64,000 bases of DNA, from IMG/VR virus record IMGVR_UViG_3300025073_000397; one strand, written 5' to 3'. The DNA comes from a virus. The first letter of the stretch is position 1; the number at the start of each line of letters is the position of its first letter. Below are positions 1 to 64,000 of the stretch, in pieces. The notes below the pieces were generated by a model. It worked only from the letters and a program-made list of their open reading frames with translations, was not told the DNA's origin and made no database searches. A program made the position numbers and the translations under genes.

Positions 1-1167
1 TTTCAGTAAGGTATCCAAGTTTGTCTGGGCCATAGCCAGATCTCTCTCTTTGCGGCCCAGAGTGTCTTCTACATCTACCACCTCACGAGCCCCGGCCTGG
101 AGTCTGGTGGCCAACCCCCTGACTACATCTCGTGCCTGGATCGCCTTCCTGGCAGAGTCCACAATCTGGTCAAATCGGGCAAAGTCCCCAACAGACCCCA
201 CTCCGGATAATGATACCACTCGTCCACAAGCATCTACCAAGGATACTCTCAGGGCCAAGAGCGCCCCCCGTTCCTGCAGCCACCCTTTGGCTCCAGCTGG
301 TTCGCCCGGTAACCTGACATCGCCCAGACCAGCCAATACATCCACATCCAAAGCAGCCCTCTTGTACTTACTCCCCAAAGCGAGCAAACTGTCTCTATCA
401 CCCAAACTGTATGCAATACTTCGTGCTACAGACTCAGCTGGGACCGAGACGGATGCGATCGGCTCTAGCCTAGTCACTTCCTCACCAGCCCCGTCCAACC
501 TATCCTTCAATCCATGCACGACCAGCAGAGCTACTTCCAACTTCTTGGCATGGGCAGATTGTTTCTCTAAGGTTGCCACAGACTCTAATACACCGTCCAG
601 ACCATCAAATCGAGCCAACTCAGATTCACAGGCAACTGCATCGGTTTCCCTTACTTTGAGGGTCGACACTCTAGAACGTTTATCAGTTTCAGCTGCTTTC
701 AGAGCACGGTTGAGGTGCCCCACCCTATCGACATCCGAGACTGCTTCAGCCAGTACAGATCCTGGCTGGTCCAACAGGAATACGGTCCCGGTCATTTGGG
801 GGGCAACCTGTGGCCACACCTGACGTCCCCCAGCCTGGAACGGTGCCATCCCAAAAGACTGTATCTCTTCAGGGACTTCCTTACCTGAATAGATAGGGTT
901 TCCGCCGTCTATCTTGTACATAGGACGGACGGATGGTCCTTTCTCCCAATAGATGGAACGCCCATCCTCAAAGAACAGCTCCACTATGCACTTTTCTGCA
1001 CCGTGCCGCACAAAACTATGACCGGGAGCATTGGTGAAGACACTTCGGATTGCCCGAAGGGCCGCACTCTTCCCGCTGTTGTTGCTTCCGGTGATCGCCG
1101 TGAGACCGTCGATCTCCAATGTGGAGTCTTTGATGGACTGAAAATTACGGATGCGAACTTTGATCAT
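1..1167 (-). CDS. SMC/SbcC/Rad50-family ATPase, N-terminal part; the gene continues past the window start
   Basis: Minus-strand translation from ATG at 1167 reads MIKVRIRNFQSIKDSTLEIDGLTAITGSNNSGKSAALRAIRSVFTNAPGHSF..., the N-terminal Walker-A block (GxNxSGKS) of SbcC/RecF/Rad50-type ATPases. It has an ATGA start/stop overlap with the upstream recA-like gene. The plus-strand ORF 50..823 is S/T-rich antisense noise. I did not check every codon to position 1 for stops. Confidence 0.5.
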   Translation of the reverse strand, partial: MIKVRIRNFQSIKDSTLEIDGLTAITGSNNSGKSAALRAIRSVFTNAPGHSFVRHGAEKCIVELFFEDGRSIYWEKGPSVRPMYKIDGGNPIYSGKEVPEEIQSFGMAPFQAGGRQVWPQVAPQMTGTVFLLDQPGSVLAEAVSDVDRVGHLNRALKAAETDKRSRVSTLKVRETDAVACESELARFDGLDGVLESVATLEKQSAHAKKLEVALLVVHGLKDRLDGAGEEVTRLEPIASVSVPAESVARSIAYSLGDRDSLLALGSKYKRAALDVDVLAGLGDVRLPGEPAGAKGWLQERGALLALRVSLVDACGRVVSLSGVGSVGDFARFDQIVDSARKAIQARDVVRGLATRLQAGAREVVDVEDTLGRKERDLAMAQTNLDTLLK

Positions 1168-2474
1168 TCTTCTGCCCCATCCTCGGAAGGCTTCTCGTCT
1201 TTCTTTTTCCCTGTAAGCATGGCTTCAAGATCATTGTCGGGGGCTTCTTCTTGCTCTGCACCCTCTTCGTCCTCCTGCTCCCCCATGTACTTCTTGCTTA
1301 AGTCGCTAATGCTCTGTGTCAGCTTCTGTTTCAGGAGATCATAGCCACCAGCCTTCACCAGATGATCCTGAAATGCCTTCCGACCAACCCCCGTGACTTC
1401 TGTGCCATCATCAAGCGACGTGCTGAAAGTAGCCTTGACCTTTTTCACCAAACCGTGAGCCAGAGCCAGCTCAATCACAGAACGGATATCATCAATCCCC
1501 GTCCCCCACCTAAGGTAGAACTCCATCGAATTGCCCTGAGATGAAGAGACCTTACACTTATCCATGTGGATCTTGATCTTGCCCCCAATGACCATGTCCT
1601 CAACCTGTCTGGTCACCGGATTATGCACTTTCCCCCGTTCGCTCTGGACCCGAGTGAGCTTCATACGAGCACAGGAGTAGAATTTCCACACGTCACCACC
1701 CTGTGTAGTTTCCGAAGGCCCTGCACCGAAACCTTTCCTGGTGCCACCCCCACCCGCCTCGATCTTCTGTCGCAGCTGCGAGATGGCAATAATACTAGTC
1801 CCAGTGGTGGCCATGACTCGCTTGAACTTGGGCAGGAATTGTGACCACTTCGATGCAATCAGCCCCGGCCTTGTGTTCCCCAACTCTTCCAGGGACTGCT
1901 CGAAAATCGCCTTGGGGATGGCTGCCCCCACAGAGTCTATCACTATCAGGCTCACATTCTTGGCAGCACCAGCCATAAGAATTCTAAGCCCGTCCTCCAG
2001 GGTATTTGGCTGCATGAGTAGGAACTTGCTGGCGTCCCCCATGGGGACACCCAATGCCAACCCATAGTCAGGCACGATTTCATGTTCATAGTCAAGATAG
2101 ATAACCGTGCCCCCCTGGCGAATGATACTAGCGGATGCGGTCAAAGCTACGGTTGTCTTCCCTGAGGATTCCCTTCCGTACAGGTTGACGATCTTCCCTT
2201 TGGGAAGACCGGGGCAGGGGGACACCCCAAAAACATTAGGCTGGCCTCCTATGATGTAGTCGATGATGAACGACCCGGTAGGCCAGTGGGGGACAGGTTG
2301 TCTGAGTGTGCTGGTATCCAAAGAGACTACCCAGTCATCCGTGGAACCCTTTTTCTTGCCGTCCTCGCCCTTACCCATAGTCTTATCCACGATGGCCAAA
2401 ACCTCTGCCAAGGGTGACCCTGTTTCTACCTTCTTCTTACCGGCCATGACTTTGCCCCCTAAGCTTGTGACCAC
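1164..2474 (-). CDS. recA: RecA-family recombinase
   Basis: 436 aa. Walker A is LYGRESSGKTTVAL, Walker B is LIVIDSVGA, and there is a RecA L2-like region SQLRQKIEAGGGGTRKGFGAGPSETTQGGDVWKFYSCARMKL. The C-terminal tail is acidic (EQEDEEGAEQEE...). Confidence 0.88.
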   Translation of the reverse strand: MVTSLGGKVMAGKKKVETGSPLAEVLAIVDKTMGKGEDGKKKGSTDDWVVSLDTSTLRQPVPHWPTGSFIIDYIIGGQPNVFGVSPCPGLPKGKIVNLYGRESSGKTTVALTASASIIRQGGTVIYLDYEHEIVPDYGLALGVPMGDASKFLLMQPNTLEDGLRILMAGAAKNVSLIVIDSVGAAIPKAIFEQSLEELGNTRPGLIASKWSQFLPKFKRVMATTGTSIIAISQLRQKIEAGGGGTRKGFGAGPSETTQGGDVWKFYSCARMKLTRVQSERGKVHNPVTRQVEDMVIGGKIKIHMDKCKVSSSQGNSMEFYLRWGTGIDDIRSVIELALAHGLVKKVKATFSTSLDDGTEVTGVGRKAFQDHLVKAGGYDLLKQKLTQSISDLSKKYMGEQEDEEGAEQEEAPDNDLEAMLTGKKKDEKPSEDGAEE

Positions 2475-3103
2475 AGAAAGAATCGGTCATCCTCTCGATA
2501 GAGCATCCCCGACTTCCGAACCTCTCCAGCGTGCTTTCCCCGCTGATACGTATGCACCCTCAAGAATTGGTCTCTCTCTACTGGTGTCAATTCATCTATT
2601 GGGAGCACCCCATCCCAAAACTCCCAAAATCTTCCGCTCGCCACTGACACCCAATAAGCATCTGCTTCATTGTGATTGAAAGCAGTAGGGTGATCAGCCA
2701 GATCATGCCCCTTAGCTGCCTCCACCATATCGGGCTTCTTCATCTCCCACCAGTCGGGACGTTGAAGATGAAGTCTGGCATGTGCTTTCACCTGTTTAGG
2801 GGAGAAGAATATCGTGTCCATCTTCTCCCCTTTGAGTGCCTCGCACGAATAGAGAAACAACCCATACATGCCCTCAGAGTAGAGTTCCTTGAACACGGGG
2901 GACTCAATGCCCACCCTATCCGGCTTATGCTGCCGGATAATGCCACGAAGGGACTCTCTCATATGGACATAACGATCCACAAAAGTATCCTTTGCCACCG
3001 TCTGGAACCTTCCCCGGGCTTCGCATCGATTTGTAGACAGACGAGTATTGTGGACAGCCCACCCAAACTGGGTCAGGGATGGATCCAACCCTAATACGCG
3101 CAT
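2459..3103 (-). CDS. RuvC-like Holliday junction resolvase
   Basis: 214 aa. The N-terminus MRVLGLDPSLTQFGWAV is the RuvC motif I; NEADAYWV near the C-terminal third is the catalytic Asp/His region of RuvC/RNase-H-fold resolvases. It overlaps the recA start by 16 nt, so it is operon-packed. Confidence 0.75.
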   Translation of the reverse strand: MRVLGLDPSLTQFGWAVHNTRLSTNRCEARGRFQTVAKDTFVDRYVHMRESLRGIIRQHKPDRVGIESPVFKELYSEGMYGLFLYSCEALKGEKMDTIFFSPKQVKAHARLHLQRPDWWEMKKPDMVEAAKGHDLADHPTAFNHNEADAYWVSVASGRFWEFWDGVLPIDELTPVERDQFLRVHTYQRGKHAGEVRKSGMLYREDDRFFLWSQA

Positions 3104-3137
3104 CGAACGAAGCCCAGGGGGTTAGGGGTTGCCGACT

Positions 3138-3890
3138 CTAGAGATCCCCCAACAACTTATCGGCTTCCAAGTCAACAGCAGACGAGTCCACTGCTGATAC
3201 GGGGCCGACCGGGTTCCCCGAAAGCTTGCGCCGGATTTCATCTGCGGAAAGATCCTTGGCCATGTCTTCCCGGATGGACTCTGCCAACACCCGAATCTTG
3301 TCCTGGAGAGCCTTAAGGATTTCTGCGTGCTGCCCGGTTTCCGATGAGATCAGCTTCCGCAGGATGCTATCCTGACAGGTAGAGAATGCCATCTTCTGGA
3401 ACTGGTTGTCAGTACAAAGGACCCTTACGTCCTTCTCCCCCAGCGGAGTTTCACGATGCAGATTCAGCAGGAACTGATACTTTTCCTTACTCATGAAGAA
3501 GGGAAGCACCCTAATATATTCCTCAGTATCCTTCGCATCCAAGGCCTCCTTCAGGCGCATCTTGTCTACGTCTCCCTTGGAGTTCGTAGGCCACTGGATA
3601 ACTATCGTGGCTGCCATACGCTTAACGTCGGCATTGGCAATCTTCTTGATCTCGGCATTCTTCGCCAGAACATAGCCAACACCTTCAATATATACACGGT
3701 CACAACCCACAAACTTGGGCTTTGTGCTGAAATCCCACTCACCCGTCTCAAAACCGGGCCACCAAGCTAGACTCATGCGATCAGTCCGGCCCTCATTCCC
3801 CTTGTACTTCTCCTTCTTGGTGGAAAAGTCTGTGTCATTCTCACCAAAACTAAATTCGACATACCCACTCTCTTCTTTCTTGTCAGCCAT
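3138..3890 (-). CDS. hypothetical protein (recombination module)
   Basis: 250-aa ORF with no overlap, same strand and tight spacing, and no motif I recognise. Confidence 0.5.
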   Translation of the reverse strand: MADKKEESGYVEFSFGENDTDFSTKKEKYKGNEGRTDRMSLAWWPGFETGEWDFSTKPKFVGCDRVYIEGVGYVLAKNAEIKKIANADVKRMAATIVIQWPTNSKGDVDKMRLKEALDAKDTEEYIRVLPFFMSKEKYQFLLNLHRETPLGEKDVRVLCTDNQFQKMAFSTCQDSILRKLISSETGQHAEILKALQDKIRVLAESIREDMAKDLSADEIRRKLSGNPVGPVSAVDSSAVDLEADKLLGDL

Positions 3891-4008
3891 TGCAACATCT
3901 CCTTTGAAAGTTATTTGGCTCCGTCCTTGGATCTTCCGTCCTTTGACATTGCCACATCCACCCCACCAAAAGCAGGGTCACAAACACAATACTCTATTAG
4001 GACAAAAC

Positions 4009-4890
4009 CTAACCGAGAATTTTGTCCAAATCTTCATCCGAGATCAGAATTGGCTCCTTCACTACAAGGGGGTCCATACTGATCCTGTCTAATAGGGCGT
4101 CCATATCCTGTTCCGACCCAAACCCCACCAGAGCGGCAGGTACGCTTAAACACTCATTGGTGGGGCCAGTGACCCCCGAATCCCCCAAAGAACTACCACC
4201 ATCTAGGGCCTTCGGATCTATCCCAAGCATTCCTTTTGATGCATGCCCATTACTATCTGCCGGAACATCTCCCACTCTCTCGGGAAGGGGCACTTCTTGG
4301 GCCACTTCTTCAATGAGCTTGTCTATTGAATCATACTCAACAGTACTCACGGAAGATGGGGAGATAGCGTTCTTGGAGTCAGCCTTAGACCCCCATCGGG
4401 CACCCAGCCCTAATTCTTGCTGGCAGATAGTCAGCTGATCCCGAATACGACCCTGAATGTCCTTCAGATCGGTTCTCTTTGCTCTGACTACCGTCAACAA
4501 ACTGTCCAGATCGTTGATGGCTACCTCCAATTGGAACATCTCGTCAACTACGGGGCGAAGCTTCGATTTGGCGATTGCCTCCCTATCCGCCACATTCCGC
4601 CCTGCCTTTGTGTCAGGATCATGGACGAACAGATGATCCTTTTGAAGGGAGAACTTTGCCCTGACCGCAGTCAAATCCCGCTGTATCAGATGCCGTAGTC
4701 TGGACGACTCCAGAAAGATCTGCTCCGTGCGAGAGAGAAACTTCCTTACTTGCGCTATTTTACTATTCAGTCTCTTAGGGCCAAATGCAAGCGGGTCATC
4801 GTCCAACTCCACCTGCATACCGATCAACTCATTGTACGCTGCTTTCACCCATTCAGGATCAACTCTGTTGGGTGGTGTCCCCTGTGTCAT
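4009..4890 (-). CDS. hypothetical protein
   Basis: 293-aa ORF, co-oriented, with no motif I recognise. Confidence 0.5.
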   Translation of the reverse strand: MTQGTPPNRVDPEWVKAAYNELIGMQVELDDDPLAFGPKRLNSKIAQVRKFLSRTEQIFLESSRLRHLIQRDLTAVRAKFSLQKDHLFVHDPDTKAGRNVADREAIAKSKLRPVVDEMFQLEVAINDLDSLLTVVRAKRTDLKDIQGRIRDQLTICQQELGLGARWGSKADSKNAISPSSVSTVEYDSIDKLIEEVAQEVPLPERVGDVPADSNGHASKGMLGIDPKALDGGSSLGDSGVTGPTNECLSVPAALVGFGSEQDMDALLDRISMDPLVVKEPILISDEDLDKILG

Positions 4891-5269
4891 TGTCAGTATC
4901 CCCAGTCAACTCGCTCAACAGAATGGAGTAATTAGTCTTTATCCCGTTGATGGTCATGTCCGCTTGCTCAGGGCTAATCACCCCATTAGCTTTAGCATTC
5001 AGATGTGCCGCTACATCCACATGCAACCCCAACAGAACCGTTGCTAGACGAGCTTCTTTGATGGTCATAGCCTGCACAGGAATAGCCGCCTTTTCCAACA
5101 GATCATGCTCATCCTCCACACTCTCGAACTCTGTAGTCCATGCTACAAATGTGTCATCCCCTCGGGTTCGACCCTTCACGCATCGAGATGCCACGATCTT
5201 CGTGACCCGCATTTTCCCTTTGATCGCCTTGAGCATATCTCTCGTTGACTGCTTCATCCTGCGCACCAC
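4859..5269 (-). CDS. hypothetical small protein (doubtful)
   Basis: 136-aa ORF that overlaps the 3' end of the helicase gene by 116 nt and the next gene by 32 nt. Its start is uncertain. Confidence 0.25.
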   Translation of the reverse strand: MVRRMKQSTRDMLKAIKGKMRVTKIVASRCVKGRTRGDDTFVAWTTEFESVEDEHDLLEKAAIPVQAMTIKEARLATVLLGLHVDVAAHLNAKANGVISPEQADMTINGIKTNYSILLSELTGDTDNDTGDTTQQS

Positions 5270-7622
5270 CTACACCCAATACCCCATTCACAAGACGTTC
5301 TCTCAAAAGAGAATTCCGTCTATCCTCTTGATCGTTGGAAACTGCCAGTGCAACCGCTTTCAGACTCCCCACCAGGATCACCTTCTTCTTTGCCCTTGTG
5401 ATCCCCGTGTAGAACAAGTTCCGCTGGAGCTGATGCCGGAAAGATGGCACCACGGGCATAATCACATAGTCATGCTCTTGCCCCTGGACCTTATGAACTG
5501 TCGTTGCAAAGGCCAATCGCACATGAGTCGCCGCAACATGAAAGGGCATCCTTATGACCAGAAGATTAACCCCCTCTATCTCCATCTCCAACATCTTGGA
5601 CTTGAAGTCAATCCCTCGAATCTTGCCAATATCTCCATTGTAGACACCCAGCCTGTAGTCATTCTTGAAGATCATTACCCGATCCGCGACCCTAACCACA
5701 GCATTCCCTATTCTCACCTCCATCTGCCCATGCTGCTTCGGATTCAGCACCTCTCTGAGGACACGATTAAGATTGGTCACACCAACCACACCAGCATGCC
5801 TGGGAGAGAGCACTTGGAATCGCAACTCTCTCTCCGCACATCTACGAGCCAGCTCCACGATAACCTTAGCCGCCTTTTCATCCGTTGATGTCTCCAACAG
5901 GACGAAATCCGATTCATCCAGGGTAGCCCCACACTTGGGGACCCTTCCGTGATAAGTGTCATGGGCGGCAAAGATGATACCCGACGTGTCTTTCTGGCGA
6001 TAGACTTCCGTCAAAGCCACAGACGGAAACTTACCAGATGCCAACATATCCCGAAGAACATTCCCCGGGCCCACCGATGGAAGCTGTGCTGCGTCCCCTA
6101 CGAAAATGATCTTACTAGTGGGGGCCGTACAGTGCAGTATCCGATAGAGCAGCGAGAGATCCAACATACTACTCTCGTCTGCCACTACGAAAGCAGCAGG
6201 ATAGGGATGCTCTGGTGAATAACCCCACTCACTCTTATCCGCCCCAACTGAAATGTTAGAATCCCCAAGAATACCCTCATAAGAATACTCACGAGTTTCT
6301 TCGGACTCCCCTTGCGCCTCAAATGCCCGATGGATCGTAAACGCCTCTGACCCGGTCAGAGCAGACAGTCTCTTGGCCGCAATCCCTGTAGGGGCAATCA
6401 GTAGGTAGGGCATCCCGGTCAACTGAAGTATCCTGACCAGCACCTGCATGGAAAATGACTTGCCCGTCCCGGGTAGTCCAGTCAGAATACTAACTGGATG
6501 GATAAGAGCGTTCGTGATTCCGTCTACTTGCTGAGGAGATAAAGAAACTTTTCGAGCCAGTTCCCAACCATGGACAGCAGTTGTAGCAATCTGCTTAAGA
6601 GACTCAACCTTTGAGTCGGGCGGGACTACCCCACAGTCTACCAATCGCTGTGTGAAATCTTTAACCCCATCTTCAGACCATTGAGCCGTCTGCAGCCGTT
6701 CCAGGAGCATTCTAGCCGCTCCGGACTCCATCTCATGGAGCCACACCTCATAAACTGCCTTGGTCCCCGTGAGCGTCGTCCTGTCCACGTAAACTCGCCC
6801 AACTTTGTGGAGAGCCACCAGTGCTTCCACGAAGGTTCGGTCATCCACACTGGGGACCAACTGTCGGACTTGGGCAAGTAGCATTCCGGTTGTCCCAAAA
6901 CTATGCCCCCCCAACTTCTGCATCTTGGTCGCATGAAGAACGGCCCCTGAGACCCTTTGCAGAGATACCCCACTCAGCCCCAGGTTGGTTGCTATGCTAT
7001 CCGCCTGCTGGAAAGTGAACCCATCCAATTCTGTCAGACGCCAAGGATTCCGTGCAAGGATGCCATCGGCATCCCCCCCAAATTCCGTCCAGATTGAATT
7101 GATCTTGTCTTGGGGAATACCTACCTGAGCCAAAAAGGACAATGTCCTGAGATGTGCTACCGTGGCTACCCAACGAGTTGAGATGTGCTCTGCCAATAGG
7201 GGGGTCAAGTCGGGGGCTTTACTCAGCTCGATGGGGTCTTCAAGCACCCCGGGGAATTTGTCTCCGAAGAACGCCTTGACCCGCAAAAGGAGCAGCTCCC
7301 CCACCCCATTGGAAGAAAGCATTTTGATAGCGGTTTCAGCATCCCACACCGCCTCGAAGATTGGAGCTCTCTTAATCTCCAATTGTCGCCCAAACTTTGG
7401 GTGTGTGACCCACTCCGCATCAAACTTCAGCCACATTCCGGGACGAACATCCAATCCGGGAATGTTCCCCCTTACAGAAGTCTGGACGTCATCAAAAACC
7501 GCCCACTGGGAAGCTACCTCTTGCTTGGGCTGTTCTTTTTCGTCCAATTCCATCTTAAGGACATAGAACGCCTGGGGCACATTCTCATACAAGATGGAGT
7601 CGACACGTCCGGAGAAGATCAT
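5154..7622 (-). CDS. RecD2-like SF1 DNA helicase
   Basis: 822 aa. Walker A is LTGLPGTGKSF, Walker B is VVADESSMLD, motif III is FVGDAAQLPSVGPG, and motif V/VI is TTVHKVQGQEHDYVIM ... TRAKKKVILVG. The N-terminal ~350 aa is unassigned. Confidence 0.85.
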   Translation of the reverse strand: MIFSGRVDSILYENVPQAFYVLKMELDEKEQPKQEVASQWAVFDDVQTSVRGNIPGLDVRPGMWLKFDAEWVTHPKFGRQLEIKRAPIFEAVWDAETAIKMLSSNGVGELLLLRVKAFFGDKFPGVLEDPIELSKAPDLTPLLAEHISTRWVATVAHLRTLSFLAQVGIPQDKINSIWTEFGGDADGILARNPWRLTELDGFTFQQADSIATNLGLSGVSLQRVSGAVLHATKMQKLGGHSFGTTGMLLAQVRQLVPSVDDRTFVEALVALHKVGRVYVDRTTLTGTKAVYEVWLHEMESGAARMLLERLQTAQWSEDGVKDFTQRLVDCGVVPPDSKVESLKQIATTAVHGWELARKVSLSPQQVDGITNALIHPVSILTGLPGTGKSFSMQVLVRILQLTGMPYLLIAPTGIAAKRLSALTGSEAFTIHRAFEAQGESEETREYSYEGILGDSNISVGADKSEWGYSPEHPYPAAFVVADESSMLDLSLLYRILHCTAPTSKIIFVGDAAQLPSVGPGNVLRDMLASGKFPSVALTEVYRQKDTSGIIFAAHDTYHGRVPKCGATLDESDFVLLETSTDEKAAKVIVELARRCAERELRFQVLSPRHAGVVGVTNLNRVLREVLNPKQHGQMEVRIGNAVVRVADRVMIFKNDYRLGVYNGDIGKIRGIDFKSKMLEMEIEGVNLLVIRMPFHVAATHVRLAFATTVHKVQGQEHDYVIMPVVPSFRHQLQRNLFYTGITRAKKKVILVGSLKAVALAVSNDQEDRRNSLLRERLVNGVLGVGGAQDEAVNERYAQGDQRENAGHEDRGISMREGSNPRG

Positions 7623-7629
7623 GGGTGTC

Positions 7630-8157
7630 TCAGTTGGCTTTCAGTCGATTAGCAATGTCTTTGAGAGCGTTTAGGCTCATGCCCTCCACTAGCTGGGGCT
7701 GTCCCTTCAGGGTATCCTGCATCTTGAGCATATCAACAACAGTGGCCATAGCTAATCTACCTGTATGCCCCACCAACTTCTCGAACGGCAATCGGACAAC
7801 TTGCCCTGCATCAGACCGAACCTGAAGGCACCCACTCTCCTCTAGGGTACCTTTTGCCACTACGTTCAGAAGGAAGGCCAGGTCAATGTGATGACCGGCC
7901 GGACAACTCTTTCTGCCCATAGCCTGCCAACGACAACATCCACCACCCCACTTGGTGGGATCAATTGACTCGGGAAGATGATGCATTGAAACTTGAACAT
8001 TCTGCCCTATGAAGGGTTTAACCACTTCCCAGACATTCTGGACTCCCGTCCGATCTTCGACCAATATCGACTCCAAAACGAGTGCGCCGTCTCCTTCCCA
8101 CAACGGCGAGTTGAAAAACCCCTCTAAAAGAATTGCATTGAAACCAGAAGACCACAT
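7630..8157 (-). CDS. hypothetical protein
   Basis: 175-aa ORF between the helicase and the RNR gene, Cys/His-rich (GGGCCRW, CPAGHH). Confidence 0.45.
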   Translation of the reverse strand: MWSSGFNAILLEGFFNSPLWEGDGALVLESILVEDRTGVQNVWEVVKPFIGQNVQVSMHHLPESIDPTKWGGGCCRWQAMGRKSCPAGHHIDLAFLLNVVAKGTLEESGCLQVRSDAGQVVRLPFEKLVGHTGRLAMATVVDMLKMQDTLKGQPQLVEGMSLNALKDIANRLKAN

Positions 8158-8179
8158 TGAATCACCTCCAGAAACACCA

Positions 8180-11100
8180 TTACACTATCTTGGGTCCATC
8201 GGGCGAGACCGAGCAAGACAAGGTGCAGGTATCATTGGAACAGAACTTCTCGGTCTCCTCATGGACAGCCGAACAGAGATTCAACGGTTTGATCCGCTTG
8301 ACCAACTTCTCGTACTCTTCCTTAGTGATCTCAATGTAAGGTGCCTGCTCATACCCATGGTCTTTTAAGGGGACAAACGATACCCCCTTGAGTCGAGTCT
8401 CAAAAGCTTCCAGACACGTCTTGATATCCTTGACTTCGTGGGGCTGAAAGGAAACAGAGATGCTGACAGCGTTGTCACTCCACTCTCTCTGCAAATCAGC
8501 TGCATTCATCATCTGTTCCCAAATCGTCACGTCCTTCTTCGACTTGGAAAAGTTCTTCTCATGAATGGGGAATGAGACCACAGAAGTCTCCGGGGCGCAT
8601 TTATCAGCTTCAACGAGATATCCTGCCTTGCGGCAAGCCTTGACCAGCGGGGATATGTCAGCCACCCGAACGTTCCTGATGTAGTATTCAGCATGAGGAT
8701 AGTGAATTCCGGGGGTGGCACCAACAACCAAAGAAATTGACCCAGATGGCTTAACGCTTGTGGTCTTAATCGACCGTGGGATGCAAAGCCATTCTGAGTA
8801 AATCTTGTCCAGTTCTGCTACGTACCTGTACCCTTCATCGCACCATCGCAGGTATTCCCGCCTGCCCAACTTCGCCATGGCCTGGACAATACCGGACTGT
8901 GAGCACCCTATCCGCCGATTCCGCATTGCAACCGCATTAGCTCGAAGATCATGTGTGGGAACAAGAGTCACAGTCTTAGCATACAGATAGGCGAACTTCA
9001 GAGTACGTTTAAAATCCTCCAGGGTGTCATGATTAGCAGGGAAGGACTCGACTAGGCAGCAGCACTCATATGCAGTTAAGGTTTGCTCCATGCATTGTGG
9101 TGTGAAGATACCCCCACATTCCATGGCAACTGGGTCGAATGCCGTTACAATCCCAACAGTATGGTTCACATCCACACTCAAATTATAGGCGGGTTCCTCA
9201 TCATCCAAGAAACGCAACGCCTTAACTGTATGATTGTACTCCCCCACAAGAGCCTTTAAGTGCCGAAATCCCCGCACAGCAAAGGGGTTCTGTGTGTGCC
9301 CCTCTCCTTGGAATCTGAAAGCAACCCCTCTCCTTCTGCACTCGTTCTCCCACTCCCGCTTAAGTGGCTCCCTTCCCAATGATACCTGCAATTCCTTGTA
9401 GGTGGAGACCTGATTGTGTCGCACTTGCTGCTGCCGTGCCGCATAACTCCGTCGCAACCCCACTGTTCTCTTTTGGATGTGCTTAGCATTCTTGTTCATA
9501 CAGGAACGGGAGCAAAATTCCGTGCTCCTTCTCCCCCATGGGACTAGACGTTTTTGGCCACATATCTTGCATTCACAAACAACTTGCAGACACCCATCCA
9601 CCCAAGTTGTCTCTAACTCCGTAGTAGCCTCTATCTCCTGGTAGTATTTAGCCAACTCTCGTCTTCGCCACTCGCTCATAGCGCGAGCCGCCCTTACTCG
9701 TTGTGCCTCTGTATGGAATCCCAATTTCTTACGATACTCCGGGTCTTTACACCTCTCCTTAGACTTGGCCCCTATTTTTGCTCTGGTCTCATCAGACTGT
9801 CTTCGGCCCCACATGGGATTCCGTACCCCCACGTTATCCCGTTGCCCATGGAATCTCTCATGATCCTCAAAATACATGATCTCCAAATTGGACGGGGCAT
9901 TGTTCAAGGGATTGTAGTCCCGGTGATGGACCACGATTCCCCCCTTTACCCATCCGGCTACTTTACCTGCATCGTACATCCGTGCCCATTTGTCGGGTTC
10001 CATGAATTTAGCGACCAACCGATGCTCATAAACTTTGTCCGCAGTACAATCCAATGTGTTGCAGTTCACTCTCAGATACCTGTCCTTTCCCTGGACGATA
10101 CATTCTGGACGTTTGGTGAACCTGGGCAGGCTATCCCCAACTTTCATATCTTTGGCCTCACACTTAGTCCCATCCAACCTGACCATCTTGTGGTCGGGTG
10201 TCACCTTTAAAACAGCACCATCATCGAGTACAACCTCCATGAATTTAGCTCGCATCCTCGTCATACGAGGATGCCTGCCAATCTGCACCTCAACCCGCCC
10301 TTCCGCAGTGAGTGAGTAGACAAGGATATCATCCCCCTCATCTGCCAATTGCCGAATAGGCACTGCACCACGCCCATCTGCCACCGCTATAAGGGTACTT
10401 CCAGCGAAACAAGGGTTAGCACCCATCACTCTAGCATCCACATAATTAGGCTTATCCCGCATCCGAGCGTAGGCCCGAGCATTCTCCAACCAGAAGAATC
10501 CTGGCTCCCCATTCGTAGCCGCCAACTCCGCAGTTCTGCTATAATCCATTCCCACCTTAGCCAGGATGGAATTGTTCGAACACCACCTGTGACTATTCAA
10601 TTTGGCCTTATCTTGTTTGAGGCTCATGAACTCCTCATCATCGGGTTCCCCAAACATAGCCTCCGCTGTCCTACGCAAGCCCCCGGACACAACACACTTC
10701 CCGATCAAATTGTAGATGTCCACAATCGTGGCAGTCGTAATCTTGTACGGCTCCCCATCCGCTGGGGTCAATAGCCCCGTTAAATCTCCAATCAAGTTGA
10801 TCAGGGGGTCAGGCCCAGCGGACACACCCCCAAACGTCTTGAGAGGCGAGCCAGCTGGCCGTATCTGCGAGTAGTCTATGCTGGTGGGGTAAAAGCCCTT
10901 TCCCACAAAGGAATTCAAGACTACCCGTAGTAATTCAACCCACCCTTCCCGACTATCATCCACCACATAAGGCTTGTCGGTATACCGGGGGACCTGAATC
11001 TTGACTTTCCCCGCCCCCCTTACATCCCCCGATATCCCAACACCCAGCATCGAGAAATCCATTAGGAAACAGAAAGGCCCAGCAAAGTCTACATCTATGT

Positions 11101-11578
11101 CTTTCGTACTGGAAAGCCCACAGTTCATTAAGCAGGCGCTACCCTTCTTCTCCACAATGTCTGTCCCCATCCCCCAGAGACCCCTCCCTGGAGGCAGGAA
11201 CTTGAACTGCCACATACGAGTGTACATCTCTTGCGCTGAATTCTGGGCTTTGGCTTCGTCCCAAGGGAGCTTCAGATCCCAACAGTGCCTCTTTTGGATG
11301 TTGTAGACGCCCTCCACTACACGCCTGCAAGTCTCCCGGAACTCCTCTGTAGTACCATCTGGTTGAGTTCTGGCGTAGGTCCTCTTAAAAATGAAATACC
11401 CAAGACCCCCATACCCCCACTCTGGCTGTTTGCCTGCGAACTGGTCAAGGAACGACTGAGATATCTTGAAGACCCGGACCTTTCTGTCACTCGGAGAATA
11501 GAACTCTGACATGATTGGTTGTGCCCTTTCAGTGTAGGAGATTAGCTCAATGGATTCTGCATCGTCCCAATTGACCAC
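8180..11578 (-). CDS. nrdJ: class II (adenosylcobalamin-type) ribonucleotide reductase NrdJ, interrupted by an intein
   Basis: 1132 aa. Class II RNR blocks FLPPGRGLWGMGT, SACLMNCGL, GEPGFFWLENARAY, ...VMGANP|C. After the insert the extein resumes with CMEQTLTAYECCCLVESF, matching NPCxE...YExCNLGSI. The spliced size would be about 693 aa. Confidence 0.85.
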   Translation of the reverse strand: MVNWDDAESIELISYTERAQPIMSEFYSPSDRKVRVFKISQSFLDQFAGKQPEWGYGGLGYFIFKRTYARTQPDGTTEEFRETCRRVVEGVYNIQKRHCWDLKLPWDEAKAQNSAQEMYTRMWQFKFLPPGRGLWGMGTDIVEKKGSACLMNCGLSSTKDIDVDFAGPFCFLMDFSMLGVGISGDVRGAGKVKIQVPRYTDKPYVVDDSREGWVELLRVVLNSFVGKGFYPTSIDYSQIRPAGSPLKTFGGVSAGPDPLINLIGDLTGLLTPADGEPYKITTATIVDIYNLIGKCVVSGGLRRTAEAMFGEPDDEEFMSLKQDKAKLNSHRWCSNNSILAKVGMDYSRTAELAATNGEPGFFWLENARAYARMRDKPNYVDARVMGANPCFAGSTLIAVADGRGAVPIRQLADEGDDILVYSLTAEGRVEVQIGRHPRMTRMRAKFMEVVLDDGAVLKVTPDHKMVRLDGTKCEAKDMKVGDSLPRFTKRPECIVQGKDRYLRVNCNTLDCTADKVYEHRLVAKFMEPDKWARMYDAGKVAGWVKGGIVVHHRDYNPLNNAPSNLEIMYFEDHERFHGQRDNVGVRNPMWGRRQSDETRAKIGAKSKERCKDPEYRKKLGFHTEAQRVRAARAMSEWRRRELAKYYQEIEATTELETTWVDGCLQVVCECKICGQKRLVPWGRRSTEFCSRSCMNKNAKHIQKRTVGLRRSYAARQQQVRHNQVSTYKELQVSLGREPLKREWENECRRRGVAFRFQGEGHTQNPFAVRGFRHLKALVGEYNHTVKALRFLDDEEPAYNLSVDVNHTVGIVTAFDPVAMECGGIFTPQCMEQTLTAYECCCLVESFPANHDTLEDFKRTLKFAYLYAKTVTLVPTHDLRANAVAMRNRRIGCSQSGIVQAMAKLGRREYLRWCDEGYRYVAELDKIYSEWLCIPRSIKTTSVKPSGSISLVVGATPGIHYPHAEYYIRNVRVADISPLVKACRKAGYLVEADKCAPETSVVSFPIHEKNFSKSKKDVTIWEQMMNAADLQREWSDNAVSISVSFQPHEVKDIKTCLEAFETRLKGVSFVPLKDHGYEQAPYIEITKEEYEKLVKRIKPLNLCSAVHEETEKFCSNDTCTLSCSVSPDGPKIV
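9095..10411 (-). mobile_element. intein (~439 aa) with HNH homing-endonuclease domain, inserted at the RNR NP|C active site
   Basis: Block A is CFAGSTLIAVADG (compare Sce VMA CFAKGTNVLMADG). The HNH motif is VVHHRDYNPLNNAPSNLEIMYFEDHERFHG. Block F is AYNLSVDVNHTVGIV. Block G is GGIFTPQ followed by Cys+1, a C-terminal Gln instead of Asn, as in a minority of inteins. Boundaries were inferred by eye. Confidence 0.6.
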
Positions 11579-11900
11579 GCCAAATCAAACTGGCCGGAGT
11601 CAATGGCCTCATTATCTTCTTAGACAAACGCCCTTTTAAAGCAGCCACCTTCTCCCCTGCGGTAGGAAACCATGCCCAATCCGAGACTCGAATTCGAATA
11701 GTGCCGCCTCTAGTCGTGAGGTCATCCACTACAGCCAAGACATCTATGGCTTGGTGGCTATTCAACTCATGAGGTAAATCTGAGTCATAGTTGTGGTGGT
11801 TCCTAATCCAGGCACCCACCGCTGCCTTTGTCTTCTTCCACTTTTTTCTGTCGAAGATTAAAGTTTCTTCATGACTTCCAACTACCTTCTGTATCGGCAT
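11547..11900 (-). CDS. hypothetical protein
   Basis: 117-aa ORF that overlaps the nrdJ start by 32 nt, with ATGA-type packing against holA. Confidence 0.4.
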   Translation of the reverse strand: MPIQKVVGSHEETLIFDRKKWKKTKAAVGAWIRNHHNYDSDLPHELNSHQAIDVLAVVDDLTTRGGTIRIRVSDWAWFPTAGEKVAALKGRLSKKIMRPLTPASLIWRGQLGRCRIH

Positions 11901-12901
11901 CAGAATGCCCCCACTATCCCACAGGTAAGTGCAGCCCAGGGATCAATCCCCCCAGATAGCACCGCTTCTTCCGCTTTTGCCATTCCCGATAGCAACCTGT
12001 TCAGCCCCTTCTCCCCCCATGCTCTAGCAAAGGGAAGTATCGTGTTACTGTACCGCCAAGGATGCACTCCAACTACAGGTGCAGCGTCCCTCGCTTGTAT
12101 ACCCCTCTTCTCCAGGTTGGCCGCTTGCAGGCACAAGTAAAGATGGGATGCCAATATCCGTATCACCATCATGGCCTTATCTGCCCCACCTGTAGCCCTA
12201 ATCCTATCCAACACCTTGATCACCAATACCTTATTCCGCATCCCCAAGGCATCTGTCAGCTTAAAAACAGAAGTCTCCATGAGGACAGCCTTGGTCCGCG
12301 CTATGTCCTCACCAAGTATCTCTGTCTTTCCGTGTGCCTGGACAAACAAGGCTGCCTTGAACATCTCAAATGAAAGAACCCCAAAGTCTGACCCCAAGAG
12401 CGAAACCATGGCTCCAGCTGTCTTTTCGTTCAAGGTAAGACCGTACCTCGTGGCCTCCTTCACGCAGAACTGTGTCGCAACGGCATCCATCTTAAATGGG
12501 GGGGGCTCATCTACCTGAATGACTCGTTTCTTTTCTATCTCTGCTGCTAGCTTCGCAAACCCAGACTTGGCCGGAGCCGTCCCAGGACAACAAAAGACTA
12601 GAGCCAGCCCTGAATCGGGGCTCTTCAGATAATCCCGAACCAACTCGTCATCCAGGGACCCCTTGGGGACGTTCACCACAATCAACCGATTGGCTTCCCC
12701 CATCATTGACATGATCCCAGATAAGGTGGTAGGCAACTCGGACGGATCATCTTCGTACTCTACTTGCCAGTCGCCCCCTTCGAACAAAGCAACATAGTCT
12801 TGCACCACTCGACGGCGTAAGAAGTCGTGACTACCTGAAACCATCAGGATTGGAAAAGGTTTCTTAGCCATTAGCCCCCCAGGAGAGCGTTGATAACCCA
12901 C
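11900..12901 (-). CDS. DNA polymerase III delta (HolA)-like clamp-loader subunit
   Basis: 333 aa. General HolA-like architecture with a helical C-terminal half (AMMVIRILASHLYLCLQAANLEKRG). It is adjacent to and overlapping an SRC-motif AAA+ gene. The call rests on memory of the family only. Confidence 0.5.
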   Translation of the reverse strand: MGYQRSPGGLMAKKPFPILMVSGSHDFLRRRVVQDYVALFEGGDWQVEYEDDPSELPTTLSGIMSMMGEANRLIVVNVPKGSLDDELVRDYLKSPDSGLALVFCCPGTAPAKSGFAKLAAEIEKKRVIQVDEPPPFKMDAVATQFCVKEATRYGLTLNEKTAGAMVSLLGSDFGVLSFEMFKAALFVQAHGKTEILGEDIARTKAVLMETSVFKLTDALGMRNKVLVIKVLDRIRATGGADKAMMVIRILASHLYLCLQAANLEKRGIQARDAAPVVGVHPWRYSNTILPFARAWGEKGLNRLLSGMAKAEEAVLSGGIDPWAALTCGIVGAF

Positions 12902-13497
12902 AATTCAGTTGGGGGACTGTACTTAGCTGCTTTCCGTACTCTAGACCAAAGGACAGAGTATCGATCCCTCTCCTGTGATGCTGCCTCTACAATCAATTCC
13001 AAAAGATCAGCCAAATGTTCCTTATGCTCATGAATCAGAACGATCATCTCAGCCGTCCGGCCCTCTATAAGGTTGTCTAATACCATCCTCCCATCCCGAA
13101 CTACATCTGGGTCTCTTTCCACGTCCCCATTGATCCAATGGACAAGACATCGTGACCGGATAGTATCCATGACCGATCCTACATCCTTTGCCCATAAGAG
13201 TAGCATAACTGAATCTGTGGTCCCATCCTCCACGGACTTCAACAGCACGTCTTGGGATTTCTGTGCAGCCTTATCTAGAGGCCCAACCAGTATGCAACCA
13301 ACTCCTGCCCCTAAAGGCGGGTTTCGGAGGAGACCAACAACTTCTCTTGCATCATCCACTTTGAGACCATCTCTACCAAATTCCCCAATGATCCTACCGA
13401 TCCCTTCGGCAATAGCCTTGACCCCCGATTCTGCTGCAGGCCCGTGGAATAGCAAACTTGAAGGCACGAAAGACACCCCCCTGGCAATAACAACCAC
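12871..13497 (-). CDS. clamp-loader AAA+ subunit (delta-prime/HolB-like, short)
   Basis: 208 aa. LLFHGPAAESG is a degenerate P-loop in the delta-prime position; TIRSRC is the clamp-loader SRC motif. Confidence 0.55.
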   Translation of the reverse strand: MVVIARGVSFVPSSLLFHGPAAESGVKAIAEGIGRIIGEFGRDGLKVDDAREVVGLLRNPPLGAGVGCILVGPLDKAAQKSQDVLLKSVEDGTTDSVMLLLWAKDVGSVMDTIRSRCLVHWINGDVERDPDVVRDGRMVLDNLIEGRTAEMIVLIHEHKEHLADLLELIVEAASQERDRYSVLWSRVRKAAKYSPPTELWVINALLGG

Positions 13498-13688
13498 TAC
13501 TCTATTCCTGGAGTACTAGAAACCAATATGGAAGGGGCGATTGCAACTGGTGCACAAATAACGCACAAACCTTCCTTTCTGATTCTCCACCCGAAACACC
13601 AGCTTGGCTTGTTGGCCTTTGCAATTTGGAGTAGCCCTACAAGATATCCACACAATCTGCTCTTCACCGGGTTTCGGTTGGATCCCAC
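13497..13688 (-). CDS. small Cys-rich hypothetical protein
   Basis: 63-aa ORF that exactly fills the gap between two co-oriented genes, with starts and stops abutting. Confidence 0.3.
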   Translation of the reverse strand: MGSNRNPVKSRLCGYLVGLLQIAKANKPSWCFGWRIRKEGLCVICAPVAIAPSILVSSTPGIE

Positions 13689-14267
13689 TCATGATGGTAT
13701 ATATCCTTGTTCCTGGAAACTCAATAGTAACTTCCCGTGGTAATACACCACAAGCTCATCATACCGCCCAGCGGACAATAAATCCGCTAGGTAGGGAAGG
13801 CTCAACTGGTTCGTCTCATCTTGAAGGACAGGAACCACAGCTCTTTCCCACCGATCCCAAGAGACATAGAAAGGAAAGTAGCGATCATCCGCTTCTTGCA
13901 GAGCGGGTGTAGCAGTTCTCGCTACTTGAACTCGATCAGAGGGGGCTGCCACATTGGTAGTGGGGAAATTACAATGAGCCCTACCAGCAAGTAGGTAGAG
14001 AACCCCCACTGCTAATCTCTCGCCTAAAGCAGCAGCCGCTGAGAATTCATTGGGGTGAAGGGTAGATGGCCTAGTCACAGAAGTCCCATAACGAGTCCTA
14101 AAGACATCCGATGACCCTGGATTATTGTTCGCCCCAGTAACCGAATCCATCACTGAGACATCAGAAACCATCCCAGTACAAGCAATTCCTCTTGTCCTAG
14201 GGTTGATGATCTGTCCAGTCCTAGGGTCTGTAGGGACCATAGTGAAAGATTTCTTAGCCATCTCCAC
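13689..14267 (-). CDS. hypothetical protein
   Basis: 192-aa ORF, co-oriented, downstream of a 755-bp non-coding region. Confidence 0.5.
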   Translation of the reverse strand: MEMAKKSFTMVPTDPRTGQIINPRTRGIACTGMVSDVSVMDSVTGANNNPGSSDVFRTRYGTSVTRPSTLHPNEFSAAAALGERLAVGVLYLLAGRAHCNFPTTNVAAPSDRVQVARTATPALQEADDRYFPFYVSWDRWERAVVPVLQDETNQLSLPYLADLLSAGRYDELVVYYHGKLLLSFQEQGYIPS

Positions 14268-15022
14268 CCCCCTCCCACTTCAGGTCAGTCTATTGACTGG
14301 AAAATGGCTCTTTTGAGCAAACCTTTCCCAATCCCACCGAACGTGGGCCGTACTGGGTTCTCAGGATGGGTACAAATAAGAGTCGTTTCTTATCAATCAG
14401 CCTGTGTCAGGGACCATTCCGGTCAGGACGTCGGCAATCAAATTGAAATTTCAAGTAGGAGTAGGTTCGTGTGTATCATAATAATGAGTATGATAAGTAG
14501 GATAGTGATTTAGACGATCTAACTACCGTTAGATCTCTTACTACTCTACATTGAGTAGTCCCTTTGATCCAAGCGATAGGTCGTTCAGGGAAATCCCTTT
14601 ATGGAAATCCCGTGGGCTATCCAGAGCCAATCTGCAAGACTGGAGAATCGCTGATTCTCACCTCCTGCTATTTGGATTGGAACTCCCACACTCGCCATGC
14701 CTTCTCTACAAGAAGGTTCAGGCAGCATCGTCGCGTAGCCTTTTTACTGCAACTTACATCCTGAGAAGGCGCTACACCCAACTCCCCAACCCTTTCGGAT
14801 TTCCCGTCTCGTAACCCCTGATGTGTAAAAGGTCTACCACCAGAGTATCCATCCGGCGAATCCCCAAGAGACTTCCAAAGAGACCGTCGTGGTGTCACCG
14901 GAACTCAAGATGCCCTATTTGTCAAAGAGCGTGCTGATGAATTCATAAGGTTCATCCCTGTTCACACAGGGGATACTGGGACTCATACTCCAATGGGAAA
15001 GGCTGTCAAGAACTTTTGTTGA

Positions 15023-16231
15023 CTATCCACTGAAAAAACTAGAAGGTGCATAATGGGTAGAAGGAACAGGGAATCCATTGAAAGTAGACGCGTAACCAAG
15101 AGTGTAAGCGCCTGCGTTGATGATGTAGACTCGGTCTCCAATCTCCACAGAACTCATCTCCTTATCTCGGAACATGACGTCCACACTATCACAAGATGGG
15201 CCTGCTATTGTGTATATTTCTTGTTTGGCCGTATCTGGAGAGATGGTATCCTTTCTTGTGAGGATCTTGTAATTGAACCCACAAGAGGTTTCCATGAGTC
15301 CGTTAAAGACTCCAACATCCAGATACACCCAAGTCTTACCCTTGTAGATTCGTTTTGAGACTACTTCGGCAACCATGACCCCTGCATCCCCAACCAATCC
15401 TCTACCAGGCTCTATGATCAATTTGGGGCTATGGGGGAATTCCGTGGCTATGAAGTCTCGGATTGTCCTTCCGATCACATCCATAGATGGAATAGTCTTA
15501 AGGTGCTGAATTGGGAACCCACCCCCCATATTGATCCAACCTAAATGGATACCTGCTTCTGAACAGTCTTGATAGATGTCTCTAACCATGGACAAGGCAT
15601 GCGTCCAATTTTCAGTAGACAAAGATTGTGACCCCGGGTGGAAAGCTATTCCGAGAGGTTGCAACCCTGCTTGTTGGATCTGTTTGAGTAGTGAGCAAGC
15701 TTCATTGGGGGCACACCCAAACTTTTCAGACAGTGGCCAATCCGATGCCTTTCCACCCACGTCTACTCGCACGAAGATCTTAGCGTTCGGGGCGACGGCC
15801 TTGAATTTAGCTATCTCAGATGGGGAGTCCATTGAAAAGACTCGCACTCCTCTATCGTACATCTTCTGTAGGTGGGTTAGCTTCCTGAAAGGTGCACTAT
15901 GTATGATGGTTTCAGGCGGGGCACCCAAACCCAATAGCTTCTCTACTTCATACCAAGATGCCGTCTCGAACTTCCCTATTCCCTGGCTGAGAAGCCGGTG
16001 AATGACATGAGGGTCAGAGTTAGCTTTGATGGCATAGTGGATATCGGCATCCGGGAGAGCATGGTGGAGCTTCCACAGATTAGCCTCTACCAGAGATAGA
16101 TCCAGGTAGAGGAAGGGGGTCTCGAAGGCGTCAGTCTGGTGGATGATTTCGGGAGTGAGTTCCAAGGGATTGCCCTCGCTGGTGTCGTGTAGCCACACGA
16201 ATTGGGGAAGGTGCCATGCCATCGTCGGCAT
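15023..16231 (-). CDS. PLP-dependent decarboxylase, fold type III (ornithine/diaminopimelate/arginine decarboxylase family)
   Basis: 402 aa. The PLP-lysine motif is HYAIKAN, the Gly-rich loop is GGGFP, then EPGR, and the substrate-Cys motif is IAGPSCDSVD. Confidence 0.85.
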   Translation of the reverse strand: MPTMAWHLPQFVWLHDTSEGNPLELTPEIIHQTDAFETPFLYLDLSLVEANLWKLHHALPDADIHYAIKANSDPHVIHRLLSQGIGKFETASWYEVEKLLGLGAPPETIIHSAPFRKLTHLQKMYDRGVRVFSMDSPSEIAKFKAVAPNAKIFVRVDVGGKASDWPLSEKFGCAPNEACSLLKQIQQAGLQPLGIAFHPGSQSLSTENWTHALSMVRDIYQDCSEAGIHLGWINMGGGFPIQHLKTIPSMDVIGRTIRDFIATEFPHSPKLIIEPGRGLVGDAGVMVAEVVSKRIYKGKTWVYLDVGVFNGLMETSCGFNYKILTRKDTISPDTAKQEIYTIAGPSCDSVDVMFRDKEMSSVEIGDRVYIINAGAYTLGYASTFNGFPVPSTHYAPSSFFSG

Positions 16232-16409
16232 ACCGGAAAGGAAATAACTTCAGCACCCTTGGAAGGGTTCGTGGTCTATCTGGGCGGGTCACTGTGATGG
16301 TAGGCATCCCGTGTTCATCCCAACCCAAACTAGTGATTACTCCGTGCTTGTTCTTGAACTTTCCAAATAGTACATTGTCCCCCACTTTGGGGAGTCGCAA
16401 TCCAGGCAT
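16131..16409 (-). CDS. small hypothetical protein (KOW/Tudor-like GDxV...GxV pattern), overlaps the decarboxylase start
   Basis: 92 aa. It starts 6 nt after the upstream gene stop, and VGDNVLFGKFKNKHGVITSL looks like a genuine small beta-barrel motif. The last ~33 codons overlap the decarboxylase N-terminus in another frame. Confidence 0.35.
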   Translation of the reverse strand: MPGLRLPKVGDNVLFGKFKNKHGVITSLGWDEHGMPTITVTRPDRPRTLPRVLKLFPFRYADDGMAPSPIRVATRHQRGQSLGTHSRNHPPD

Positions 16410-16414
16410 TGATG

Positions 16415-18442
16415 CTACACCGCATATCCGAACGAATGCCTTTGTGCCAGGAGGCCCATTGTGTTGAGCATCTCCGGGCTATTCTCAATAGCGGACTTTA
16501 CCACCTTGAAGGCCTTTGTGAGTGCCCTACCCACTGCCATTTCATTAGCCGTATTGATCTCCAACCCCATCGCTGTGAGGATGTCCCTATTCTTGGGCAG
16601 CTTGCCGTTGGTCTCCACTAAGTCCAACCATTTCACTGCATACATGGAGTCTTTGTCCCGTAAGCGCCCGAACTGCTGTCCGAAAAACTTCCTGATCCCG
16701 ATGGCCAGGGTATCCCGGCCTAACAGTGCCTCAGAGATCAAGTCATACTGGTTCCGTTCGTCCAATCCTAGATAAGCACCTGCACCGGATGGTATCGTCT
16801 CGGGGCGATCCTGCTTGATATCCCCCAATACCCGATCCTTCCAGCTTTGAGCCTTATTGTGACTCCGTGCTCTGAATGTCGCAAAGGTAATGACCTTGGA
16901 CCGAGCGGATTCAGGGGTCTCCTGCCCTACTAGAATTCTTTGACGGAGTTTCTCTCCCACATCATAGAAGAGACATTTGATTTCTTTGAGCTGTTCGGCC
17001 CCGGACTCATCAACTGCCTCCCATTTTGTTCCAATCCCGCACATGGAGTTCTGGAGAAGATCTTCGGGTGTGGTCCTAGTGTCATGGGTCAGATGACGCC
17101 TCATGGCCCCCAAAGCGTCAAGATACAGCCTGGAGGGCTCGAACCATGATGAGTCGATGTCATACCCTTGTTTGTCTGCTATCGCCCGTGCAAGGGCAAA
17201 GCCCCGTCCAAACCGAAGGGGTTTGTTACTAGCAGGCCCCCGGGGGTTTCCGGGCTCATCTGAGGGGGCATTTCCACTCAAGGCTTGATTAGAAAGCTTC
17301 CCATGGGGTAGATTCAGTGCTCCTTCCAGTACCTGGAGTCGAGCCAAAGAATCCATGAGTGTGTTGAGTTGTGCCCGGATATGTCTGTACGCTATACGAG
17401 AGACCATAGATCCATGTGGTGATGCCACCTTCCCGAAAGTAACCAGGGTGGCACTCAATCGACTAGCCGCTACCATAATTCCACGGGACACGTCAATCCG
17501 GGCCCCCAGTTCTTCAACCATTTCACGCAATGCCGATGATGGTTTGGAGAACTCTCGTTTGACTGCATCTCCAATCTTAGAGAGGACTCGACTCATGAGC
17601 ATCTGGTTGGCCGGGGACGGATCCATGCCCAAATCCCCCAATACCTTGGAGTTCACCAACGGGCGTTTCGATGATGGACTGGTGGGGCTGGCCAGATCCC
17701 CCCCCGACATGGTGTGCGAAAAGAGCTTCTGGAAAAAGACGAATTCGGCCTGTGATAGGGAACTTCGTGCTATCCGATGTAGGATTGAACGGAACTGGCT
17801 CCCAGTAGACCCGGGGGAGGTCACGAGTTCGGCCATCGCTTTCAAGGGGGATGTCTCTACCTGCTCGTAGAATTCGCTTAGCCCGTGCTGCTTGTTTGTA
17901 GTCTTCAATTCGTCAGCGGGTGAAACCAGGATGCTTTCTTTTTCCTCTTGCAACTGTCGTGTTCGGTACTCAGCAATGACTTGACGTGCTTTGTTGGTCA
18001 TGACTGAGACTGCTGTGGACAGTATCTTGGATGGGGGTGCCCCCCGTAGGATCTCCGCTGCTCGCATTTGCCCCACACCCCAGAACCATGGGACATTTAC
18101 GGGTTCATCTGACTGCCCTATCCCCGCTAAGGCTCGTTGGAGAAGGTCATCTGCGTCAATATGAGGTATCCCGTGGAGGGCTCGCCTGAGAGTCAGCTTG
18201 CACGCCTTGTAGATTTCAGACGTAACCAGCCAGTCAGGGTGAAGATTAGGAATCTCCCCCTTGGCCTTGTCCAAACCCACAGACGGACGTCGATTCTTGC
18301 TCCAAGTCCCGAAATGGACTCTAGTAGCGCCCTCCAGGATCTGGACTCGGACGAGCGTATCCATCTGATCGGAAAAGAAATCAGCCCGCTTCAGGTAACG
18401 GGCCACGATGCTAGCAATCATTGCACGGTTTTCCACGGGCAA
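16415..18442 (-). CDS. hypothetical protein
   Basis: 675-aa ORF with no motif I recognise. Confidence 0.6.
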   Translation of the reverse strand: MPVENRAMIASIVARYLKRADFFSDQMDTLVRVQILEGATRVHFGTWSKNRRPSVGLDKAKGEIPNLHPDWLVTSEIYKACKLTLRRALHGIPHIDADDLLQRALAGIGQSDEPVNVPWFWGVGQMRAAEILRGAPPSKILSTAVSVMTNKARQVIAEYRTRQLQEEKESILVSPADELKTTNKQHGLSEFYEQVETSPLKAMAELVTSPGSTGSQFRSILHRIARSSLSQAEFVFFQKLFSHTMSGGDLASPTSPSSKRPLVNSKVLGDLGMDPSPANQMLMSRVLSKIGDAVKREFSKPSSALREMVEELGARIDVSRGIMVAASRLSATLVTFGKVASPHGSMVSRIAYRHIRAQLNTLMDSLARLQVLEGALNLPHGKLSNQALSGNAPSDEPGNPRGPASNKPLRFGRGFALARAIADKQGYDIDSSWFEPSRLYLDALGAMRRHLTHDTRTTPEDLLQNSMCGIGTKWEAVDESGAEQLKEIKCLFYDVGEKLRQRILVGQETPESARSKVITFATFRARSHNKAQSWKDRVLGDIKQDRPETIPSGAGAYLGLDERNQYDLISEALLGRDTLAIGIRKFFGQQFGRLRDKDSMYAVKWLDLVETNGKLPKNRDILTAMGLEINTANEMAVGRALTKAFKVVKSAIENSPEMLNTMGLLAQRHSFGYAV

Positions 18443-18750
18443 ACCCCCGTATTTTCCAGATGCACTACTTCACAACGATCTATTCAATACACGAATTTCA
18501 TTCTACTTTCAAACCCATGCCCAACGAACAATTTTGGGCGCTGGGTCAAACACCCCCGATTGATAGGAAAACTAGCGTAGCAGAATCCCGTATTTTCAAG
18601 GGGTTGCAGGAGGCACAAAAAAAGACTTTGACAGCCTTGAAAGATCGGGTATCTTCACTAACTGGTAAGGCAAATGACCTGCTCGGAATGAGCCATTGTC
18701 CATGCCTACCATAACTTAACCGTGGTGCAATAGCACCCAAGGAATCCGAC

Positions 18751-20139
18751 TTGATAACTGATCATGAGTTTCCTTGCTCTTCCTTGATGCACGAGTTCTT
18801 CCCGTTTCTCACTTACAGGACAGCTGCGGATATGGTCCCCAGAAGGGACACTCCGTTAGTCTTGTCCACTGATCGTGAGCACCCCTGTAGTTCTCTGATG
18901 GAGTATTTGTTCCCCTTTGCTTTCCCCACTATCGTCCATGTACATCATGGTAGGAAGTCCTCTCGGCAGATATCGACCCTGTCCCTTCACCCTATAGTCA
19001 GAAGCGTCCTGCTATGGCTGGGAGACGGGCAGGCAGATGTGCCAGTCTCAAAGCACGATGTACAAGCGATGGTCTACCTGAAGCTTGGGATTGATGTCCG
19101 GAATCCTTTCGTGAAACTACAGGAGGAAGATGGGCTGAACCGGCAGATCTGGTTTGCCGTCAGGAATCAAATCAAACGGTACAATTCCGTGAGGAACTGG
19201 ACCGGGCTGGAACAAGGGAAGTGGCTGATCACAGAAGAAGGAGTCACCGTAACGGAACCTTTCCCCATGGGGCCCGAGTTGTTTGCCCCGAGGATCAAGG
19301 TGATATCGGCCGAATTGGGGGAGACTGCAACCAACGAGCAGATACAGGACACCGTTTTGGCGAGTTTCGGATTTGATCCCACTGGTTTGAAAGCCCACGA
19401 ATTGCGCCGGATCATTGCACAGATTTTAACCCCCATCCAAAGCGATACCCGCCCCAAGCAGATGGAGGACGGGCGATTCTCACCGTGTATCACTGCCGAA
19501 TGGTTGGGGCAGCAACCCCCCAAGTTCCACGAGACGCTGAGAGAAGCTCTTATGTTTAAGATGCAGAAGTCCGTACAGGTGGGGTCGATAGATGATCATG
19601 TCCAGACTGCCTACACTCGCTGGATTCAGCGGGATGCCTTTCGGATCAAGATCGAATCTGGACACCCCCCTACTGTCAAGCAGTGCTGTAACTACCTGAA
19701 AAACTCAGCGTTCACCGACATACGCACATTCGGTCGGGATGCCCTGGGACGGCATCTGGGGGCATTGACTGCGAGGACACGGGAGAAGATGGAGAAGATA
19801 GATGCCATCCCCCTCACGGTACACGAGAGCCCTCACCTACAGAAGCCTGATACTCGTATCACCATAGTCGAAGGTGACGTAGAATTCGTGGACCAGGGGT
19901 CCATAGGAGACCCTGAGAGTCTTGTTCAGGCTAGAGAAGAAGTTCAGGAAATGCGAAAACTGATTGCTCGAAAAGTCAGAAAAAGAACCGAAGAACACGT
20001 CAAGCTATTCGACATGATCTTCCTCGAAGGCACCCCTATCGATCAGATGGTCATCATCCTGGGCGTCCCCAGAGAAATCGTGAAGTCCATGTTGGGGCGG
20101 ATACGGAAGATACTAGTGACTGCCAGGGCTAGAACTTAG
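18751..20139 (+). CDS. putative transcription regulator with sigma-70 region-4-like C-terminal HTH; the N-terminus carries a duplicated PCSSLM motif
   Basis: 462 aa. The C-terminus LFDMIFLEGTPIDQMVIILGVPREIVKSMLGRIRKIL resembles sigma region 4. Two N-terminal copies of D(H/R)E(F/H)PCSSLM..FPF differ at synonymous codon positions, so the repeat is under protein-level constraint. Confidence 0.5.
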   Translation: MITDHEFPCSSLMHEFFPFLTYRTAADMVPRRDTPLVLSTDREHPCSSLMEYLFPFAFPTIVHVHHGRKSSRQISTLSLHPIVRSVLLWLGDGQADVPVSKHDVQAMVYLKLGIDVRNPFVKLQEEDGLNRQIWFAVRNQIKRYNSVRNWTGLEQGKWLITEEGVTVTEPFPMGPELFAPRIKVISAELGETATNEQIQDTVLASFGFDPTGLKAHELRRIIAQILTPIQSDTRPKQMEDGRFSPCITAEWLGQQPPKFHETLREALMFKMQKSVQVGSIDDHVQTAYTRWIQRDAFRIKIESGHPPTVKQCCNYLKNSAFTDIRTFGRDALGRHLGALTARTREKMEKIDAIPLTVHESPHLQKPDTRITIVEGDVEFVDQGSIGDPESLVQAREEVQEMRKLIARKVRKRTEEHVKLFDMIFLEGTPIDQMVIILGVPREIVKSMLGRIRKILVTARART

Positions 20140-20503
20140 GATTCTCCCACTCATCCAGAAGAGTATCGTCAGGGAGCGCATCCAGATCGGATGGCTCCTT
20201 AGAATCGTCAAAGGGCACACCTGACTGTCTGAAATTATTTGGGGTGGCTTCTGGATCATCCTTGACCATTTCGGACAAATCGAAGATACCTCTGGGGGCT
20301 GGGAACCCAGCACTAACCAAACGACTCGCTATGGCCCGGAAGATACTCTCGATCTCCCCCATAGGGATACCTTCAGATCGCAAATCTGCCACAAAAGCCA
20401 TTGTGTTCATGGCCTTGGCTTTGCTCAGCAATTGAGTCGGGGTGTATCGAGCAAAGTAGGAATGCCATTCAACGATAGTTTTGGGGTTAGATGACAGTGA
20501 CAT
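20129..20503 (-). CDS. hypothetical protein
   Basis: 124-aa ORF with a 17-nt overlap against the helicase gene stop. Confidence 0.4.
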   Translation of the reverse strand: MSLSSNPKTIVEWHSYFARYTPTQLLSKAKAMNTMAFVADLRSEGIPMGEIESIFRAIASRLVSAGFPAPRGIFDLSEMVKDDPEATPNNFRQSGVPFDDSKEPSDLDALPDDTLLDEWENPKF

Positions 20504-23500
20504 TCGATATTCCTTGATCGTGTGGGGCCACAGAGGATCTTTCAGCGTATGGGCTGAGGATCAGTTCGGCTACATCCTTGCTGGTGCTCACGAAAGATGA
20601 GTGCATCTTACGCATCTCCAGCCAATCCTTACCAAGTTCTGCACCTTGGGCCTCTTTGATGATGGCGTCGAAAATTTCCCCCTCCATTGTTTGAAAGTGC
20701 TTCCTGATCTCATCAAGCGTTGCGTCCCGATCGTGAGTCTTGGTGGCCCCGCTTTCCGTACCATACACAGAATCGATGGTAATTTCATGCACGGGGCTCT
20801 TCTGGCCCTGTCTCCAGGCACGGGCTGTTCGCTGCTTCATGGATTCCCCGTTCCACGAGTCCCTATCAAGATGGATCACAGTGTTGAAACTTTGGAGGTT
20901 GTGCCCGAACTGATATGTCTGTCCATCCATGACGCATGTAGTGAATCGTGTGTCAGGCTTTACTATGATATTCAGCACAAAGGACTGCCACTCCATAGAC
21001 TCGTAGAAGCGGTTCCATTGCGTATGGGATGGTAAATCAGGAAACTTCTTGTATGGCTTGGGTATGAACGGTAAGTAGTGGATTGCTTTGCGCCCACTGT
21101 CGTTAACCCTTTGTTTAAGGACATCGCACTCTTTCCCCGTACAGAGTTTCTCAACATCCTTGTCAGTAATGGGTACGGTCCAAGAATCCAGCTCGGACCC
21201 GTTCTTGAATATCCGTATGGTCTTTTTGGTTGCTGCTATGTGATACCCCGGGAGTTCCTCAGAGAACTTCTGTGCTGCCGTTGGGACAAGATCAACATCA
21301 TCCGTGAAGTAGATTGCCCGGGCAGTAGGGTCTTGGGTCAACTTTGTCTGCATAGTGGAAACCCCCTGTTTGATCTTGGGGTTCCCGGCCTGTTTCGCTG
21401 CATTCCTAAGGGTGACCGGCTTGAAAGACTTGGACATCTGCTTCAAGACGGGTAGGAGCCCCTTGGGGGTTGGTTTCTCCTTTCCGTTTGGGAGAGTGAA
21501 TGTCCCCCTTTCCATCATTTCAGCCATGGTGTTCAACATCTGGTCAGGGCGATTCTGCAGTCCATTGAGAACCATCATTATCGGCTTCAAACCACCTTGG
21601 GTAATCTGACTGATCTGCTCCCGAGTCTCTGTGTTCAAGTAGGGGCTCAGCTTCATCTGGGGTTTCCCGGCCTCATCCAGTACTGGGTTCCCATCTTTAT
21701 CCAGGACCGGTTTTGATGCCCCCTTATCACGAGCCAGAACAACCATCCCCTCTAGGACATTGGCAAACTGTCTGGTGGCAGTCCTGTAGACAGTTTCTAC
21801 CTCGGGCTCCATATCAACTGTGACGGTCTCTTGGGTGAGCTTAGGGAGCTGGAATTCCTCCACATCTGTCTTGTCAGCAAAGAATAGATTGCGTTTTACC
21901 CAAGTGTCCAGTTCTTGTCTCAAGATTGGATCGTCCTTGATTCCTACGATCCTTGTCCCGATCTTCTCGCAGTATCGTTCTGCGAATCTCCTCATATCCT
22001 TGCGAGCTTCAGCACCTCTTGCAGGATCGAGCAGAGGGATGTTTTTGCTGATAGCGGCCAGGACATATGCTTGCATTGGCTCCTGTTCCATGGGAGATGC
22101 CGTGAGACATATCTTGTGGGGGTGGTCTAACTTCAGGGCATGTTCGGAAGCCCTGGTGTGGTAGTCAGCCATAGCCTGGGCTTCATCGAAGAAGATGGCG
22201 ATGTATTCCTTGGCCGACCATGGCTTTCCCTTCCATTTCCCCTTGTTGTTGGCGTTCTTCCACTCCTCATATGCCATGATATCCACACGATCCCGGAGGT
22301 TCTTGGCTGGAGACCGTTCGCTCGTGTGAAGGTTATTTTCGTCTTCCCCACCTGGAGTGTCGGAAAGCCAACTGAAGATTTCCTTGGGGATATTGCCTTT
22401 AAGGGATTTGGGGCAAACATAGAGGAACTTCCCATTGGTTTTGATGGTGTTACCTTTGGAATCTTCCTGCTCGTAATCGGGATCTGTAGCCCCATCCCGG
22501 ATGAACTTCTGCATAGTAGTCACGCAAATGAGGCTCTTCCCAATCCCAGTATCCAATGCGATTAAGCCATTGTTGTCGTTGGAATCCAACCACGCTAAAG
22601 CCTGTTTCTGTTTGATCAGAAGATCAGGGGTGCCCTTCTTGAATCCCCCGATATGTTCTTTAGTGTAATACCCTAGGTTTTCCTTAGCCGTAGCTTGCTC
22701 GGCTTTGGACAACTCATTGAAGTATGCCTGGATTTCTTTGGCGGCTCCAGCAGAGAGTGCCATAGAGCCTATAGTTTTCTGGACTGTGAGGAAATCCTTA
22801 GTGTCACACTGATAACTAGACTTGGATGACCCATCTTGGTAGAGCAACGACGGAATGGATCCAGTGATTGGCGGGGTATTCCCAGCCATCCGAAACATTC
22901 GGTTTCGGAGTTCAATCACCCACTTGTTCTGCTCCCCCCGACCTTTGGGAATCTGGATGAGCAGCTTCTTAAGGGGTATCCCATCCTCAACAACATCTAT
23001 GGCTGTCACATATGGTTCAGCATCCTCAACTGCCCTAGCCATGGGTCGTCCCACGGTTCGGGCAGTTTTGGGCTTGAACTCGTAGGCAGTGCCCTCTACC
23101 AGACGACCGTTGGCGTTCACAAGGTCATCCACGAAACAACCTTTGAACCGACCCTCTGAGACTACCTTTATTCCAAGGGATATCTTTTTCCCGGATTTGA
23201 GATCAGTGGTTTCTTTAGTAACCGTCTTGCATGTCAGTATCCGGGTGAGTTTCCCAGACCGGGCTTGGTCATCCGTGATGCTAATGGTCTCAACAGGGCT
23301 GCTCAGGGCGTCGACTTCCGCCTCAGATAGGCTCCTGACCTCGGCAACACTCTCAATAGTGGCCCGGGACACCTTCTTGTAAAGAGTCTGCTGTTTAGCA
23401 TCTCTCTCTTCAAGGGCATCAATGTACGGGCCTTCCCAAGATACATGTCCGTTTTCGTCTCGTTTCTTAACTACAGGCACCGCCCCAAGTGCTCGATCGA

Positions 23501-24203
23501 AAACTGTCTGTTCCCCTGTAGACGGATCTTTGCCGATAAGAACTAACCGCCCATGTATCTGTGCCTTTTCCTGAATCCACCCCTTCTGTCGTATGATCTC
23601 AGTATGTTCTGCATCGATTTGCTGCAGAGATTTCTTCTGAGTCATGATGACATCGAACATCTCGGGGTCTTCATCCTTTAGGACTTCAACCCCTTGTTCC
23701 TTTTCTGTCATTCGCTGGAAGATTGGGAAGTACATAGTCTGTGGAGTGCCAGGGCGCTGCCTCAGGTACACCTGCTTATCCCGAGCGATAGTTTCGATCA
23801 TAGATGCAAGAAGCTTTGCAGTACGTCTCCAAGTGATCTGGTCTGCCCGACCTGCTTCGATATCGTTTAGATAACGCCGGAGTGTTTTGAGTGCCTGAGT
23901 GACAGCGTTCTTCGCCAGGGGAGAGATTGGCAACTTATCTGTTCGGGACTTCAGACGAAACAATACCCGCATAGATTGCCAGAGTTGATTGAATAGGCCT
24001 TCAGGGGCTGGCATGCCCATAGAGACACGTCGCAGCATGATATAGAAGTCGAAAAAGGGCAGCGCCAAGGGACCAAAGGCCTGTCGGAGGGCTATCTGTA
24101 CATTCTTAGATAGGACGATCTCAGCCCCTCGGTACTTCTTACGTTCTTCAGTATCAAGCTTCTGAAGATACTGATCCGCAATTTTCCGAATCAAATCAGT
24201 CAT
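20487..24203 (-). CDS. large SF2 (DExH/SNF2-like) helicase with ~500-aa N-terminal extension
   Basis: 1238 aa. Walker A is ALDTGIGKSLICV, the DEAQ box is IFFDEAQAM, and motif VI is QRTARAWRQGQKS. Confidence 0.8.
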   Translation of the reverse strand: MTDLIRKIADQYLQKLDTEERKKYRGAEIVLSKNVQIALRQAFGPLALPFFDFYIMLRRVSMGMPAPEGLFNQLWQSMRVLFRLKSRTDKLPISPLAKNAVTQALKTLRRYLNDIEAGRADQITWRRTAKLLASMIETIARDKQVYLRQRPGTPQTMYFPIFQRMTEKEQGVEVLKDEDPEMFDVIMTQKKSLQQIDAEHTEIIRQKGWIQEKAQIHGRLVLIGKDPSTGEQTVFDRALGAVPVVKKRDENGHVSWEGPYIDALEERDAKQQTLYKKVSRATIESVAEVRSLSEAEVDALSSPVETISITDDQARSGKLTRILTCKTVTKETTDLKSGKKISLGIKVVSEGRFKGCFVDDLVNANGRLVEGTAYEFKPKTARTVGRPMARAVEDAEPYVTAIDVVEDGIPLKKLLIQIPKGRGEQNKWVIELRNRMFRMAGNTPPITGSIPSLLYQDGSSKSSYQCDTKDFLTVQKTIGSMALSAGAAKEIQAYFNELSKAEQATAKENLGYYTKEHIGGFKKGTPDLLIKQKQALAWLDSNDNNGLIALDTGIGKSLICVTTMQKFIRDGATDPDYEQEDSKGNTIKTNGKFLYVCPKSLKGNIPKEIFSWLSDTPGGEDENNLHTSERSPAKNLRDRVDIMAYEEWKNANNKGKWKGKPWSAKEYIAIFFDEAQAMADYHTRASEHALKLDHPHKICLTASPMEQEPMQAYVLAAISKNIPLLDPARGAEARKDMRRFAERYCEKIGTRIVGIKDDPILRQELDTWVKRNLFFADKTDVEEFQLPKLTQETVTVDMEPEVETVYRTATRQFANVLEGMVVLARDKGASKPVLDKDGNPVLDEAGKPQMKLSPYLNTETREQISQITQGGLKPIMMVLNGLQNRPDQMLNTMAEMMERGTFTLPNGKEKPTPKGLLPVLKQMSKSFKPVTLRNAAKQAGNPKIKQGVSTMQTKLTQDPTARAIYFTDDVDLVPTAAQKFSEELPGYHIAATKKTIRIFKNGSELDSWTVPITDKDVEKLCTGKECDVLKQRVNDSGRKAIHYLPFIPKPYKKFPDLPSHTQWNRFYESMEWQSFVLNIIVKPDTRFTTCVMDGQTYQFGHNLQSFNTVIHLDRDSWNGESMKQRTARAWRQGQKSPVHEITIDSVYGTESGATKTHDRDATLDEIRKHFQTMEGEIFDAIIKEAQGAELGKDWLEMRKMHSSFVSTSKDVAELILSPYAERSSVAPHDQGISNVTVI

Positions 24204-24871
24204 GGCGCAATCTCCAACTCAGACGGGATGGGGGGTGGGGTGGAGTCTCCAGTAGCCAGGAGCTGAATCAGCCAAATGAGACCGTACAAAAGCAAACTCG
24301 CACTTGCACCACTAGCAGCTCCCCATGTACCAGATGACTTTACCAATGCAGTGGATAGTTCGGTCACTGTAGTTTTCAGAGCTGAGAGATTGGTTTCCTT
24401 CAGGACAGCATCCATCGCTGTAACTGTTGTCTTCAACGTGGGCAAATCCGCTTCGGTGAGCACAGTATTCAGGGTTGTCACTGTTGTCTTCAATTCTGGC
24501 AGGTCCACATCCCCCACACGAGTTTTGATTTGTTCCAGGGCAGTAGATGCATCTAGTAACCCCAAATCACGCAATCTAGTATCCAGGGTCTCCATGTACT
24601 GTTCTCGGGCGTCACCAAAACGTTCGGTTACCTTCTCGATAGCAGATGATAACTCGCCCCTCAGGCTGTCTACCTTCTCGGAAAGGGCACCCAAATCGGC
24701 TCTGGTGGCGGATGAGGCCTCCAACTTATCCACTGAACTCCGGAGATTATCAACAGCGGCCGTGATCGAACCAAACCAACGACCTAGCTCGATAGGATCG
24801 ATTGGGAACTGTGCGTTAGACGGGCTCATGACCTTGGACCTCTCCCACAAAGGACATCCTAGCAAGGACAA
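24200..24871 (-). CDS. coiled-coil protein with three 19-aa tandem repeats and a C-terminal transmembrane anchor
   Basis: 223 aa. The repeats are DLPELKTTVTTLNTVLTEA / DLPTLKTTVTAMDAVLKET / NLSALKTTVTELSTALVKS. The C-terminus LLLYGLIWLIQLLATG is hydrophobic. Confidence 0.55.
   Translation of the reverse strand: MSLLGCPLWERSKVMSPSNAQFPIDPIELGRWFGSITAAVDNLRSSVDKLEASSATRADLGALSEKVDSLRGELSSAIEKVTERFGDAREQYMETLDTRLRDLGLLDASTALEQIKTRVGDVDLPELKTTVTTLNTVLTEADLPTLKTTVTAMDAVLKETNLSALKTTVTELSTALVKSSGTWGAASGASASLLLYGLIWLIQLLATGDSTPPPIPSELEIAP
24335..24505 (-). repeat. 3 x 57-nt in-frame tandem repeat inside the 223-aa gene
   Basis: It is seen in both the DNA (gtcactgt(a/t)gt(t/c)ttca... units) and the protein. 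Confidence 0.6.
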
Positions 24872-24898
24872 TAGAATTGAATCATTAGGGAGATTTAG

Positions 24899-25510
24899 CT
24901 ATTTCTCGACGCATTTCTCGGGACTACCAGCAAGAATGCCAATCAGATGGCATTTCTTGCAGCGCCCTAACTTCTTCAAGATGCACTCACCGGCTCTATG
25001 GGGGACGAAATCCAAATCTGGGGGTATGAGGACAAACCAACCCGCTAGGGGTTGTCCGGCCTTGAACAGCATCTTGTGCTCCACGTTCGGTGGGATGTAA
25101 ACCATATCCCCCTTACGTGTCAGTGTTCTGGTCCCACCGCCCATTTCACAATGCACTTCGCCACTCAACGAACTCAGCCCTAGGTATTCATGTGAGTCAG
25201 TATGTACATGGGGCTCAAGTAGGGCTTCCTGTTTCCCGGAGAAGGTCCACAACCCTTGGAGTATTTTCCCATCGCAATAAGTGGCAGACAGGGTAAGCTC
25301 ACCTACACGGAAGATCAGGTCATCCTCTGTATATGAGGACTCAATTCGTTCTCTGACCGATTTGGTTGTTTCTCGTAGGGTATGAAAGATACGTTCCCGA
25401 TTTTCTCGCAAAAGTGTCAGATCGTCATTGGAAGTCTGAGTCACTTTCATTTGCCCACCCCACGCCCCTTCTGAAAGAGGGCCACCATTTACGCACCCAA
25501 TGCTAGCCAC
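24899..25510 (-). CDS. cupin-fold metalloprotein
   Basis: 203 aa. Cupin motif 1 is PHVHTDSHEYLGLSSLSG; motif 2 is GDMVYIPPNVEHKM. There is a C-terminal CxxC. Confidence 0.55.
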   Translation of the reverse strand: MASIGCVNGGPLSEGAWGGQMKVTQTSNDDLTLLRENRERIFHTLRETTKSVRERIESSYTEDDLIFRVGELTLSATYCDGKILQGLWTFSGKQEALLEPHVHTDSHEYLGLSSLSGEVHCEMGGGTRTLTRKGDMVYIPPNVEHKMLFKAGQPLAGWFVLIPPDLDFVPHRAGECILKKLGRCKKCHLIGILAGSPEKCVEK

Positions 25511-26241
25511 TCTGCTACTGATTTCCCATGAGACGCCACTTTGGCAACCACAAGGTCAGGATACGATGCTAGAAGTATCCGACTGTAGTGGCACTTCGCT
25601 GTCCGGGAATGTTGTTTCAGGAACCCTGTGATCTGCTCGTGCAGATCAGCCTTCCTCTGGTGCAGGTCATAGGCTATACGTCCCACTTCTGATCGAAGTA
25701 GACTGCAAGAGGACAAACCCAATTCAGCCGTCTTGTGTTTGAATCCGTAGAGCCCGAATTCAGATGCCCCCGCTTCTTTCTCCATCTGCGAAGCGAATTT
25801 GGGGCCCAATTCTTTCATTGCTGCAATGAGTATCCTTGCAGGAAGAGACTCGGCTCTCTTTGCGTGGGCAGAGAGGAAGGGGGCTACTTGGGCGTCCTTT
25901 TGGTATGCAATCCTAGCCAAACCAACCGCTCTTTTCTGAATCCGTCTTGTGGCGGCTTCCGCAACTTTCTGGATCGCTTTGGTGTATCCGTAGAGGCCAG
26001 CCGGGGTGACGCCCGCTGTCTTATCTGTAGTCTCCCGATCTGTGATCCTAACTCTGGCGATCTTCTGCATTTCTTCCATGACCCTCTGCACAGACTCAGG
26101 AGGGTTCTCGTTCATTTCCTTGAATTCAGGACCAACCACGGCTGCAACTTCTTCTACTGTCATGGCTTCGCCCTTGGGGAACTTGGCAAACTTCTCCATC
26201 TCCACCAAGGCGGCAATTTCATCTGTAGACGCAAATTTCAT
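25489..26241 (-). CDS. hypothetical helical protein
   Basis: 250-aa ORF. Confidence 0.5.
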   Translation of the reverse strand: MKFASTDEIAALVEMEKFAKFPKGEAMTVEEVAAVVGPEFKEMNENPPESVQRVMEEMQKIARVRITDRETTDKTAGVTPAGLYGYTKAIQKVAEAATRRIQKRAVGLARIAYQKDAQVAPFLSAHAKRAESLPARILIAAMKELGPKFASQMEKEAGASEFGLYGFKHKTAELGLSSCSLLRSEVGRIAYDLHQRKADLHEQITGFLKQHSRTAKCHYSRILLASYPDLVVAKVASHGKSVAEWLALGA

Positions 26242-26247
26242 GGAATG

Positions 26248-26616
26248 TCATGCCCCCTGCCGTTGAAGATATCGTGTAGCAATCCGTTCCTGCATTGGGG
26301 CTTCCAGTCCGTAATCCCGACGAAGCGATAGGGGTTGGGACAGGGACGCTAAGTGAGAGTATTGCCTTTGCTGCTGATCGAGCAGGACACTCGTCGGGAT
26401 CTTGTCACGATAGAACTTCTTGAATCGCCCCAACAGATCCTGTTCGGCTGAACGTGCGTCATCATGGAATGTAGTGTGCGTTGCCACCCACCTTTGATGC
26501 CCCGTCCCAACGACAACATCAACAATGTTGATGGGTTTGACTGTATAGATGCAGTCCCCAAACGTGCTGTCTGCGTTTGGGTCTGACACAACCCAAATGA
26601 TGTCCAATTTAGCCAT
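26248..26616 (-). CDS. hypothetical protein
   Basis: 122-aa ORF tightly packed between neighbours. Confidence 0.45.
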   Translation of the reverse strand: MAKLDIIWVVSDPNADSTFGDCIYTVKPINIVDVVVGTGHQRWVATHTTFHDDARSAEQDLLGRFKKFYRDKIPTSVLLDQQQRQYSHLASLSQPLSLRRDYGLEAPMQERIATRYLQRQGA

Positions 26617-27634
26617 TTAGTAGCCCCTTCCCTATGTAGGCATCTGCAATCCGACTAGCTGCTTCCTTAGCGTCCCAAGGTTTCTTGTGTTTCTCTTTAC
26701 GAGAATGCCCTTTAGCCAGATCTCGCTCCCGATTCTTATGGGCGGCATCTGACTTCCCCGTCTCTATCATCTGCCGGAAGACTTCATCCCTGGGTTTCCC
26801 TTTCTCAACATGGACAGTTCGGGAATCGTCTTTCTTGGGGGGGGCTACAGGTTGAGGGCGCTTCTTGGCTTCTTTGGGTTGGCTCCAATAGTTGAAGTCG
26901 TCTAACATGCAGACATCTTTGGTATAGCCCCGAATTCGACCCCCAGCTATCACCTGTCGCCCATCTGGAGTGACTTCTCGTTCTACCATGAGAGCTGGTC
27001 TGCGAACGAGTAGGGAATCACAGATCTTCTCCATCCATTTGCTATAGAAGGTGACCTTATCCAGCACTCGGACAGTTTGCTCGGGATCCGGGCAATTGGG
27101 ATCCATTACTTTCACATCCAGATTATCCGTGACATCAAAGACGACTGATGCATGTGACCAGGGCCGACCTTCTGGATTCCAGGCTATTAAAACTGGATGC
27201 CCCTTGTCCGTCCATTGCTTGACCATTTTCAAAGTGGCCGGTACAACTAGCGTTCCCCGGCAACCGAAGTACTGGATCGTAGCTAACGCCTGTTCCCATG
27301 ATGCTCCAGCCATGGGAGCTGCACAGAGTACCTTATTGACCTCTTCCTCTGTAACATCCTTTCCGCATGCTTTTAGGGCCGAAGTCACCGACGCAGCGAC
27401 ACAACTGTATTGGGAAGACTGGCGAATGAACTTGACATCAGCAGCAGCCAACCGGGTTGCCAATTTAGGTCGAGTCTGCCACGCATCATTGACGATCTGC
27501 GGTACTTTTAGCGCCTTCAGCCGGATGATAGTTTCATCTAGCCCCGCCGCACCAAGAGCATGGAAAAGTGTTGCTAGAACTTCTGGGGGGTTGTATTTAT
27601 TCATAGGGGTGACTACCTTTTCAGTCAACAACAC
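26609..27634 (-). CDS. papain-like (C39-like) cysteine peptidase domain protein with basic C-terminal tail
   Basis: 341 aa. QSSQYSCVAASVTSALKACG follows the Q...C...G pattern of the C39 catalytic Cys; GHPVLIAWNPEG...SHASVVFDV...VKVMDPN is the His/Asp region. Confidence 0.45.
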   Translation of the reverse strand: MLLTEKVVTPMNKYNPPEVLATLFHALGAAGLDETIIRLKALKVPQIVNDAWQTRPKLATRLAAADVKFIRQSSQYSCVAASVTSALKACGKDVTEEEVNKVLCAAPMAGASWEQALATIQYFGCRGTLVVPATLKMVKQWTDKGHPVLIAWNPEGRPWSHASVVFDVTDNLDVKVMDPNCPDPEQTVRVLDKVTFYSKWMEKICDSLLVRRPALMVEREVTPDGRQVIAGGRIRGYTKDVCMLDDFNYWSQPKEAKKRPQPVAPPKKDDSRTVHVEKGKPRDEVFRQMIETGKSDAAHKNRERDLAKGHSRKEKHKKPWDAKEAASRIADAYIGKGLLNG

Positions 27635-27729
27635 TATCCAAGAGAGTTTTTCTGATAGAGAGATTAGGGAACAGAGTAGAGTAGCGAATGGGGATTACCC
27701 CCTTTAGCGTCTGTCCCTAAGGAGGTGGT

Positions 27730-28092
27730 ATGAGTAAAAGAGACAAGATAGTACCTCTGGCCAAGTTGGATACCAAGATGTTCCTGACTAAGCTGGCGGC
27801 TAGGACATGGCAAGATGAATCTGTTATCATTAGGGTGCTCAATGTCTTCACCGAAATGCTTGGGACGATGCGGCCCGGGGAGGGGCTCAGCACCCCTATG
27901 GGAACGTTCTATTGTGTGGAGTTAAAGGCACGAAGTCAATTTTGGGTTGGGTCAGGTAAGACATGGCAGATTCCTGCCCGAATACACGTCAAGCTTAAGC
28001 CTTCTCATCGGCTGAAGTGGCTTCCCGCAGACTCTCCCGCTCTGAAAGATCCTTCAAAAGCTCGACGGAAACGGACGGGGAAATCTTCGTAA
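27730..28092 (+). CDS. HU/IHF-family DNA-binding protein
   Basis: 120 aa. GTFYCVELKARSQFWVGSGKTWQIPARIHVKLKPSHRLK matches the HU arm (GFGTFxV..R.aR.GrNP.TG..i.i.a..vp.Fk.gk.LK). A strong SD (AAGGAGGT) lies 6 nt upstream. Confidence 0.7.
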   Translation: MSKRDKIVPLAKLDTKMFLTKLAARTWQDESVIIRVLNVFTEMLGTMRPGEGLSTPMGTFYCVELKARSQFWVGSGKTWQIPARIHVKLKPSHRLKWLPADSPALKDPSKARRKRTGKSS

Positions 28093-28456
28093 TCAATCGC
28101 TTTAGTATCTCTTCCATGTGCTGGGATAGTTCTAATGCCATGGCCTCTTTGTCAGTATCAGTCCCGGACATGTAAGCCTTGAGCAGGTTAGGCTGATCCT
28201 GCATCTTCAAGATGACATCCAGGTAGGTTTCTCTTCGGATAGCTTCTAGGAGCAGGGCATGCGCTATCTGCTCAAGGCCACAGGAGGGCAATGAGTGGGC
28301 AAGGGCATTATCACTCTCATTCTGAAACCTATGAGAACTGAAGACTCTGCCTTTGTTGTCCTGTAGAACGGATACCTCTAGGACAAACATCTTGTAATCC
28401 TTCTGCTCGCCTTTTACCCAAGTGTTGGGATCCATGCTGATAGTGGTTATGTCCAT
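27995..28456 (-). CDS. hypothetical protein (convergent, overlaps the HU gene 3' end by 98 nt)
   Basis: 153-aa ORF. The long convergent overlap makes one of the two ends doubtful. Confidence 0.3.
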   Translation of the reverse strand: MDITTISMDPNTWVKGEQKDYKMFVLEVSVLQDNKGRVFSSHRFQNESDNALAHSLPSCGLEQIAHALLLEAIRRETYLDVILKMQDQPNLLKAYMSGTDTDKEAMALELSQHMEEILKRLITKISPSVSVELLKDLSERESLREATSADEKA

Positions 28457-28542
28457 TGGAACGGTCTCCTATGCCAAAAGTCACCAAAGGAGACTATACC
28501 ATGAAAACTGGGATGGCTGATGTGGATGTTAGGAACGGGGAG

Positions 28543-31413
28543 TTATCCCTCTTCGTCCATGATGGCACCCAGCATCTTCTTGAATTCAGTTGGTGAGACG
28601 CCCTTCATGCGCTCTTTGGTCTCAGGCTTCGCCTTGGCAAGGAACTTCGCCATGAGTTGCGCATCAGACAACTTGTGCCCCTTGGGGGACTTATCCTTAG
28701 CAAAATCCTTGATGGCCTTCTCATCATCCTTATGGACTTTGGGCTTATCTCCCTTGGCAAGAGATTTCTTCTGGAGTTTCAGAAGCGTTCTTTCTATCTC
28801 TTTGTGCTCATTCTCTTCGTCTGCCGAGAAGTACTTTGCTTTCTGCCACTTCTTGACCTGATCAAGGGCATCATCGACAGTCTCCTTGTCTGGAGAGTCC
28901 CCTCTCTCCATTGCCTTCCCAATCTCCGAAAGGGCTCTTTCCCCCTTAGAACCGCTGCTCCCCCAGTTTTGAAGGAGACGCCCACCGTGTTCCTTTCTTG
29001 GAACCCACCCAGCCCCAGGCAGATGGGGCTGGACTTTCTTTTCGCTCCCTAGGCCGATAGCATCAAAGAAGTCCTCTTTCAGCATCTTGTGAGAAGTGAT
29101 AGCATCAGGATGATTCCTTTTTAGCCACTTGTCGAGGTTTGAAAGGTACCTTTGATAGCCTGCGTTCTCCAAATTCTTTTTCACCTTCCCGAGATCAAGG
29201 AAACTATCATTCTCCATCGTGGCATCTTTAATGACAACATCTTGCAGTTGCCGCTTATTTTCCTTGTCCCCCTTCAGTTCATCTCCCGCCTTACCGGTGT
29301 TGAGAACCCTTCGTTCCCAAGCACCCTTATCCAAAGGTTTCTCACCATCTCTACGCTTCTTCTCAACGTACTTCTGATAGGTGGGTGCCGCTGCCTCACG
29401 AAGCATCGGCACAAGATGCTTCCTCAATTCCGGGTTCTCGTGCGCCAATTTCATGAGACCGGCGACAAGGTTCATTTTGGATGTACCTCCAATGACAAGG
29501 AAATCTCGTATGACTTTCAAGAGTCTCTTATCAGCCACTTCGAAGAGAGTATTGAATTCCTTACCTGGAATCAATCCAGGTAAACGTACCATCCCAGCCA
29601 AACGGTGCAATTGCTTGACTGCAGCCAAGGGGTCCCCAATCAGATAGCGAGTGAAGCAATCCGCTACTTGTACTGTATGTGATCCCATCGTTTGTGTTAG
29701 GTGATAGATGGTATCCTGGAATGCTGTAGCCAATGCTTCGTAAATCTCGTTAAATGCTTCCCCAGAAGGTTCCACATGGAACCCCTTGACCCTGGTTGCC
29801 AACTTCTGGAGATCCGTTAAGGCAGCCTGCGGGTTGCCAAACAGATACCGTGCGAAACAATCCGCCACTTGGATTTCTACTCCGGCAGTCTTGCTTGTGG
29901 ACGCCTCTTTTTCCCCCCGGTTCCGTCTCATCTCTGCCTTAGCCTGTGACAATGGTTTGGGCCTGAACCCCTGGTCACGTTCGATAGCAGGAGCGCCAAA
30001 CTTCCTGAGACTGGATATCTCTCTCAATGAGATGTATCCCAGTTCTCCGTTGCCTGGGTGGATCTCAGCCCACCCGAACATGGTATCCTTGCCATCGAAC
30101 TCCGTAATGAACCATGTGCCACTACCAAAAGCATTGAAGAACTTGACCCACACCATGGGGTCTTTGTCGTTCTCTGTGGAGTAGAGAGGGGGTAGTTTAT
30201 GGAGATTCTCAGACGTGAGTAGTTTCTGCCATGTACCAGCGGCCTTACCCATGCCAACGAGAGTTTCAAAGCGATCAAAGAAGATTTCAGCCAGGTTCTG
30301 GTAGCCCACTACTTCTGCGGCCATAGCACGACGGAATGCCTTGGCATACCCTGTAATGGATTTTGCCATGCGGCTGGCAAGGGCTTCCATCTTGGATGGT
30401 TCTCCCCCAGCCTTAGTCACAATGTCTTCTATCCGCCTACGATCCTTAAGCTCGATCCCTTTCTTGCGGAGACCGTCTACCAATGCTTGTGATGGTAGTG
30501 CCGCTTTCTTGCTGGCAAATTTACCCGCAAGGTCAATCAAATCCTGACGTGCCTTCACGGCTCCAGGGAACTTCTTTGTCAGATGCTCGGTCGGCTGTCC
30601 TGTACTGACCCCCCTCAGGTAAGCCCGATAGTGTAGATCATCCTGTTGTGTGCCCTTATTTGCATCTAGGAGTTTCTTGGCGGCTCCCTGCCAATTGGGG
30701 GCTGCTGTCTTGTTCCCAGCATCCTTCCTGAAATTATCCTTATTCTCCCCGTGTTGTTTCCACCACTCTTTCTTCTGCTCGTCACTCATATTCTCGGTGG
30801 GGTCAGCGGGTTTACCCTCTTCAAACTTGGAGAGTTTCTCATCGTTGGAGAGTCCAGCCAAATGACGTTCTGCTATCCGACGCATCATGTCCAAGTTGCC
30901 CTGTTCGTATAAGAGGTTGTTCTGAAGCTGCTTCACAACATCGAAACCCCCGGGGATGGGTCGCTCATACCCATGGTCGATCTCATTCGGATAGATGGGT
31001 TTCCCATCTGGATTGCCAGAATAGGAGCCTTCCTTGGCCACCTTTTCTACTTTGCCATGGTACTTATCCCACTTTGCTTTATCCTCAGGAGACATGTTCT
31101 GCTTGGGATCGGCAGGCTTGCCTTCCTCAAATTTGGATAATTTGTCATCCCCAGAAGCATAGTGCCAACGGGACGACGAGTCATTCCAGTCACCCGTAGG
31201 CTGGTAGTCGGCTTGCATAACCCACGCCCCGTAACCAGTCTTATATCCACCAGTCGGACCAATCTGTGGTTCGATCAGTCGCTTCCAGAGCTTGTGTGTC
31301 CTTTCATCCGGGAGTTCAACTTCCCAATCCGTTCCTGCTCCGGTTACTTTAGCTGTGATACCCGCCTTGGCCAAAAGAACCTGTATCTGTCGTTTCTGAA
31401 CAGTAGTAGACAT
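28543..31413 (-). CDS. large hypothetical protein with two pairs of internal repeats
   Basis: 956 aa. Pair 1 is DDKLSKFEEGKPADPKQNMSPEDKAKWDKYHG and NDEKLSKFEEGKPADPTENMSDEQKKEWWKQHG. Pair 2 is VQVADCFARYLFGNPQAALTDLQKLA... and VQVADCFTRYLIGDPLAAVKQLHRLA.... Both pairs diverge at synonymous sites in the DNA. Confidence 0.7.
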   Translation of the reverse strand: MSTTVQKRQIQVLLAKAGITAKVTGAGTDWEVELPDERTHKLWKRLIEPQIGPTGGYKTGYGAWVMQADYQPTGDWNDSSSRWHYASGDDKLSKFEEGKPADPKQNMSPEDKAKWDKYHGKVEKVAKEGSYSGNPDGKPIYPNEIDHGYERPIPGGFDVVKQLQNNLLYEQGNLDMMRRIAERHLAGLSNDEKLSKFEEGKPADPTENMSDEQKKEWWKQHGENKDNFRKDAGNKTAAPNWQGAAKKLLDANKGTQQDDLHYRAYLRGVSTGQPTEHLTKKFPGAVKARQDLIDLAGKFASKKAALPSQALVDGLRKKGIELKDRRRIEDIVTKAGGEPSKMEALASRMAKSITGYAKAFRRAMAAEVVGYQNLAEIFFDRFETLVGMGKAAGTWQKLLTSENLHKLPPLYSTENDKDPMVWVKFFNAFGSGTWFITEFDGKDTMFGWAEIHPGNGELGYISLREISSLRKFGAPAIERDQGFRPKPLSQAKAEMRRNRGEKEASTSKTAGVEIQVADCFARYLFGNPQAALTDLQKLATRVKGFHVEPSGEAFNEIYEALATAFQDTIYHLTQTMGSHTVQVADCFTRYLIGDPLAAVKQLHRLAGMVRLPGLIPGKEFNTLFEVADKRLLKVIRDFLVIGGTSKMNLVAGLMKLAHENPELRKHLVPMLREAAAPTYQKYVEKKRRDGEKPLDKGAWERRVLNTGKAGDELKGDKENKRQLQDVVIKDATMENDSFLDLGKVKKNLENAGYQRYLSNLDKWLKRNHPDAITSHKMLKEDFFDAIGLGSEKKVQPHLPGAGWVPRKEHGGRLLQNWGSSGSKGERALSEIGKAMERGDSPDKETVDDALDQVKKWQKAKYFSADEENEHKEIERTLLKLQKKSLAKGDKPKVHKDDEKAIKDFAKDKSPKGHKLSDAQLMAKFLAKAKPETKERMKGVSPTEFKKMLGAIMDEEG

Positions 31414-31465
31414 TTGGGATTAAACCTCCAAAGCAACGTCTACTTGCCAGAGAGCTATAGGGATT

Positions 31466-31687
31466 TTAGCGGCGTTTGCAATAAACCGCCACATCTGCGC
31501 ACTTTCCTTTGGCAGATACGGAGGGGTACATGAGGACTTCAACCCGGACGACAGTGAATCTAAGGCTATTTTCAGAGGAAAGTACAACCAGGGTATCCCC
31601 GATCATTGGTCTGGCCCCAACTTCCCCTTCGAGGTAGTCCTTGCTTACATGCCCACAATCATCCTCGACCCACACCATGCAACGCAT
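31466..31687 (-). CDS. small hypothetical protein
   Basis: 73-aa ORF between two co-oriented genes, with a hairpin (GCGGCGTTT..AAACCGCC) downstream. Confidence 0.35.
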   Translation of the reverse strand: MRCMVWVEDDCGHVSKDYLEGEVGARPMIGDTLVVLSSENSLRFTVVRVEVLMYPSVSAKGKCADVAVYCKRR

Positions 31688-31704
31688 GTCTACGCCTCCA
31701 AATG

Positions 31705-32883
31705 TCAGAGAGTAAAGTGCTGATCCATCAGTTCCATCAGAAGATCTTGCGCCCCATTGTGATCAGGTTTCTTAGGGAGAGGCGAAGTCCCTGCCTTGTA
31801 GATTTCATCCAATCGAGCATCCATCTTTTCGGCCCACTCCACTACCTGCTCATAGGTGTAGATGCCCTTGTTGCGAATAGCCAGCAATTCATCTGCATCA
31901 ATCCCCGTCCTGTCTACATGAAGAATACCCGTTGTCAAGAGTTCTTCCCCCTGTTTCATGAGCCTGAAAAGGTGGGATGCGTGTTTCGAATCATATCCCC
32001 ATTTCCGCTCCAGTTCAGCACGAGCAGGATTCCGTTCTTTCAACCATGTCTGATAGGAGTTCCAATCAGCCAGTGCATTCCGATAGGTTCGTTCTTGATT
32101 CAAGTACTCTATGAAGTTGCTGCTGAACCCAAGTGTCTGCACAGCAGCATCAAACAGGATGTCCTTTTCATCCTTCACAGGAGCAGCCACATCCAGAGCC
32201 ACAGCAAACCCAGCCTTGAAGGCACCCCTGAGGGCTTCTTCCATTCTCTGGTGGACAGCCTCTCGGCTGGGGGCATCCAAAGTCTCCAGCGTATCGAGGG
32301 TCCAGTCCTCTATCAGTTTCCTGATCAGAGCCTTAGCAGCGTCCAACTGATCCTTGGGGATCAACCTCTTCGCAGGGAGTCCGAAATCTTCCCACTCAGG
32401 TTGCTTCTTCGGCGGATGTCTTAGCCATCTGGCATGGCCAGCTATGCGCTTTAATTGTGAGATGGCATATCCACTGTAAGAGAACTTCACCTTGGTACTC
32501 AAGAACAGGTGACGTTCGCTGATGATCCGTTCCATAGCCGGGGAACGGTGCAGGACCACCCGGTCGGGCATCCACATCTGCTCCAGGATATTCGGATTAG
32601 CATTCAATGCCAGAGCAAAGTACTTGGGCAGTGACATGAGAGTGTAATCCACTTCATTCCTGTTGGGGATCGCAAACCCTTTCTTGGTCAAGGCATCCAG
32701 CATGAACTGTGGCCCACGCTTTCCTTCAGCTTGCTCAAAGTGACTCAGGCCGAATACAGCCTGTCTTGGTGGGAATACGATTCCACGAACATCCACGTCT
32801 GATGTTGCTGTAGCCATCCCATAGGCATGACTCCCACTAACGCACATGTGGATCAGGTCGGGTTCTAGTAAGTTATGCTCCAT
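31705..32883 (-). CDS. Pol-beta-superfamily nucleotidyltransferase (RlaP/PF10127-like)
   Basis: 392 aa. The N-terminal signature is MCVSGSHAYGMATATSDVDVRGIV (GS-x9-DxD). Confidence 0.65.
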   Translation of the reverse strand: MEHNLLEPDLIHMCVSGSHAYGMATATSDVDVRGIVFPPRQAVFGLSHFEQAEGKRGPQFMLDALTKKGFAIPNRNEVDYTLMSLPKYFALALNANPNILEQMWMPDRVVLHRSPAMERIISERHLFLSTKVKFSYSGYAISQLKRIAGHARWLRHPPKKQPEWEDFGLPAKRLIPKDQLDAAKALIRKLIEDWTLDTLETLDAPSREAVHQRMEEALRGAFKAGFAVALDVAAPVKDEKDILFDAAVQTLGFSSNFIEYLNQERTYRNALADWNSYQTWLKERNPARAELERKWGYDSKHASHLFRLMKQGEELLTTGILHVDRTGIDADELLAIRNKGIYTYEQVVEWAEKMDARLDEIYKAGTSPLPKKPDHNGAQDLLMELMDQHFTL

Positions 32884-33049
32884 TAGCTATCTCCTACGGC
32901 ACTGGCAGTCATCAAAGTCAGAACAGGAGTGCCCCTTCTGCTGAAGCAGTGGGAAGAACTTGACACCATGGAAAGAGTGCCCTTTACAGAAAGCGGGCAC
33001 CTTTACGCATCCGTCAGGATGCACGGGCTTGTCCCGCCCCAGCACTTCA

Positions 33050-33084
33050 CACTTGTACTACCCGACTCTCTCAAAGCCTAACAG
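33050..33084 (-). promoter_or_regulatory. promoter motif instance A (TGTTAG-N14-GGGTAGTA on minus strand), ~170 nt upstream of the NTase gene
   Basis: Plus-strand TACTACCC at 33056-33063, a 14-nt spacer, then CTAACA at 33078-33083. Confidence 0.6.
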
Positions 33085-33102
33085 AAATGTTACTGTCAGT
33101 GC

Positions 33103-33354
33103 TTAGTCAACCCAACCATAAGTCCGCAACCATGCCAATCGAGCCTTCATCCGTTCTTCATGGCCACTACCCAAATCAGCCATGGTCTGAACATGATCGT
33201 CACTCAATCTGACATACCGAGTCCGACCCATCTTCTCGGTTGCTTCTGCAAGCTTTCCGTAGACGTAATCGAAACCCGGCCAACAGCCCTTACCACAAGG
33301 CCCGGCCTTTCTTGCCTGTTCAGTTGGCGAATCCTGGAGTATCACGTTTCGCAT
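33103..33354 (-). CDS. small hypothetical protein
   Basis: 83-aa ORF with its own copy of the promoter motif 19 nt upstream. Confidence 0.45.
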   Translation of the reverse strand: MRNVILQDSPTEQARKAGPCGKGCWPGFDYVYGKLAEATEKMGRTRYVRLSDDHVQTMADLGSGHEERMKARLAWLRTYGWVD

Positions 33355-33372
33355 CTATTGCCCCCCGCTACA

Positions 33373-33407
33373 CACTTGTACTACCCGGCTGACTGAATTT
33401 CTAACAG
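33373..33407 (-). promoter_or_regulatory. promoter motif instance B
   Basis: TACTACCC at 33379-33386, a 14-nt spacer, then CTAACA at 33401-33406. The flank (ACACTTGTACTACCCG) is identical to instance A over 16 nt. Confidence 0.6.
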
Positions 33408-33416
33408 AGATTGGAA

Positions 33417-33959
33417 TTACAAGTTGGGGAATGACTCTTGGATTCGCTGTAGTAGAGTCTGTGCCTTTCTTTCCCATTTGGAAGCTGCTTCTGTCCCTTG
33501 GAGTGGGCCAATGGCTGCCCAAGTCAAAGGAGCGGACTCTTGGACCAAGGCCACAAGCTCCTGGATCAGGAATTCTTTCGTAATAGTCCCGATCGATTCC
33601 GTTCGATCCAGAGCATCCCCACGGATTCTCTTTGCACAGTAGTGGGCGTAGTTAGCTAACCACCCGTTTGAATAGATGCAGGATGTTGTATGCCCTTCCT
33701 TTGCCCTAACCATCTGAACGTCCTGTAATGGGATATAGAAACGACCAAGAATGTCAAAGAACCGTTCTTCCTGATTCTTCCCTGGCACATACGGAATATC
33801 CTTTATCAAAATGTCCTCCATAGCCCCAAACCGCAGACAATCCCTCAAAAGCGTATAGAGGACTGATGTCAGCGGGTCGTTGGTGTAGGTGACTGTGCCT
33901 GATGCTCTGGTGATATGATCCTTGTCAAGCATCGGGGAACTCCGTTGGTTTTGAGCCAT
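33417..33959 (-). CDS. hypothetical protein
   Basis: 180-aa ORF. Confidence 0.5.
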   Translation of the reverse strand: MAQNQRSSPMLDKDHITRASGTVTYTNDPLTSVLYTLLRDCLRFGAMEDILIKDIPYVPGKNQEERFFDILGRFYIPLQDVQMVRAKEGHTTSCIYSNGWLANYAHYCAKRIRGDALDRTESIGTITKEFLIQELVALVQESAPLTWAAIGPLQGTEAASKWERKAQTLLQRIQESFPNL

Positions 33960-34314
33960 CCATTAACTTCTTCCACCTACGTTGCTTCAATTCATCTTTG
34001 CTCTTGAGGGTCAACCCGCCCCATCCCGATCTAGGGTGATTCCACACAATGACAGTTGCATGGTCAGAGAGCAGGAGCAGCCAACTATTGCCCGCTATAA
34101 CGGATAGGGCACCCAGTGTATCTACTTCATTGTCCCGCATATCGGATTTTCGGGTCAGGTAGAGATCAAACACCGTAGCAGCTTTAATAAAGTGCTGAAG
34201 GGTCAGGAGATTCATGCCCCCCCGCACCTCATCGGACTCCCCCTTTGCAGCATTCAGGCTATTCAACATCTCTCGCACCGAACAAGCAACAGCACAAGCA
34301 TCTTCAAAGTTCAT
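33925..34314 (-). CDS. hypothetical protein
   Basis: 129-aa ORF that abuts the GroEL gene stop. Confidence 0.4.
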   Translation of the reverse strand: MNFEDACAVACSVREMLNSLNAAKGESDEVRGGMNLLTLQHFIKAATVFDLYLTRKSDMRDNEVDTLGALSVIAGNSWLLLLSDHATVIVWNHPRSGWGGLTLKSKDELKQRRWKKLMDGSKPTEFPDA

Positions 34315-35939
34315 TATCTGACTCTAGTGATAGCAGCATCAGCAGCCAACAGAGTTGTCGCCGCTGACACTGCTGATCCTATCACATGCTTGACTACAAG
34401 GTAAGGATCAACTATCTCTGGTGCCCCCCCGAAATCTCTGGCAGTATGTCCAAAGAGATCCCACCCGACCCAAGAGTCTGCACACGACCTTAACTTATCT
34501 ATGGTACTCTGGGGTTCCACTCCAGCGTTAAGAAGTAATCGTAAGATGGGGACCTTCAACGCTTTTGCCAACACTTTACCACCTACCGTCTGCCCCTCTG
34601 GAGTTTCCTCTAATGCTTGGCTGAGTCGCAGATATGCAACGCCTCCTCCTGGTAGGACACCACCCCTCAAGGCCGCATCTAAGGCATGTATGGCGTCTTC
34701 CACTCTAGCACGTCTTTCTTTGATTTCAGTATCAGTGGTTCCACCCACTTTCACGAGGGCCAAGCCCCCCTGTAACATCGCCATACGTTCCTTCAGCCGA
34801 TCCGTGTCATAAGGGTGCAGGGATGCTTCTATCTCTTGTTGTAGCCTTTGTAGCCTCTCCATGATGAAGGGTTGCTTGTCAGGGTAACCCTCCAACACGA
34901 ATTTGTTGAGCCCCAAAGTAGCTTTTCTGACGGAACCGAACCATTCTGCCTTGAACTCTTTGTGATCATAACCAGCATGGGAGTCAACATAGAGGGCCCC
35001 GGAGAGAGCGGCAATGTCTTTCATGGACTCTTCTCTGTACGGTCTGTCCCCTACTCGGAAGAGTGGGGCACATCGTAATCGAGGCCCATTGTCCTTGGGG
35101 ATGTTTCGGTCATTCATACTCAGAGTGGCCAATGCCCCACCGGATATCTCTTTGGATACGATCAGGCAGGGGTTCTCAGGGAATTTGCTGGCTTCCTCCA
35201 GTATCCTAAGAACATCCTTCACGTCGGACAGCATCTTTGGAACTACTGCTACCAGTGCCCCATCTAGGACTCGTTCTGTTGGAGCCTCCAGAAAATAGGG
35301 GCTAGTACACCCCTTCAGAGAAATGCCGCTCTTCAACTCCAGGGTGATAGGTTCTGTGGATTCACCTCCGGTCACTTGGATATTCCCAAGCTTCCCGATC
35401 TGGATGCTAGCGGTAGCTAGAGCATCCGCTATGTCTCTGTCTCCATTGGAGGCGATCATAGCCACTCGTTGGATCAGACTCTTCGTCCCTATAGGTAGTG
35501 CCATGTCCTGAGCCTTACTCAGAACTACTGTGCAAGCATCCCTGATCTCTTGGACCAAACCCACAGGGTTTTGGCTTGAGACGATAGCTTTAGCACCTTC
35601 CTGGATGATACCGTTAGCAATAACGGCTGTAGTTGTTGTCCCGTCCCCAACATCTTTGTTGACCCGCAGGCAGGCATCGATGATGATAGCAGCCCCTAAT
35701 TGTAAGAGAGGATCGTTCAGGGAGAGTTCCCGGGCTATAGTTGCACCATCTTTCGTGAGGATTCGACCGGACACTCGTTCTAAGAGTACTGTGGATGCTT
35801 GGGGGCCGAGACTAGAGCCTATAGCCCTAGCAGCTATTCCTGCCCCTCTGGCCATACCCTTGAGTGCGTTCCACCCGAAAGCAATTCTAGTGCTTTTCTT
35901 GGCTCGGGCTGTCTTCGAACCACGTCCCCAAACGTTCAT
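34314..35939 (-). CDS. groEL: GroEL/Cpn60-family chaperonin
   Basis: 541 aa. IAFGWNALKGMARGAGIAARAIGSSLGPQASTVLLE...ITKDGATIAREL...DVGDGTTTTAVIA is collinear with the GroEL N-terminus ([35 protein letters not shown]...DGTTTATVLA). No GroES-like gene is adjacent. Confidence 0.9.
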   Translation of the reverse strand: MNVWGRGSKTARAKKSTRIAFGWNALKGMARGAGIAARAIGSSLGPQASTVLLERVSGRILTKDGATIARELSLNDPLLQLGAAIIIDACLRVNKDVGDGTTTTAVIANGIIQEGAKAIVSSQNPVGLVQEIRDACTVVLSKAQDMALPIGTKSLIQRVAMIASNGDRDIADALATASIQIGKLGNIQVTGGESTEPITLELKSGISLKGCTSPYFLEAPTERVLDGALVAVVPKMLSDVKDVLRILEEASKFPENPCLIVSKEISGGALATLSMNDRNIPKDNGPRLRCAPLFRVGDRPYREESMKDIAALSGALYVDSHAGYDHKEFKAEWFGSVRKATLGLNKFVLEGYPDKQPFIMERLQRLQQEIEASLHPYDTDRLKERMAMLQGGLALVKVGGTTDTEIKERRARVEDAIHALDAALRGGVLPGGGVAYLRLSQALEETPEGQTVGGKVLAKALKVPILRLLLNAGVEPQSTIDKLRSCADSWVGWDLFGHTARDFGGAPEIVDPYLVVKHVIGSAVSAATTLLAADAAITRVR

Positions 35940-36696
35940 TGAGTTCCTTGGTCAAACAGATAACCCAACTCTCTGTATTCTCTGCATCTTTAGCATTAAG
36001 TGCTTGGGCCATCTGGATAACTAATACAGTGAGATTGGCATCTTGCTTTTGTATGATCCCGAGAAAAAGGTCGACCAGACTTTTCCCAAAGTTCAAATTA
36101 GGGGCAATGGTAGCAATTATCTTTGTAGGATTCCGTGACAATATCCGTACTACTTCATTTGGTGCCCGAAGAACCTGAGTTGCATCTTTGGGGAGGGGTA
36201 AGTCAAACATAGCTTCAGCAGGAAGAGTCACAGTTGGGAGGGGAACCTCAGCTGCTTTCTCGAATTCCGCCTCTGCTACATCCTTTTGAGCCTGTTCCAA
36301 CTTCTTTAGCTCATTTGTCGTGAGACCCTTAGTGTTGATTTTGAGAGATTCTTTGATGCCATTGAAGGTAAACACCAAGAATCCTGTGTCGAACTCCCCC
36401 TCGTCGGGCAGATCAATAGGGGGGAGAAACCCACCCAGAGCGACCCAAGTATAGAGATTCTTAGGTCTGGGCCAAAAGCCCCAGGAATTGATATCCACAC
36501 CCAGCAGGAACCTTGACATGTCCAACCGGTCCCCGAACACTTCGATCAGACGCTTACCAATGCGATCTGGAGTGGTGGTTTCATCCATGTCCGACTCGGA
36601 GAGTATCCGAGTGAGAATGGATTCCACCTCTCGAACCTCATTGGGCACAGGACGGTCAATAACGCCATAAGCACTTGTAGTTATGTTCCAACGCAT
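35887..36696 (-). CDS. hypothetical protein
   Basis: 269-aa ORF that overlaps the groEL start by 53 nt. Confidence 0.5.
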   Translation of the reverse strand: MRWNITTSAYGVIDRPVPNEVREVESILTRILSESDMDETTTPDRIGKRLIEVFGDRLDMSRFLLGVDINSWGFWPRPKNLYTWVALGGFLPPIDLPDEGEFDTGFLVFTFNGIKESLKINTKGLTTNELKKLEQAQKDVAEAEFEKAAEVPLPTVTLPAEAMFDLPLPKDATQVLRAPNEVVRILSRNPTKIIATIAPNLNFGKSLVDLFLGIIQKQDANLTVLVIQMAQALNAKDAENTESWVICLTKELNERLGTWFEDSPSQEKH

Positions 36697-36923
36697 CTCT
36701 ATCTTTTAGACCTCTACCCTCTCAGACAGATCAGTACCTGAGACTATTTAAGCTCAAATTTTGGGGGCAGGAAAGTTCCCTACCCATCCTATTAACTCTA
36801 CTCCAATCTAGTGGCTAGAAACTCGACTATTCATCCTATGATCTTGTTTCTGGTAGATTGAGACCCCCACCACTCAGATTGAGTGCACAAGGGGACACTA
36901 ACTTGAAAAGGGAGTTCAGTGCA

Positions 36924-37250
36924 ATGACTAAGGTACTCGTATTTGCAACGATTTTAGGTATGCTGGCTTGCAGCAACGATTCCAAACCCACAGATGCTGC
37001 CGTTCTAGACGCAACTGTCGAGTCTCTATCGGGAGATGTGGTATCTCCGGACGTCGAAGCACAGGATGACGGAGCAGCTGCAGAAGTTGGGGTCACAGCC
37101 GATGCTACAGATGCTGCTATCCCCTTGGATGTAGTTCCTGGTGTTGAGACCCTAGATGCAATTATCCTCTTGGATGTAGTTCCTGGTGATGTTGCACCGG
37201 ATGTCCAGGTTGTGCCGGACGTAGCAGTCGACTCTGTGGCAGCCGAATAA
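36924..37250 (+). CDS. small secreted lipoprotein with V/P/D-rich repeats
   Basis: Start moved to the Met of MTKVLVFATILGMLAC, a lipobox with the LAC signal peptide, and GGAG lies 9 nt upstream. The repeats are DVVPGVETLDAIILLDVVPGDVAPDVQVVPDVAVD. Confidence 0.5.
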   Translation: MTKVLVFATILGMLACSNDSKPTDAAVLDATVESLSGDVVSPDVEAQDDGAAAEVGVTADATDAAIPLDVVPGVETLDAIILLDVVPGDVAPDVQVVPDVAVDSVAAE

Positions 37251-37260
37251 GGTTGGGCCT

Positions 37261-38163
37261 ATGGCTCCTCTCAGAAAACGATCCGACCTGACTCCCCCAC
37301 TAGGACATCCTGGTGGTCCTTGTCATGTAGTGGATCGAATCCAGAAGGAGGTTCGAAACCCACGAGTCCAGGAACATCTGGTGGGGGAAATCGAGAGGGG
37401 CAAGAGTCTGAGTAACCCTGAGGCCGCTGAGATATATGACCTGGAGAGTGAGATTGGGATTGGAGGCCCTTTCAAACAGATCATCCTTGGGCCACATTCT
37501 CTATATCGGATGGATCTAAGGGGAGTAACCCTGCCAGCCATTCGGGCCACACTCAAAAACTTCTCCAGAGAATACAACGATGCCAAGTCTCGTAGAAGCC
37601 CCCAATTTGAACGTTGGGAGCAGGAGTTTAATCAAGGGGGCGGTATCAACTGGACGGATCCAAGATTGGGGCTTACAATTGTCTTTGCCAATGGGGGCTA
37701 TGGGCGGGTCAAGATCATTACCACCTATTGGAAAGGGGAACCCGATCCAAAGGCACACCCTGGAGAGTGTCAAATCCAACTGCATGCCAGTAGAGTTGCC
37801 CAACGTTATCTGAAAGAACGGGCATCTATCTCTAGAATAGCAGGCAAGCATCTGGCTAAAGTGAACTCCCACCCGATGCCTTTACAATCAGTTAGGTGGG
37901 TGCAGCAAGAAGTCCTGACCCCACAGATGAAAAAGGCGATAGATGATTTTGCTCGTGCCTTCGTGACGAAAGGTCAATCTATTCGTCGTATTTTCTCTGA
38001 GGCTCTGGACAATGCTCGCAATCAGACAGAAGGTGGGCAGTACATTCGAGACGTGGATGCCTTTATAGCCGTCAAGCACTACCTCAAATCTGGGCCCTGG
38101 TCTGATGATAACCTTCTCGATCCCTTAGCGTCCGTCATAGCCTATGGGGATTACGTCTTTTGA
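37261..38163 (+). CDS. hypothetical protein
   Basis: 300-aa ORF. Confidence 0.5.
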   Translation: MAPLRKRSDLTPPLGHPGGPCHVVDRIQKEVRNPRVQEHLVGEIERGKSLSNPEAAEIYDLESEIGIGGPFKQIILGPHSLYRMDLRGVTLPAIRATLKNFSREYNDAKSRRSPQFERWEQEFNQGGGINWTDPRLGLTIVFANGGYGRVKIITTYWKGEPDPKAHPGECQIQLHASRVAQRYLKERASISRIAGKHLAKVNSHPMPLQSVRWVQQEVLTPQMKKAIDDFARAFVTKGQSIRRIFSEALDNARNQTEGGQYIRDVDAFIAVKHYLKSGPWSDDNLLDPLASVIAYGDYVF

Positions 38164-38852
38164 CGCCTGAGTGGCTCAAGGTTTCCTTTCAGGTACCTTT
38201 CCGTGTCCATCCTAGTCCCCAGTACATGATCAACTACTTGGCCACGTTGGAGAGCGACAGTGCGAATCTTGTCACCCCTCATCCCACTCCCAACCATAGC
38301 CTTCCTTTGACTATTACGATCCTGCTCTTTCTTGGCTCGATCTTGTTCCTGTATCCGTGCCGACAAGATAGCCTTAGCTAATCGTAAATTCTGCTGCTGG
38401 CTGCGTTCAGTTTCGCACCTTACCGCTAGTCCCGTAGGCTTGTGGGTCATCTGTATGGTGGAAGCCGTTTTGTTCCTGTTCTGTCCACCAGCGCCGTGGC
38501 CACAAGTGGCTTTGATCTCCAGATCTCGTTCATCCAGTTTTACAGTGGACTCATCTGGCATATCAAGAATGGCTACCGTTATTGTAGAAGTATGGACCCT
38601 TCCCCGTTTCTCAGTGGGTGGCACACGTTGCCATCTTATGCCACCTGCTTCATGCTGGAAAGCCTTTTTGGCCCCAACCCCACTTACTTGGAATACCAGT
38701 ATCCCAGGATGCTCTTCCACCACCTGTACTTCTAGACCATTGATAGTGCACCACTTCTGATAAATGCGGGACTGTTCTAATACCAATAGCCGTGCGTCCA
38801 TTCCCCCTTCAGCCGCTCTAACTTCCACCAGTATCGTTTCCATGGCTGTCAT
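38151..38852 (-). CDS. class I peptide chain release factor homolog lacking domain 1 (PrfH-like / RF1-like)
   Basis: Start moved to MTAMETIL (SD AAAGGAA 4-8 nt upstream). The GGQ motif is ATCGHGAGGQNRNKTASTIQMTHKPTGLAVRCETERSQ. The PxT-like tripeptide PPT sits 44 residues upstream of GGQ, the same spacing as RF1 PAT to GGQ, and RVPPTEKRGRVHTS resembles RF1 RVPATESQGRIHTS. No domain-1 equivalent is present. Confidence 0.75.
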   Translation of the reverse strand: MTAMETILVEVRAAEGGMDARLLVLEQSRIYQKWCTINGLEVQVVEEHPGILVFQVSGVGAKKAFQHEAGGIRWQRVPPTEKRGRVHTSTITVAILDMPDESTVKLDERDLEIKATCGHGAGGQNRNKTASTIQMTHKPTGLAVRCETERSQQQNLRLAKAILSARIQEQDRAKKEQDRNSQRKAMVGSGMRGDKIRTVALQRGQVVDHVLGTRMDTERYLKGNLEPLRRQKT

Positions 38853-38859
38853 GTTCCTT

Positions 38860-39156
38860 TCATTTGGGTGACTCCATCCGAGCCACCATGTCACTTTCCC
38901 AATCCTGCAAGCCGTAGTTAGCAAGGTTACGCAACTCACGGGTCTGGTGACGCCAGTGGTAAACCCGATCCCGACAACCAGTACAGCACATCCCAGAATC
39001 TATCTTGGGCTTTCCATGAATACGCTTGTGGCAGTGACACCCTAAAGGTGTAGATTTGGCATACCGATGCGGTTCCCGACCGGGGGGTGCAAAAGGAGTT
39101 TCACAGCGACGCCTGATGGCACAAAGAGTAAGGGACCGTCTGAGTCCACGATCCAT
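38860..39156 (-). CDS. small basic Zn-finger-like protein
   Basis: 98 aa. A strong SD (AAGGAGG) lies 8 nt upstream of the ATG. CHCHKRIHGKPKIDSGMCCTGC is Cys/His-rich. It sits immediately upstream of the RF-like gene, and promoter motif H lies upstream. Confidence 0.45.
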   Translation of the reverse strand: MDRGLRRSLTLCAIRRRCETPFAPPGREPHRYAKSTPLGCHCHKRIHGKPKIDSGMCCTGCRDRVYHWRHQTRELRNLANYGLQDWESDMVARMESPK

Positions 39157-39243
39157 GGTACAACCCTCCTTGAGCGGGCGCTACCCGCATGCTTGGGAAG
39201 ATTGCACTATGGAAAGTTCGGAACATCAGCAAAACCTCCGTTA

Positions 39244-39278
39244 CGTCCATACTACCCCAAATGCTATGCACCTAACAA
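39244..39278 (-). promoter_or_regulatory. promoter motif instance H, upstream of the Zn-finger + RF-like gene pair
   Basis: TACTACCC at 39250-39257, a 14-nt spacer, then CTAACA at 39272-39277. Confidence 0.6.
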
Positions 39279-39531
39279 GAAAATTCTGCGGTAGGGGTGT
39301 GCTTCCACCTACCTTTTCTTGCTGGGGATGCTCCACAGACCCCTGGAATCCTTGGCCAAAGTCTTTGCCTTACAGGCATTGAATAGCACAGCCTGTGTGG
39401 ATTTGTCATTGGGGTACCCGACCATAGCGCACAGGGACACTATCATTCTCCCGGAGATGCATTTGTGGTGGGTGACAATCCGATGAACAAGTTCTGTGGG
39501 TGTCTTGGTAGTCATGCCTGATCTCCTAAGT

Positions 39532-40191
39532 TTACCAACCAAAGGACAATCGCAGGATCCGCATGTTTGCGTTCCTACTTCTATACGTGATGAAGGCACT
39601 ATCCGGTATGTGATCGATGCCGCAATACTCCTGGATGCTCTGTGCAAAACGAGTACGAGCAGCAGCCAACGAGACAGACCTAGTTCCCCGCATAGCCTGA
39701 TTGATAACCAGTAGGAACTGCCCAAGACGCTCGTACTGTGATCTAGCAAAGGTCAACACGGGGGTCAGGATGGCATCTTGTTCAAGGTTACTGGGGCTGT
39801 AGAAGGCATCAAAGACCAGGACGCCTACGTTGTGCAGAGTGGGGTTATCCAAGTCCGACAGAAGGTGCAGGATGTCAGCATGTACCCATTGAGTGGTATC
39901 CCCAGCATAGGCTTGGGAGTTCCTACGGATGATGTCTGGATCCCTGTTGACCCCGATGTAACGTCCTGAGCCGGGGATAATGGCACCTTCTTTCAGTAGG
40001 AGTCCACAAGTGACATCAGGTGCGTCTCCACAGAGTTCTACCCAGTCATGCGTGAGGTGCCCATTATGCCACAGGCATGTGGGATGAGTTTCGTCCCGTA
40101 GGAGATCCAGAGTGCCAACTCGTATTTGATGTTTCTTTGGGTACTGGTCCGGGGGATAGAAGTGGATGTCGGTTGCTGGAGTGGGTTTCAT
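39532..40191 (-). CDS. hypothetical protein
   Basis: 219-aa ORF. An overlapping 146-aa ORF (39309..39749) in another frame was not called separately. Confidence 0.45.
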   Translation of the reverse strand: MKPTPATDIHFYPPDQYPKKHQIRVGTLDLLRDETHPTCLWHNGHLTHDWVELCGDAPDVTCGLLLKEGAIIPGSGRYIGVNRDPDIIRRNSQAYAGDTTQWVHADILHLLSDLDNPTLHNVGVLVFDAFYSPSNLEQDAILTPVLTFARSQYERLGQFLLVINQAMRGTRSVSLAAARTRFAQSIQEYCGIDHIPDSAFITYRSRNANMRILRLSFGW

Positions 40192-40243
40192 CCCATTGAC
40201 CTTTTCCAGGAGGGCTTTGGCTTACCTAGCAGGATGGAGGTCA

Positions 40244-40453
40244 CTACTTCTTCTTAGCGCCCAACGCAAAGCCAAGGGCGTCAATCTGCTTGATTTCAGC
40301 CGGGGACAGTACCACCATCCTCTGCCAAAGCCGGTAGCCGTCCTTACAGATGTAGGACTTCGGGACATGGCTATTCCCGAACTCATTCTTGTAAGCGGCC
40401 AGGTGGTCAATGAACTGGGGGAACCATTCTCTCTGCTCTGCTATAGTCTTCAT
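40244..40453 (-). CDS. stand-alone single helicase-associated (HA) domain protein
   Basis: 69 aa. WFPQFIDHLAAYKNEFGNSHVPKSYICKDGYRLWQRMVVLSPAEIKQIDALGF is one HA unit (PF03457-like). Its own promoter motif C lies 39 nt upstream. Confidence 0.55.
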   Translation of the reverse strand: MKTIAEQREWFPQFIDHLAAYKNEFGNSHVPKSYICKDGYRLWQRMVVLSPAEIKQIDALGFALGAKKK

Positions 40454-40491
40454 CTCTTCATCCTTTCCCGGATATCACCGGGGGTTGTTAC

Positions 40492-40526
40492 ACTAGGTAC
40501 TACCCGGATCTTTGAAAGTCTAACAC
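40492..40526 (-). promoter_or_regulatory. promoter motif instance C
   Basis: TACTACCC at 40498-40505, a 14-nt spacer, then CTAACA at 40520-40525. A CCCGG-ATATCA-CCGGG hairpin (40467-40482) lies between the motif and the start codon. Confidence 0.6.
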
Positions 40527-40559
40527 ACAAAGGTGAACGAATTGTCTTGAAGTTGGGGT

Positions 40560-41519
40560 TCATCGCGTTGCCTTCTTCGGTTGGGAGCGGGATTTGACTT
40601 GCCACACGAAGCCGAGTGCGTCTAGTTGGGAGACCATTTCAGGAATGATACGTAAGGCACCCTTGGAGGTTTTTTTGGCTGTACGGATGCAATTGACACG
40701 AACCCCCAATTTGTATCCGTCACTAGATGTATAAGAACGCCTGATCAGGCAATCGCCAAAGGCGTCTTTGTAGGCTGTAAGATGTTCCATAAAGGGTTGG
40801 AACCACTTTCCTTTGGTGGTGGCATCCCACACGAATCCAAGGGCTTCTAGTTGAGAAACCATCTCAGAAGTAATACGCAGGCCATTGCCCCTCTTCCTAC
40901 CATTTCGTATATCATTCACCCAGCGTCCCAGGGGGGTATCCATCCGGGCAAATGTGTAAGAAAGGCACTCGACAATCCCCATGCTCCCTTTTGTACACTT
41001 CCAGATGTTCTAAACATTCAGGGAACCACACTTTGTAACCCACAAACCAGACGAACCCGATAGCATCAAGTTGCTCAACCATCGCAGCGGAAACCTTTTT
41101 GCCTCCAACTCCATTTCGCCCTAGACGGACATAGTTCAGTTGCTTTCCGAGTTTGTACCCATCCCTACAGGTGTACGAGCGGGAAACCAAACAATCCCCA
41201 TACTCCCCCTGTATTCCCGCATATGGTCCAAAAATTCGGGGAACCACTTTCGGTAGCCTACTTCCCAGACAAAGCCCAACGTGTCAAGTTTAGAAATCAT
41301 CCAAGGCGTGATATGGAGACTCTTGAACTCTTTATGATTCTGCCGAATGTTATGCACCTGACCACCGAGTTTGTAGCCGTCTGGGCAGGCATACGACAGG
41401 GGCACTAACCCAGACCCATACTTCTCTTTGTACGTCGTCAGTCGCTCAACGAACTCGTCAAACCAGTGAACATCTGGGTCAGTAATGCCAAGGAAGACAG
41501 CATACTCGTGGAGATTCAT
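40560..41519 (-). pseudogene. HA-domain repeat gene (~5 units) disrupted by two homopolymer-associated frameshifts
   Basis: Track ORFs 41136..41657, 40912..41247 and 40560..40982 together tile one HA-repeat reading frame. It starts MNLHEYAV... at 41519, paralogous to the 608-aa gene start MNLYEYAV.... The frame switches occur at a G5 run (minus-strand cagggggag, ~41200) and a C6 run (tacccccctgg, ~40935). Confidence 0.5.
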
Positions 41520-43342
41520 GCTGCTGACCTCAAAGGACGCCCACCCTGTGCAGAGGCTTCCCAGACAAAACCCAAAGCATCCAATTGATGAATCCTTTCG
41601 GGAGTTAATTCCATTCCGCCGTACCCTTTTCGGGCCAGCCGAACACGGCCAACACACCTTCCCAAACGATAGCCATCTGGGCTGACATATTTCTGTACAA
41701 CCATGCAGTCTCCCTTACTCAGCTTATAAGCTTTTAGATGTTTAATGAATACAGGGAACCAGCGCCTTTTAGGCTTAGCGGCCCATACAAGTCCAATAGC
41801 ATCTAACTGTGAGAGCATCTCAGCAGTCACCTTCATCCCACCAGTCCCCCGAATACTGGCACAAACAACCGCGACTTGTTGCCCCAACTTATAGCCATCT
41901 GGTGAGACATACGAATGTGTAATTCGGCAACTACCATACTCTGTTTTGTACAGATTCAGGTGCTGTACAAAATCCGGAAACCAGCGTCCAGACCAATTAG
42001 CATCCCATATGAACCCCAACGCATCAATCTGATCAATCTGATCAGACGTCAAAGACCCGTGCCTATAGTACTGCCGAACAGTAGAGACATGCTTACCAAG
42101 AGCATACCCATCTGGGCTAATGTAAGCCGTGGGTGGAGAGCCCCCCCCCAGTTGATTCTGGTACAGACGGAGATGTTCGACAAAAGAAGGGAACCACTGT
42201 CTTGTTGGGGGTACATCCCATACGAAACCGACCTCCTCTAGTTGAGCTTCCATTTTGGGGGGGATGTACCACCCGTGTTTACTTTTGACTGTGGGATATC
42301 GATGCCCTATCCGGATGCTGCTCGTCAAATGGCCAAGTTTGTAACCATCTGGGCTGACATATCCGACTGGAATTCTACTGTCCCCATGTTCCTTCATGTA
42401 AGCAACCAGATGTTGGAGATATTCCGAAGAACTGCGGGTACGTCTTGTCCCCTTCCATATGAATTCCATGGCATTCAATTGAGAGACCATCTCACGGGTT
42501 AGCCTATTTTTTACCGGATTCGACTTCATACCACGTATGGTCCCCACCCGATGCCCCAAATGATAACCGTCTGAGCAAACGTACCCTGTGGGGATCTGGC
42601 AATCCCCTGTCTTCACCTTGTATTCAGATAGATGCAGGATGAATTTGTCAAACCAATTTCTGTCCCATACAAACCCAAGCGAATCCATCTGACGGATCAA
42701 TCCTTGGGGTATGGGGCCAATTTTCCTACTGGATCTCATCCTAGACGCTCGTGATCCCAATCTGTAGCCATCTGGACAGGTATAAGAGTCAGGCACATCA
42801 CAATGTCCGTACTCTCTCCTGTAGAGCCTGAGATACCTTATAAAGTCAGTCTGCCACGAACCGTTGTTCCACACAAAGCCAAGTGAACTGAGTGCGGACT
42901 CCATCGCGGGGGTTACACGCCTACTCCCCCTAGACGAATTCTTTGCGTACCGGATGCTAACTATCATTTCCCCTAGTTTATAGCCGTCGGGACAGACATA
43001 TTGCTTCACCACACGGCAATCTCCGAACTCTGCCCTATATTCGGACAACTTTGTACAAAACGCCGTAAACCAATCAAAACGCTGTACTTGCCACACAAAA
43101 CCAAGGGAGTCCAATTGCACGATCATATCTTGCGAAAGGCCAGTATCACCAGCTTGCATTAAATGCCTAACCCTCATGACCCGTGAACTAAGGCAATAAC
43201 CATCTGGGCAAACACACGGGAAGGGAGTCAGACAATCTCCGTGATCCTTCTTATACTCTTTCAGATGCTCAATGAAATTCTCAAACCATGGCACTCTTGG
43301 TTTTGTCCACCCCTGGGAAACGGCATATTCATAGAGGTTCAT
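41516..43342 (-). CDS. protein made of ~9 tandem helicase-associated (HA) domains
   Basis: 608 aa of repeated W(F/W).F..HL..Y+.E.GDC.VP..Y.CPDGY+LG..V..IR.......L....QLD.LGFVW units. It has an ATGA overlap with the upstream SF2 helicase gene. Confidence 0.7.
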   Translation of the reverse strand: MNLYEYAVSQGWTKPRVPWFENFIEHLKEYKKDHGDCLTPFPCVCPDGYCLSSRVMRVRHLMQAGDTGLSQDMIVQLDSLGFVWQVQRFDWFTAFCTKLSEYRAEFGDCRVVKQYVCPDGYKLGEMIVSIRYAKNSSRGSRRVTPAMESALSSLGFVWNNGSWQTDFIRYLRLYRREYGHCDVPDSYTCPDGYRLGSRASRMRSSRKIGPIPQGLIRQMDSLGFVWDRNWFDKFILHLSEYKVKTGDCQIPTGYVCSDGYHLGHRVGTIRGMKSNPVKNRLTREMVSQLNAMEFIWKGTRRTRSSSEYLQHLVAYMKEHGDSRIPVGYVSPDGYKLGHLTSSIRIGHRYPTVKSKHGWYIPPKMEAQLEEVGFVWDVPPTRQWFPSFVEHLRLYQNQLGGGSPPTAYISPDGYALGKHVSTVRQYYRHGSLTSDQIDQIDALGFIWDANWSGRWFPDFVQHLNLYKTEYGSCRITHSYVSPDGYKLGQQVAVVCASIRGTGGMKVTAEMLSQLDAIGLVWAAKPKRRWFPVFIKHLKAYKLSKGDCMVVQKYVSPDGYRLGRCVGRVRLARKGYGGMELTPERIHQLDALGFVWEASAQGGRPLRSAA

Positions 43343-45339
43343 GCTACATCCATCCCTTTCGTTAATCGGATGACTTGGTCATTGATATGCGTCCAGTTGA
43401 CCACTCCAGCGGGAAGGCCAAAGTAAGGGGATGCATCCCCTGACGTGGAAATCGGTGCCACGCCGTTGTTCTTATTGAGGTAGTCAAACATAGCCACTCG
43501 TATTTGCTCCAGAGTGAACTTTGGTGCCTTGAATCTTGCTCGGAGTCCCTTGGCAATCTCTTTAGCTGTAATGCCCCGGAACTGAGACATATGCCCGATG
43601 ACCGTCGCCGTTTGTTTCGTATTGGCTATTTCCTGTGCGAACTCAGCGATCACACCATCAAAGATCCCCTGCAACTCATCCCGGATGATACGGGAGTCCC
43701 CGCTGAAACCACCCATCTGCTTGATCCTGCCATTCAACTTGGTCTTGAATACAGTGAATGCCAGTGCCTTCCGTTTGATCATGTCATAGGCCAGGGCACG
43801 TTTGGCCCTAGCCAATACATCTCCTTCCAATCCCATCCTGACGGTGAAGAAGTCCACTACATCCTGTGTGGTGGGTTTGGCTATCCCATCCTCCTGCAAA
43901 GCATTGATAGCCATAACCATCTGCCCGGTAGCCTCACGGCATTGCTGGACATCCCCCCCGATGTAGTTGACCACATCTTCCCACGTTTCCTCGTAGGGTC
44001 GTTTCTTACCCGTAGGCTTCACTCCAAATCGACGGGGGAGATTCCCCAAGTACCCCTGCCCGATCTCTACATCAGCCATGAAACAAGCAGTCAGGAAGGC
44101 ATGGTCCTTATGCTGCTGTTCAAAGGCATCAAACACTTCTGATGATGCGCTGGGGACAAGGAACGTCAAGACAGTCGTGTTCTTGTGCTGCTCCGGGTAA
44201 CCTTCAATGTCACCCTTGAAACGCAAACCCCTACCCAACTTTTGTAAGATAAGCCCAAAGGAATGAGTCAGCCCAATATTGTAGACATGACTGCACAGTG
44301 GCCAATCTGTCCCCTCATTGAACCGGGCGCATGCTAGGATCACTTCCACTTTAGAGTCGGCATACACCTTCACCAACCGTTCGGTTCGTAACAGAGCTTT
44401 CAGCGCACAAGTTACTCGGACCCCACCCTTTACAGCATTATGGACATGGACACCACGCTTAGTGAATTCAGCCATCAACCGGTTTGCCCACCTCTCAGAT
44501 CTCTTGGGGGGAACAATGACAACCGCTTTGGGATGCCCATCCTTTTCCCATAGATCCACGATCTGTTTACTGGACTCAGGGGAAGCATAGGCCATTGCTC
44601 CACCCGCAAGCTGCTCTACAGAAGTCGCCTGCATGGAGATAGGGCAGGATCTGATCAGGACATTGCTAGGAGCGAACTCCCCGGATTCAATGTGATCTGC
44701 CAGAGTACGAGTGTACCTGGGGGCAAACTCTCCCATAAGGATATCATCATCCCTACGGAATGGAGTCGCAGTCATATGGACTACTGTACCACCACGCTCA
44801 AGCCATGCCTTGGTGAAGGCACCAACACAGTTACCTATGGCGGCATGGTGGGCTTCATCCAGTATCAGGATGCACTTGGACAGGTCTTCCGGGAGGAGTG
44901 TCTGATCTTCCTTGAACCACCGGGAAACTGCTTGCTGAGTTGTGACCAGAGTCCGTTGAACTGGATTGACTGCCCGGACATGTGCTCTGAATTGGGAACG
45001 ACGGCCCTTACTGACCTGGAACCACTGCTTTGCCCTTACCATTATATTGCACAGCACAGAAACCCGCCCAGGTACACTTTCCGGGGAGGGCAGTATGTCC
45101 AAGTCATCAGAGTAAATGAAAGCATCGGTAATTTGGCGCTGTGGCGCTACTACGACAGCCGACACAAATTGCCGTGTATTGAGTACCCTTTCCACTAAGT
45201 AAGTCCCCATCAGGGACTTACCAGACCCTGGTGGTCCACTCAGCACCACCTCTTTACAACCAGTGGTGAGGCACCGAAACAGGTAGTGGAAGCATTCCTG
45301 CTGGTAAGGTCTCAAGGTACGTGTTTGATGCAACGCCAT
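43339..45339 (-). CDS. SF2 helicase, ResIII/DEAD-like
   Basis: Walker A is VLSGPPGSGKSLMGTYL; the DEAH box is ILILDEAHHAA; the helicase-C region is around MTATPFRRDDD. The track start at 45357 is GTG, so the ATG at 45339 (MALHQTRT) was preferred. Confidence 0.8.
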   Translation of the reverse strand: MALHQTRTLRPYQQECFHYLFRCLTTGCKEVVLSGPPGSGKSLMGTYLVERVLNTRQFVSAVVVAPQRQITDAFIYSDDLDILPSPESVPGRVSVLCNIMVRAKQWFQVSKGRRSQFRAHVRAVNPVQRTLVTTQQAVSRWFKEDQTLLPEDLSKCILILDEAHHAAIGNCVGAFTKAWLERGGTVVHMTATPFRRDDDILMGEFAPRYTRTLADHIESGEFAPSNVLIRSCPISMQATSVEQLAGGAMAYASPESSKQIVDLWEKDGHPKAVVIVPPKRSERWANRLMAEFTKRGVHVHNAVKGGVRVTCALKALLRTERLVKVYADSKVEVILACARFNEGTDWPLCSHVYNIGLTHSFGLILQKLGRGLRFKGDIEGYPEQHKNTTVLTFLVPSASSEVFDAFEQQHKDHAFLTACFMADVEIGQGYLGNLPRRFGVKPTGKKRPYEETWEDVVNYIGGDVQQCREATGQMVMAINALQEDGIAKPTTQDVVDFFTVRMGLEGDVLARAKRALAYDMIKRKALAFTVFKTKLNGRIKQMGGFSGDSRIIRDELQGIFDGVIAEFAQEIANTKQTATVIGHMSQFRGITAKEIAKGLRARFKAPKFTLEQIRVAMFDYLNKNNGVAPISTSGDASPYFGLPAGVVNWTHINDQVIRLTKGMDVA

Positions 45340-45355
45340 GCTAACTCCTTTCAAC

Positions 45356-45390
45356 ACTTGGTACTACCCACCCAACACAAACCCTAACAA
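45356..45390 (-). promoter_or_regulatory. promoter motif instance D, upstream of helicase + HA-repeat operon
   Basis: TACTACCC at 45362-45369, a 14-nt spacer, then CTAACA at 45384-45389. Confidence 0.6.
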
Positions 45391-45415
45391 GTTTTCTGCA
45401 TCCCCCACGAAAAAA

Positions 45416-45450
45416 CTGTTTGACAACCCTGAATCGGAGTAATATCTTAG
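45416..45450 (+). promoter_or_regulatory. promoter motif instance G (variant), divergent from D, upstream of the 45549 gene
   Basis: TGTTTG at 45417-45422, a 14-nt spacer, then GAGTAATA at 45437-45444. Confidence 0.45.
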
Positions 45451-45548
45451 CGAATGGCGGTTCGGTGGTTTTGCTGCCCGACCTCCTGAAACTGGCTTTA
45501 AGCAATTAGGGTCTTAGCCAGTGACCCGTAACAATCTAGGAGGGTCAG

Positions 45549-46412
45549 ATGATGACCTACTGTAGCAATCTCGTAGTTGCGGTCAAGTTCAACGGCAAGA
45601 TTCTGAGGGAGATGAGAGCAGAGGATGGGTGCCCTGAGGTGATCCTTCCCTTTGGCTCAGAATACAGTCTCCTGATCAAGAATCTCAACTCTCAGAGGGC
45701 GGTGATTCGGGCCCATGTAGACGGACAGGATGCTCTTGACAGTAAGGAGGTGGTTATCAACCCCAACTCCGAAATGGAACTCAAGGGGTTCATGAAGGGC
45801 CATGCTGTCAGGAACGCCTTCAAGTTCATTGAAAAGACCACAGAGATATCTGAACATCGGGGGGATAGAGTCGACGATGGACTCATCCGGGTCGAGTTCG
45901 CTTTCGAGCTGCCCACCCCCAAGGTGGTCTATGAGGATGTGATCGTGAGGAAACGCCCCTGGTGGACTGGCCCGTGGTATCCCGAGGATGGGTACTCTTG
46001 GACATCCCACACATATTCTTGTAGCATTGGACACACTAAAGGTATCTCAGGATCAAACACGTTGTCCAACGATAGTGACGATGTCTACCTGGGTGACCCT
46101 TACGGGTCTCGCAAAGTCAGACAGGGGGAAGAGAAGTGCTCTGGGAGCATTCTGCGGTCTATGAGTGCAACCCCCAAGGATGGCATCACGGTAGCGGGTT
46201 CAGAAGTCAACCAGACTTTTGGAACAACCCATGTGGGAGCCCTCGGCAACTACAACACTATCATTCTCAGACTGAAAGGCGTTCGGGGTGATGTCCCTGT
46301 GACAAAGCCTCTGACTGTAGAGACCAAGATTGAGTGCCCCGCCTGCGGACGGTCTAACAAGTCCAATCTGAAGTATTGCCCCAACTGTGGGACGAATCTG
46401 CAGGCTGTTTAA
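45549..46412 (+). CDS. hypothetical protein with C-terminal Zn-ribbon
   Basis: 287 aa with a C-terminal CPACGRSNKSNLKYCPNCG. Confidence 0.55.
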   Translation: MMTYCSNLVVAVKFNGKILREMRAEDGCPEVILPFGSEYSLLIKNLNSQRAVIRAHVDGQDALDSKEVVINPNSEMELKGFMKGHAVRNAFKFIEKTTEISEHRGDRVDDGLIRVEFAFELPTPKVVYEDVIVRKRPWWTGPWYPEDGYSWTSHTYSCSIGHTKGISGSNTLSNDSDDVYLGDPYGSRKVRQGEEKCSGSILRSMSATPKDGITVAGSEVNQTFGTTHVGALGNYNTIILRLKGVRGDVPVTKPLTVETKIECPACGRSNKSNLKYCPNCGTNLQAV

Positions 46413-46906
46413 GCAGTACAGGTAGCTTCCACATAAGTCGTCGAGTGGATTGTTGCATCTTGGGTATCAACCAAGTTAGCTACAACTCTGCCTACTAACC
46501 TCAGAGTAAACGGGAACGTGCTGTTCTGTAACAGACGGATAGCACCACCCCGGTTGAAATTCTGAAGAATGTTGGTCACTGGAATCGTATCTGTAATATC
46601 GACCCATGCAACTGGAACTGCCCCAATCCCTACCTGCCATTTGCAATCGCAGCCTGCACCACCAGCCGACCCTACAGCATCCCAATCAAAGAACACATAA
46701 CAGGACTGGATAGTTCTCGACAAAGAGCCCGGGGCTGCAATGGTCACCCGATTCATCTCAGAGAAAGCTGCTGTATTGATTTGGGTAGCAATAGTGTCAA
46801 AGACAGTTGGGTCAGTGGTTAGTGTGGAACCACCCGCTGTAGCTTCATATGGATAGAACCTCAATTCACTGGAAGTCCGTCTTGCCCTTCTTTCCGTGAA
46901 ACCCAT
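46409..46906 (-). CDS. hypothetical protein
   Basis: 165-aa ORF, convergent with the previous gene (4-nt overlap). Confidence 0.5.
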   Translation of the reverse strand: MGFTERRARRTSSELRFYPYEATAGGSTLTTDPTVFDTIATQINTAAFSEMNRVTIAAPGSLSRTIQSCYVFFDWDAVGSAGGAGCDCKWQVGIGAVPVAWVDITDTIPVTNILQNFNRGGAIRLLQNSTFPFTLRLVGRVVANLVDTQDATIHSTTYVEATCTA

Positions 46907-46964
46907 GAAGAACCCCCCCCACTATCTCACTAGGGGGAAACCCCATAGAAAGGAAAACGGGGCA

Positions 46965-49205
46965 TTAGCCATTCCACCGCTTGTCCTGTTTCTCAAACTC
47001 CGCTTCAAAATCAAAAGGTGGCAGACCCAACTCCTTGCGAAGTCGCTGCAGTCCTCGTCTTGACAGGGCTACTCCAATGGATAGACCCATCCCATGCCAA
47101 GGGTTCTTCATGTGGTCAGCGGGGTCTAATCTATCAAGGATATCGTTACCAGAGTAAGGTGACTGTGGGTAGTAGTGCTGCAGTTGCCACGGGAGATCCT
47201 TGATGTCCATCCCCAAAAGGAAAGCGATAGCAGATGGGTCTTTGGGATGGAAACTTGCATAGTAGACCACAGGGCCACCCGTAAGGGGACAAATGTAGTG
47301 CCCGTTCTTGTTGTTGCCATTGAGCATAAAGTTGGGGAAATCCCAGTACTTTGGACCGTAGGCAGGGGATCGGGACAATGCCCAATGTCCCAGATTGTAC
47401 GTCTTGCCAGGTTTGTTTATGTCGTAGAACGAATCTTCATAGTCATCGTCATCTTTGCCATACCGCTTCCCGCATTCTATCATGTGGGCACAATGATGAC
47501 ACTCCAGGTTGGACACTTTGGGTTCTCCACAAACAGCACACCGATTTAGCATCTTTGGGGACGGGTCGTTGGCTAACATCTGGATCAGGCGATCCTTCTG
47601 CTCCTGTACTCTATCGTAGTACCATCCACTCGTAGGGTGGAAAAACTTATGGCTTCCCATGATCTCAGGAGCCGTTCGGTCGAATTCAGCATCGGCTAAC
47701 TTCTGGACGATATCACAGAAGTTCTTGCGTGCCACGAATACTCGGTCAGCCTCAATCTTTCCCTTAACCCCGAAATCTAGGGGATTCAGGGTCAACAGGG
47801 GATGACCCCCAACATTACGTTCTGTGACTCTAGCATTTACAGCCAAGTCAGCTAATGCCACATCAACAGGAGTATCCAGTTTAGGTAGGGCTGCCTTATG
47901 AGGCCACGCATCTACTTCTGCGGCAATCTCTGTTGCCTGTTCAGGAGTGAGTCCGCTGGGCAACAAGGATAGCAATTCTGGGGTACCTACAAGGTTCAGG
48001 ACGGAATCCGGTACCTGTAGGCCGTATCGCCCTATCATCCACTGATTGTGACCTACGGGGGTTGACCGCCACTGATCCCTAAGTGCATCCGTCTTGATGG
48101 ATTCCTTCGTATGCGGGGCCACGTCAAGTGGCTTGTACTGACCAGCAACCACAAGGGCATGGTTCTTGTCGATCAGCGCATCGGGCACCCTGAGCATCTC
48201 CACCGTGTAGGAGGTTTCCAGAAGGGGCGTAGCCTGAGCCTTGAAAAACTGCTCCTCAATCAGGTCAAACAGGAGGGATGCCCAGATCACTGTCTCTGGG
48301 AACAACTTGGAGAAGTCCTCGATAGGAACCGCTTGGGTATCATAGGGCACAAGCCCGTGCCGTGCTTTGGCAAAGGCTTCTCTCCGTACCGGGTCAATAG
48401 CCACATCCAGCAGTTCGTATGGGAAATGAGAATTCATGACCCTCTTATAGAAGTTCCTCTCGGGCCTACGACGCTTCTTCTCCTGTCCGGGGTAGTCGTT
48501 CTTCGGTTTGTCCGTGAGGACCGTCAACTGCTGGCCATTGCTGATGGCGACACAGAAGAAAGAGTGTATGGCTTCAGGTGCCCGAATGAGACAGATGGAT
48601 ATCCCCGGGAGTTTCTGCTGCTGCATGGCTCTCAATAGAGATGGCATGTTCCAGAATTCAAAGACCTTCCGGTTATAGAATGCCTTGGCACCTCTGGGTT
48701 CACCCCACAGGAATTGGTGCCTTTCCAGCGTCTTTAGCGCCTGAAGGGCATCTCTCCTGAGGAACGCCATCTCACCGGGTTTGGTCAGCCATGCTTCCAC
48801 GTCTTCCCGATCCAGGCTGTAGACGGAAACGGCTTCCCGTACACGCTGGATGAACTCTTTTACTACGTCATGGACTTCCGACCACTTCAAGAAAGCATAG
48901 AGAGCCTTGTAGCGGTCCATACGCTCTTGCCGTTCGGGTGAGAGTCCGGCAATCAACTCCAAGCCAGAGAAACGCTCTGACTCTAAGAAGATCTCCGTGA
49001 GTGCGTTGAGCAACATAAATGTGGTAACACCAGTGGGGTCCAAATCCCGCGACTCATTGAGTTCGTCTGTCATGGACTGTGTGTCCCAAGAGTACCAGTC
49101 GGGATTTTCTATATCGTTGGCTCGGATGGCGACCTTTGCCCATAGGAGCAGCCCTTCGTTGACTACTTCGTTGATGTTCATAGCAGAATGCACCTCACCT
49201 TCCAC
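46965..49205 (-). CDS. large hypothetical protein with Cys/His cluster
   Basis: 746 aa with CAVCGEPKVSNLECHHCAHMIEC. Promoter motif F lies immediately upstream. Confidence 0.6.
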   Translation of the reverse strand: MEGEVHSAMNINEVVNEGLLLWAKVAIRANDIENPDWYSWDTQSMTDELNESRDLDPTGVTTFMLLNALTEIFLESERFSGLELIAGLSPERQERMDRYKALYAFLKWSEVHDVVKEFIQRVREAVSVYSLDREDVEAWLTKPGEMAFLRRDALQALKTLERHQFLWGEPRGAKAFYNRKVFEFWNMPSLLRAMQQQKLPGISICLIRAPEAIHSFFCVAISNGQQLTVLTDKPKNDYPGQEKKRRRPERNFYKRVMNSHFPYELLDVAIDPVRREAFAKARHGLVPYDTQAVPIEDFSKLFPETVIWASLLFDLIEEQFFKAQATPLLETSYTVEMLRVPDALIDKNHALVVAGQYKPLDVAPHTKESIKTDALRDQWRSTPVGHNQWMIGRYGLQVPDSVLNLVGTPELLSLLPSGLTPEQATEIAAEVDAWPHKAALPKLDTPVDVALADLAVNARVTERNVGGHPLLTLNPLDFGVKGKIEADRVFVARKNFCDIVQKLADAEFDRTAPEIMGSHKFFHPTSGWYYDRVQEQKDRLIQMLANDPSPKMLNRCAVCGEPKVSNLECHHCAHMIECGKRYGKDDDDYEDSFYDINKPGKTYNLGHWALSRSPAYGPKYWDFPNFMLNGNNKNGHYICPLTGGPVVYYASFHPKDPSAIAFLLGMDIKDLPWQLQHYYPQSPYSGNDILDRLDPADHMKNPWHGMGLSIGVALSRRGLQRLRKELGLPPFDFEAEFEKQDKRWNG

Positions 49206-49240
49206 ACCCTGTACTACTCTGCCGTGCTACTTCCTAACAG
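49206..49240 (-). promoter_or_regulatory. promoter motif instance F (variant)
   Basis: TACTACTC at 49212-49219, a 14-nt spacer, then CTAACA at 49234-49239. Confidence 0.5.
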
Positions 49241-49928
49241 GTTTAGCGGGTTTTCCCGGGAAAGGCAACACATTGGCGGAATCATCTGAAAGATATGAGG
49301 ACGGGTCCAGCGATGTAACCCCTTTTGTGACCTGGCTGTCATCCACGGTCCCATGGGTGACCCGCACATTGGTGACTGGAGCGACTTTCCAGTCTTTATT
49401 GCGCCCATAGCACTCCAACATGTAGTTAAGTGCGGCTACGATTTCATCTGGCTTTTTGGTGTAACGGGAACAAGCACGGACCAACTCTTTGGTGGACAAG
49501 TCCTCTATGCAAATCTGAATGACCGTATCCTTTCCCAGACGACTGCTAGCAAACTTCTCTGCTACTGTTCGGAGTAGCGCATCTAAGGCATCATCCGAGA
49601 TACCACGGTAATCAAAATCAAAGCGTTTGACGGGCTCAGCATGACGGAGTAGGAATGTGGCGATATCCTGCATACTCTTTCCTTTCCGCCACATATCCCT
49701 GACGATAGGATAGTCGTCATCTGATTTTATTTTGGTATGGAGGCTCTCCAGAACGGAATGCAGGTCTAGGGATTTGGCTGTGCAGAGTTGGTCTAGCATA
49801 TCCAAGAGATCGCCATAAAACCTGCACCACCCGAAGTAATCCTGATTCAACCTCACCATGCAGACGACAGCAATGACTCCTACCCCTATCAAAACACCCG
49901 CAACAATTTCCAACCATGGGGACGGCAT
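49227..49928 (-). CDS. membrane-anchored hypothetical protein
   Basis: 233 aa with an N-terminal TM helix WLEIVAGVLIGVGVIAVVCMV. Confidence 0.5.
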   Translation of the reverse strand: MPSPWLEIVAGVLIGVGVIAVVCMVRLNQDYFGWCRFYGDLLDMLDQLCTAKSLDLHSVLESLHTKIKSDDDYPIVRDMWRKGKSMQDIATFLLRHAEPVKRFDFDYRGISDDALDALLRTVAEKFASSRLGKDTVIQICIEDLSTKELVRACSRYTKKPDEIVAALNYMLECYGRNKDWKVAPVTNVRVTHGTVDDSQVTKGVTSLDPSSYLSDDSANVLPFPGKPAKPVRK

Positions 49929-49932
49929 CTAT

Positions 49933-50364
49933 TCACACCTTCCGATTAGCCCGTCTTAAAGCGGCTTCCTTTCTCTTGACCTTCTTCAAGGCAAGTGCCT
50001 TGGCTTTGGTTTCCTCCGCTTCCCGCCTCTTACGACCTGCTTCTTGCAGAGCGGCTGCAAAAGTCGAGAGCTGAGATGGAATGGCTTTCTTCTGCTTTTT
50101 GGTGATAGCTCTGATCAATGACTCGTGTATCCAGGTCCGGGTGCCCCACTCATCCACGGTGACTTCCACATACCTACCAGCAGGTTTTTCACGTTTGGAG
50201 AGTTTGAAATCCCGCCGCATATGGGCAGCCCTTTCTTCAGTCAATATTTGCGTCTTAGGCTCTCCAGATGGTATCCTACATGTCTTCCACCGTCCCTGTA
50301 CCAATGCCTTGACCATGACCCAATTGATAGGTTCTTTGGGTGGAACTTTGATTAGCCTGCGCAT
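49933..50364 (-). CDS. basic hypothetical protein
   Basis: 143 aa with a Lys/Arg-rich C-terminus. Confidence 0.45.
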   Translation of the reverse strand: MRRLIKVPPKEPINWVMVKALVQGRWKTCRIPSGEPKTQILTEERAAHMRRDFKLSKREKPAGRYVEVTVDEWGTRTWIHESLIRAITKKQKKAIPSQLSTFAAALQEAGRKRREAEETKAKALALKKVKRKEAALRRANRKV

Positions 50365-50582
50365 TCAGAAATCCTCCTCCCGATCACCCGTATCACTGTA
50401 CCATTAGAGTGAACGAACAGCCGCCTCTCCCGTACCTCACTGGTATCTTCTGAACAGGTGTAGACGCAATTATCCAACAATCCCTGAACCACGTCTCCCT
50501 TTTGGATTGCCTGTACTTCTTTCCATGTGCCGTCAGCCATCATTACCTTGTGATTCCCGGTCATTGCCACAGGTACTTTCAT
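50352..50582 (-). CDS. small hypothetical protein (doubtful)
   Basis: 76-aa ORF that overlaps both neighbours. Confidence 0.25.
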   Translation of the reverse strand: MKVPVAMTGNHKVMMADGTWKEVQAIQKGDVVQGLLDNCVYTCSEDTSEVRERRLFVHSNGTVIRVIGRRISECAG

Positions 50583-52842
50583 ACAATCCCCCCATCAGTT
50601 TCGGATTACGATTGCCATGTAGGATCCTTCTGTCCAGAAGGTCATTGGTTTTCTGGAACAGCAATTGTGCTATCTTTGCGAGATCATCTGAATAGACGGA
50701 ATCCTCAAACAGATCCTGAACGTATTCCGTCCCTTCCCCCAAACCCACACCCACTGTATATACCCCGATCGCCCGAGCAATACGTACTTGTCTATTGATT
50801 ACGGGGACATGCTTTGAATCGGGTTTGCCGTCTGTCACCACATAGAGTAGCTTGTGTTTCTCCGGCCGTCTACTCAACTCATTCAAGGCCATCTGGATAC
50901 CATCTGCCATGGGTGTAGTGCCAACCGCCTTTGTGTTGACAAATCGCCAACGTATTGATTGAAAGGGTTCGTCCCATGTCTTGAAGATGTCATAATGTAC
51001 TGACCCAGACCGATGGCACCCTGATGGGTCAGCACCCATTAGGACGTCTGGGGGTACTCGCTTTTCCCCGTTTCGAAACCCAATACAAAGGGTTGCGCAC
51101 CCCACAGCGTCAAAGGGCTCTATGATCGTAGTCATCGCTTGTGCGGCGAACTCCTGTTTAGACAAGACCATTGGGGCTTCCGTCTTCTTCCTCTGTCTGC
51201 TCTTCTTGCTATCTGTAATCAACTTTTTGGCTGTAGCAACTAACCCACAGGCTTCCTTCATCGAACTGGATTCATCTAGAACAACCGCGATAGCCCCACT
51301 GGTATCCACCCTTTCAGAGGCTACACAGTATGCCCGGTCTGGCACCACCCCACCCCTCAGGCAAATAGCCGATTCTACCAGCATTCTCTCTGAGAGCATT
51401 CGGCCATGCCGGACTCCATGTGCGACCGATGTCAACTCCAATGCTTTGAACCGATTGCGAAAACGTGCACGCAAATAAGAAGCAGGCACTTGAACCATCT
51501 CCATCAACTCGGACGCCCTTTGATTGTCGTGCCCCTTACCAAATGTGGATGGTTCAACCAGAGCCATTGTGTCGAAGGTAGTCGTAAGGGGGCAATAAGG
51601 TGCTTCAGTCTTGTCGGCGGGCACCTTCTCCATGGGACAATTGGTATTGAGATCCTTAATTGCCCCATTGAATGCCCCTTCTGAGTTCAAGGTCTCCACA
51701 CCATTTGACATCCCGACAAGAACGCCTTTAGCCCAATCTCCGTCTGGGAGGGGGGTCTCGGGGATCCCCAAGTGGGTTTCATCATTGACTTCACTTCTCT
51801 CCTCTTGGATATCAACCTGTGTCTGCCACCCACACACCGTACAAGTGATAATCCCGATCTGTGAGAATTGCGGAGCTGATCGTAGGCGCAATTTATCCTG
51901 GGACGCCCCACAAGCGGGACAGGTGGAGACACTAGTGGGCTGGCTGGTCTTGTCCTCAAGCCCCCCCATATTCTCCAACATACTGATCAGATCCATGGCT
52001 ATACGAATGCACCCCAAGTCATCATCGGCACTCAGGGAAATGGCTTCTTCTAAAAGGGGGAGGATTGCCCCTGACTCCACCATCTCTACAGTAGTGGGGC
52101 TCCAGTCTTTATACCGTCCCAAAGTGAGACGTTGAAGCTCCGATTGGTACCCTAACCCCAAGTCCCTGAATGCCCGTACCAGGATGGTCGCATCAGATGG
52201 GGGCTTCTTGTTCGACAATGCTTCTCGATGGAGAATGAAGTCCTGAAGGTCAACCATCTTGGGGTATGTACCCGGGAACGCCTTGACTCCTAGTCGTTCA
52301 ATCCGAATGTCCTCGATGTCATTCGAGATATCCAATAGAACTGTGGCATACTTGGACCAATCCTTGACCTTGGCCCAACGTGGCAATACGAGGTTGGCCA
52401 CCTCTTCAGTTGTCAGAGGCCGTTGGCACGAGTAGAGACTATGCCAACTCTCATGGTATGCACCACCTACCAGTGCCATTGCCATTTTATGGGGTAGATC
52501 ATTGGGTGTCTCTGCTATCTGAATGTGGGGCCACAGCACTGTCTCTGTATTAGCCTTGGAAACCCATTCTCGCACATGATGGGGGGTCGGCATAGTGCCA
52601 GGATTGGCCTCAGCCCAAGAACATGCTTCTGCCAACATGAGTCGAAATGTCCACCGACCAATATTCTTGAACTCTGTGCCACAAGAGATGATGGGGATAC
52701 TGTTGGCCCCTAAGATACCTATCACAGATGCTTGGTGCGTCTCTCGGTATCTGCTACCCGGAAGAACAGGCATGGTTACTACGGTGGGGACCAACTTACT
52801 GGCATCTATTGACTCCATAGCCATTCCGATGTGCCTGCTCAT
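50533..52842 (-). CDS. vWA-domain protein (CobT-like) with central Zn-ribbon
   Basis: The C-terminal vWA MIDAS motif is AIAVVLDESSSM, with GTTPMADGIQMA and LLYVVTDGKPD. The track start at 52860 is TTG and lies inside promoter motif E, so ATG 52842 (MSRHIGMAMESID) was preferred. Confidence 0.7.
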   Translation of the reverse strand: MSRHIGMAMESIDASKLVPTVVTMPVLPGSRYRETHQASVIGILGANSIPIISCGTEFKNIGRWTFRLMLAEACSWAEANPGTMPTPHHVREWVSKANTETVLWPHIQIAETPNDLPHKMAMALVGGAYHESWHSLYSCQRPLTTEEVANLVLPRWAKVKDWSKYATVLLDISNDIEDIRIERLGVKAFPGTYPKMVDLQDFILHREALSNKKPPSDATILVRAFRDLGLGYQSELQRLTLGRYKDWSPTTVEMVESGAILPLLEEAISLSADDDLGCIRIAMDLISMLENMGGLEDKTSQPTSVSTCPACGASQDKLRLRSAPQFSQIGIITCTVCGWQTQVDIQEERSEVNDETHLGIPETPLPDGDWAKGVLVGMSNGVETLNSEGAFNGAIKDLNTNCPMEKVPADKTEAPYCPLTTTFDTMALVEPSTFGKGHDNQRASELMEMVQVPASYLRARFRNRFKALELTSVAHGVRHGRMLSERMLVESAICLRGGVVPDRAYCVASERVDTSGAIAVVLDESSSMKEACGLVATAKKLITDSKKSRQRKKTEAPMVLSKQEFAAQAMTTIIEPFDAVGCATLCIGFRNGEKRVPPDVLMGADPSGCHRSGSVHYDIFKTWDEPFQSIRWRFVNTKAVGTTPMADGIQMALNELSRRPEKHKLLYVVTDGKPDSKHVPVINRQVRIARAIGVYTVGVGLGEGTEYVQDLFEDSVYSDDLAKIAQLLFQKTNDLLDRRILHGNRNPKLMGGLYESTCGNDRESQGNDG

Positions 52843-52858
52843 GCACCACCCCCCCTGC

Positions 52859-52893
52859 AACTCATACTACCCGCCTGATTCCACTTCTAACAG
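52859..52893 (-). promoter_or_regulatory. promoter motif instance E
   Basis: TACTACCC at 52865-52872, a 14-nt spacer, then CTAACA at 52887-52892. Confidence 0.6.
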
Positions 52894-52901
52894 AAAAAAA
52901 T

Positions 52902-52936
52902 TGGTTAGGAAGTCTGCAAGTTGGGTAGTATGAGGT
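52902..52936 (+). promoter_or_regulatory. promoter motif instance E-prime, divergent from E
   Basis: TGGTTAG at 52902-52908, a 14-nt spacer, then GGGTAGTA at 52923-52930. The AAA+ gene starts 26 nt downstream of this site. Confidence 0.6.
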
Positions 52937-52961
52937 AAGAACGCTCTCCAAGGAGGTACGA

Positions 52962-54122
52962 GTGGGAGCCCAGGCAAAATGCGAAATTTGTGACTTTCAG
53001 AGCCACTACCTAGCAGAACACCTTAAACAGGTACACGCACTCTCAGTGGAAGACTACCTGACAAGGTACCCGGATAGTGGGGTGGTTTCAGATACCCTGA
53101 TGACTGAGTGGGAGTCCCAAGGCCAATTCCGGCGAGAACCCCCACCAATGCCCGAGGCATTGAGACTCGTCTTCGCTGGAGCATCTTTCCCAGTCAATGT
53201 AGACGTCCCCGAAGATGCTTGTTTACCTCTTCCGGATTACTACATGATCCCCACAGATGACGCTCTGGGGAGAGATGTGCATCATGCAGCGGTCGCCTTA
53301 GCTAACCATCGGTCTATGTACATTTGGGGTATGCCAGGATCGGGAAAGGATGCTTTTTTCCATGCATGGTCGGCCCTTACTCGCAGTCCTGCAAAACCTT
53401 TCCCAATCCAACCTGGATTGGATATCCAGAGCTGGTTCTATTCCAGGACGTTCTCAGCAACTAGCACAATGTGGGAGGAGGGGGAACTCCTAACAGCACT
53501 AAGAGATGGCTATAAGTCCCCCATCTCTGGACGAGTGATCCCCTACCTGATTCTTCTTTCGGATATGGATCGGGCAGATCCCCGGAGTCAGACGGAGGCA
53601 CTCCGGCTCATCATGGACTCAATATCCGGGCGAATAAAAGGACCCCGTGGGGAAACGTATAAGGTGCTTCCTGGCACTCGAATTGTCGCTACAGGGAATA
53701 CATCTGGATCGGGAGATCCTCGTGGCAGGATGATTTCCGCCAACTCCATTGATGCGGCAATGTTCGATAGGTTCGAACGGAAGTTTGAATTCCACTGGAT
53801 GGGTTGGAAGGACGAAGAAAAGATTGCCATCCAGAAATTCCCATTCCTGGCTGAACAGTATCCTGACTGTTTCAGGGAAGTGGGTGCATCAACTACTGCG
53901 CTCCGAGAAGCAATCAAGCTGAATACTCTATACGGAGAATTCTCCCATCGAGCCGTGTGTGCCTGGCTAGGACATGCACAGGACTTACTCCTATCAGGAG
54001 AACCCAAAAAGAATCTGTTGATCAAAGCAGCTAAAGCTTTTCTGGATGGGTTACCGGATGAAGCATCCAAGTTGACTGCTCAACGTCTCATTGACCCATC
54101 TCTCTCAGGGGGTGCCATATGA
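52962..54122 (+). CDS. AAA+ ATPase (MoxR/CobS-like)
   Basis: 386 aa. The P-loop YIWGMPGSGKD is a variant; the Walker B region is YLILLSDMDRADP; the sensor is VATGNTSGSGDPRGRM. Confidence 0.65.
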   Translation: MGAQAKCEICDFQSHYLAEHLKQVHALSVEDYLTRYPDSGVVSDTLMTEWESQGQFRREPPPMPEALRLVFAGASFPVNVDVPEDACLPLPDYYMIPTDDALGRDVHHAAVALANHRSMYIWGMPGSGKDAFFHAWSALTRSPAKPFPIQPGLDIQSWFYSRTFSATSTMWEEGELLTALRDGYKSPISGRVIPYLILLSDMDRADPRSQTEALRLIMDSISGRIKGPRGETYKVLPGTRIVATGNTSGSGDPRGRMISANSIDAAMFDRFERKFEFHWMGWKDEEKIAIQKFPFLAEQYPDCFREVGASTTALREAIKLNTLYGEFSHRAVCAWLGHAQDLLLSGEPKKNLLIKAAKAFLDGLPDEASKLTAQRLIDPSLSGGAI

Positions 54123-54943
54123 CCAAACCTTCTGCCAAGGATTTCCGGGAACCCCTCCTGCTAACTCTGGGGGAGATGTCCAACTGGACATCAGATGTCC
54201 CGGTCCACCATGAATCCGTCACTCCCCCGATCCTGACCAAAATGGGGATTGACGGTGTCGATCAATACGGACGACAAGATGCATCAGGTAAACCCTGGAT
54301 CGTGCTATGGATCAGTTGGGCTTTCCGCGCCCTGAAGGATTCTGGGGAAGCAATACAAATCGGTAGAGGGCAGTGGGGGCTGACTTCCGTGGGAGTCAAT
54401 GCTGCTATGGGCCTTGCCCGAAGCAAGGGGCAATTTGTACCGGACGCTGTCATCATCTCGCCTGTAGCACCCAAAGATATGTTCACCACTCTGATCAAAC
54501 CAGAGTACCACCCTGACCCCTACATAAGACAAGTAGCATTGAATCAGACACGATGTGTGGGACACTGGTCGGACAGGTCCTCCGTATGTGGGAAGTGTCG
54601 TTTAGAGGCGGACTGCAAACAAGTTATGTTCGCCAAGCTGACAGAGCTTGCCAAATGTTTGGATGCTGGTACGACCTTGCCCCCACAGGAGACTGATAAG
54701 AATCCATCCCCACTGAACCCGGCCCTGTCCTTCACCCATCAGGGACGCTGGACTCTAGTAACGTTCGCGGACGGGTCCACCAAGGTCTGTAAGGGGAAGG
54801 ACATGCTGAGGATTCCTATCACGGTCGAGTCTAAATGTGAGCACTGCAATCAAATCATCCCAATTGGGAGTAATGGCTACTGGACACCTCGTGCCGGAGT
54901 GTTCCACGAGGACTGCATCTGGGAGAGAGCAACACATGCATAG
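54119..54943 (+). CDS. Cys-rich hypothetical protein
   Basis: 274 aa with an ATGA overlap against the AAA+ gene. Confidence 0.5.
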   Translation: MTKPSAKDFREPLLLTLGEMSNWTSDVPVHHESVTPPILTKMGIDGVDQYGRQDASGKPWIVLWISWAFRALKDSGEAIQIGRGQWGLTSVGVNAAMGLARSKGQFVPDAVIISPVAPKDMFTTLIKPEYHPDPYIRQVALNQTRCVGHWSDRSSVCGKCRLEADCKQVMFAKLTELAKCLDAGTTLPPQETDKNPSPLNPALSFTHQGRWTLVTFADGSTKVCKGKDMLRIPITVESKCEHCNQIIPIGSNGYWTPRAGVFHEDCIWERATHA

Positions 54944-55202
54944 TGAAACGACACTTTCTTGTGACAAACGACAGTTGGTAGTTGTAAAGTGGGAAAGAGA
55001 CAACTCTTCCGGGCCGGTGGTGCAAATGACATTTGAGGTGCATTTCCCGTCTGGGGCATCTGTGTCTACTACACGAGTCCTCATCCCGCTTACTACTATT
55101 CAATTGGATACGGGGGAGGCCATAACCCCCACGAAGGATGAAAGAGATATGGCTATTGACGAAGCAATTTCACGACTCGATAGAGACGACGCCTGGGAAT
55201 GA
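54936..55202 (+). CDS. small hypothetical protein
   Basis: 88 aa from MHSETTL. It overlaps the upstream stop by 8 nt and the downstream start by ATGA. Confidence 0.3.
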   Translation: MHSETTLSCDKRQLVVVKWERDNSSGPVVQMTFEVHFPSGASVSTTRVLIPLTTIQLDTGEAITPTKDERDMAIDEAISRLDRDDAWE

Positions 55203-55762
55203 CAGATGGGGGCAAAGTAACCATGTCAACACCAATCATCATCGTAGATGTAGAGGCAGATGGGCCCTGCCCCGGATTGTATTCCATGGTATGTTTTGGG
55301 GCCGTGAAGGTGGATACTAGAGCTATCATGCCAGGGGAAACCCCGGAGACGTTCTATGGCCGAACTTCCCCTATTTCAAATGAGTGGGTGCCAGAAGCTC
55401 TGGCCGTCTCGGGATTCGCCAGAGAACAACATCTTGCTCTTCCAGACCCCATCTTTACGATGGGTGTCTTTGACAACTGGCTCAAGATGGTGTGTGGAGA
55501 CTCCAAACCCATCTTCGCCAGCGACAACAATGGGTTTGACTGGCAATTCATCAACTACTACTTCCATCGTTTCTTAGGGCGTAATCCCTTTGGGTTCTCC
55601 AGCATGAATCTCAATAGTCTCTATAAGGGAGTGCACAAGTCGCTCCATGCCAATTGGAAGCGAGAGATGAAAGGTCTCACCGTGAAGCATGACCACAATC
55701 CAGTACACGATGCCCACCGAATGGCTCAGGCTTTGATACAGATGGGGATCAAGGGGGTCTGA
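55199..55762 (+). CDS. DEDDh 3'-5' exonuclease (DnaQ/RNase T-like)
   Basis: Exo I is IIVDVEADG; Exo II is DNNGFDWQFIN; Exo III is HNPVHDAHRMAQ. The start may instead be the internal ATG at 55223. Confidence 0.7.
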   Translation: MTDGGKVTMSTPIIIVDVEADGPCPGLYSMVCFGAVKVDTRAIMPGETPETFYGRTSPISNEWVPEALAVSGFAREQHLALPDPIFTMGVFDNWLKMVCGDSKPIFASDNNGFDWQFINYYFHRFLGRNPFGFSSMNLNSLYKGVHKSLHANWKREMKGLTVKHDHNPVHDAHRMAQALIQMGIKGV

Positions 55763-55764
55763 CC

Positions 55765-56394
55765 ATGCCGTCTAACAAGATTCGCACCATCCGAGTCAAC
55801 GACTGCATTGCCTGGATGAAGATTCTCCATGATGGGCAACTTCGTAAGATGTCCAACACTCCTTACTATATCCACCCCTTGGGGGTACTGGAACTCATGG
55901 AGGAAAGTCCCTTCTTCTTCACGGATAGCGACAAGTGTGCCGCCTTGCTGCACGATGTCAAAGAAGATAGTCCGGGCTTCTCTTGGCCTGAATTGGTTCG
56001 CAGGTATGGGAGAAACGTTGCAGGAGCGGTGGCACTACTCTCCAAGTCCAAGTTGGGGGAAACGGATCCCGATGTCTACTTCACCATGCTCTCCCTAGCA
56101 CACCCACGGGTGATAGCGATCAAGCTGATGGATCGGATCCAGAATACCAGTGACTTCAACATAGCCAATGATCCTGATTGGTTGGAAAAATATGCTGCTG
56201 AAACAGTGGAACTCGTGTGCCCTCTGATCCAAGTCATGGTGTCTAGGGGAAAGTCAGTAGCGGGCGGATTCTATGAGTTGGGTGTCTGGATTGAGGAATT
56301 GATCCAGAGCAACATCCAGGGCATGCGAACTCGTGCCCTAGAGCTCAGACTGGCAGAGTGCAGAGCCGAATGCAAAACCGAGCCTGGAGTGTGA
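55765..56394 (+). CDS. RelA/SpoT-type HD-domain hydrolase (small alarmone hydrolase-like)
   Basis: 209 aa. YYIHPLGVLELM...AALLHDVKED...RVIAIKLMDRIQN is collinear with the SpoT HD hydrolase motifs (HPL.VA, AALLHDvvEDT, RVilIKLADRlHN). Confidence 0.75.
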   Translation: MPSNKIRTIRVNDCIAWMKILHDGQLRKMSNTPYYIHPLGVLELMEESPFFFTDSDKCAALLHDVKEDSPGFSWPELVRRYGRNVAGAVALLSKSKLGETDPDVYFTMLSLAHPRVIAIKLMDRIQNTSDFNIANDPDWLEKYAAETVELVCPLIQVMVSRGKSVAGGFYELGVWIEELIQSNIQGMRTRALELRLAECRAECKTEPGV

Positions 56395-56565
56395 CGTGTC
56401 AACTTTTACTCTAGTTTTATACCGCTGGAGGGCTCAAAAATAGAACACAACGGGATCACGTACAAAGTCACAACTGACCCGACGTTCAGTTTGAATGCGA
56501 ATATCGTTTCTGTGGATGCGTGCTCTCTCGAATGGATAGAGTAAAGAGAAACCAGGAGGTGTCAC

Positions 56566-56904
56566 ATGGGCACGAATTGGATTCCGTTTTTCTTTGACAG
56601 CAATCGGGCTTTCGGTGAGGTTCCCGATTTGACTGCCTGGGAGAAGCTCAAGGCTAGAGCCAAGAAAGGGTACGACTATGACTTCAAACACATCCTCATG
56701 GACGCCTGGAAATGCCCGGATGATAGCTATACCCATCCGAGTGATTGTGTTCGGGGTCGCCCGACACGCCCCCCGATGCCCAACTTCGGTTGGAGATCCG
56801 AACATATCGGTGGGGTACCCACCTTGGCGGTCTGGGCTAAAGAGAATGGGATGTACGACCAGATGTTTCCGGCTGACGAGTTTTCACAGGAAGGTGGCAA
56901 ATGA
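56566..56904 (+). CDS. hypothetical protein
   Basis: 112 aa with SD AGGAGGT 6 nt upstream. Confidence 0.45.
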   Translation: MGTNWIPFFFDSNRAFGEVPDLTAWEKLKARAKKGYDYDFKHILMDAWKCPDDSYTHPSDCVRGRPTRPPMPNFGWRSEHIGGVPTLAVWAKENGMYDQMFPADEFSQEGGK

Positions 56905-57254
56905 CCCCCAATGGAATGAGTAAGGCTCAACAGGAATTTGTAGCTGCCCAGGCACGGAAATTACTGATCAGGTGGTGCCAGCTGGCTATCTCCGATGAGT
57001 GGTATGCTGGGGATGATGACTCAGTACGTCGCACCCCGGGGCTAGCCATAGTTTCGTCATGGTCCCCGAACGTTGATGCGATGTCCGGGCTGATCACAAA
57101 GTCAGAACTTGAGCGGCTTAATGAGAACCCCTATCTGGCTTATGCCATCTCTAAAGGCTGGGTATCTTTGGTGGGGAAGTTAGATGGGAATTGCTTCACA
57201 GTCAAAGTCCTTGCTGCCGGGTACTCATCAGCAGCCAGGGCACTCAGGAAGTAA
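56901..57254 (+). CDS. hypothetical protein
   Basis: 117 aa with an ATGA overlap. Confidence 0.45.
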   Translation: MTPNGMSKAQQEFVAAQARKLLIRWCQLAISDEWYAGDDDSVRRTPGLAIVSSWSPNVDAMSGLITKSELERLNENPYLAYAISKGWVSLVGKLDGNCFTVKVLAAGYSSAARALRK

Positions 57255-57531
57255 TGGTGCCTAAGAATTGAAACCCCACTCCATCCGATCTGTCGTGTCC
57301 CGAAAGGTTGCAGTGATCACTTACTCGTGTGGTCATTCCATAGACTTCCGGGACAGCCCACCCAAACTAGGCGAGCCAAACATTTGCCTGAAATGTTTTC
57401 AGGAAGTCCAGGTGGTCTCCAGGCGTGATCTGAAACGTAAGATATTCCTGAGTCAGTCGGACTTCCTCAACACCTGACGCCCCCGTTTTCCCTTCTATGG
57501 AAAAGATGCCTTACGGGAGGTAGGCAACCCC

Positions 57532-59448
57532 ATGAGACTGGGAAAACAAGTCCCTTTCGATACTTCCAGCATAGCAAAACTACGTCAAGACTTCCTTCTC
57601 CTCATGAAGCAGGTCCACAAACCTACCGACTATGATGAGGCTGCCCACCTACAGAAAGCCTTCACCACCTGGAGACTGCACTTCGAGGGAATCGTTCTCA
57701 GGATCACTAAGCTGCTAGAACAATCCCTATGGAAAGCCTGGAAAGATGGACCCAAAAAGCGGGATATTGAAACCCTCACGAAGATGATCAACGGAGACAC
57801 TTGGGGCCTAGTCACACTGGACTTTCCGCTACGTCATCCCGATGCATACTGGAACAAGGAACTGTGCTTCAAAGACTTCATCAGGAAGCTACCAGCTTGG
57901 GAGTCTAGACTTCGTAGGGATAGCCGCCCTGCTTGGAAAGTCCTCAAAGATTTCATTTTCTGGTACCAGAAACTGGAGGAGACCGACGAGCCAGTTCGCC
58001 TGAACTTTCCTGATTCCTACACTGATAGCATAGAGGGGTTCAGCATCACCTTCAAGGCTATCAACGAACGAGACAAGAAGGAACTAAACAGTTTCCAGGT
58101 TGGACTCAGACGATACAAGCAGAGAGCCACCCAAATACTACCATGGTTGCTCCGCTACAAACTACCCATCATTCTAGAGGGGTTCAATGAAGGTGGACTA
58201 GACTTTGGTGGGCGATATGAGCGAGATCATGTTCTCATCAATACGATCCAGAATTCCGATCCGGACAAAGTAGCTTACACCTTGGCTCATGAGATGGGGC
58301 ACCATCTATGGAGAACTGGGCTGGACAGTAAGGCACATACGTACTGGAGAGACGCCATACTGGGAGATTCGGGGCCAGTAGACTTGAGCCGTCTCTTCAG
58401 AGGGATGAAGGATGGTGACACCGTTGCAGACTATATCCTTCGTCTGGACAAGCATTTGGACCCCTTGTGGTATCTCCAACTAATGGGGCTCATGTACAGT
58501 AGCCAATGGCATCAATGGGTAGAGGACCATGGTAAGGTAGATGTCAAGACGATGCTAGACTCCGGCACAGATGAAATTCACGTCCCCAAGCACCCTATTT
58601 CGGCCTATGCCGGGAAGAACCCGGAGGAAGCCTTTTGCGATGCCCTTGGACAGCTAGTAGGATACGGGCCCAGAACAGTACCGGAAATGGCACGAGAATG
58701 GTTGAAAGTGGTCGTGCCATCAATTCGAGTTGCGTCCCTACAGGAGAAACCCATGAGAACCTTGACAGCAGCACACAAAGCCTTGTTCGGTGGGGAGGTT
58801 GACCGACAGTTCGTCGCCATGGTGGTGGGTGATCCGGAGCTCTACAGAGCTACCCGAGACGTGGTCATAAAAGCGGCTGCTTGGGATAACCTACCAAAGG
58901 GGTGGACACAAGAGTCAGTAGAGAAGTTCTGGGATTCTCTGACCGGGGATGCAAAGCATAAGGTCACTAAGTGCATGAAGGAAATGGAAGGCAAAATCGA
59001 CAACACGGGCGCTTTTTGCGGGTCATTGGCCGACAAAATTGAGGGGTCTACTGATTGGCGGAAAAAGAGTAAGAAAGCAGGCCAAATGGATTGGAAAACC
59101 CAAGATGGAGCAATGGATAAGATCAAGGGTGAGGCTATGCGGGTGCTCATCCGCAACGGTGCAAAGACAATTCGCACGGGAATGAATAGCATCGGCTTTG
59201 CTCTAGATGGTGTTAGCTATAGCGTTATCTTCAATTGGCGGGGAGATAAGTTGCAGGGACAGGTACTTCGCTATGATCGGGCTGGCGGGGTCGCCATGAC
59301 CTCCGAAAGTGTCTTTGACTATGTAGACCCGCAACATGCAGTACATACCATTCTCCACGCCAAAGGCTGGAGAGGTCAGGCTGTTATGCCTATGAAACGC
59401 ATGGCTTCCTTATCAGCAGATGACTACAAGACTGAGTTGGGGATCTGA
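57532..59448 (+). CDS. large protein with zincin-like HExxH motif (putative metallopeptidase)
   Basis: 638 aa with AYTLAHEMGHHLW. Confidence 0.55.
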   Translation: MRLGKQVPFDTSSIAKLRQDFLLLMKQVHKPTDYDEAAHLQKAFTTWRLHFEGIVLRITKLLEQSLWKAWKDGPKKRDIETLTKMINGDTWGLVTLDFPLRHPDAYWNKELCFKDFIRKLPAWESRLRRDSRPAWKVLKDFIFWYQKLEETDEPVRLNFPDSYTDSIEGFSITFKAINERDKKELNSFQVGLRRYKQRATQILPWLLRYKLPIILEGFNEGGLDFGGRYERDHVLINTIQNSDPDKVAYTLAHEMGHHLWRTGLDSKAHTYWRDAILGDSGPVDLSRLFRGMKDGDTVADYILRLDKHLDPLWYLQLMGLMYSSQWHQWVEDHGKVDVKTMLDSGTDEIHVPKHPISAYAGKNPEEAFCDALGQLVGYGPRTVPEMAREWLKVVVPSIRVASLQEKPMRTLTAAHKALFGGEVDRQFVAMVVGDPELYRATRDVVIKAAAWDNLPKGWTQESVEKFWDSLTGDAKHKVTKCMKEMEGKIDNTGAFCGSLADKIEGSTDWRKKSKKAGQMDWKTQDGAMDKIKGEAMRVLIRNGAKTIRTGMNSIGFALDGVSYSVIFNWRGDKLQGQVLRYDRAGGVAMTSESVFDYVDPQHAVHTILHAKGWRGQAVMPMKRMASLSADDYKTELGI

Positions 59449-59519
59449 CTGCAACTTCGCATGGTCTGAGTCCAAATGGAGTATAGTCCCTCTGGTAGTT
59501 TATACAGGGGGCTGCATTC

Positions 59520-59831
59520 ATGGACCTATTGGGACTCAGGGAGTACTTGGACCGACAGAAGGCATGGTCTGAACCAACCTTTGGTACGGGACTCCGCACA
59601 GGTGGCCTTACAAAGCACATAGAGAAGGAACTAGCGGAGATCCGTAAGGCACCTACCGATGTATTGGAATGGATCGATGTGATAATCCTCGCTCTGGACG
59701 GTGCATGGCGTTGCTCTGCCTCCACACAGGATGTGGTTGATGCCCTAGCTAAGAAGCAGGATGTGAACCTTGCCCGCAAATGGCCTCCACCTGGACCGGA
59801 GGATGTACCCAATGAACACATTCGCACTTAA
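59520..59831 (+). CDS. MazG-like nucleotide pyrophosphohydrolase (small all-alpha NTP-PPase)
   Basis: 103 aa. KHIEKELAEIRKA...VLEWIDVIILALDGAWR...NLARKW matches the EExxE...ElaDv pattern of phage MazG-like proteins. Confidence 0.55.
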   Translation: MDLLGLREYLDRQKAWSEPTFGTGLRTGGLTKHIEKELAEIRKAPTDVLEWIDVIILALDGAWRCSASTQDVVDALAKKQDVNLARKWPPPGPEDVPNEHIRT

Positions 59832-59910
59832 AAGTAGTCAAAGCACCCTAAAAAAGAGTAGATGGGTGCGTTGAGTCTGTGCGTTCTTGAACTAACTAGG
59901 GGGACTAGAG

Positions 59911-60954
59911 ATGAGATGTAATTTCGTGTTGATGCTGTGTTGTATGGTTGGGTTCGGATCAATGGGGTGCATGGGACCTGCTAGAGTGGAACCTATTCAA
60001 GAGATTGGACCCAATGAGACCGCCTTCCTGATCCCCATGGAGGGGGCCAGTAAGGACGGTCAAGCAAAGTTTATGAGCGAAGAGTTCCTTCAGGCCAATA
60101 AGGTCGCTGGTAAACGAGTGATCCTTCCTGTACGGGAGCGGAGCACAGGTCGCATGTGGTGGGATTACGAGTATATCCCCACGGTCAAGGTCATTACAGT
60201 TGATCGGACTCCTATAACCAGGGAATGGACTGGAGACGCCAAAACAGGAACAGGAACCAAAAATGAAGGAATCGCCGTGGAATCCAAAGAGTCCATAGGA
60301 TTCACCTGCGGAGTGACGATCACAGCTGCCATCACAGAAGACGACGCCGCTGCCTACCTGTACTGGTATTCAACCAAGCCCCTAGCAGAGGTAATCGACC
60401 AGAACGTGCGGGGTTACATCCAGAGTTATCTGGCCAATGAATTCGGAAACAAAACATTGGATCAATGCCGTACTGACAAGACTGCAGTGATGAGTGCCTT
60501 GGCCGAGAAAACCAAGGAAGAGTTCAAAAAGCGGGGCGTCACCATCCTCAATGTTGGTGGGTCTGAAGGATTGACATACGAGAGTAAGGACGTTCAAGTG
60601 TCCATTGACTCTGCCTACTCGGCAAGTCGAAAATTGGAGCAGGCACGAGTAGATGCAGACAAGGCCAAGACTGAGGCTGAGGGGCGTGCTAATGCTGCTA
60701 TTGAGACAGCTCGTGGCAACGCTGAGAGTGCTGTCAAGTGGGCTGAGGGTCAGGCTAAAGCCCGACTGGTTGTAGCTGAAGCGGAAAAGAAAGCCAATGA
60801 GATGTTGAACGCATCCATCACCCCCAACATTCTGATGTGGCGGGGTATCGATAAGTGGGTTGGGGCGGTCCCCACAACACTCATGTACGGGGGTGGTGCG
60901 GATATGCCCGCCATTCCCGTTCTAGACGTTTCAGCCAAAGTACCCAATCTGTAG
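59911..60954 (+). CDS. SPFH/band-7 (stomatin/HflK-like) lipoprotein
   Basis: 347 aa. The lipobox is MLCCMVGFGSMGC. The C-terminal Ala/Glu coiled-coil KAKTEAEGRANAAIETARGNAESAVKWAEGQAKARLVVAEAEKKA is typical of SPFH proteins. Confidence 0.5.
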   Translation: MRCNFVLMLCCMVGFGSMGCMGPARVEPIQEIGPNETAFLIPMEGASKDGQAKFMSEEFLQANKVAGKRVILPVRERSTGRMWWDYEYIPTVKVITVDRTPITREWTGDAKTGTGTKNEGIAVESKESIGFTCGVTITAAITEDDAAAYLYWYSTKPLAEVIDQNVRGYIQSYLANEFGNKTLDQCRTDKTAVMSALAEKTKEEFKKRGVTILNVGGSEGLTYESKDVQVSIDSAYSASRKLEQARVDADKAKTEAEGRANAAIETARGNAESAVKWAEGQAKARLVVAEAEKKANEMLNASITPNILMWRGIDKWVGAVPTTLMYGGGADMPAIPVLDVSAKVPNL

Positions 60955-60960
60955 GAACAA

Positions 60961-60998
60961 TCCCAATCCCCGCCACGTTTTAGGTGACGGGGATTGGG
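60961..60998 (+). terminator. strong stem-loop immediately after the SPFH gene
   Basis: CCAATCCCCGCCAC-gttttag-GTGACGGGGATTGG gives a 13-14-bp stem with one mismatch. There is no U-tract, so it could be a terminator or a processing element. Confidence 0.4.
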
Positions 60999-61019
60999 GA
61001 CAAAAGAGGAGTACACACC

Positions 61020-61310
61020 ATGTTGAAGAAATCCCTAATCCTGTCGGGCATTCTGCTCTTTATCTACATAGTTGTTCTCAGGGCCATAACTCTGTTCTAC
61101 CCGCCGCTAGCAGCACCATCCGCCGCCATGCAACTCTCTGATAGTGCCGTTTCGTATGGCACATCTCGGTGGATAGTAGAAGGCGGGCTTGAATCCATTG
61201 TGACCATTTCCTTCCTGCTCTTGCTTTTCTGCATCTGGTGGAGACCCCTATGTGGCCTCATCAAGGGGAAACCCCAGGAAGGGTCTGACAACACCAAAAC
61301 AAACGGGTAA
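61020..61310 (+). CDS. small 2-TM membrane protein (possible NfeD-like partner of the SPFH gene)
   Basis: Start moved to MLKKSLILSGILLFIYIVVL, with SD AGAGGAG 10 nt upstream. There are two hydrophobic helices. Confidence 0.4.
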   Translation: MLKKSLILSGILLFIYIVVLRAITLFYPPLAAPSAAMQLSDSAVSYGTSRWIVEGGLESIVTISFLLLLFCIWWRPLCGLIKGKPQEGSDNTKTNG

Positions 61311-61320
61311 GCGTGCTTTC

Positions 61321-61689
61321 ATGACTCTAGATGATGAAACCAAGAGCAAAATCATAGCCGATGCTCTCAAACGGAGGGAGTTGGGTGGAGCCCAGCCCAT
61401 AATGCCTTGGAACAAACCTTTCAAGGAACTTCGGGAAGAGATCGAGTCCGACCCCATCCGCAAGTTCATGACCATCCTTTACCAGACCGACGTCCCCTGT
61501 CCTAACTGTAAGGCCAACCTCTACGTCATGCGAATGACTCTCTCCCCCTTGGGTGGTGGGGTGTATTGCGACTGTGGCTACCGGGACGGCTTGACTTCCT
61601 TTCTAGGCAAACAATTGTTCCCGGTCCAACAAATGGAGATGCCCAACAAACCAATTTACTGGACCAGGGACGAATCGTCTGATGACTGA
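61321..61689 (+). CDS. Zn-ribbon hypothetical protein
   Basis: Start at MTLDDETKSK; CPNCKANLYV...CDCG. Confidence 0.4.
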   Translation: MTLDDETKSKIIADALKRRELGGAQPIMPWNKPFKELREEIESDPIRKFMTILYQTDVPCPNCKANLYVMRMTLSPLGGGVYCDCGYRDGLTSFLGKQLFPVQQMEMPNKPIYWTRDESSDD

Positions 61690-61896
61690 AACCGCAAAGA
61701 TCATCCCATATTGTCGGTGTGCCACTTGTGACAGAGCCACAAAGTGTGCCAGTAGTCTCCAGATCAAGACCCAAGGAGGGCGCATTTGTGGGCTGTGGCG
61801 GAATATAGAGGGTAAGATGAGGTGGGGAGAGCGATTAGGCCTAAACTCTCTACCTCAGGGATAAGACATTCAAAACCACAAACGGAGGAAGCAACC

Positions 61897-62088
61897 ATGT
61901 CAGCTCTTTTCATCCTAATCACGTTAGCGATCGCAGCTCTTTGGATCTACATCTACTTTGGCCTAATAGGAAAGTACAATATCGTTCCACACGTTGAACG
62001 AGTCGGAGTCTTCGTCTTCATTCTAGAGTTGGTGCTAGCCCTGGTCACAATTATGGGACCAAGTATCTTCTACGGATTGTTGATCTGA
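61897..62088 (+). CDS. small 2-TM membrane protein
   Basis: 64 aa from MSALFILITLAIAALWIYIYF, with SD GGAGG 8 nt upstream. Confidence 0.4.
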   Translation: MSALFILITLAIAALWIYIYFGLIGKYNIVPHVERVGVFVFILELVLALVTIMGPSIFYGLLI

Positions 62089-62093
62089 AGCCA

Positions 62094-62483
62094 TTGATGG
62101 CAACTGGCCCCCAGATCATTAAAATCAAATCCGGCTCTGTCCGAAGGAATCCCACAGCCGGTAACACAACCTTCTGCATTACAGGCGCCATCTCCACGTA
62201 TGTCAACGATAAGGGACAGTTCGTGCAGGAACGTCCCGTTGAAATTTGCCATACACTTCAGCCGGAACCAGACTTCCTGTACGAATATGAACCGACCTTG
62301 ATTCATTGCGACCATTGTAAAGCAGAGTTCCCACCTGAGACTTTGAGAGCCGACGCCTACCCGAATGAAGATGATGAGGTTTGGTCCAATGATATCTGCC
62401 CCAAATGTGGGACGTGGGATTGCTGTGAGTATGCGTATGAGAAACCAACCGAGGACATGCTACCAAGAGAGCCAAAGCCATGA
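62094..62483 (+). CDS. Cys-rich hypothetical protein
   Basis: 129 aa with CDHCKAEF...CPKCGTWDCC. Confidence 0.45.
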   Translation: MMATGPQIIKIKSGSVRRNPTAGNTTFCITGAISTYVNDKGQFVQERPVEICHTLQPEPDFLYEYEPTLIHCDHCKAEFPPETLRADAYPNEDDEVWSNDICPKCGTWDCCEYAYEKPTEDMLPREPKP

Positions 62484-62695
62484 CAGAACGCATTCTCCAC
62501 GAGTTTAAAGCCGGATATATACGAGACGGGGTAATCCTTGGTAACCCAACCGGAACCTGTGAGAAGTGCAGCAGAGTGGATGTTCCCGTCATTTGCATCG
62601 ACCCGGCTGAGATGGAATATGGCTACTACTGGTGGTGCCAGAATTGTCTCAATGAAATGTTCGGCATCCTGTTAGACAAACCCAAACCAGAGTAG
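62480..62695 (+). CDS. small Zn-binding hypothetical protein
   Basis: 71 aa with an ATGA overlap. Confidence 0.4.
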   Translation: MTERILHEFKAGYIRDGVILGNPTGTCEKCSRVDVPVICIDPAEMEYGYYWWCQNCLNEMFGILLDKPKPE

Positions 62696-62729
62696 TATGG
62701 TTTGGTGGCAACTGGAGGTTTCGAACCAC

Positions 62730-62972
62730 ATGAGCAATTTTGCTATGAACGATTATTCCTTGGAAGCCACCTTTGACCGGGCCGTAGATCGGCACTGCAA
62801 TGCCAACCTAGGCACTCAATGGTACGACCTAACCGAGTCACAAAGGAACTGGATCAAACGGGAGATGAAGGCACTCATCATAGATGGCATCTGCAACAAC
62901 ATCCCCAAACGAGCTTTTACAAACCTTGTCAAACGGTGTGGGGAAATCTCAGTAGGAGTACAGAACCCATGA
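62730..62972 (+). CDS. small hypothetical protein
   Basis: 80 aa from MSNFAMNDY; the start is uncertain. Confidence 0.35.
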   Translation: MSNFAMNDYSLEATFDRAVDRHCNANLGTQWYDLTESQRNWIKREMKALIIDGICNNIPKRAFTNLVKRCGEISVGVQNP

Positions 62973-63136
62973 ACGCTTGGTGCATCGTATCACCTAAAGG
63001 GAAACTGTATCCCTGGACTTGTTGCCAGACACAGAAAGGAGCATGGCTACTCTGGGAACAGGTGAAGGGAGGCTCAGAGAAGGCCCAGAAACGGGGCTAT
63101 GAAGCGACCAAGGTGGCAATCAGGGTTTGTGCCTGA
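62969..63136 (+). CDS. small hypothetical protein
   Basis: 55 aa from MNAWCIV, with an ATGA overlap against the previous stop. Confidence 0.3.
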   Translation: MNAWCIVSPKGKLYPWTCCQTQKGAWLLWEQVKGGSEKAQKRGYEATKVAIRVCA

Positions 63137-63171
63137 AACGCCATAAAGACATCCATGTGGGGATACACCAA

Positions 63172-63393
63172 ATGTTGAACCGTACAGGTGTTTACACCTT
63201 AGATGGGAAAAGAATGAGCTATGCCGAGAAACGGTGTGGTGCAAGGGCAAAGGCAGAAGACAAGGGCGGCAATCGGATATTGCTCGATAATGCATCCTTC
63301 CTGATAGCTTCCCACCAAGATAAAGTACACTTTGATCCCATAGAAGCCTACTCTGTACTCTATAACGCCCAAAGGGGCTCCATCAACGCATGA
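63172..63393 (+). CDS. small hypothetical protein
   Basis: 73 aa from MLNRTGVYTL. Confidence 0.35.
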   Translation: MLNRTGVYTLDGKRMSYAEKRCGARAKAEDKGGNRILLDNASFLIASHQDKVHFDPIEAYSVLYNAQRGSINA

Positions 63394-63493
63394 GAGAATC
63401 CCCACCTGTTCCAGCCGTCCTATTCCAAAGTTCTGGGGTATAGTTAAAAATGTGGTGGACGGCACCACCCCAATGGTAAGGAGATACCCACAG

Positions 63494-63904
63494 ATGACTA
63501 GAACTTCTCTACAGACAAGAATCCCCAAGGCAGTACTGTTGGACAAGTTGAGAGCCAATCGGATTGAACACGTTCAGATTGTCAAGGAAGCCAGAGAGGG
63601 CTACCTCCAGGCAGCCAAGAAAGCCTTGCGGAAGAAACTAAAGGAACTTGCTGACGGTCGGGTCACGTCACTTTCCTTTGGGCTGACTCTCCCGTCCGAC
63701 CGCACGGCCGACTTTGATGCCATCATTGGGATGCTTGAAATGTCCTCAGACACAGAGGTCACCCTAGATATCGAGGACTTCCACAAGTTCGTGGAAAACA
63801 AGTGGGATTGGACACACAGCTTCCTCTTATCCAATTCCGTGTATTCAGCCACAGCTCACCACTGTCTATCATCAGACACTGACCTGGGTGCTAACGATTT
63901 TTGA
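63494..63904 (+). CDS. hypothetical protein
   Basis: 136 aa from MTRTSLQTRI, with SD AAGGAG 8 nt upstream. Confidence 0.45.
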   Translation: MTRTSLQTRIPKAVLLDKLRANRIEHVQIVKEAREGYLQAAKKALRKKLKELADGRVTSLSFGLTLPSDRTADFDAIIGMLEMSSDTEVTLDIEDFHKFVENKWDWTHSFLLSNSVYSATAHHCLSSDTDLGANDF

Positions 63905-64000
63905 TGGGTGCATTGTCATGGATTCTTGCCCTTTCTGCCGTGCCCCACGAAACCGACACACTGGAGTCAGGAATGTTGCCATCTATACGTGCGGCACTTG
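63904..64000 (+). CDS. hypothetical protein, 5' part (continues beyond window)
   Basis: TGATG overlap with the previous stop; MGALSWILALSAVPHETDTLESGMLPSIRAAL..., open to the window end. Confidence 0.3.
   Translation, partial: MGALSWILALSAVPHETDTLESGMLPSIRAAL

Follow-up and report, generated by a model that had tools for sequence, protein, structure and literature searches.

The locus described here is probably a split module of a helicase and helicase-associated (HA) repeat proteins, in which redundant distal HA genes are decaying and the frame breaks in these genes are real alleles. It lies in a 64,000-nt stretch (the window) of a huge (jumbo-type) groundwater phage, IMG/VR record IMGVR_UViG_3300025073_000397. 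For comparison, we used 21 distinct metagenome contigs from JGI, ENA and Logan assemblies that were at least 99.6% identical to the window.

Organization of the locus

On the minus strand, a promoter-like motif is followed by the helicase gene, HA1, a broken HA paralogue (HA2), a second promoter-like motif and a 69-aa ORF. ATGA overlaps were present at both the helicase/HA1 and the HA1/HA2 junctions. An earlier, sequence-only reading had proposed this gene order, the HA identity of the repeats, the ATGA coupling and the internal promoter motif; all hold according to the ORFs, the Pfam matches and a motif scan. The features are:

45361..45389, minus strand: promoter-like motif TGTTAG-N17-TAGTAC upstream of the helicase (previously called promoter D), bipartite with a fixed 17-nt spacer
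43339..45339, minus strand: SF2 helicase, 666 aa, with motifs GPPGSGKS, DEAHH, TATP and QKLGRGLR (Pfam ResIII, 1.2e-11)
41516..43342, minus strand: HA1, 608 aa, eight HA (PF03457) units, with an ATGA overlap at each end
42141..42149, minus strand: G9 run (coding sense), 9 nt, in frame in HA1 unit 6
40497..40525, minus strand: second copy of the promoter-like motif (previously motif C), in the spacer 3' of the HA array and ahead of the 69-aa ORF
40244..40453, minus strand: 69-aa ORF, a single HA unit without 17 residues (Pfam HA, 1.2e-4)
39532..40191, minus strand: ORFan X, 219 aa, a conserved partner of the helicase family

The translated helicase contains Walker A, the DEAH box, motif III and motif VI, and its ResIII score was 45.3 bits (Pfam cut-off 22.5). 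It also matched PHROG_16 ('DNA helicase') at 4.4e-25. With respect to Helicase_C (RecA2), the window protein gave no PF00271 match; motif VI is present, and homologues at 30-35% identity carry PF00271. The length of 672 aa given earlier is correct if the ORF (43339-45357) is counted from a GTG. The ATG at 45339, which is preceded by an AAAGGAG Shine-Dalgarno sequence and is the start called in all sister contigs, yields 666 aa.

The sequence TGTTAG-N17-TAGTA[CT] occurred eight times in the window (0.13 matches expected by chance). Seven of the eight copies were on the gene-dense minus strand, and all five that we inspected precede ORF starts. The GGGTAGTACCWAGTGT of the second copy is common only to the motif in front of the helicase. 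Being bipartite, fixed in spacing, over-represented and located upstream of genes, the motif has the attributes of a sigma-70-like phage promoter family and is a putative promoter.

The HA units

HA1 matched the Pfam HA profile at 1.7e-76 in eight stretches, with 252.9 bits against a gathering cut-off of 28.4. When the repeats were dissected, 13/13 units individually matched PF03457 at E≤0.01 (best, 4.8e-15). The counts themselves were lower than first thought: eight units rather than about nine in the 608-aa protein, and 13 (8 + 4 + 1 truncated) rather than about 15 in the window. Each unit has ~73 aa and a three-helix fold like that of the solved HA domain PDB 2KTA. Tandem Repeats Finder, suggested as a check on the array, detected no tandem array at the DNA level; a ~219-225-nt periodicity with 60-80% identity emerged from a separate repeat search. 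The 69-aa ORF taken as a whole protein scored 22.7 bits, which is under the Pfam gathering score, and the protein was identical on 20 contigs.

The homopolymer near 42140 in HA1, originally read as eight C, is indeed in frame but is 9 nt long. All 17 rows (15 distinct contigs) that span 42141-42149 have the same run length. The run is an internal control against which homopolymer error can be judged.

Frame breaks and alleles of the distal HA genes

HA2 had been described as interrupted by two homopolymer frameshifts. Both breaks exist, and the one at the G5 run is a 1-nt deletion allele; the one at the C6 run, however, is the scar of a large deletion that fused HA2 to a further HA gene, HA3. 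The remaining features of the locus are:

41136..41519, minus strand: 5' fragment of HA2, a 127-aa ORF (leader MNLHEYAV, unit 1 and part of unit 2) that ends after the G5 break
41205..41209, minus strand: G5 run, the 1-nt deletion allele of a G5/G6 polymorphism
40937..41204, minus strand: middle part of HA2, which can be read only in the -1 frame and comprises what remains of unit 2 plus the first half of unit 3 (ORF 40912-41247; Pfam HA, 4.8e-10)
40931..40936, minus strand: C6 run, junction left by a 1,591-bp deletion, where HA3 unit 5 follows HA2 unit 3 with a one-base shift of register
40560..40930, minus strand: HA3-derived tail (second half of unit 5 and unit 6), in the original frame again and with the same sequence as the 3' end of HA3 (467 aa) in contigs L011/L017
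40691..40707, minus strand: two more indel-polymorphic sites in the last unit, G5/G4 (40703-40707) and GC/GCGC (at 40691)

Addition of one G at the first break restores ...REYRGEYGDC..., and removal of one C at the second restores ...DGYPLGRWVN...; the frame after the second break is the original one. The G6 allele was found in L003, L012, L015 and L019, and G5 in every other contig; the allele frequencies and the coexistence of forms within samples were deduced from contig consensus sequences and contig ends, and linkage between variant sites is unreliable in such mixed-strain assemblies. With G6, HA2 is an intact 383-aa gene in L012 and L019, and its frame is open up to the contig end in L003 and L015. 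In the gene catalogue, an identical 127-aa product occurred on 12 contigs, versus three contigs with the intact 383-aa product.

The origin of the second break became apparent from long-form contigs. In these, HA2 reads ...GGATGGATACCCCC/TTGGGAGAC... and HA3 reads ...GGATGGCTACCCCC/TGGGACGC... (the slash marks the breakpoint), and the window junction reads ...GGATGGATACCCCCC/TGGGACGC.... The deletion occurred between copies of ACACATTTGCCCGGATGG[A/C]TACCCCC with one extra C. It ran between two nearly identical 26-nt stretches, one in HA2 unit 3 and the other in HA3 unit 5, and removed ~7 HA units; an in-register event (1,592 bp) would have cleanly joined the HA2 and HA3 frames. The distance from the HA2 start to the start of the 69-aa ORF is 2657-2659 nt in the long form versus 1066-1068 nt in the short form. 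HA3 is intact in the long-form contigs, which carry about 20 HA units. Six contigs end exactly at the junction CCCCC, which is the expected product of an assembly-graph fork between coexisting forms. At 40703-40707 and 40691, the window alleles keep the last unit intact; the alternative alleles truncate HA3 to 441 or 447 aa.

All four small indel sites and the large deletion lie within HA2/HA3, and every small indel is in a G/C run or a GC dinucleotide. The helicase and HA1 together (roughly 3.8 kb) showed one SNP and no indels, with G9, C7, G7 and C6 runs that were invariant across contigs; the helicase had zero indels across 12 contigs. The broken frames contain no additional stop codons, so fragments such as the 127-aa product may still be synthesized and have a use. 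Since the contigs are ~99.9% identical, they provide no dN/dS signal for relaxed selection.

Relatives of the module

HA domains are typically fused to the C terminus of SF2 helicases. In the window, they are encoded by separate genes, and the same is true of most relatives; only in P0077 is the helicase (43% identical over helicase residues 5-603) fused to HA. Related modules of huge phages (L033, L026, L028 and ERZ1426841; fused in P0077/L027) have helicases 43-54% identical and X proteins 39-56% identical to those of the window, together with HA-only genes that have a conserved N-terminal leader and overlapping stop and start codons. L033 is a 528-kb contig with six intact HA-only genes (about 20 units); its helicase and X are 54% and 56% identical to ours, and it has the same release-factor-like gene (62% identical) downstream. 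The gene order is helicase + HA356 + HA230 + HA354 + X in L026 and helicase + HA160 + X in L028; in ERZ1426841, three HA genes are upstream of the helicase. In L026, L028, L027 and L033, X comes after the helicase/HA genes, and in L031 it is immediately downstream of the helicase; family searches with X gave no match. The HA genes of these relatives are all intact, in contrast to the window, where HA2 is frameshifted and fused by deletion to the HA3 remnant.

Bacterial SF2 helicases with C-terminal HA domains (for example P0016 of Glycomyces, and BVU_0683, whose HA domain is PDB 2KTA) share the HA family, the three-helix fold and arrays of 5-9 units tied to a ResIII/DEAD helicase. They differ in that the window has separate, translationally coupled genes, several of them HA genes (13-20 units). 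Comparison of the helicase core with those of the bacterial HA-fused helicases revealed generic SF2 motifs only and no specific relatedness; the window's helicase belongs to a huge-phage family that is always paired with X. Public HA-only proteins, such as the 'Helicase associated domain' protein A0A8S5NYW4 of Siphoviridae sp. ctNU74 and one on a bacterial chromosome (L029), likewise consist solely of HA units (4-7). These, however, are single genes, L029 has no adjacent helicase, and neither a function nor structural variation at the population level has been described for any of them. Metagenomes contain many HA-only proteins with 4-13 units, and multi-gene HA arrays beside a helicase of the window type are conserved in the huge-phage clade. 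To regard the window's HA domains as oddly detached and massively amplified, as in the sequence-only reading, was therefore an over-statement.

Origin of the frame breaks

We propose that the locus forms one operon, in which a phage-specific promoter would drive the SF2 (ResIII/DEAH) helicase, translationally coupled to the HA-only genes via the ATGA overlaps. Cellular proteins are known in which a helicase and HA repeats are fused, and the arrangement in the phage would be a split version of these. The native state would comprise the helicase, HA1 (8 units), HA2 (5), HA3 (6) and the 1-unit ORF, about 20 units, followed by X. The window would then be a damaged derivative: loss of 1 nt in the G6 run splits HA2, and the 1,591-bp deletion, misaligned by one C, took out about seven units and left the C6 frame break. 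That the lesions segregate as real alleles and that the helicase and HA1 are constant suggests that the distal HA genes are redundant, under relaxed selection and being lost. Of the three options raised at the outset, decay of a redundant paralogue fits best, with the G6 allele giving an intact 383-aa gene and being present in four contigs.

Sequencing or assembly error, another of these options, would explain the breaks by homopolymer miscalls and the short form by repeat collapse. In its favour, both breaks coincide with homopolymers, the encoded proteins are repetitive, the junction is where several contigs break, and all evidence comes from metagenome assemblies. We nevertheless consider an artefact very improbable, since contigs from different pipelines (JGI, ENA and Logan, each with its own naming scheme) share these alleles and longer runs (6-9 nt) never vary in the helicase and HA1. 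The identical G5/C6 short form is present in JGI, ENA (SPAdes-style NODE names) and Logan contigs, and the long form in MEGAHIT-style k141 and JGI contigs. The deletion ends share only 18 + 7 nt, far below the word lengths of 127 and 141 in MEGAHIT-style contig names, and the junction holds a base absent from both parents. Programmed ribosomal frameshifting, -1 at the G run and +1 at the C run, would produce a single 319-aa HA protein. The two shifts do compensate (-1 nt, then +1 nt), the native frames have no extra stops and P-site slippage from GGG to GGG is formally possible. This mechanism is extremely improbable: the zero frame reads TAC AGG GGG AGT without an X XXY YYZ heptamer, and the downstream 95 nt fold no better than shuffled sequences (z = +1.36). 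The unshifted G6 allele occurs in the same population, the C6 scar is missing from long-form genomes, and the site is not conserved in relatives, whose orthologous arrays are plain intact ORFs.

A phase-variable contingency locus was also considered, in which the phage would switch or resize the distal HA proteins through unequal recombination among HA units combined with slippage at short G/C tracts. Tract length does vary in the population: four small length polymorphisms (41205-41209, the C5/C6 junction, 40703-40707 and 40691) and a repeat-mediated deletion fall within about 1-2.6 kb, the flanking 5 kb has no such polymorphisms, and G5 and G6 are each present in several samples. The restriction of the indels to G/C runs or a GC dinucleotide is what a slippage switch would look like, and HA gene and unit numbers vary widely among relatives, from 2 to about 20 units. 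We still regard phase variation as unlikely. The tracts are short (4-6 nt). The G9, C7 and G7 runs in HA1 and the helicase, where slippage would be much more likely, are invariant, so the contrast between varying and constant tracts reflects selection rather than a designed hot spot. Switching would not restore the ORF, since downstream allele combinations (net +1, +2) leave the frame unrestored, and there is no way back from the C6 junction to the long form. Equivalent tracts or breaks are absent in relatives. Finally, a G5/G4 indel splits an unrelated gene of a co-occurring phage, indicating that such indels are general background.

Possible function of the HA proteins

The HA domain has been described as a DNA-binding domain (Mills et al. 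2013, as cited in PMC12191111) and is listed among the DNA-binding domains of TniQ (PMC11406308). HA1 and HA3 are basic (pI 9.4-9.7), which is consistent with DNA binding by the HA arrays of the phage. We infer that the most likely role of the HA proteins is that of accessory subunits, which would bind DNA and keep the helicase on it or direct it there.

It is also conceivable, though quite unlikely, that the instability of the distal HA genes is deliberate and serves rapid resizing of the array, with slippage at G/C tracts and unequal recombination between units continually changing the number and length of the DNA-binding HA proteins that partner the helicase. The products of such an array could cover or hide phage DNA, or could compete with defence enzymes of the host in which HA domains serve to read DNA (HA-fused Mrr/helicase and PLD nucleases). 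The locus would then be a contingency locus on the phage side of an arms race over DNA recognition. PADLOC gave weak, partial matches to the helicase, none diagnostic of a defence system, and no acr or aca genes were identified among the genes examined around the locus. Helicase-HA proteins (COG4889 + HA) have been reported to be carried frequently by acr-aca2 operons of mobile elements (PMC13551039). They resemble the window's module in that a phage or mobile element carries a helicase with HA domains, suspected to act in host-defence conflicts, but they are single fused proteins and belong to another helicase family.

Organization of the helicase-HA module

The module lies on the minus strand of the window and contains the genes listed here, where HA is the helicase-associated domain (PF03457) and HA1 and HA2 are successive genes built of HA units only.

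Genes of the helicase-HA module
43339-45357, minus strand, helicase ORF (666 aa from ATG 45339)
41516-43342, minus strand, HA1 (608 aa)
start ATG 41519, minus strand, second HA gene, HA2 (MNLHEYAV...)
40244-40453, minus strand, 69-aa ORF, one shortened HA unit
39532-40191, minus strand, ORFan X (219 aa), after the 69-aa ORF

The helicase matched ResIII in Pfam (1.2e-11). Its ATG at 45339 is preceded by AAAGGAG, and the same start was called in all sister contigs. ATGA overlaps are found at both the helicase/HA1 and the HA1/HA2 junctions. HA1 matched PF03457 in eight stretches (Pfam, 1.7e-76). With unit boundaries set at the ...LGFVW unit ends, we counted 13 HA units in the window: eight in HA1, four in the second gene after repair of its frame and the shortened one of the 69-aa ORF. 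The sequence-only reading had put these numbers at ~15 in total and ~9 in HA1, and had described a run of eight C residues near 42140 that is actually 9 nt long (42141-42149). Its assignment of the repeats to PF03457 held, as each of the 13 units matched the profile when scored singly. The tandem array that it had proposed was not found at the DNA level across the locus by Tandem Repeats Finder (TRF), but a separate repeat search did reveal periodic segments of ~219-225 nt. These segments are 60-80% identical at the DNA level; therefore, the HA amplification is old. A phmmer search of the PDB gave no matches for HA1 or the helicase. The single-sequence AF2 model of HA1 was discarded (pLDDT 33) and a two-unit model with an MSA was used instead.

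Two population forms of the HA array

The frame of the second HA gene is broken at a G5 run (41205-41209), where adding one G yields ...REYRGEYGDC..., and at a C6 run (40931-40936), where removing one C yields ...DGYPLGRWVN.... The frame past C6 is the frame before G5. To examine these breaks, we used 25 loci representing 21 distinct contigs of groundwater origin (JGI, ENA and Logan). Each of them was at least 99.6% identical to the window, and residue-for-residue copies of HA1 and the 69-aa protein were present in many public assemblies. The apparent frameshifts turned out to be real population variants, namely a point indel and the scar of a repeat-mediated deletion.

The array exists in a short and a long form. 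In the short form, seen in the window and seven other contigs, 1066-1068 nt separate the start of HA2 from that of the 69-aa ORF. In the long form (seven contigs), this distance is 2657-2659 nt and accommodates a 383-aa HA2 (five units) plus HA3, a third gene with 441-467 aa (six units) that has the same MNLHEYAV leader as HA2. At the position of the junction, unit 3 of the long-form HA2 reads ACACATTTGCCCGGATGGATACCCCC followed by TTGGGAGAC, and unit 5 of HA3 reads ACACATTTGCCCGGATGGCTACCCCC followed by TGGGACGC; in the window, ...GGATGGATACCCCCC is followed by TGGGACGC. These junction sequences show C6 to be the scar left when 1,591 bp were deleted between two nearly identical 26-nt stretches, off register by one C. 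An in-register deletion would be 1,592 bp and would fuse both reading frames cleanly. Six contigs end precisely at ...TACCCCC, as expected if the assembly graph forked between coexisting long and short forms.

The sequence-only reading had regarded both breaks as homopolymer frameshifts. This was correct for G5, a real 1-nt allele, and not for C6, which is a deletion scar rather than a simple homopolymer shift. Four contigs carry G6 (L003, L012, L015 and L019) and all the remaining ones G5. With G6, HA2 is intact (383 aa) in L012 and L019, and in L003 and L015 its frame stays open as far as the contig runs. The gene catalogue lists the 127-aa G5 product for 12 contigs and the 383-aa product for three. 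Two scans of metagenome contigs around the G run gave no matches, although JGI contigs contain that sequence; the allele count therefore covers the contigs compared here. Further indel alleles, G5/G4 (40703-40707) and GC/GCGC (40691), were seen in the last unit, where they cut HA3 to 441 or 447 aa; the window carries the intact version. Alleles were read from contig consensus sequences, and their combinations were left out of the conclusions: we rejected combinations on long and short forms as a sign of recombination or recurrent mutation, since assemblers can join variants arbitrarily in mixed populations. Annotators should label the window's second HA gene a pseudogene remnant and take the long form as reference. 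The locus also provides a worked example of frameshift-like homopolymer breaks in a metagenome contig being resolved from independent assemblies only.

Origin of the frame breaks

Across the helicase and HA1 (roughly 3.8 kb), the contigs differ by one SNP and zero indels, and the G9, C7, G7 and C6 runs in these two genes are constant in length. Because long runs are constant there while indels segregate in HA2 and HA3, the comparison points to probable purifying selection on helicase/HA1 and to damage being tolerated in HA2/HA3; decay of the latter genes is favoured over error, recoding or a switch. The same runs bear on sequencing error as the cause of the breaks: homopolymer errors would be expected at the longest runs first, and those of helicase/HA1 never vary. 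Sequencing error is thus unlikely. Variant linkage is unreliable within mixed-strain contigs. As for assembly having made the short form, its sequence is the same in contigs of different pipelines, the deletion ends share 18 + 7 nt, well short of the word lengths (127, 141) in MEGAHIT-style contig names, and the junction contains a base found in neither parent. These observations argue against an artefact.

Phase variation and recoding, both offered by the sequence-only reading, are the least supported of its options. A designed switch at the G/C tracts should vary most at the most mutable tract, yet G9 stays fixed. A G5/G4 indel also breaks the X-like gene of a different, co-occurring huge phage (contig L031 compared with L032), which makes indels in G runs part of the background variation of these populations. 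Several results speak against programmed frameshifting: the zero frame at the break, TAC AGG GGG AGT, holds no X XXY YYZ heptamer, the 95 nt downstream fold worse than shuffled sequences (z +1.36), the population also contains the unshifted allele, and the arrays of relatives are plain ORFs.

In the L031/L032 pair (L031 8295 and 9065-9075), the G5/G4 indel turns the 248-aa X-like gene into ORFs of 142 and 120 aa, and an intergenic tract is G10 in one assembly and G8 in the other. Indel variants of G runs are thus a general feature of these populations or assemblies.

Relatives of the module

Members of the helicase family were found on contigs of 170-530 kb. The closest distinct relative, the 528-kb contig L033, shares 54% identity in the helicase, 56% in X and 62% in a release-factor-like protein located at the equivalent relative position. 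It encodes six intact HA-only genes of 3+4+4+4+3+2 units (~20), placed around X, and most of these begin with an ...NKFR.RL..LG leader. Contig L026 has the order helicase, HA genes of 356, 230 and 354 aa, and X, with 4-nt overlaps at every joint and a common MNxLxxKLxxMGL leader. ERZ1426841 has three HA genes upstream of its helicase, and contig L028 has a single two-unit HA gene. Protein P0077, with 43% identity over residues 5-603, carries five HA units as a C-terminal fusion to the helicase. Finally, a 35%-identical relative has no HA genes, and X follows its helicase directly (hmmsearch 7e-35). Since X follows the helicase even there, helicase and X form the conserved core, with the HA genes as an accessory block of very variable size. 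By this comparison, the separate-gene layout is native, and ~20 units, as in the long form and in L033, are a recurring full complement.

Runs of HA genes with a conserved N-terminal leader (MNxLxxKLxxMGL or ...NKFRxRLxxLG) were located at L026 10076-13627, L028 2361-3574 and L033 7297-12209; in L026 and L028, the leader is also found on the downstream X. The HA genes of the window have MNL[YH]EYAV instead. HA2 and HA3 of the long form share 89% identity over their first 105 nt. A repeated 5' cassette of this kind could be a substrate for unequal crossing-over, by which the HA gene set may grow or shrink.

X adjoins this helicase family invariably: in four relatives it comes after the HA genes, and in the HA-less one it follows the helicase itself without intervening genes. 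It had no family from Pfam (E<=5), NCBIfam or PADLOC and no PHROG match, and a profile search of the PDB returned only catechol O-methyltransferase at a non-significant E of 1.4. Rossmann-like motifs (ELCGDAPD, VGVLVFD and FLLVIN) were read by eye from alignment A3 of X.

Possible function and wider comparison

Fusions of HA repeats to SF2 helicases are an established architecture but have no assigned role and, to our knowledge, HA is a widespread domain without a worked-out function. The HA proteins may work with the helicase, judging by the P0077 fusion, the translational coupling and the strict adjacency of the genes; a single fusion, together with stand-alone repeat genes beside one helicase family in a clade of huge phages, constitutes a "Rosetta stone" argument for joint action. 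HA1 and HA3 are basic (pI 9.4-9.7). Most likely, the HA proteins would be DNA-binding subunits that tether or target the helicase. HA is treated as a DNA-binding domain in PMC12191111 (citing Mills et al. 2013), it is fused to TniQ target selectors (PMC11406308; bioRxiv 10.1101/2025.07.27.667033), and acr-aca operons often carry helicase-HA proteins as cargo (PMC13551039).

Proteins made only of HA units, 4-13 of them, are common in metagenomes. They are also seen in an uncultured siphovirus, in giant-virus helicases, in a bacterial chromosome where no helicase is adjacent, and beside a ResIII gene in an actinophage-like contig. In this contig, L030 (with WhiB, Dam and resolvase), a 307-aa ResIII gene is followed by HA-only genes of 185 and 387 aa (6427-9556), an independent split helicase/HA arrangement in a mobile element.

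Among INPHARED phages, there was no match to the locus by megablast or to HA1 by tblastn, and tblastn of the helicase gave two weak matches only. HA1 had no PHROG match, and IMG/VR scans with HA1 and the helicase yielded no confirmed relative. The conserved huge-phage module of this helicase family, a multi-gene HA array and X appears undescribed, as do its extreme copy-number plasticity and the population-level view of its decay. The module does not overturn current knowledge, and its significance is modest.

Promoter-like motifs and genome setting

The two promoter motifs of the sequence-only reading were borne out as members of one family, TGTTAG-N17-TAGTA[CT], mostly with GGG before the -10 element. 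It is over-represented in the window (8 copies observed, 0.13 expected) and is a phage-specific, promoter-like family as judged from sequence. A generic sigma-70/terminator scan gave no signal above background.

Promoter-like motif copies
33055-33083, minus strand
33378-33406, minus strand
39249-39277, minus strand
40497-40525, minus strand, spacer before the 69-aa ORF
45361-45389, minus strand, before the helicase
49211-49239, minus strand
52864-52892, minus strand
62670-62698, plus strand

A three-codon mini-ORF, ATG AAG AGA TGA (40447-40465, minus strand), has an ATGA overlap with the start of the 69-aa HA ORF and belongs to an 8-nt direct duplication flagged by TRF.

The 64-kb window appears to come from a very large phage genome, with genes for a class II ribonucleotide reductase, RecD-like and SNF2-like helicases, GroEL, a UvsX-like recombinase, a sigma-like protein and a release-factor-like protein; the majority of the remaining ORFs have no family, and no tRNA or Rfam families were found in it. 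The reductase (8180-11578, minus strand) contains an inserted intein that carries an HNH endonuclease, and the sigma-like protein lies at 18751-20139 (PHROG 5.7e-5). The release-factor-like gene (PCRF and RF-1 domains; 38151-38939, minus strand) has its own promoter copy. It suggested an alternative code that might remove the breaks, which we rejected because the breaks are frame changes, not stops; ORFs are long under code 11, with no sign of stop-codon reassignment in the window. In L033, the corresponding gene is adjoined by a Cas12f1-like TNB-domain (TnpB-type) gene and a LAGLIDADG endonuclease gene (15679-16927, minus strand).

Follow-up and report, generated by a model that had tools for sequence, protein, structure and literature searches.

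A phage locus joining a MoxR-class AAA+/vWA gene pair with a swapped Walker motif to two candidate hydrolases of nucleotide signals

Organization of the locus

The genes described here are located in a stretch of DNA of 64,000 nucleotides from an uncultivated large phage (IMG/VR record IMGVR_UViG_3300025073_000397), which we refer to as the window and which constitutes a region of replication and nucleotide metabolism. An earlier note, made from the sequence alone, had described a divergent pair of a CobT-like vWA protein and a CobS-like AAA+ ATPase, with the latter in an operon with an exonuclease and a RelA/SpoT-type HD protein, and each of these genes was located at the site assigned to it (Table 1). 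Their Pfam matches are weak but consistent (VWA 2.5e-5, AAA_5 2.2e-4, RNase_T 3.7e-5, HD_4 5.6e-7). The two directions of the arrangement are headed by back-to-back copies of a conserved promoter motif, which had also been recognized previously. This motif, GTTAG-N14-(G/A)GGTAGTA(T/C), is found in nine copies of identical spacing in the window. A weight matrix derived from these nine sites assigns them 31–46 bits and finds one additional site of 18.8 bits, compared to a best score of 15.2 bits in shuffled sequence. In case of the vWA gene, the candidate ATG at 52842, which is preceded by GGGGGGTGG, is likely the true start rather than the TTG at 52860, since the latter is located at or before the predicted start of the transcript.

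Table 1. Genes and promoter-motif copies of the region (positions in the window).
Feature	Position	Strand	Remarks
CobT-like vWA protein	50533..52860 (TTG-started ORF); 50533..52842 (from ATG)	-	769 aa from ATG; ORF list, Pfam VWA
Promoter-motif copy driving the vWA gene	52864..52891	-	GTTAG-N14-GGGTAGTAT; weight matrix 42.1 bits
Promoter-motif copy heading the plus-strand gene string	52904..52931	+	weight matrix 40.1 bits
CobS-like MoxR-class AAA+ ATPase	52962..54122	+	GTG start, AAGGAGG ribosome-binding site
o274, Mrr_N winged-helix/Cys4 protein	54119..54943	+	third gene of the module
o88, small ORF of 88 aa	54936..55202	+	overlaps both neighbours
Cap18-family DEDDh exonuclease (Exo)	55199..55762	+	PDB 7T2S and PADLOC matches
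Small alarmone hydrolase, HD	55765..56394	+	209 aa; Pfam HD_4, TIGR00691 and PDB matches
dATP/dGTP pyrophosphohydrolase (MazG-like)	59520..59831	+	Pfam PF04447 at 1.2e-22

On the plus strand, no further copy of the motif was found between 52939 and 62663. The junctions between consecutive genes in this string are tight, with overlaps of 4 nt (AAA+/o274), 8 nt (o274/o88) and 4 nt (o88/Exo) and a gap of 2 nt (Exo/HD), and co-transcription from the AAA+ to the HD gene is therefore plausible. The packing thus supports the operon that had been suggested, whereas its description had overlooked the two intervening open reading frames o274 and o88. Homologues of o88 are found in nine related loci, where they are placed beyond the vWA gene on the opposite strand (family HMM against the ORF of the window, 1.3e-18). 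The gene string runs on beyond the HD gene and, further downstream and equally promoter-less, includes the MazG-like gene. The same gene order, including this gene, is repeated in a near-identical contig (L005), and the pyrophosphohydrolase may belong to the nucleotide-hydrolase cargo described below.

An AAA+ ATPase with a swapped Walker pair

The AAA+ protein starts with a Ros/MucR-type C2H2 zinc finger (C7, C10, H20, H25). Its family profile (A1) matches CobS in the PDB with an E-value of 4.6e-8 and Ros with 0.023, in line with the CobS-like assignment made previously, and the protein is related to PHROG 249 (4.4e-16). Its AlphaFold model (pLDDT 88.6) contains a strand at residues 196–200 and finds its best Foldseek matches in NorQ (4e-13) and CbbQ.

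The nucleotide binding site is composed of a Walker A motif GMPGSGK-D130, a Walker B motif LILL-S200-D201-M-D203, sensor 1 (N246), the arginine finger (R270) and sensor 2 (R330). The unusual P-loop with Asp in place of Thr or Ser that had attracted attention before is found at residues 123–130, and GKD is invariant in 120 of 120 homologues. This Asp is paired with [S/T]200-D201 in all 66 GKD representatives and in each of the 120 close homologues, whereas position 200 is D, E or N in all 52 relatives with GK[S/T]. The two motifs thus covary perfectly from GK[ST]+DE to GKD+[ST]D, intermediates combining GKS with DD exist, and sensor 1, arginine finger and sensor 2 are retained. In P-loop NTPases, the Walker A Ser/Thr is directly hydrogen-bonded to the Walker B Asp (PMC9599734). 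Judged from its sequence, the GKD+[ST]D combination does not resemble decay but rather an exchange of ligands within an ATP site that is still live. The site would be a natural variant where the Walker B Asp and its hydrogen-bond partner, the Mg-binding Ser/Thr of Walker A, have traded places and the catalytic Glu has become Asp. It is probably still catalytic. The swap could also mark a slow or regulatory ATPase, a point that we count against the explanation preferred below.

The vWA protein and o274 as parts of a conserved module

The vWA protein has a metallopeptidase-like domain (HExxH) at its N-terminus and a vWA domain at its C-terminus, as well as a CPxCG...CTxCG zinc ribbon and a short acidic linker. 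In its family alignment (A2), the MIDAS site is intact (D523, S525, S527, T643 and D671 invariant) and the HExxH domain contains the invariant residues G126, G127, H130, E131, H134 and E182. The family profile weakly matches a NorD-type vWA (9qh6_G, 9.6e-5) and CobT (9uka_G, 1.7e-3), in both cases in the vWA part only. The o274 protein combines an Mrr_N-type winged helix (residues ~1–110) with two cysteine motifs, C146-x10-C157-x2-C160-x5-C166 and, at the C-terminus, C240xxC...H263xxC266, and alignment A3 reveals the invariant cysteines. Pfam Mrr_N matches 7 of 14 family members (best 2e-7), and the AlphaFold model of o274 is confident for residues 1–110 only.

We compared 23 related loci of the vWA/AAA+ family in large-phage contigs of IMG/VR. 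Both genes are adjacent in all of them, in variable orientation. In about 16 of these loci the AAA+ gene is followed by o274, a previously unnoticed conserved third gene. We propose that these three genes, which we term set A, would form a conserved MoxR-class chaperone module. By analogy to CobST, NorQD and CbbQO, the AAA+ protein would assemble into a hexameric ring that drives the vWA adaptor, whose MIDAS site would grip a client protein. Since the adaptor carries an HExxH metallopeptidase-like domain, it may cleave its client besides remodelling it.

CobS/CobT-like pairs had been remarked upon as recurrent but functionally unexplained phage genes; as a class, however, the pair is not entirely uncharacterized, since pairs of MoxR and vWA-metallopeptidase proteins have already been described in jumbo-phages (PMC7824862). 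For group 2.2 jumbo-phage pairs a role in virion assembly was proposed (PMC7824862), which is shown for the Acidianus two-tailed virus tail, and the present pair might similarly act as assembly chaperone and protease, given that it has the identical architecture of a MoxR AAA+ protein plus a vWA protein with N-terminal metallopeptidase and that a GroEL-like chaperonin is encoded in the window. We regard this assignment as rather unlikely. The pair is placed among replication and early-type genes, its promoter motif also precedes a helicase and other non-structural genes, the zinc finger of the ATPase and the winged helix of its partner are typical nucleic-acid-binding modules, and the related loci that were inspected revealed no structural genes.

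Even less probable, in our view, is a true cobaltochelatase motor (CobST) that hijacks the host CobN and boosts cobalamin for a class II ribonucleotide reductase of the phage. Such a B12-dependent enzyme is encoded in the window (8180–11578; PF21995, PF17975), the closest solved relative of the ATPase is CobS and a role in cobalamin supply was proposed for viral cobST (PMC8651126). However, the N-domain of CobS is replaced by a zinc finger and the Walker pair is swapped in the AAA+ family, the conserved winged-helix/Cys4 partner is unknown in chelatases, the similarity to CobT is a weak vWA match on par with that to NorD, the invariant HExxH suggests peptidase chemistry, and CobN is absent among the large open reading frames scanned in the window.

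An exonuclease related to Cap18

Exo contains the catalytic residues of DEDDh enzymes (D17, E19, D109, H166, D171) and a conserved NPFG motif at residues 129–132. These residues bear out its earlier description as a DEDDh exonuclease, but the protein is not DnaQ-like, as its sole match in the PDB is Cap18 of E. coli upec-117 (7T2S, 2.9e-28), and none of the other DEDDh structures, including DnaQ, RNase T, Orn, TREX and Rv2179c, was matched at E<1. The protein also matches the PADLOC model of CBASS exonucleases (PDLC00753, 9.4e-36), with a score of 121 bits as opposed to 25 bits for Pfam RNase_T, and it shares 36–40% identity with exonucleases within CBASS operons of types II and III. It is placed in a sister subgroup of stand-alone and phage proteins with the signature SDNNGFDW. 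Chromosomal genes that stand alone, without CBASS in their vicinity, contribute thousands of members to this subgroup, such as in Planctomycetes, and it may have a housekeeping substrate, which we count against the explanation preferred below. In one phage, a homologue is located 1.5 kb from a homologue of the anti-Pycsar protein Apyc1.

Exonucleases of CBASS were described as 2'-5'-specific phosphodiesterases that cleave reaction intermediates of cGAS-type enzymes, with undetectable DNA or RNA exonuclease activity, and these characterized relatives cut the linear 2'-5' intermediate and not the cyclic product (preprint 10.1101/2025.03.04.641389). Cyclic oligonucleotides had been the substrate class suggested in the earlier note; the characterized relatives act on the linear intermediate instead.

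It is conceivable that Exo is an ordinary 3'-5' exonuclease of nucleic acids, for example as proofreading partner of the phage polymerase or as degrader of RNA and nanoRNA, while the HD protein lowers (p)ppGpp to keep host transcription and translation running in infection, which would amount to metabolic takeover and not to anti-defence. The protein matches PHROG 192, 'DNA polymerase exonuclease subunit' (8.5e-10), its homologues often match the Rv2179c-like 3'-5' exoribonuclease of Pfam, its closest relatives are the stand-alone chromosomal genes, its neighbours in other phages are often involved in nucleotide or RNA metabolism (NUDIX, dUTPase, RNA ligase, Thg1) and the window itself is a region of this kind. 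The exclusive structural match to Cap18, the difference between the scores of the CBASS and RNase_T models and the lack of DNA or RNA exonuclease activity in characterized CBASS proteins all argue against this possibility, which we consider unlikely.

A small alarmone hydrolase

The HD protein scores 29.9 bits against Pfam HD_4 (cutoff 27.2), matches the N-terminal part of TIGR00691 (spoT_relA) at 8e-13 and finds hydrolase domains of SpoT/Rel (3e-10) and Mesh1 (2.6e-7) in the PDB. All motifs of RSH hydrolases are present (R27-K28, H37-P38, H63-D64, E67-D68, D123...N127), including those on which the RelA/SpoT-type assignment had initially been based (HPL at residues 37–39, LLHDVKED at 61–68 and KLMDRIQN at 120–127). 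By its sequence, the protein is a complete single-domain small alarmone hydrolase of the RelA/SpoT type. A protein of this class, PaSpo of Salmonella phage SSU5, neutralizes toxic alarmone synthetases (PMC9712102), and a function in counter-nucleotide defence was proposed earlier for HD-alarmone phosphodiesterases of jumbo-phages (PMC7824862).

Two separable gene sets

In the 23 loci of the vWA/AAA+ family, neither an Exo nor an HD gene was found within 9 kb of the pair. Homologues of Exo are present in at least 244 viral stretches with highly diverse neighbourhoods (907 neighbouring proteins fall into 693 clusters), and an HD gene of 75% identity stands alone in another phage. We conclude that the region comprises two separable gene sets, set A and a set B containing Exo, the small alarmone hydrolase and perhaps the MazG-like pyrophosphohydrolase. 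The proposed functional unit of pair, nuclease and HD protein is thus not conserved.

A single host-takeover or anti-defence system, in which the AAA+/vWA machine works with the exonuclease and the HD protein, for example by recruiting or activating them on a host target, appears quite improbable. It would account for the single promoter copy and the start/stop overlaps from the AAA+ gene through the HD gene, and for the independent recurrence in an unrelated phage (L113), where an Exo gene lies between those of a DUF2201 vWA/metallopeptidase and an AAA_5 protein, with overlapping stop and start codons. Such genes are also located 1.4–3.5 kb from Exo in three loci (L057, L148, L043), and an HD_4 gene adjoins Exo in L047 and is found near it in L169. 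Besides the absence of Exo and HD from all related loci, a MoxR/vWA gene is nearby in ~4 of ~110 distinct Exo loci (raw counts), which is not clearly above expectation from the clustering of early and nucleotide-metabolism genes, and the pair in L113 is not detectably of the same family as that of the window (hhalign not significant).

We favour, with modest confidence, an explanation where set A is a chaperone module and set B a mobile accessory cargo that would hydrolyse nucleotide signals of the host, with both sets happening to share one promoter-headed transcription unit in this phage lineage. Exo would cut 2'-5'-linked linear intermediates or oligonucleotides from cGAS/CD-NTase-type enzymes and thereby block CBASS-type signalling, and the HD hydrolase would clear (p)ppGpp, (p)ppApp or the 3'-pyrophosphates generated by toxic alarmone synthetases. 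The most fitting reading of set B is cargo for counter-signalling or anti-defence, with two small enzymes that probably destroy alarm nucleotides of bacteria. The earlier observation is confirmed, while its interpretation as host-takeover or anti-defence module finds partial support.

The tight overlaps from the AAA+ to the HD gene favour co-expression, which we count against separability. Similarly, L113 and the three further loci would be compatible with a functional link of some kind between Exo and MoxR-vWA pairs.

Comparison with known systems

Among known systems, the closest counterparts of Exo are Cap18 and other CBASS exonucleases (7T2S and the proteins of S. marcescens and V. cholerae), which share its DEDDh catalytic residues, its motifs GPxPGxYS, PxALxVxG, FDWxFxNxYF, NPFG and HxxxxD and its size of ~170–190 residues. 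Unlike Cap18, the phage protein, with its 36–40% identity and predicted 2'-5' specificity, is found outside a CBASS operon, and its subgroup carries SDNNGFDW in place of GFNAxFDW. Whereas the CBASS enzyme sets the activation threshold for the host, the phage protein would work against the host. The HD protein resembles Mesh1, PaSpo, the hydrolase domain of Rel/SpoT and the HD-alarmone phosphodiesterase of jumbo-phages in its single HD_4 domain with all RSH hydrolase motifs and without synthetase domain, and 121 phage records of GenBank contain genes of this kind, with identities of 29–35%. It differs by an additional C-terminal stretch of ~50 residues. It has strongly diverged from any characterized enzyme, and (p)ppGpp, (p)ppApp or pyrophosphorylated tRNA are all candidate substrates.

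The pair of set A resembles CobS-CobT in the combination of an AAA+ protein of CobS lineage with an adjoining vWA/MIDAS protein with acidic linker, in the ATANTxGxGD and DRF regions common to both ATPases and in a gene pairing that matches cobS and the 'peptidase' cobT of cyanophages and pelagiphages such as S-SSM7. It differs by its GKD+[ST]D motifs (GK[ST]+DE in CobS of Brucella and S-SSM7), by a Ros/MucR zinc finger at the place of the N-domain, by the extra partner o274, by the lack of CobN among the large open reading frames scanned and by an identity to phage CobS of 23–28%. NorQ-NorD and CbbQ-CbbO, which match the AAA+ model best in structure but at 16–20% sequence identity, share the logic of an ATPase ring and a MIDAS adaptor that remodel a client; yet their clients, nitric oxide reductase and Rubisco, are irrelevant to a phage and their adaptors contain neither a metallopeptidase domain nor a zinc ribbon. 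The MoxR-vWA pair of jumbo-phages (Iyer et al. 2021, PMC7824862) has the same architecture of an AAA+ protein plus an HExxH-vWA fusion, likewise in genomes of large phages, but the pair described here belongs to a sequence family other than DUF2201/DUF2201_N (no match to Pfam DUF2201, no significant hhalign match to L113), and its swapped Walker pair, zinc finger and winged-helix partner were not described for those pairs. Finally, the proposed action of set B recalls that of Acb1 and Apyc1, small phage hydrolases that remove an immune nucleotide signal. Their folds (2H phosphodiesterase and metallo-beta-lactamase) are unrelated to Exo, and while both destroy the finished cyclic signal, an enzyme of the Cap18 type would destroy its linear intermediate.

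Organization and transcription of the region

The sequence covers part of the genome of a large, uncultivated phage, whose ORFs in the window include RecD2-, SNF2- and DEAD-type helicases, RecA/UvsX, a GroEL-like chaperonin and a sigma-like protein, with the features relevant to this study compiled in the table. A DNA search with nucleotides 50000-57000 against GenBank phages gave no matches, and scans of the whole window for tRNAs and Rfam families were equally empty. Outside the region, a ResIII/DEAD helicase gene (43339-45357) is immediately upstream of the gene with seven tandem HA domains.

Features of the window and their coordinates
Feature	Coordinates	Strand	Supporting match
Promoter motif, additional weight-matrix site	4021-3978	-	
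Class II (B12-dependent) ribonucleotide reductase with intein and HNH endonuclease	8180-11578	-	Pfam RNR_Alpha, RNR-II_ins_dom, Intein_splicing, HNH_3
Sigma-like protein	18751-20139		
956-aa protein with DUF2958 domain	28543-31413	-	
Promoter motif copies	33047-33090, 33370-33413, 39241-39284, 40489-40532, 45353-45396, 49203-49246	-	
Phage GroEL-like chaperonin	34314-35939	-	PHROG 5725, 2e-90
608-aa protein, seven tandem 'helicase-associated' HA domains	41516-43342	-	PF03457, E 1.7e-76
CobT-like vWA protein	50533-52842	-	
Promoter motif copies	52856-52939	both	
CobS-like AAA+ protein	52962-54122	+	
o274, Mrr_N winged-helix/Cys4 protein	54119-54943	+	
o88, 88-aa ORF	54936-55202	+	
Exo, Cap18-family DEDDh exonuclease	55199-55762	+	
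HD, small alarmone hydrolase	55765-56394	+	
638-aa protein with HEMGH zinc-peptidase motif	57532-59448	+	faint CapP match, PADLOC E 0.0017
dATP/dGTP pyrophosphohydrolase	59520-59831	+	PF04447, 1.2e-22
SPFH/Band-7 protein, signal-peptide-like N-terminus	59911-60954	+	
Promoter motif copy	62663-62706	+	

All ORFs named in the earlier note were located between 50.5 and 56.4 kb and its domain calls stand, with marginal Pfam scores (VWA 2.5e-5, AAA_5 2.2e-4, RNase_T 3.7e-5 and HD_4 5.6e-7). Two ORFs between the AAA+ gene and Exo, o274 and o88, had been overlooked. From the AAA+ gene to HD, consecutive junctions measure -4, -8, -4 and +2 nucleotides, and HD is followed by a gap of 171 nucleotides whose structure is not unusual (z = 0.23). 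The genes of the dATP/dGTP pyrophosphohydrolase and the SPFH protein lie downstream in the same promoter-less plus-strand string as Exo and HD. The 638-aa protein, which is encoded in this string as well, shows no family match besides the faint one to the CBASS-associated regulator CapP.

The conserved promoter, from whose back-to-back copies the pair of vWA and AAA+ genes had been proposed to diverge, is real. The motif GTTAG-N14-(G/A)GGTAGTA(T/C) is found nine times in the window with identical spacing, and two copies face away from each other at 52864-52891 (-) and 52904-52931 (+). In a weight matrix derived from the motif, the source sites score between 31 and 46 bits and one additional site 18.8 bits, compared to a best score of 15.2 bits in shuffled sequence; because the matrix was made from the same sites, it is this gap rather than the scores as such that constitutes the evidence. 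The position of the -10 element places the start of the vWA protein at ATG 52842 instead of TTG 52860. Further copies of the motif are absent from the plus strand between 52939 and 62663, which makes a single transcript from the AAA+ gene onward plausible. The phage-specific motif was used in place of sigma-70 in this analysis, and a generic sigma-70 scan yielded three matches, fewer than the 7.3 in shuffled sequences. The motif does not match the sigma-70 consensus scan, and the phage encodes a sigma-like protein. It is often followed by (A/C)AGTGT and sits ahead of many non-structural genes.

The sign of the GC skew changes at about 52000-54000, with a minimum of the cumulative skew near 52-54 kb, which could reflect either a strand bias of transcription or an origin or terminus of replication. 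This minimum coincides with the flip in gene orientation at the divergent promoters.

A swapped Walker pair in the AAA+ protein

The unusual P-loop of the AAA+ protein, GMPGSGKD, in which the earlier note had remarked on an Asp in place of Thr or Ser, turned out to be a family trait, with GKD present in every one of 120 close homologues. An exhaustive HMMER search identified 336 representative clusters at E <= 1e-3, of which 121 were aligned. All 66 representatives with Asp at position 130 of Walker A carry Ser/Thr-Asp at positions 200-201 of Walker B (LILLSDMD in the window protein), and in all 52 representatives with Ser/Thr at position 130 (GK[S/T]), position 200 is occupied by Asp, Glu or Asn, with Asp-Glu the prevailing pair. 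Seven sequences of the latter group show Asp-Asp in Walker B and are apparent intermediates. The comparison of LLDEFDRAD-type sequences with LLSDMDRAD of the window protein renders the register of the alignment unambiguous. From the covariation of GKD with [S/T]D it therefore follows that Ser/Thr of Walker A and Asp of Walker B have traded positions and that the catalytic Glu has been replaced by Asp.

In canonical P-loop NTPases, the Mg-binding Ser/Thr of Walker A and the Asp of Walker B form a hydrogen-bonded pair, and the two were described as strictly conserved partners in 3136 catalytic sites (PMC9599734). A search of the literature for a GKD Walker A motif yielded no paper. The AAA+ protein retains its sensor 1 (N246), Arg finger (R270) and sensor 2 (R330), and the swapped site is probably compensated and active. 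A reading of Walker B as D-[F/M]-D, with loss of the catalytic Glu and a probably dead ATPase, was rejected, since the wider alignment sets [S/T]200-D201 against the canonical D-E.

In searches with the family profile, the best solved relative of the AAA+ protein is CobS (9ujv, 4.6e-8), while its N-terminus resembles a Ros zinc finger. The protein matches PHROG 249 at 4.4e-16, and its AlphaFold model (pLDDT 88.6) retrieves NorQ and CbbQ as top Foldseek matches, along with AAA modules of dynein and Rea1. The closest genes in GenBank phages encode CobS of cyanophages and pelagiphages with 23-28% identity.

The vWA protein and o274

In the family alignment of the vWA protein, a metallopeptidase-type motif (GGxxHExxH with a downstream Glu), a zinc ribbon (CPxCG...CTxCG) and a complete MIDAS (D523xS525xS527, T643 and D671) are invariant. 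Relatives have a long acidic low-complexity linker, of which the window protein has a short version. The family profile weakly reaches vWA domains of NorD type and of CobT (1.7e-3), and it gave no sequence match to CobT_N. An M48C-like element has been described in CobT_N (10.64898/2026.07.21.739949); the window family has an invariant HExxH...E motif. Searches of the PDB with single sequences of the vWA protein, the AAA+ protein and o274 yielded nothing significant.

The o274 protein combines a Mrr_N winged helix, recognized in 7 of 14 members, with an invariant C-x10-C-x2-C-x5-C motif and a C-terminal CxxC...HxxC. The cysteines of the first of these motifs are presumably spaced as in the iron-sulfur cluster loops that DNA enzymes contain. 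A word-indexed search for homologues found three matches, and its AlphaFold model (pLDDT 58.7) is poor outside residues 1-110.

An exonuclease of the Cap18 family

Among all PDB sequences, Exo matches exactly one DEDDh enzyme, 7T2S (E 2.9e-28), the CBASS-associated 3'-5' exonuclease Cap18 of E. coli upec-117, with no other DEDDh enzyme, including DnaQ structures, at E<1. The PADLOC model PDLC00753 (CBASS 'Effector: Exonuclease') scores Exo with 121 bits (9.4e-36), compared to 286 bits for a CBASS-embedded protein from Klebsiella and 139 bits for a stand-alone planctomycete homologue; Pfam RNase_T reaches 25 bits, and a match at 8.5e-10 was obtained with PHROG 192 ('DNA polymerase exonuclease subunit'). 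The DEDDh residues are preserved, with D17, E19, D109, H166 and D171 aligning with D12, E14, D104, H160 and D165 of Cap18. By offset mapping, the equivalents of P15 and V55 of VcExo and the Phe of the NPFG motif appear to be kept.

The Exo family comprises 5,538 proteins at E <= 1e-5, and aligned members split into two subgroups with 33-41% identity between them. The CBASS-embedded subgroup (signature GFNAxFDW) shows a mutual identity of 49-57%, and the stand-alone and phage subgroup (SDNNGFDW), into which the window Exo falls, an internal identity of 48-85%. Homologues that are 36-40% identical to Exo reside within CBASS operons, one of type II on Klebsiella plasmids and one of type III on a Bradyrhizobium plasmid, the CBASS-embedded proteins used for comparison having been drawn from plasmids. 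Its closest relatives (55-60% identity) are chromosomal genes of Planctomycetes encoding about 172 residues, near which no CBASS was found, and genes on other phage contigs. The similarity to Planctomycetes may hint at the host. In two Planctomycetes chromosomes (L003 5539-6519 and L004 5651-6519), the stand-alone homologue is found directly 3' of an Imm8 gene for polymorphic-toxin immunity, with a 4-nucleotide overlap between both genes in L004.

A complete small alarmone hydrolase

The assignment of HD as RelA/SpoT-type hydrolase holds, and by sequence the protein is a complete small alarmone hydrolase. Its 209 residues form a single domain, devoid of synthetase, TGS or ACT domains, that scores 29.9 bits with Pfam HD_4 (cutoff 27.2) and contains all RSH hydrolase motifs (R27-K28, H37-P38, H63-D64, E67-D68 and D123...N127). 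NCBIfam TIGR00691 (spoT_relA) covers the hydrolase part only (profile positions 7-144 of 687), and the best PDB matches are hydrolase domains of SpoT/Rel (3e-10) and Mesh1 (2.6e-7). Genes of this kind were found in 121 GenBank phage records, and another phage carries a 75%-identical HD gene on its own. PaSpo of phage SSU5, a hydrolase of the same type, neutralizes toxic alarmone synthetases (PMC9712102), and 'HD-alarmone PDEases' of jumbo phages were earlier proposed as counter-nucleotide defence (PMC7824862); HD is therefore of a kind already described.

Association of the pair with Exo and HD

The suggestion that the pair, Exo and HD form one unit finds comparative evidence that is mostly against it, with a few arrangements in other phages keeping the idea alive at low probability. 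A search with the AAA+ family profile identified 23 related loci in IMG/VR on contigs of 28-619 kb. The vWA and AAA+ genes are adjacent in all of them: 17 loci have them in divergent orientation and 5 in the same orientation with vWA first, and in 1 vWA lies downstream. The gene o274 directly follows the AAA+ gene in about 16 of the 23. A homologue of Exo or HD within 9 kb of the pair was found in none, and the near-identical contigs L005 and L006 characterize the arrangement of the window as specific to this lineage. Across 72 non-identical viral loci, Exo is found in highly diverse surroundings, with 693 clusters among 907 neighbouring proteins, the commonest Pfam families being HNH, NUDIX, dUTPase, RNA ligase and Thg1.

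The arrangements that may speak for a connection come from elsewhere. On an unrelated low-GC phage contig (L113 3874-6685), an Exo homologue is flanked by a DUF2201 vWA/metallopeptidase gene on one side and an AAA_5 gene on the other, their stop and start codons overlapping, and looser versions with such genes 1.4-3.5 kb from Exo exist in L057, L148 and L043. The vWA and AAA+ families of the window showed no significant hhalign match to the L113 proteins, and a search for relatives of the AAA_5 gene of L113 returned that locus alone. An HD_4 gene adjoins Exo in L047 and is near it in L169. Among the varied surroundings of Exo, a 60%-identical homologue in another phage (L007/L008 8001-10886) is located 1.5 kb upstream of a homologue of the anti-Pycsar protein Apyc1 (PF23023). 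At this locus, a nucleoside 2-deoxyribosyltransferase-like gene adjoins, with small early-type ORFs around it.

In 13 of the related pair loci (within L011-L032, at about 11000-11700 in most), o274 is followed by a conserved protein of about 170 residues ending in TPRVxFK, often with an M23-peptidase-like gene farther downstream. No homologue of these two genes, or of another conserved gene of the relatives, is encoded in the 64-kb window.

Discussion

The best explanation of the region is a conserved chaperone trio, formed by the vWA protein, the AAA+ protein and o274, with lineage-specific putative hydrolases of nucleotide signals in its presumed transcription unit. The family identities are well supported, whereas we treat as hypotheses that the swapped ATP site is active and that Exo and HD act in anti-defence, as well as any client of the trio.

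For CBASS Exo proteins including Cap18, exonuclease activity on DNA or RNA was reported to be undetectable; instead, their selective targets are the 2'-5' phosphodiester bonds of pppA[2'-5']pG, a linear intermediate that cGAS-like enzymes release, and of 2'-5' oligoadenylate, and this cleavage sets an activation threshold of the system, and phage homologues are unmentioned in that study (10.1101/2025.03.04.641389). A tentative and rather unlikely scenario is that phages captured the Cap18-type Exo, by which CBASS systems keep themselves in check, as an anti-CBASS weapon, which would cleave the diffusible, 2'-5'-linked linear intermediate and thereby prevent any signal from forming, while the paired alarmone hydrolase would disarm alarmone- or toxSAS-based immunity. 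If true, such immune evasion would be aimed at a reaction intermediate, before completion of the signal, in contrast to the degradation or sponging of a finished cyclic signal. With Exo relatives encoded in at least 244 stretches of IMG/VR viral contigs, it would then also constitute a widespread and undescribed strategy. Among GenBank phages, almost no such relatives exist. The idea is directly testable, as published substrates and CBASS strains exist.

Both the Cap18-type Exo genes of phages and the exchange of residues between Walker A and Walker B deserve follow-up. With its swap, perfect covariation and visible intermediates, the AAA+ family offers a natural experiment on P-loop chemistry, in which single and double back-swap mutants could probe proposed proton-relay mechanisms. 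If none of these proposals holds, the region would be a well-resolved case of ordinary phage accessory cargo beside a chaperone operon.

Exo is closer in sequence to CBASS Exo than to canonical DEDDh nucleases, as reflected in the scores of 7T2S and PDLC00753, but unlike CBASS Exo it is part of a phage operon, with no CD-NTase or effector seen among its neighbours. The pair shares with CobS a MoxR/AAA_5-type AAA+ fold and profile similarity, and with CobT a C-terminal vWA domain with intact MIDAS behind an acidic linker. CobS, in contrast, combines GxxGxGK[ST] with DE, as in the canonical motifs of the Brucella protein (Walker A G71-S78, Walker B D141-E142; 10.64898/2026.07.21.739949) and of cyanophage S-SSM7 (GKT and DE), whereas the window family invariantly contains GKD and [ST]D. 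Pfam and PHROG scans of the large ORFs of the window found no CobN. Together, the zinc finger of the ATPase and the conserved partner with winged helix and Cys4 suggest a role other than cobalt chelation, at least for this lineage of viral 'cobST', which affects the annotation of such genes as auxiliary metabolic genes in viromes. Jumbo phages are known to encode a MoxR AAA+ protein together with a vWA protein carrying an N-terminal metallopeptidase, for which a role in virion assembly was proposed (PMC7824862), and it is this architecture that the window pair shares, being joined in all 23 loci on contigs of up to 619 kb.
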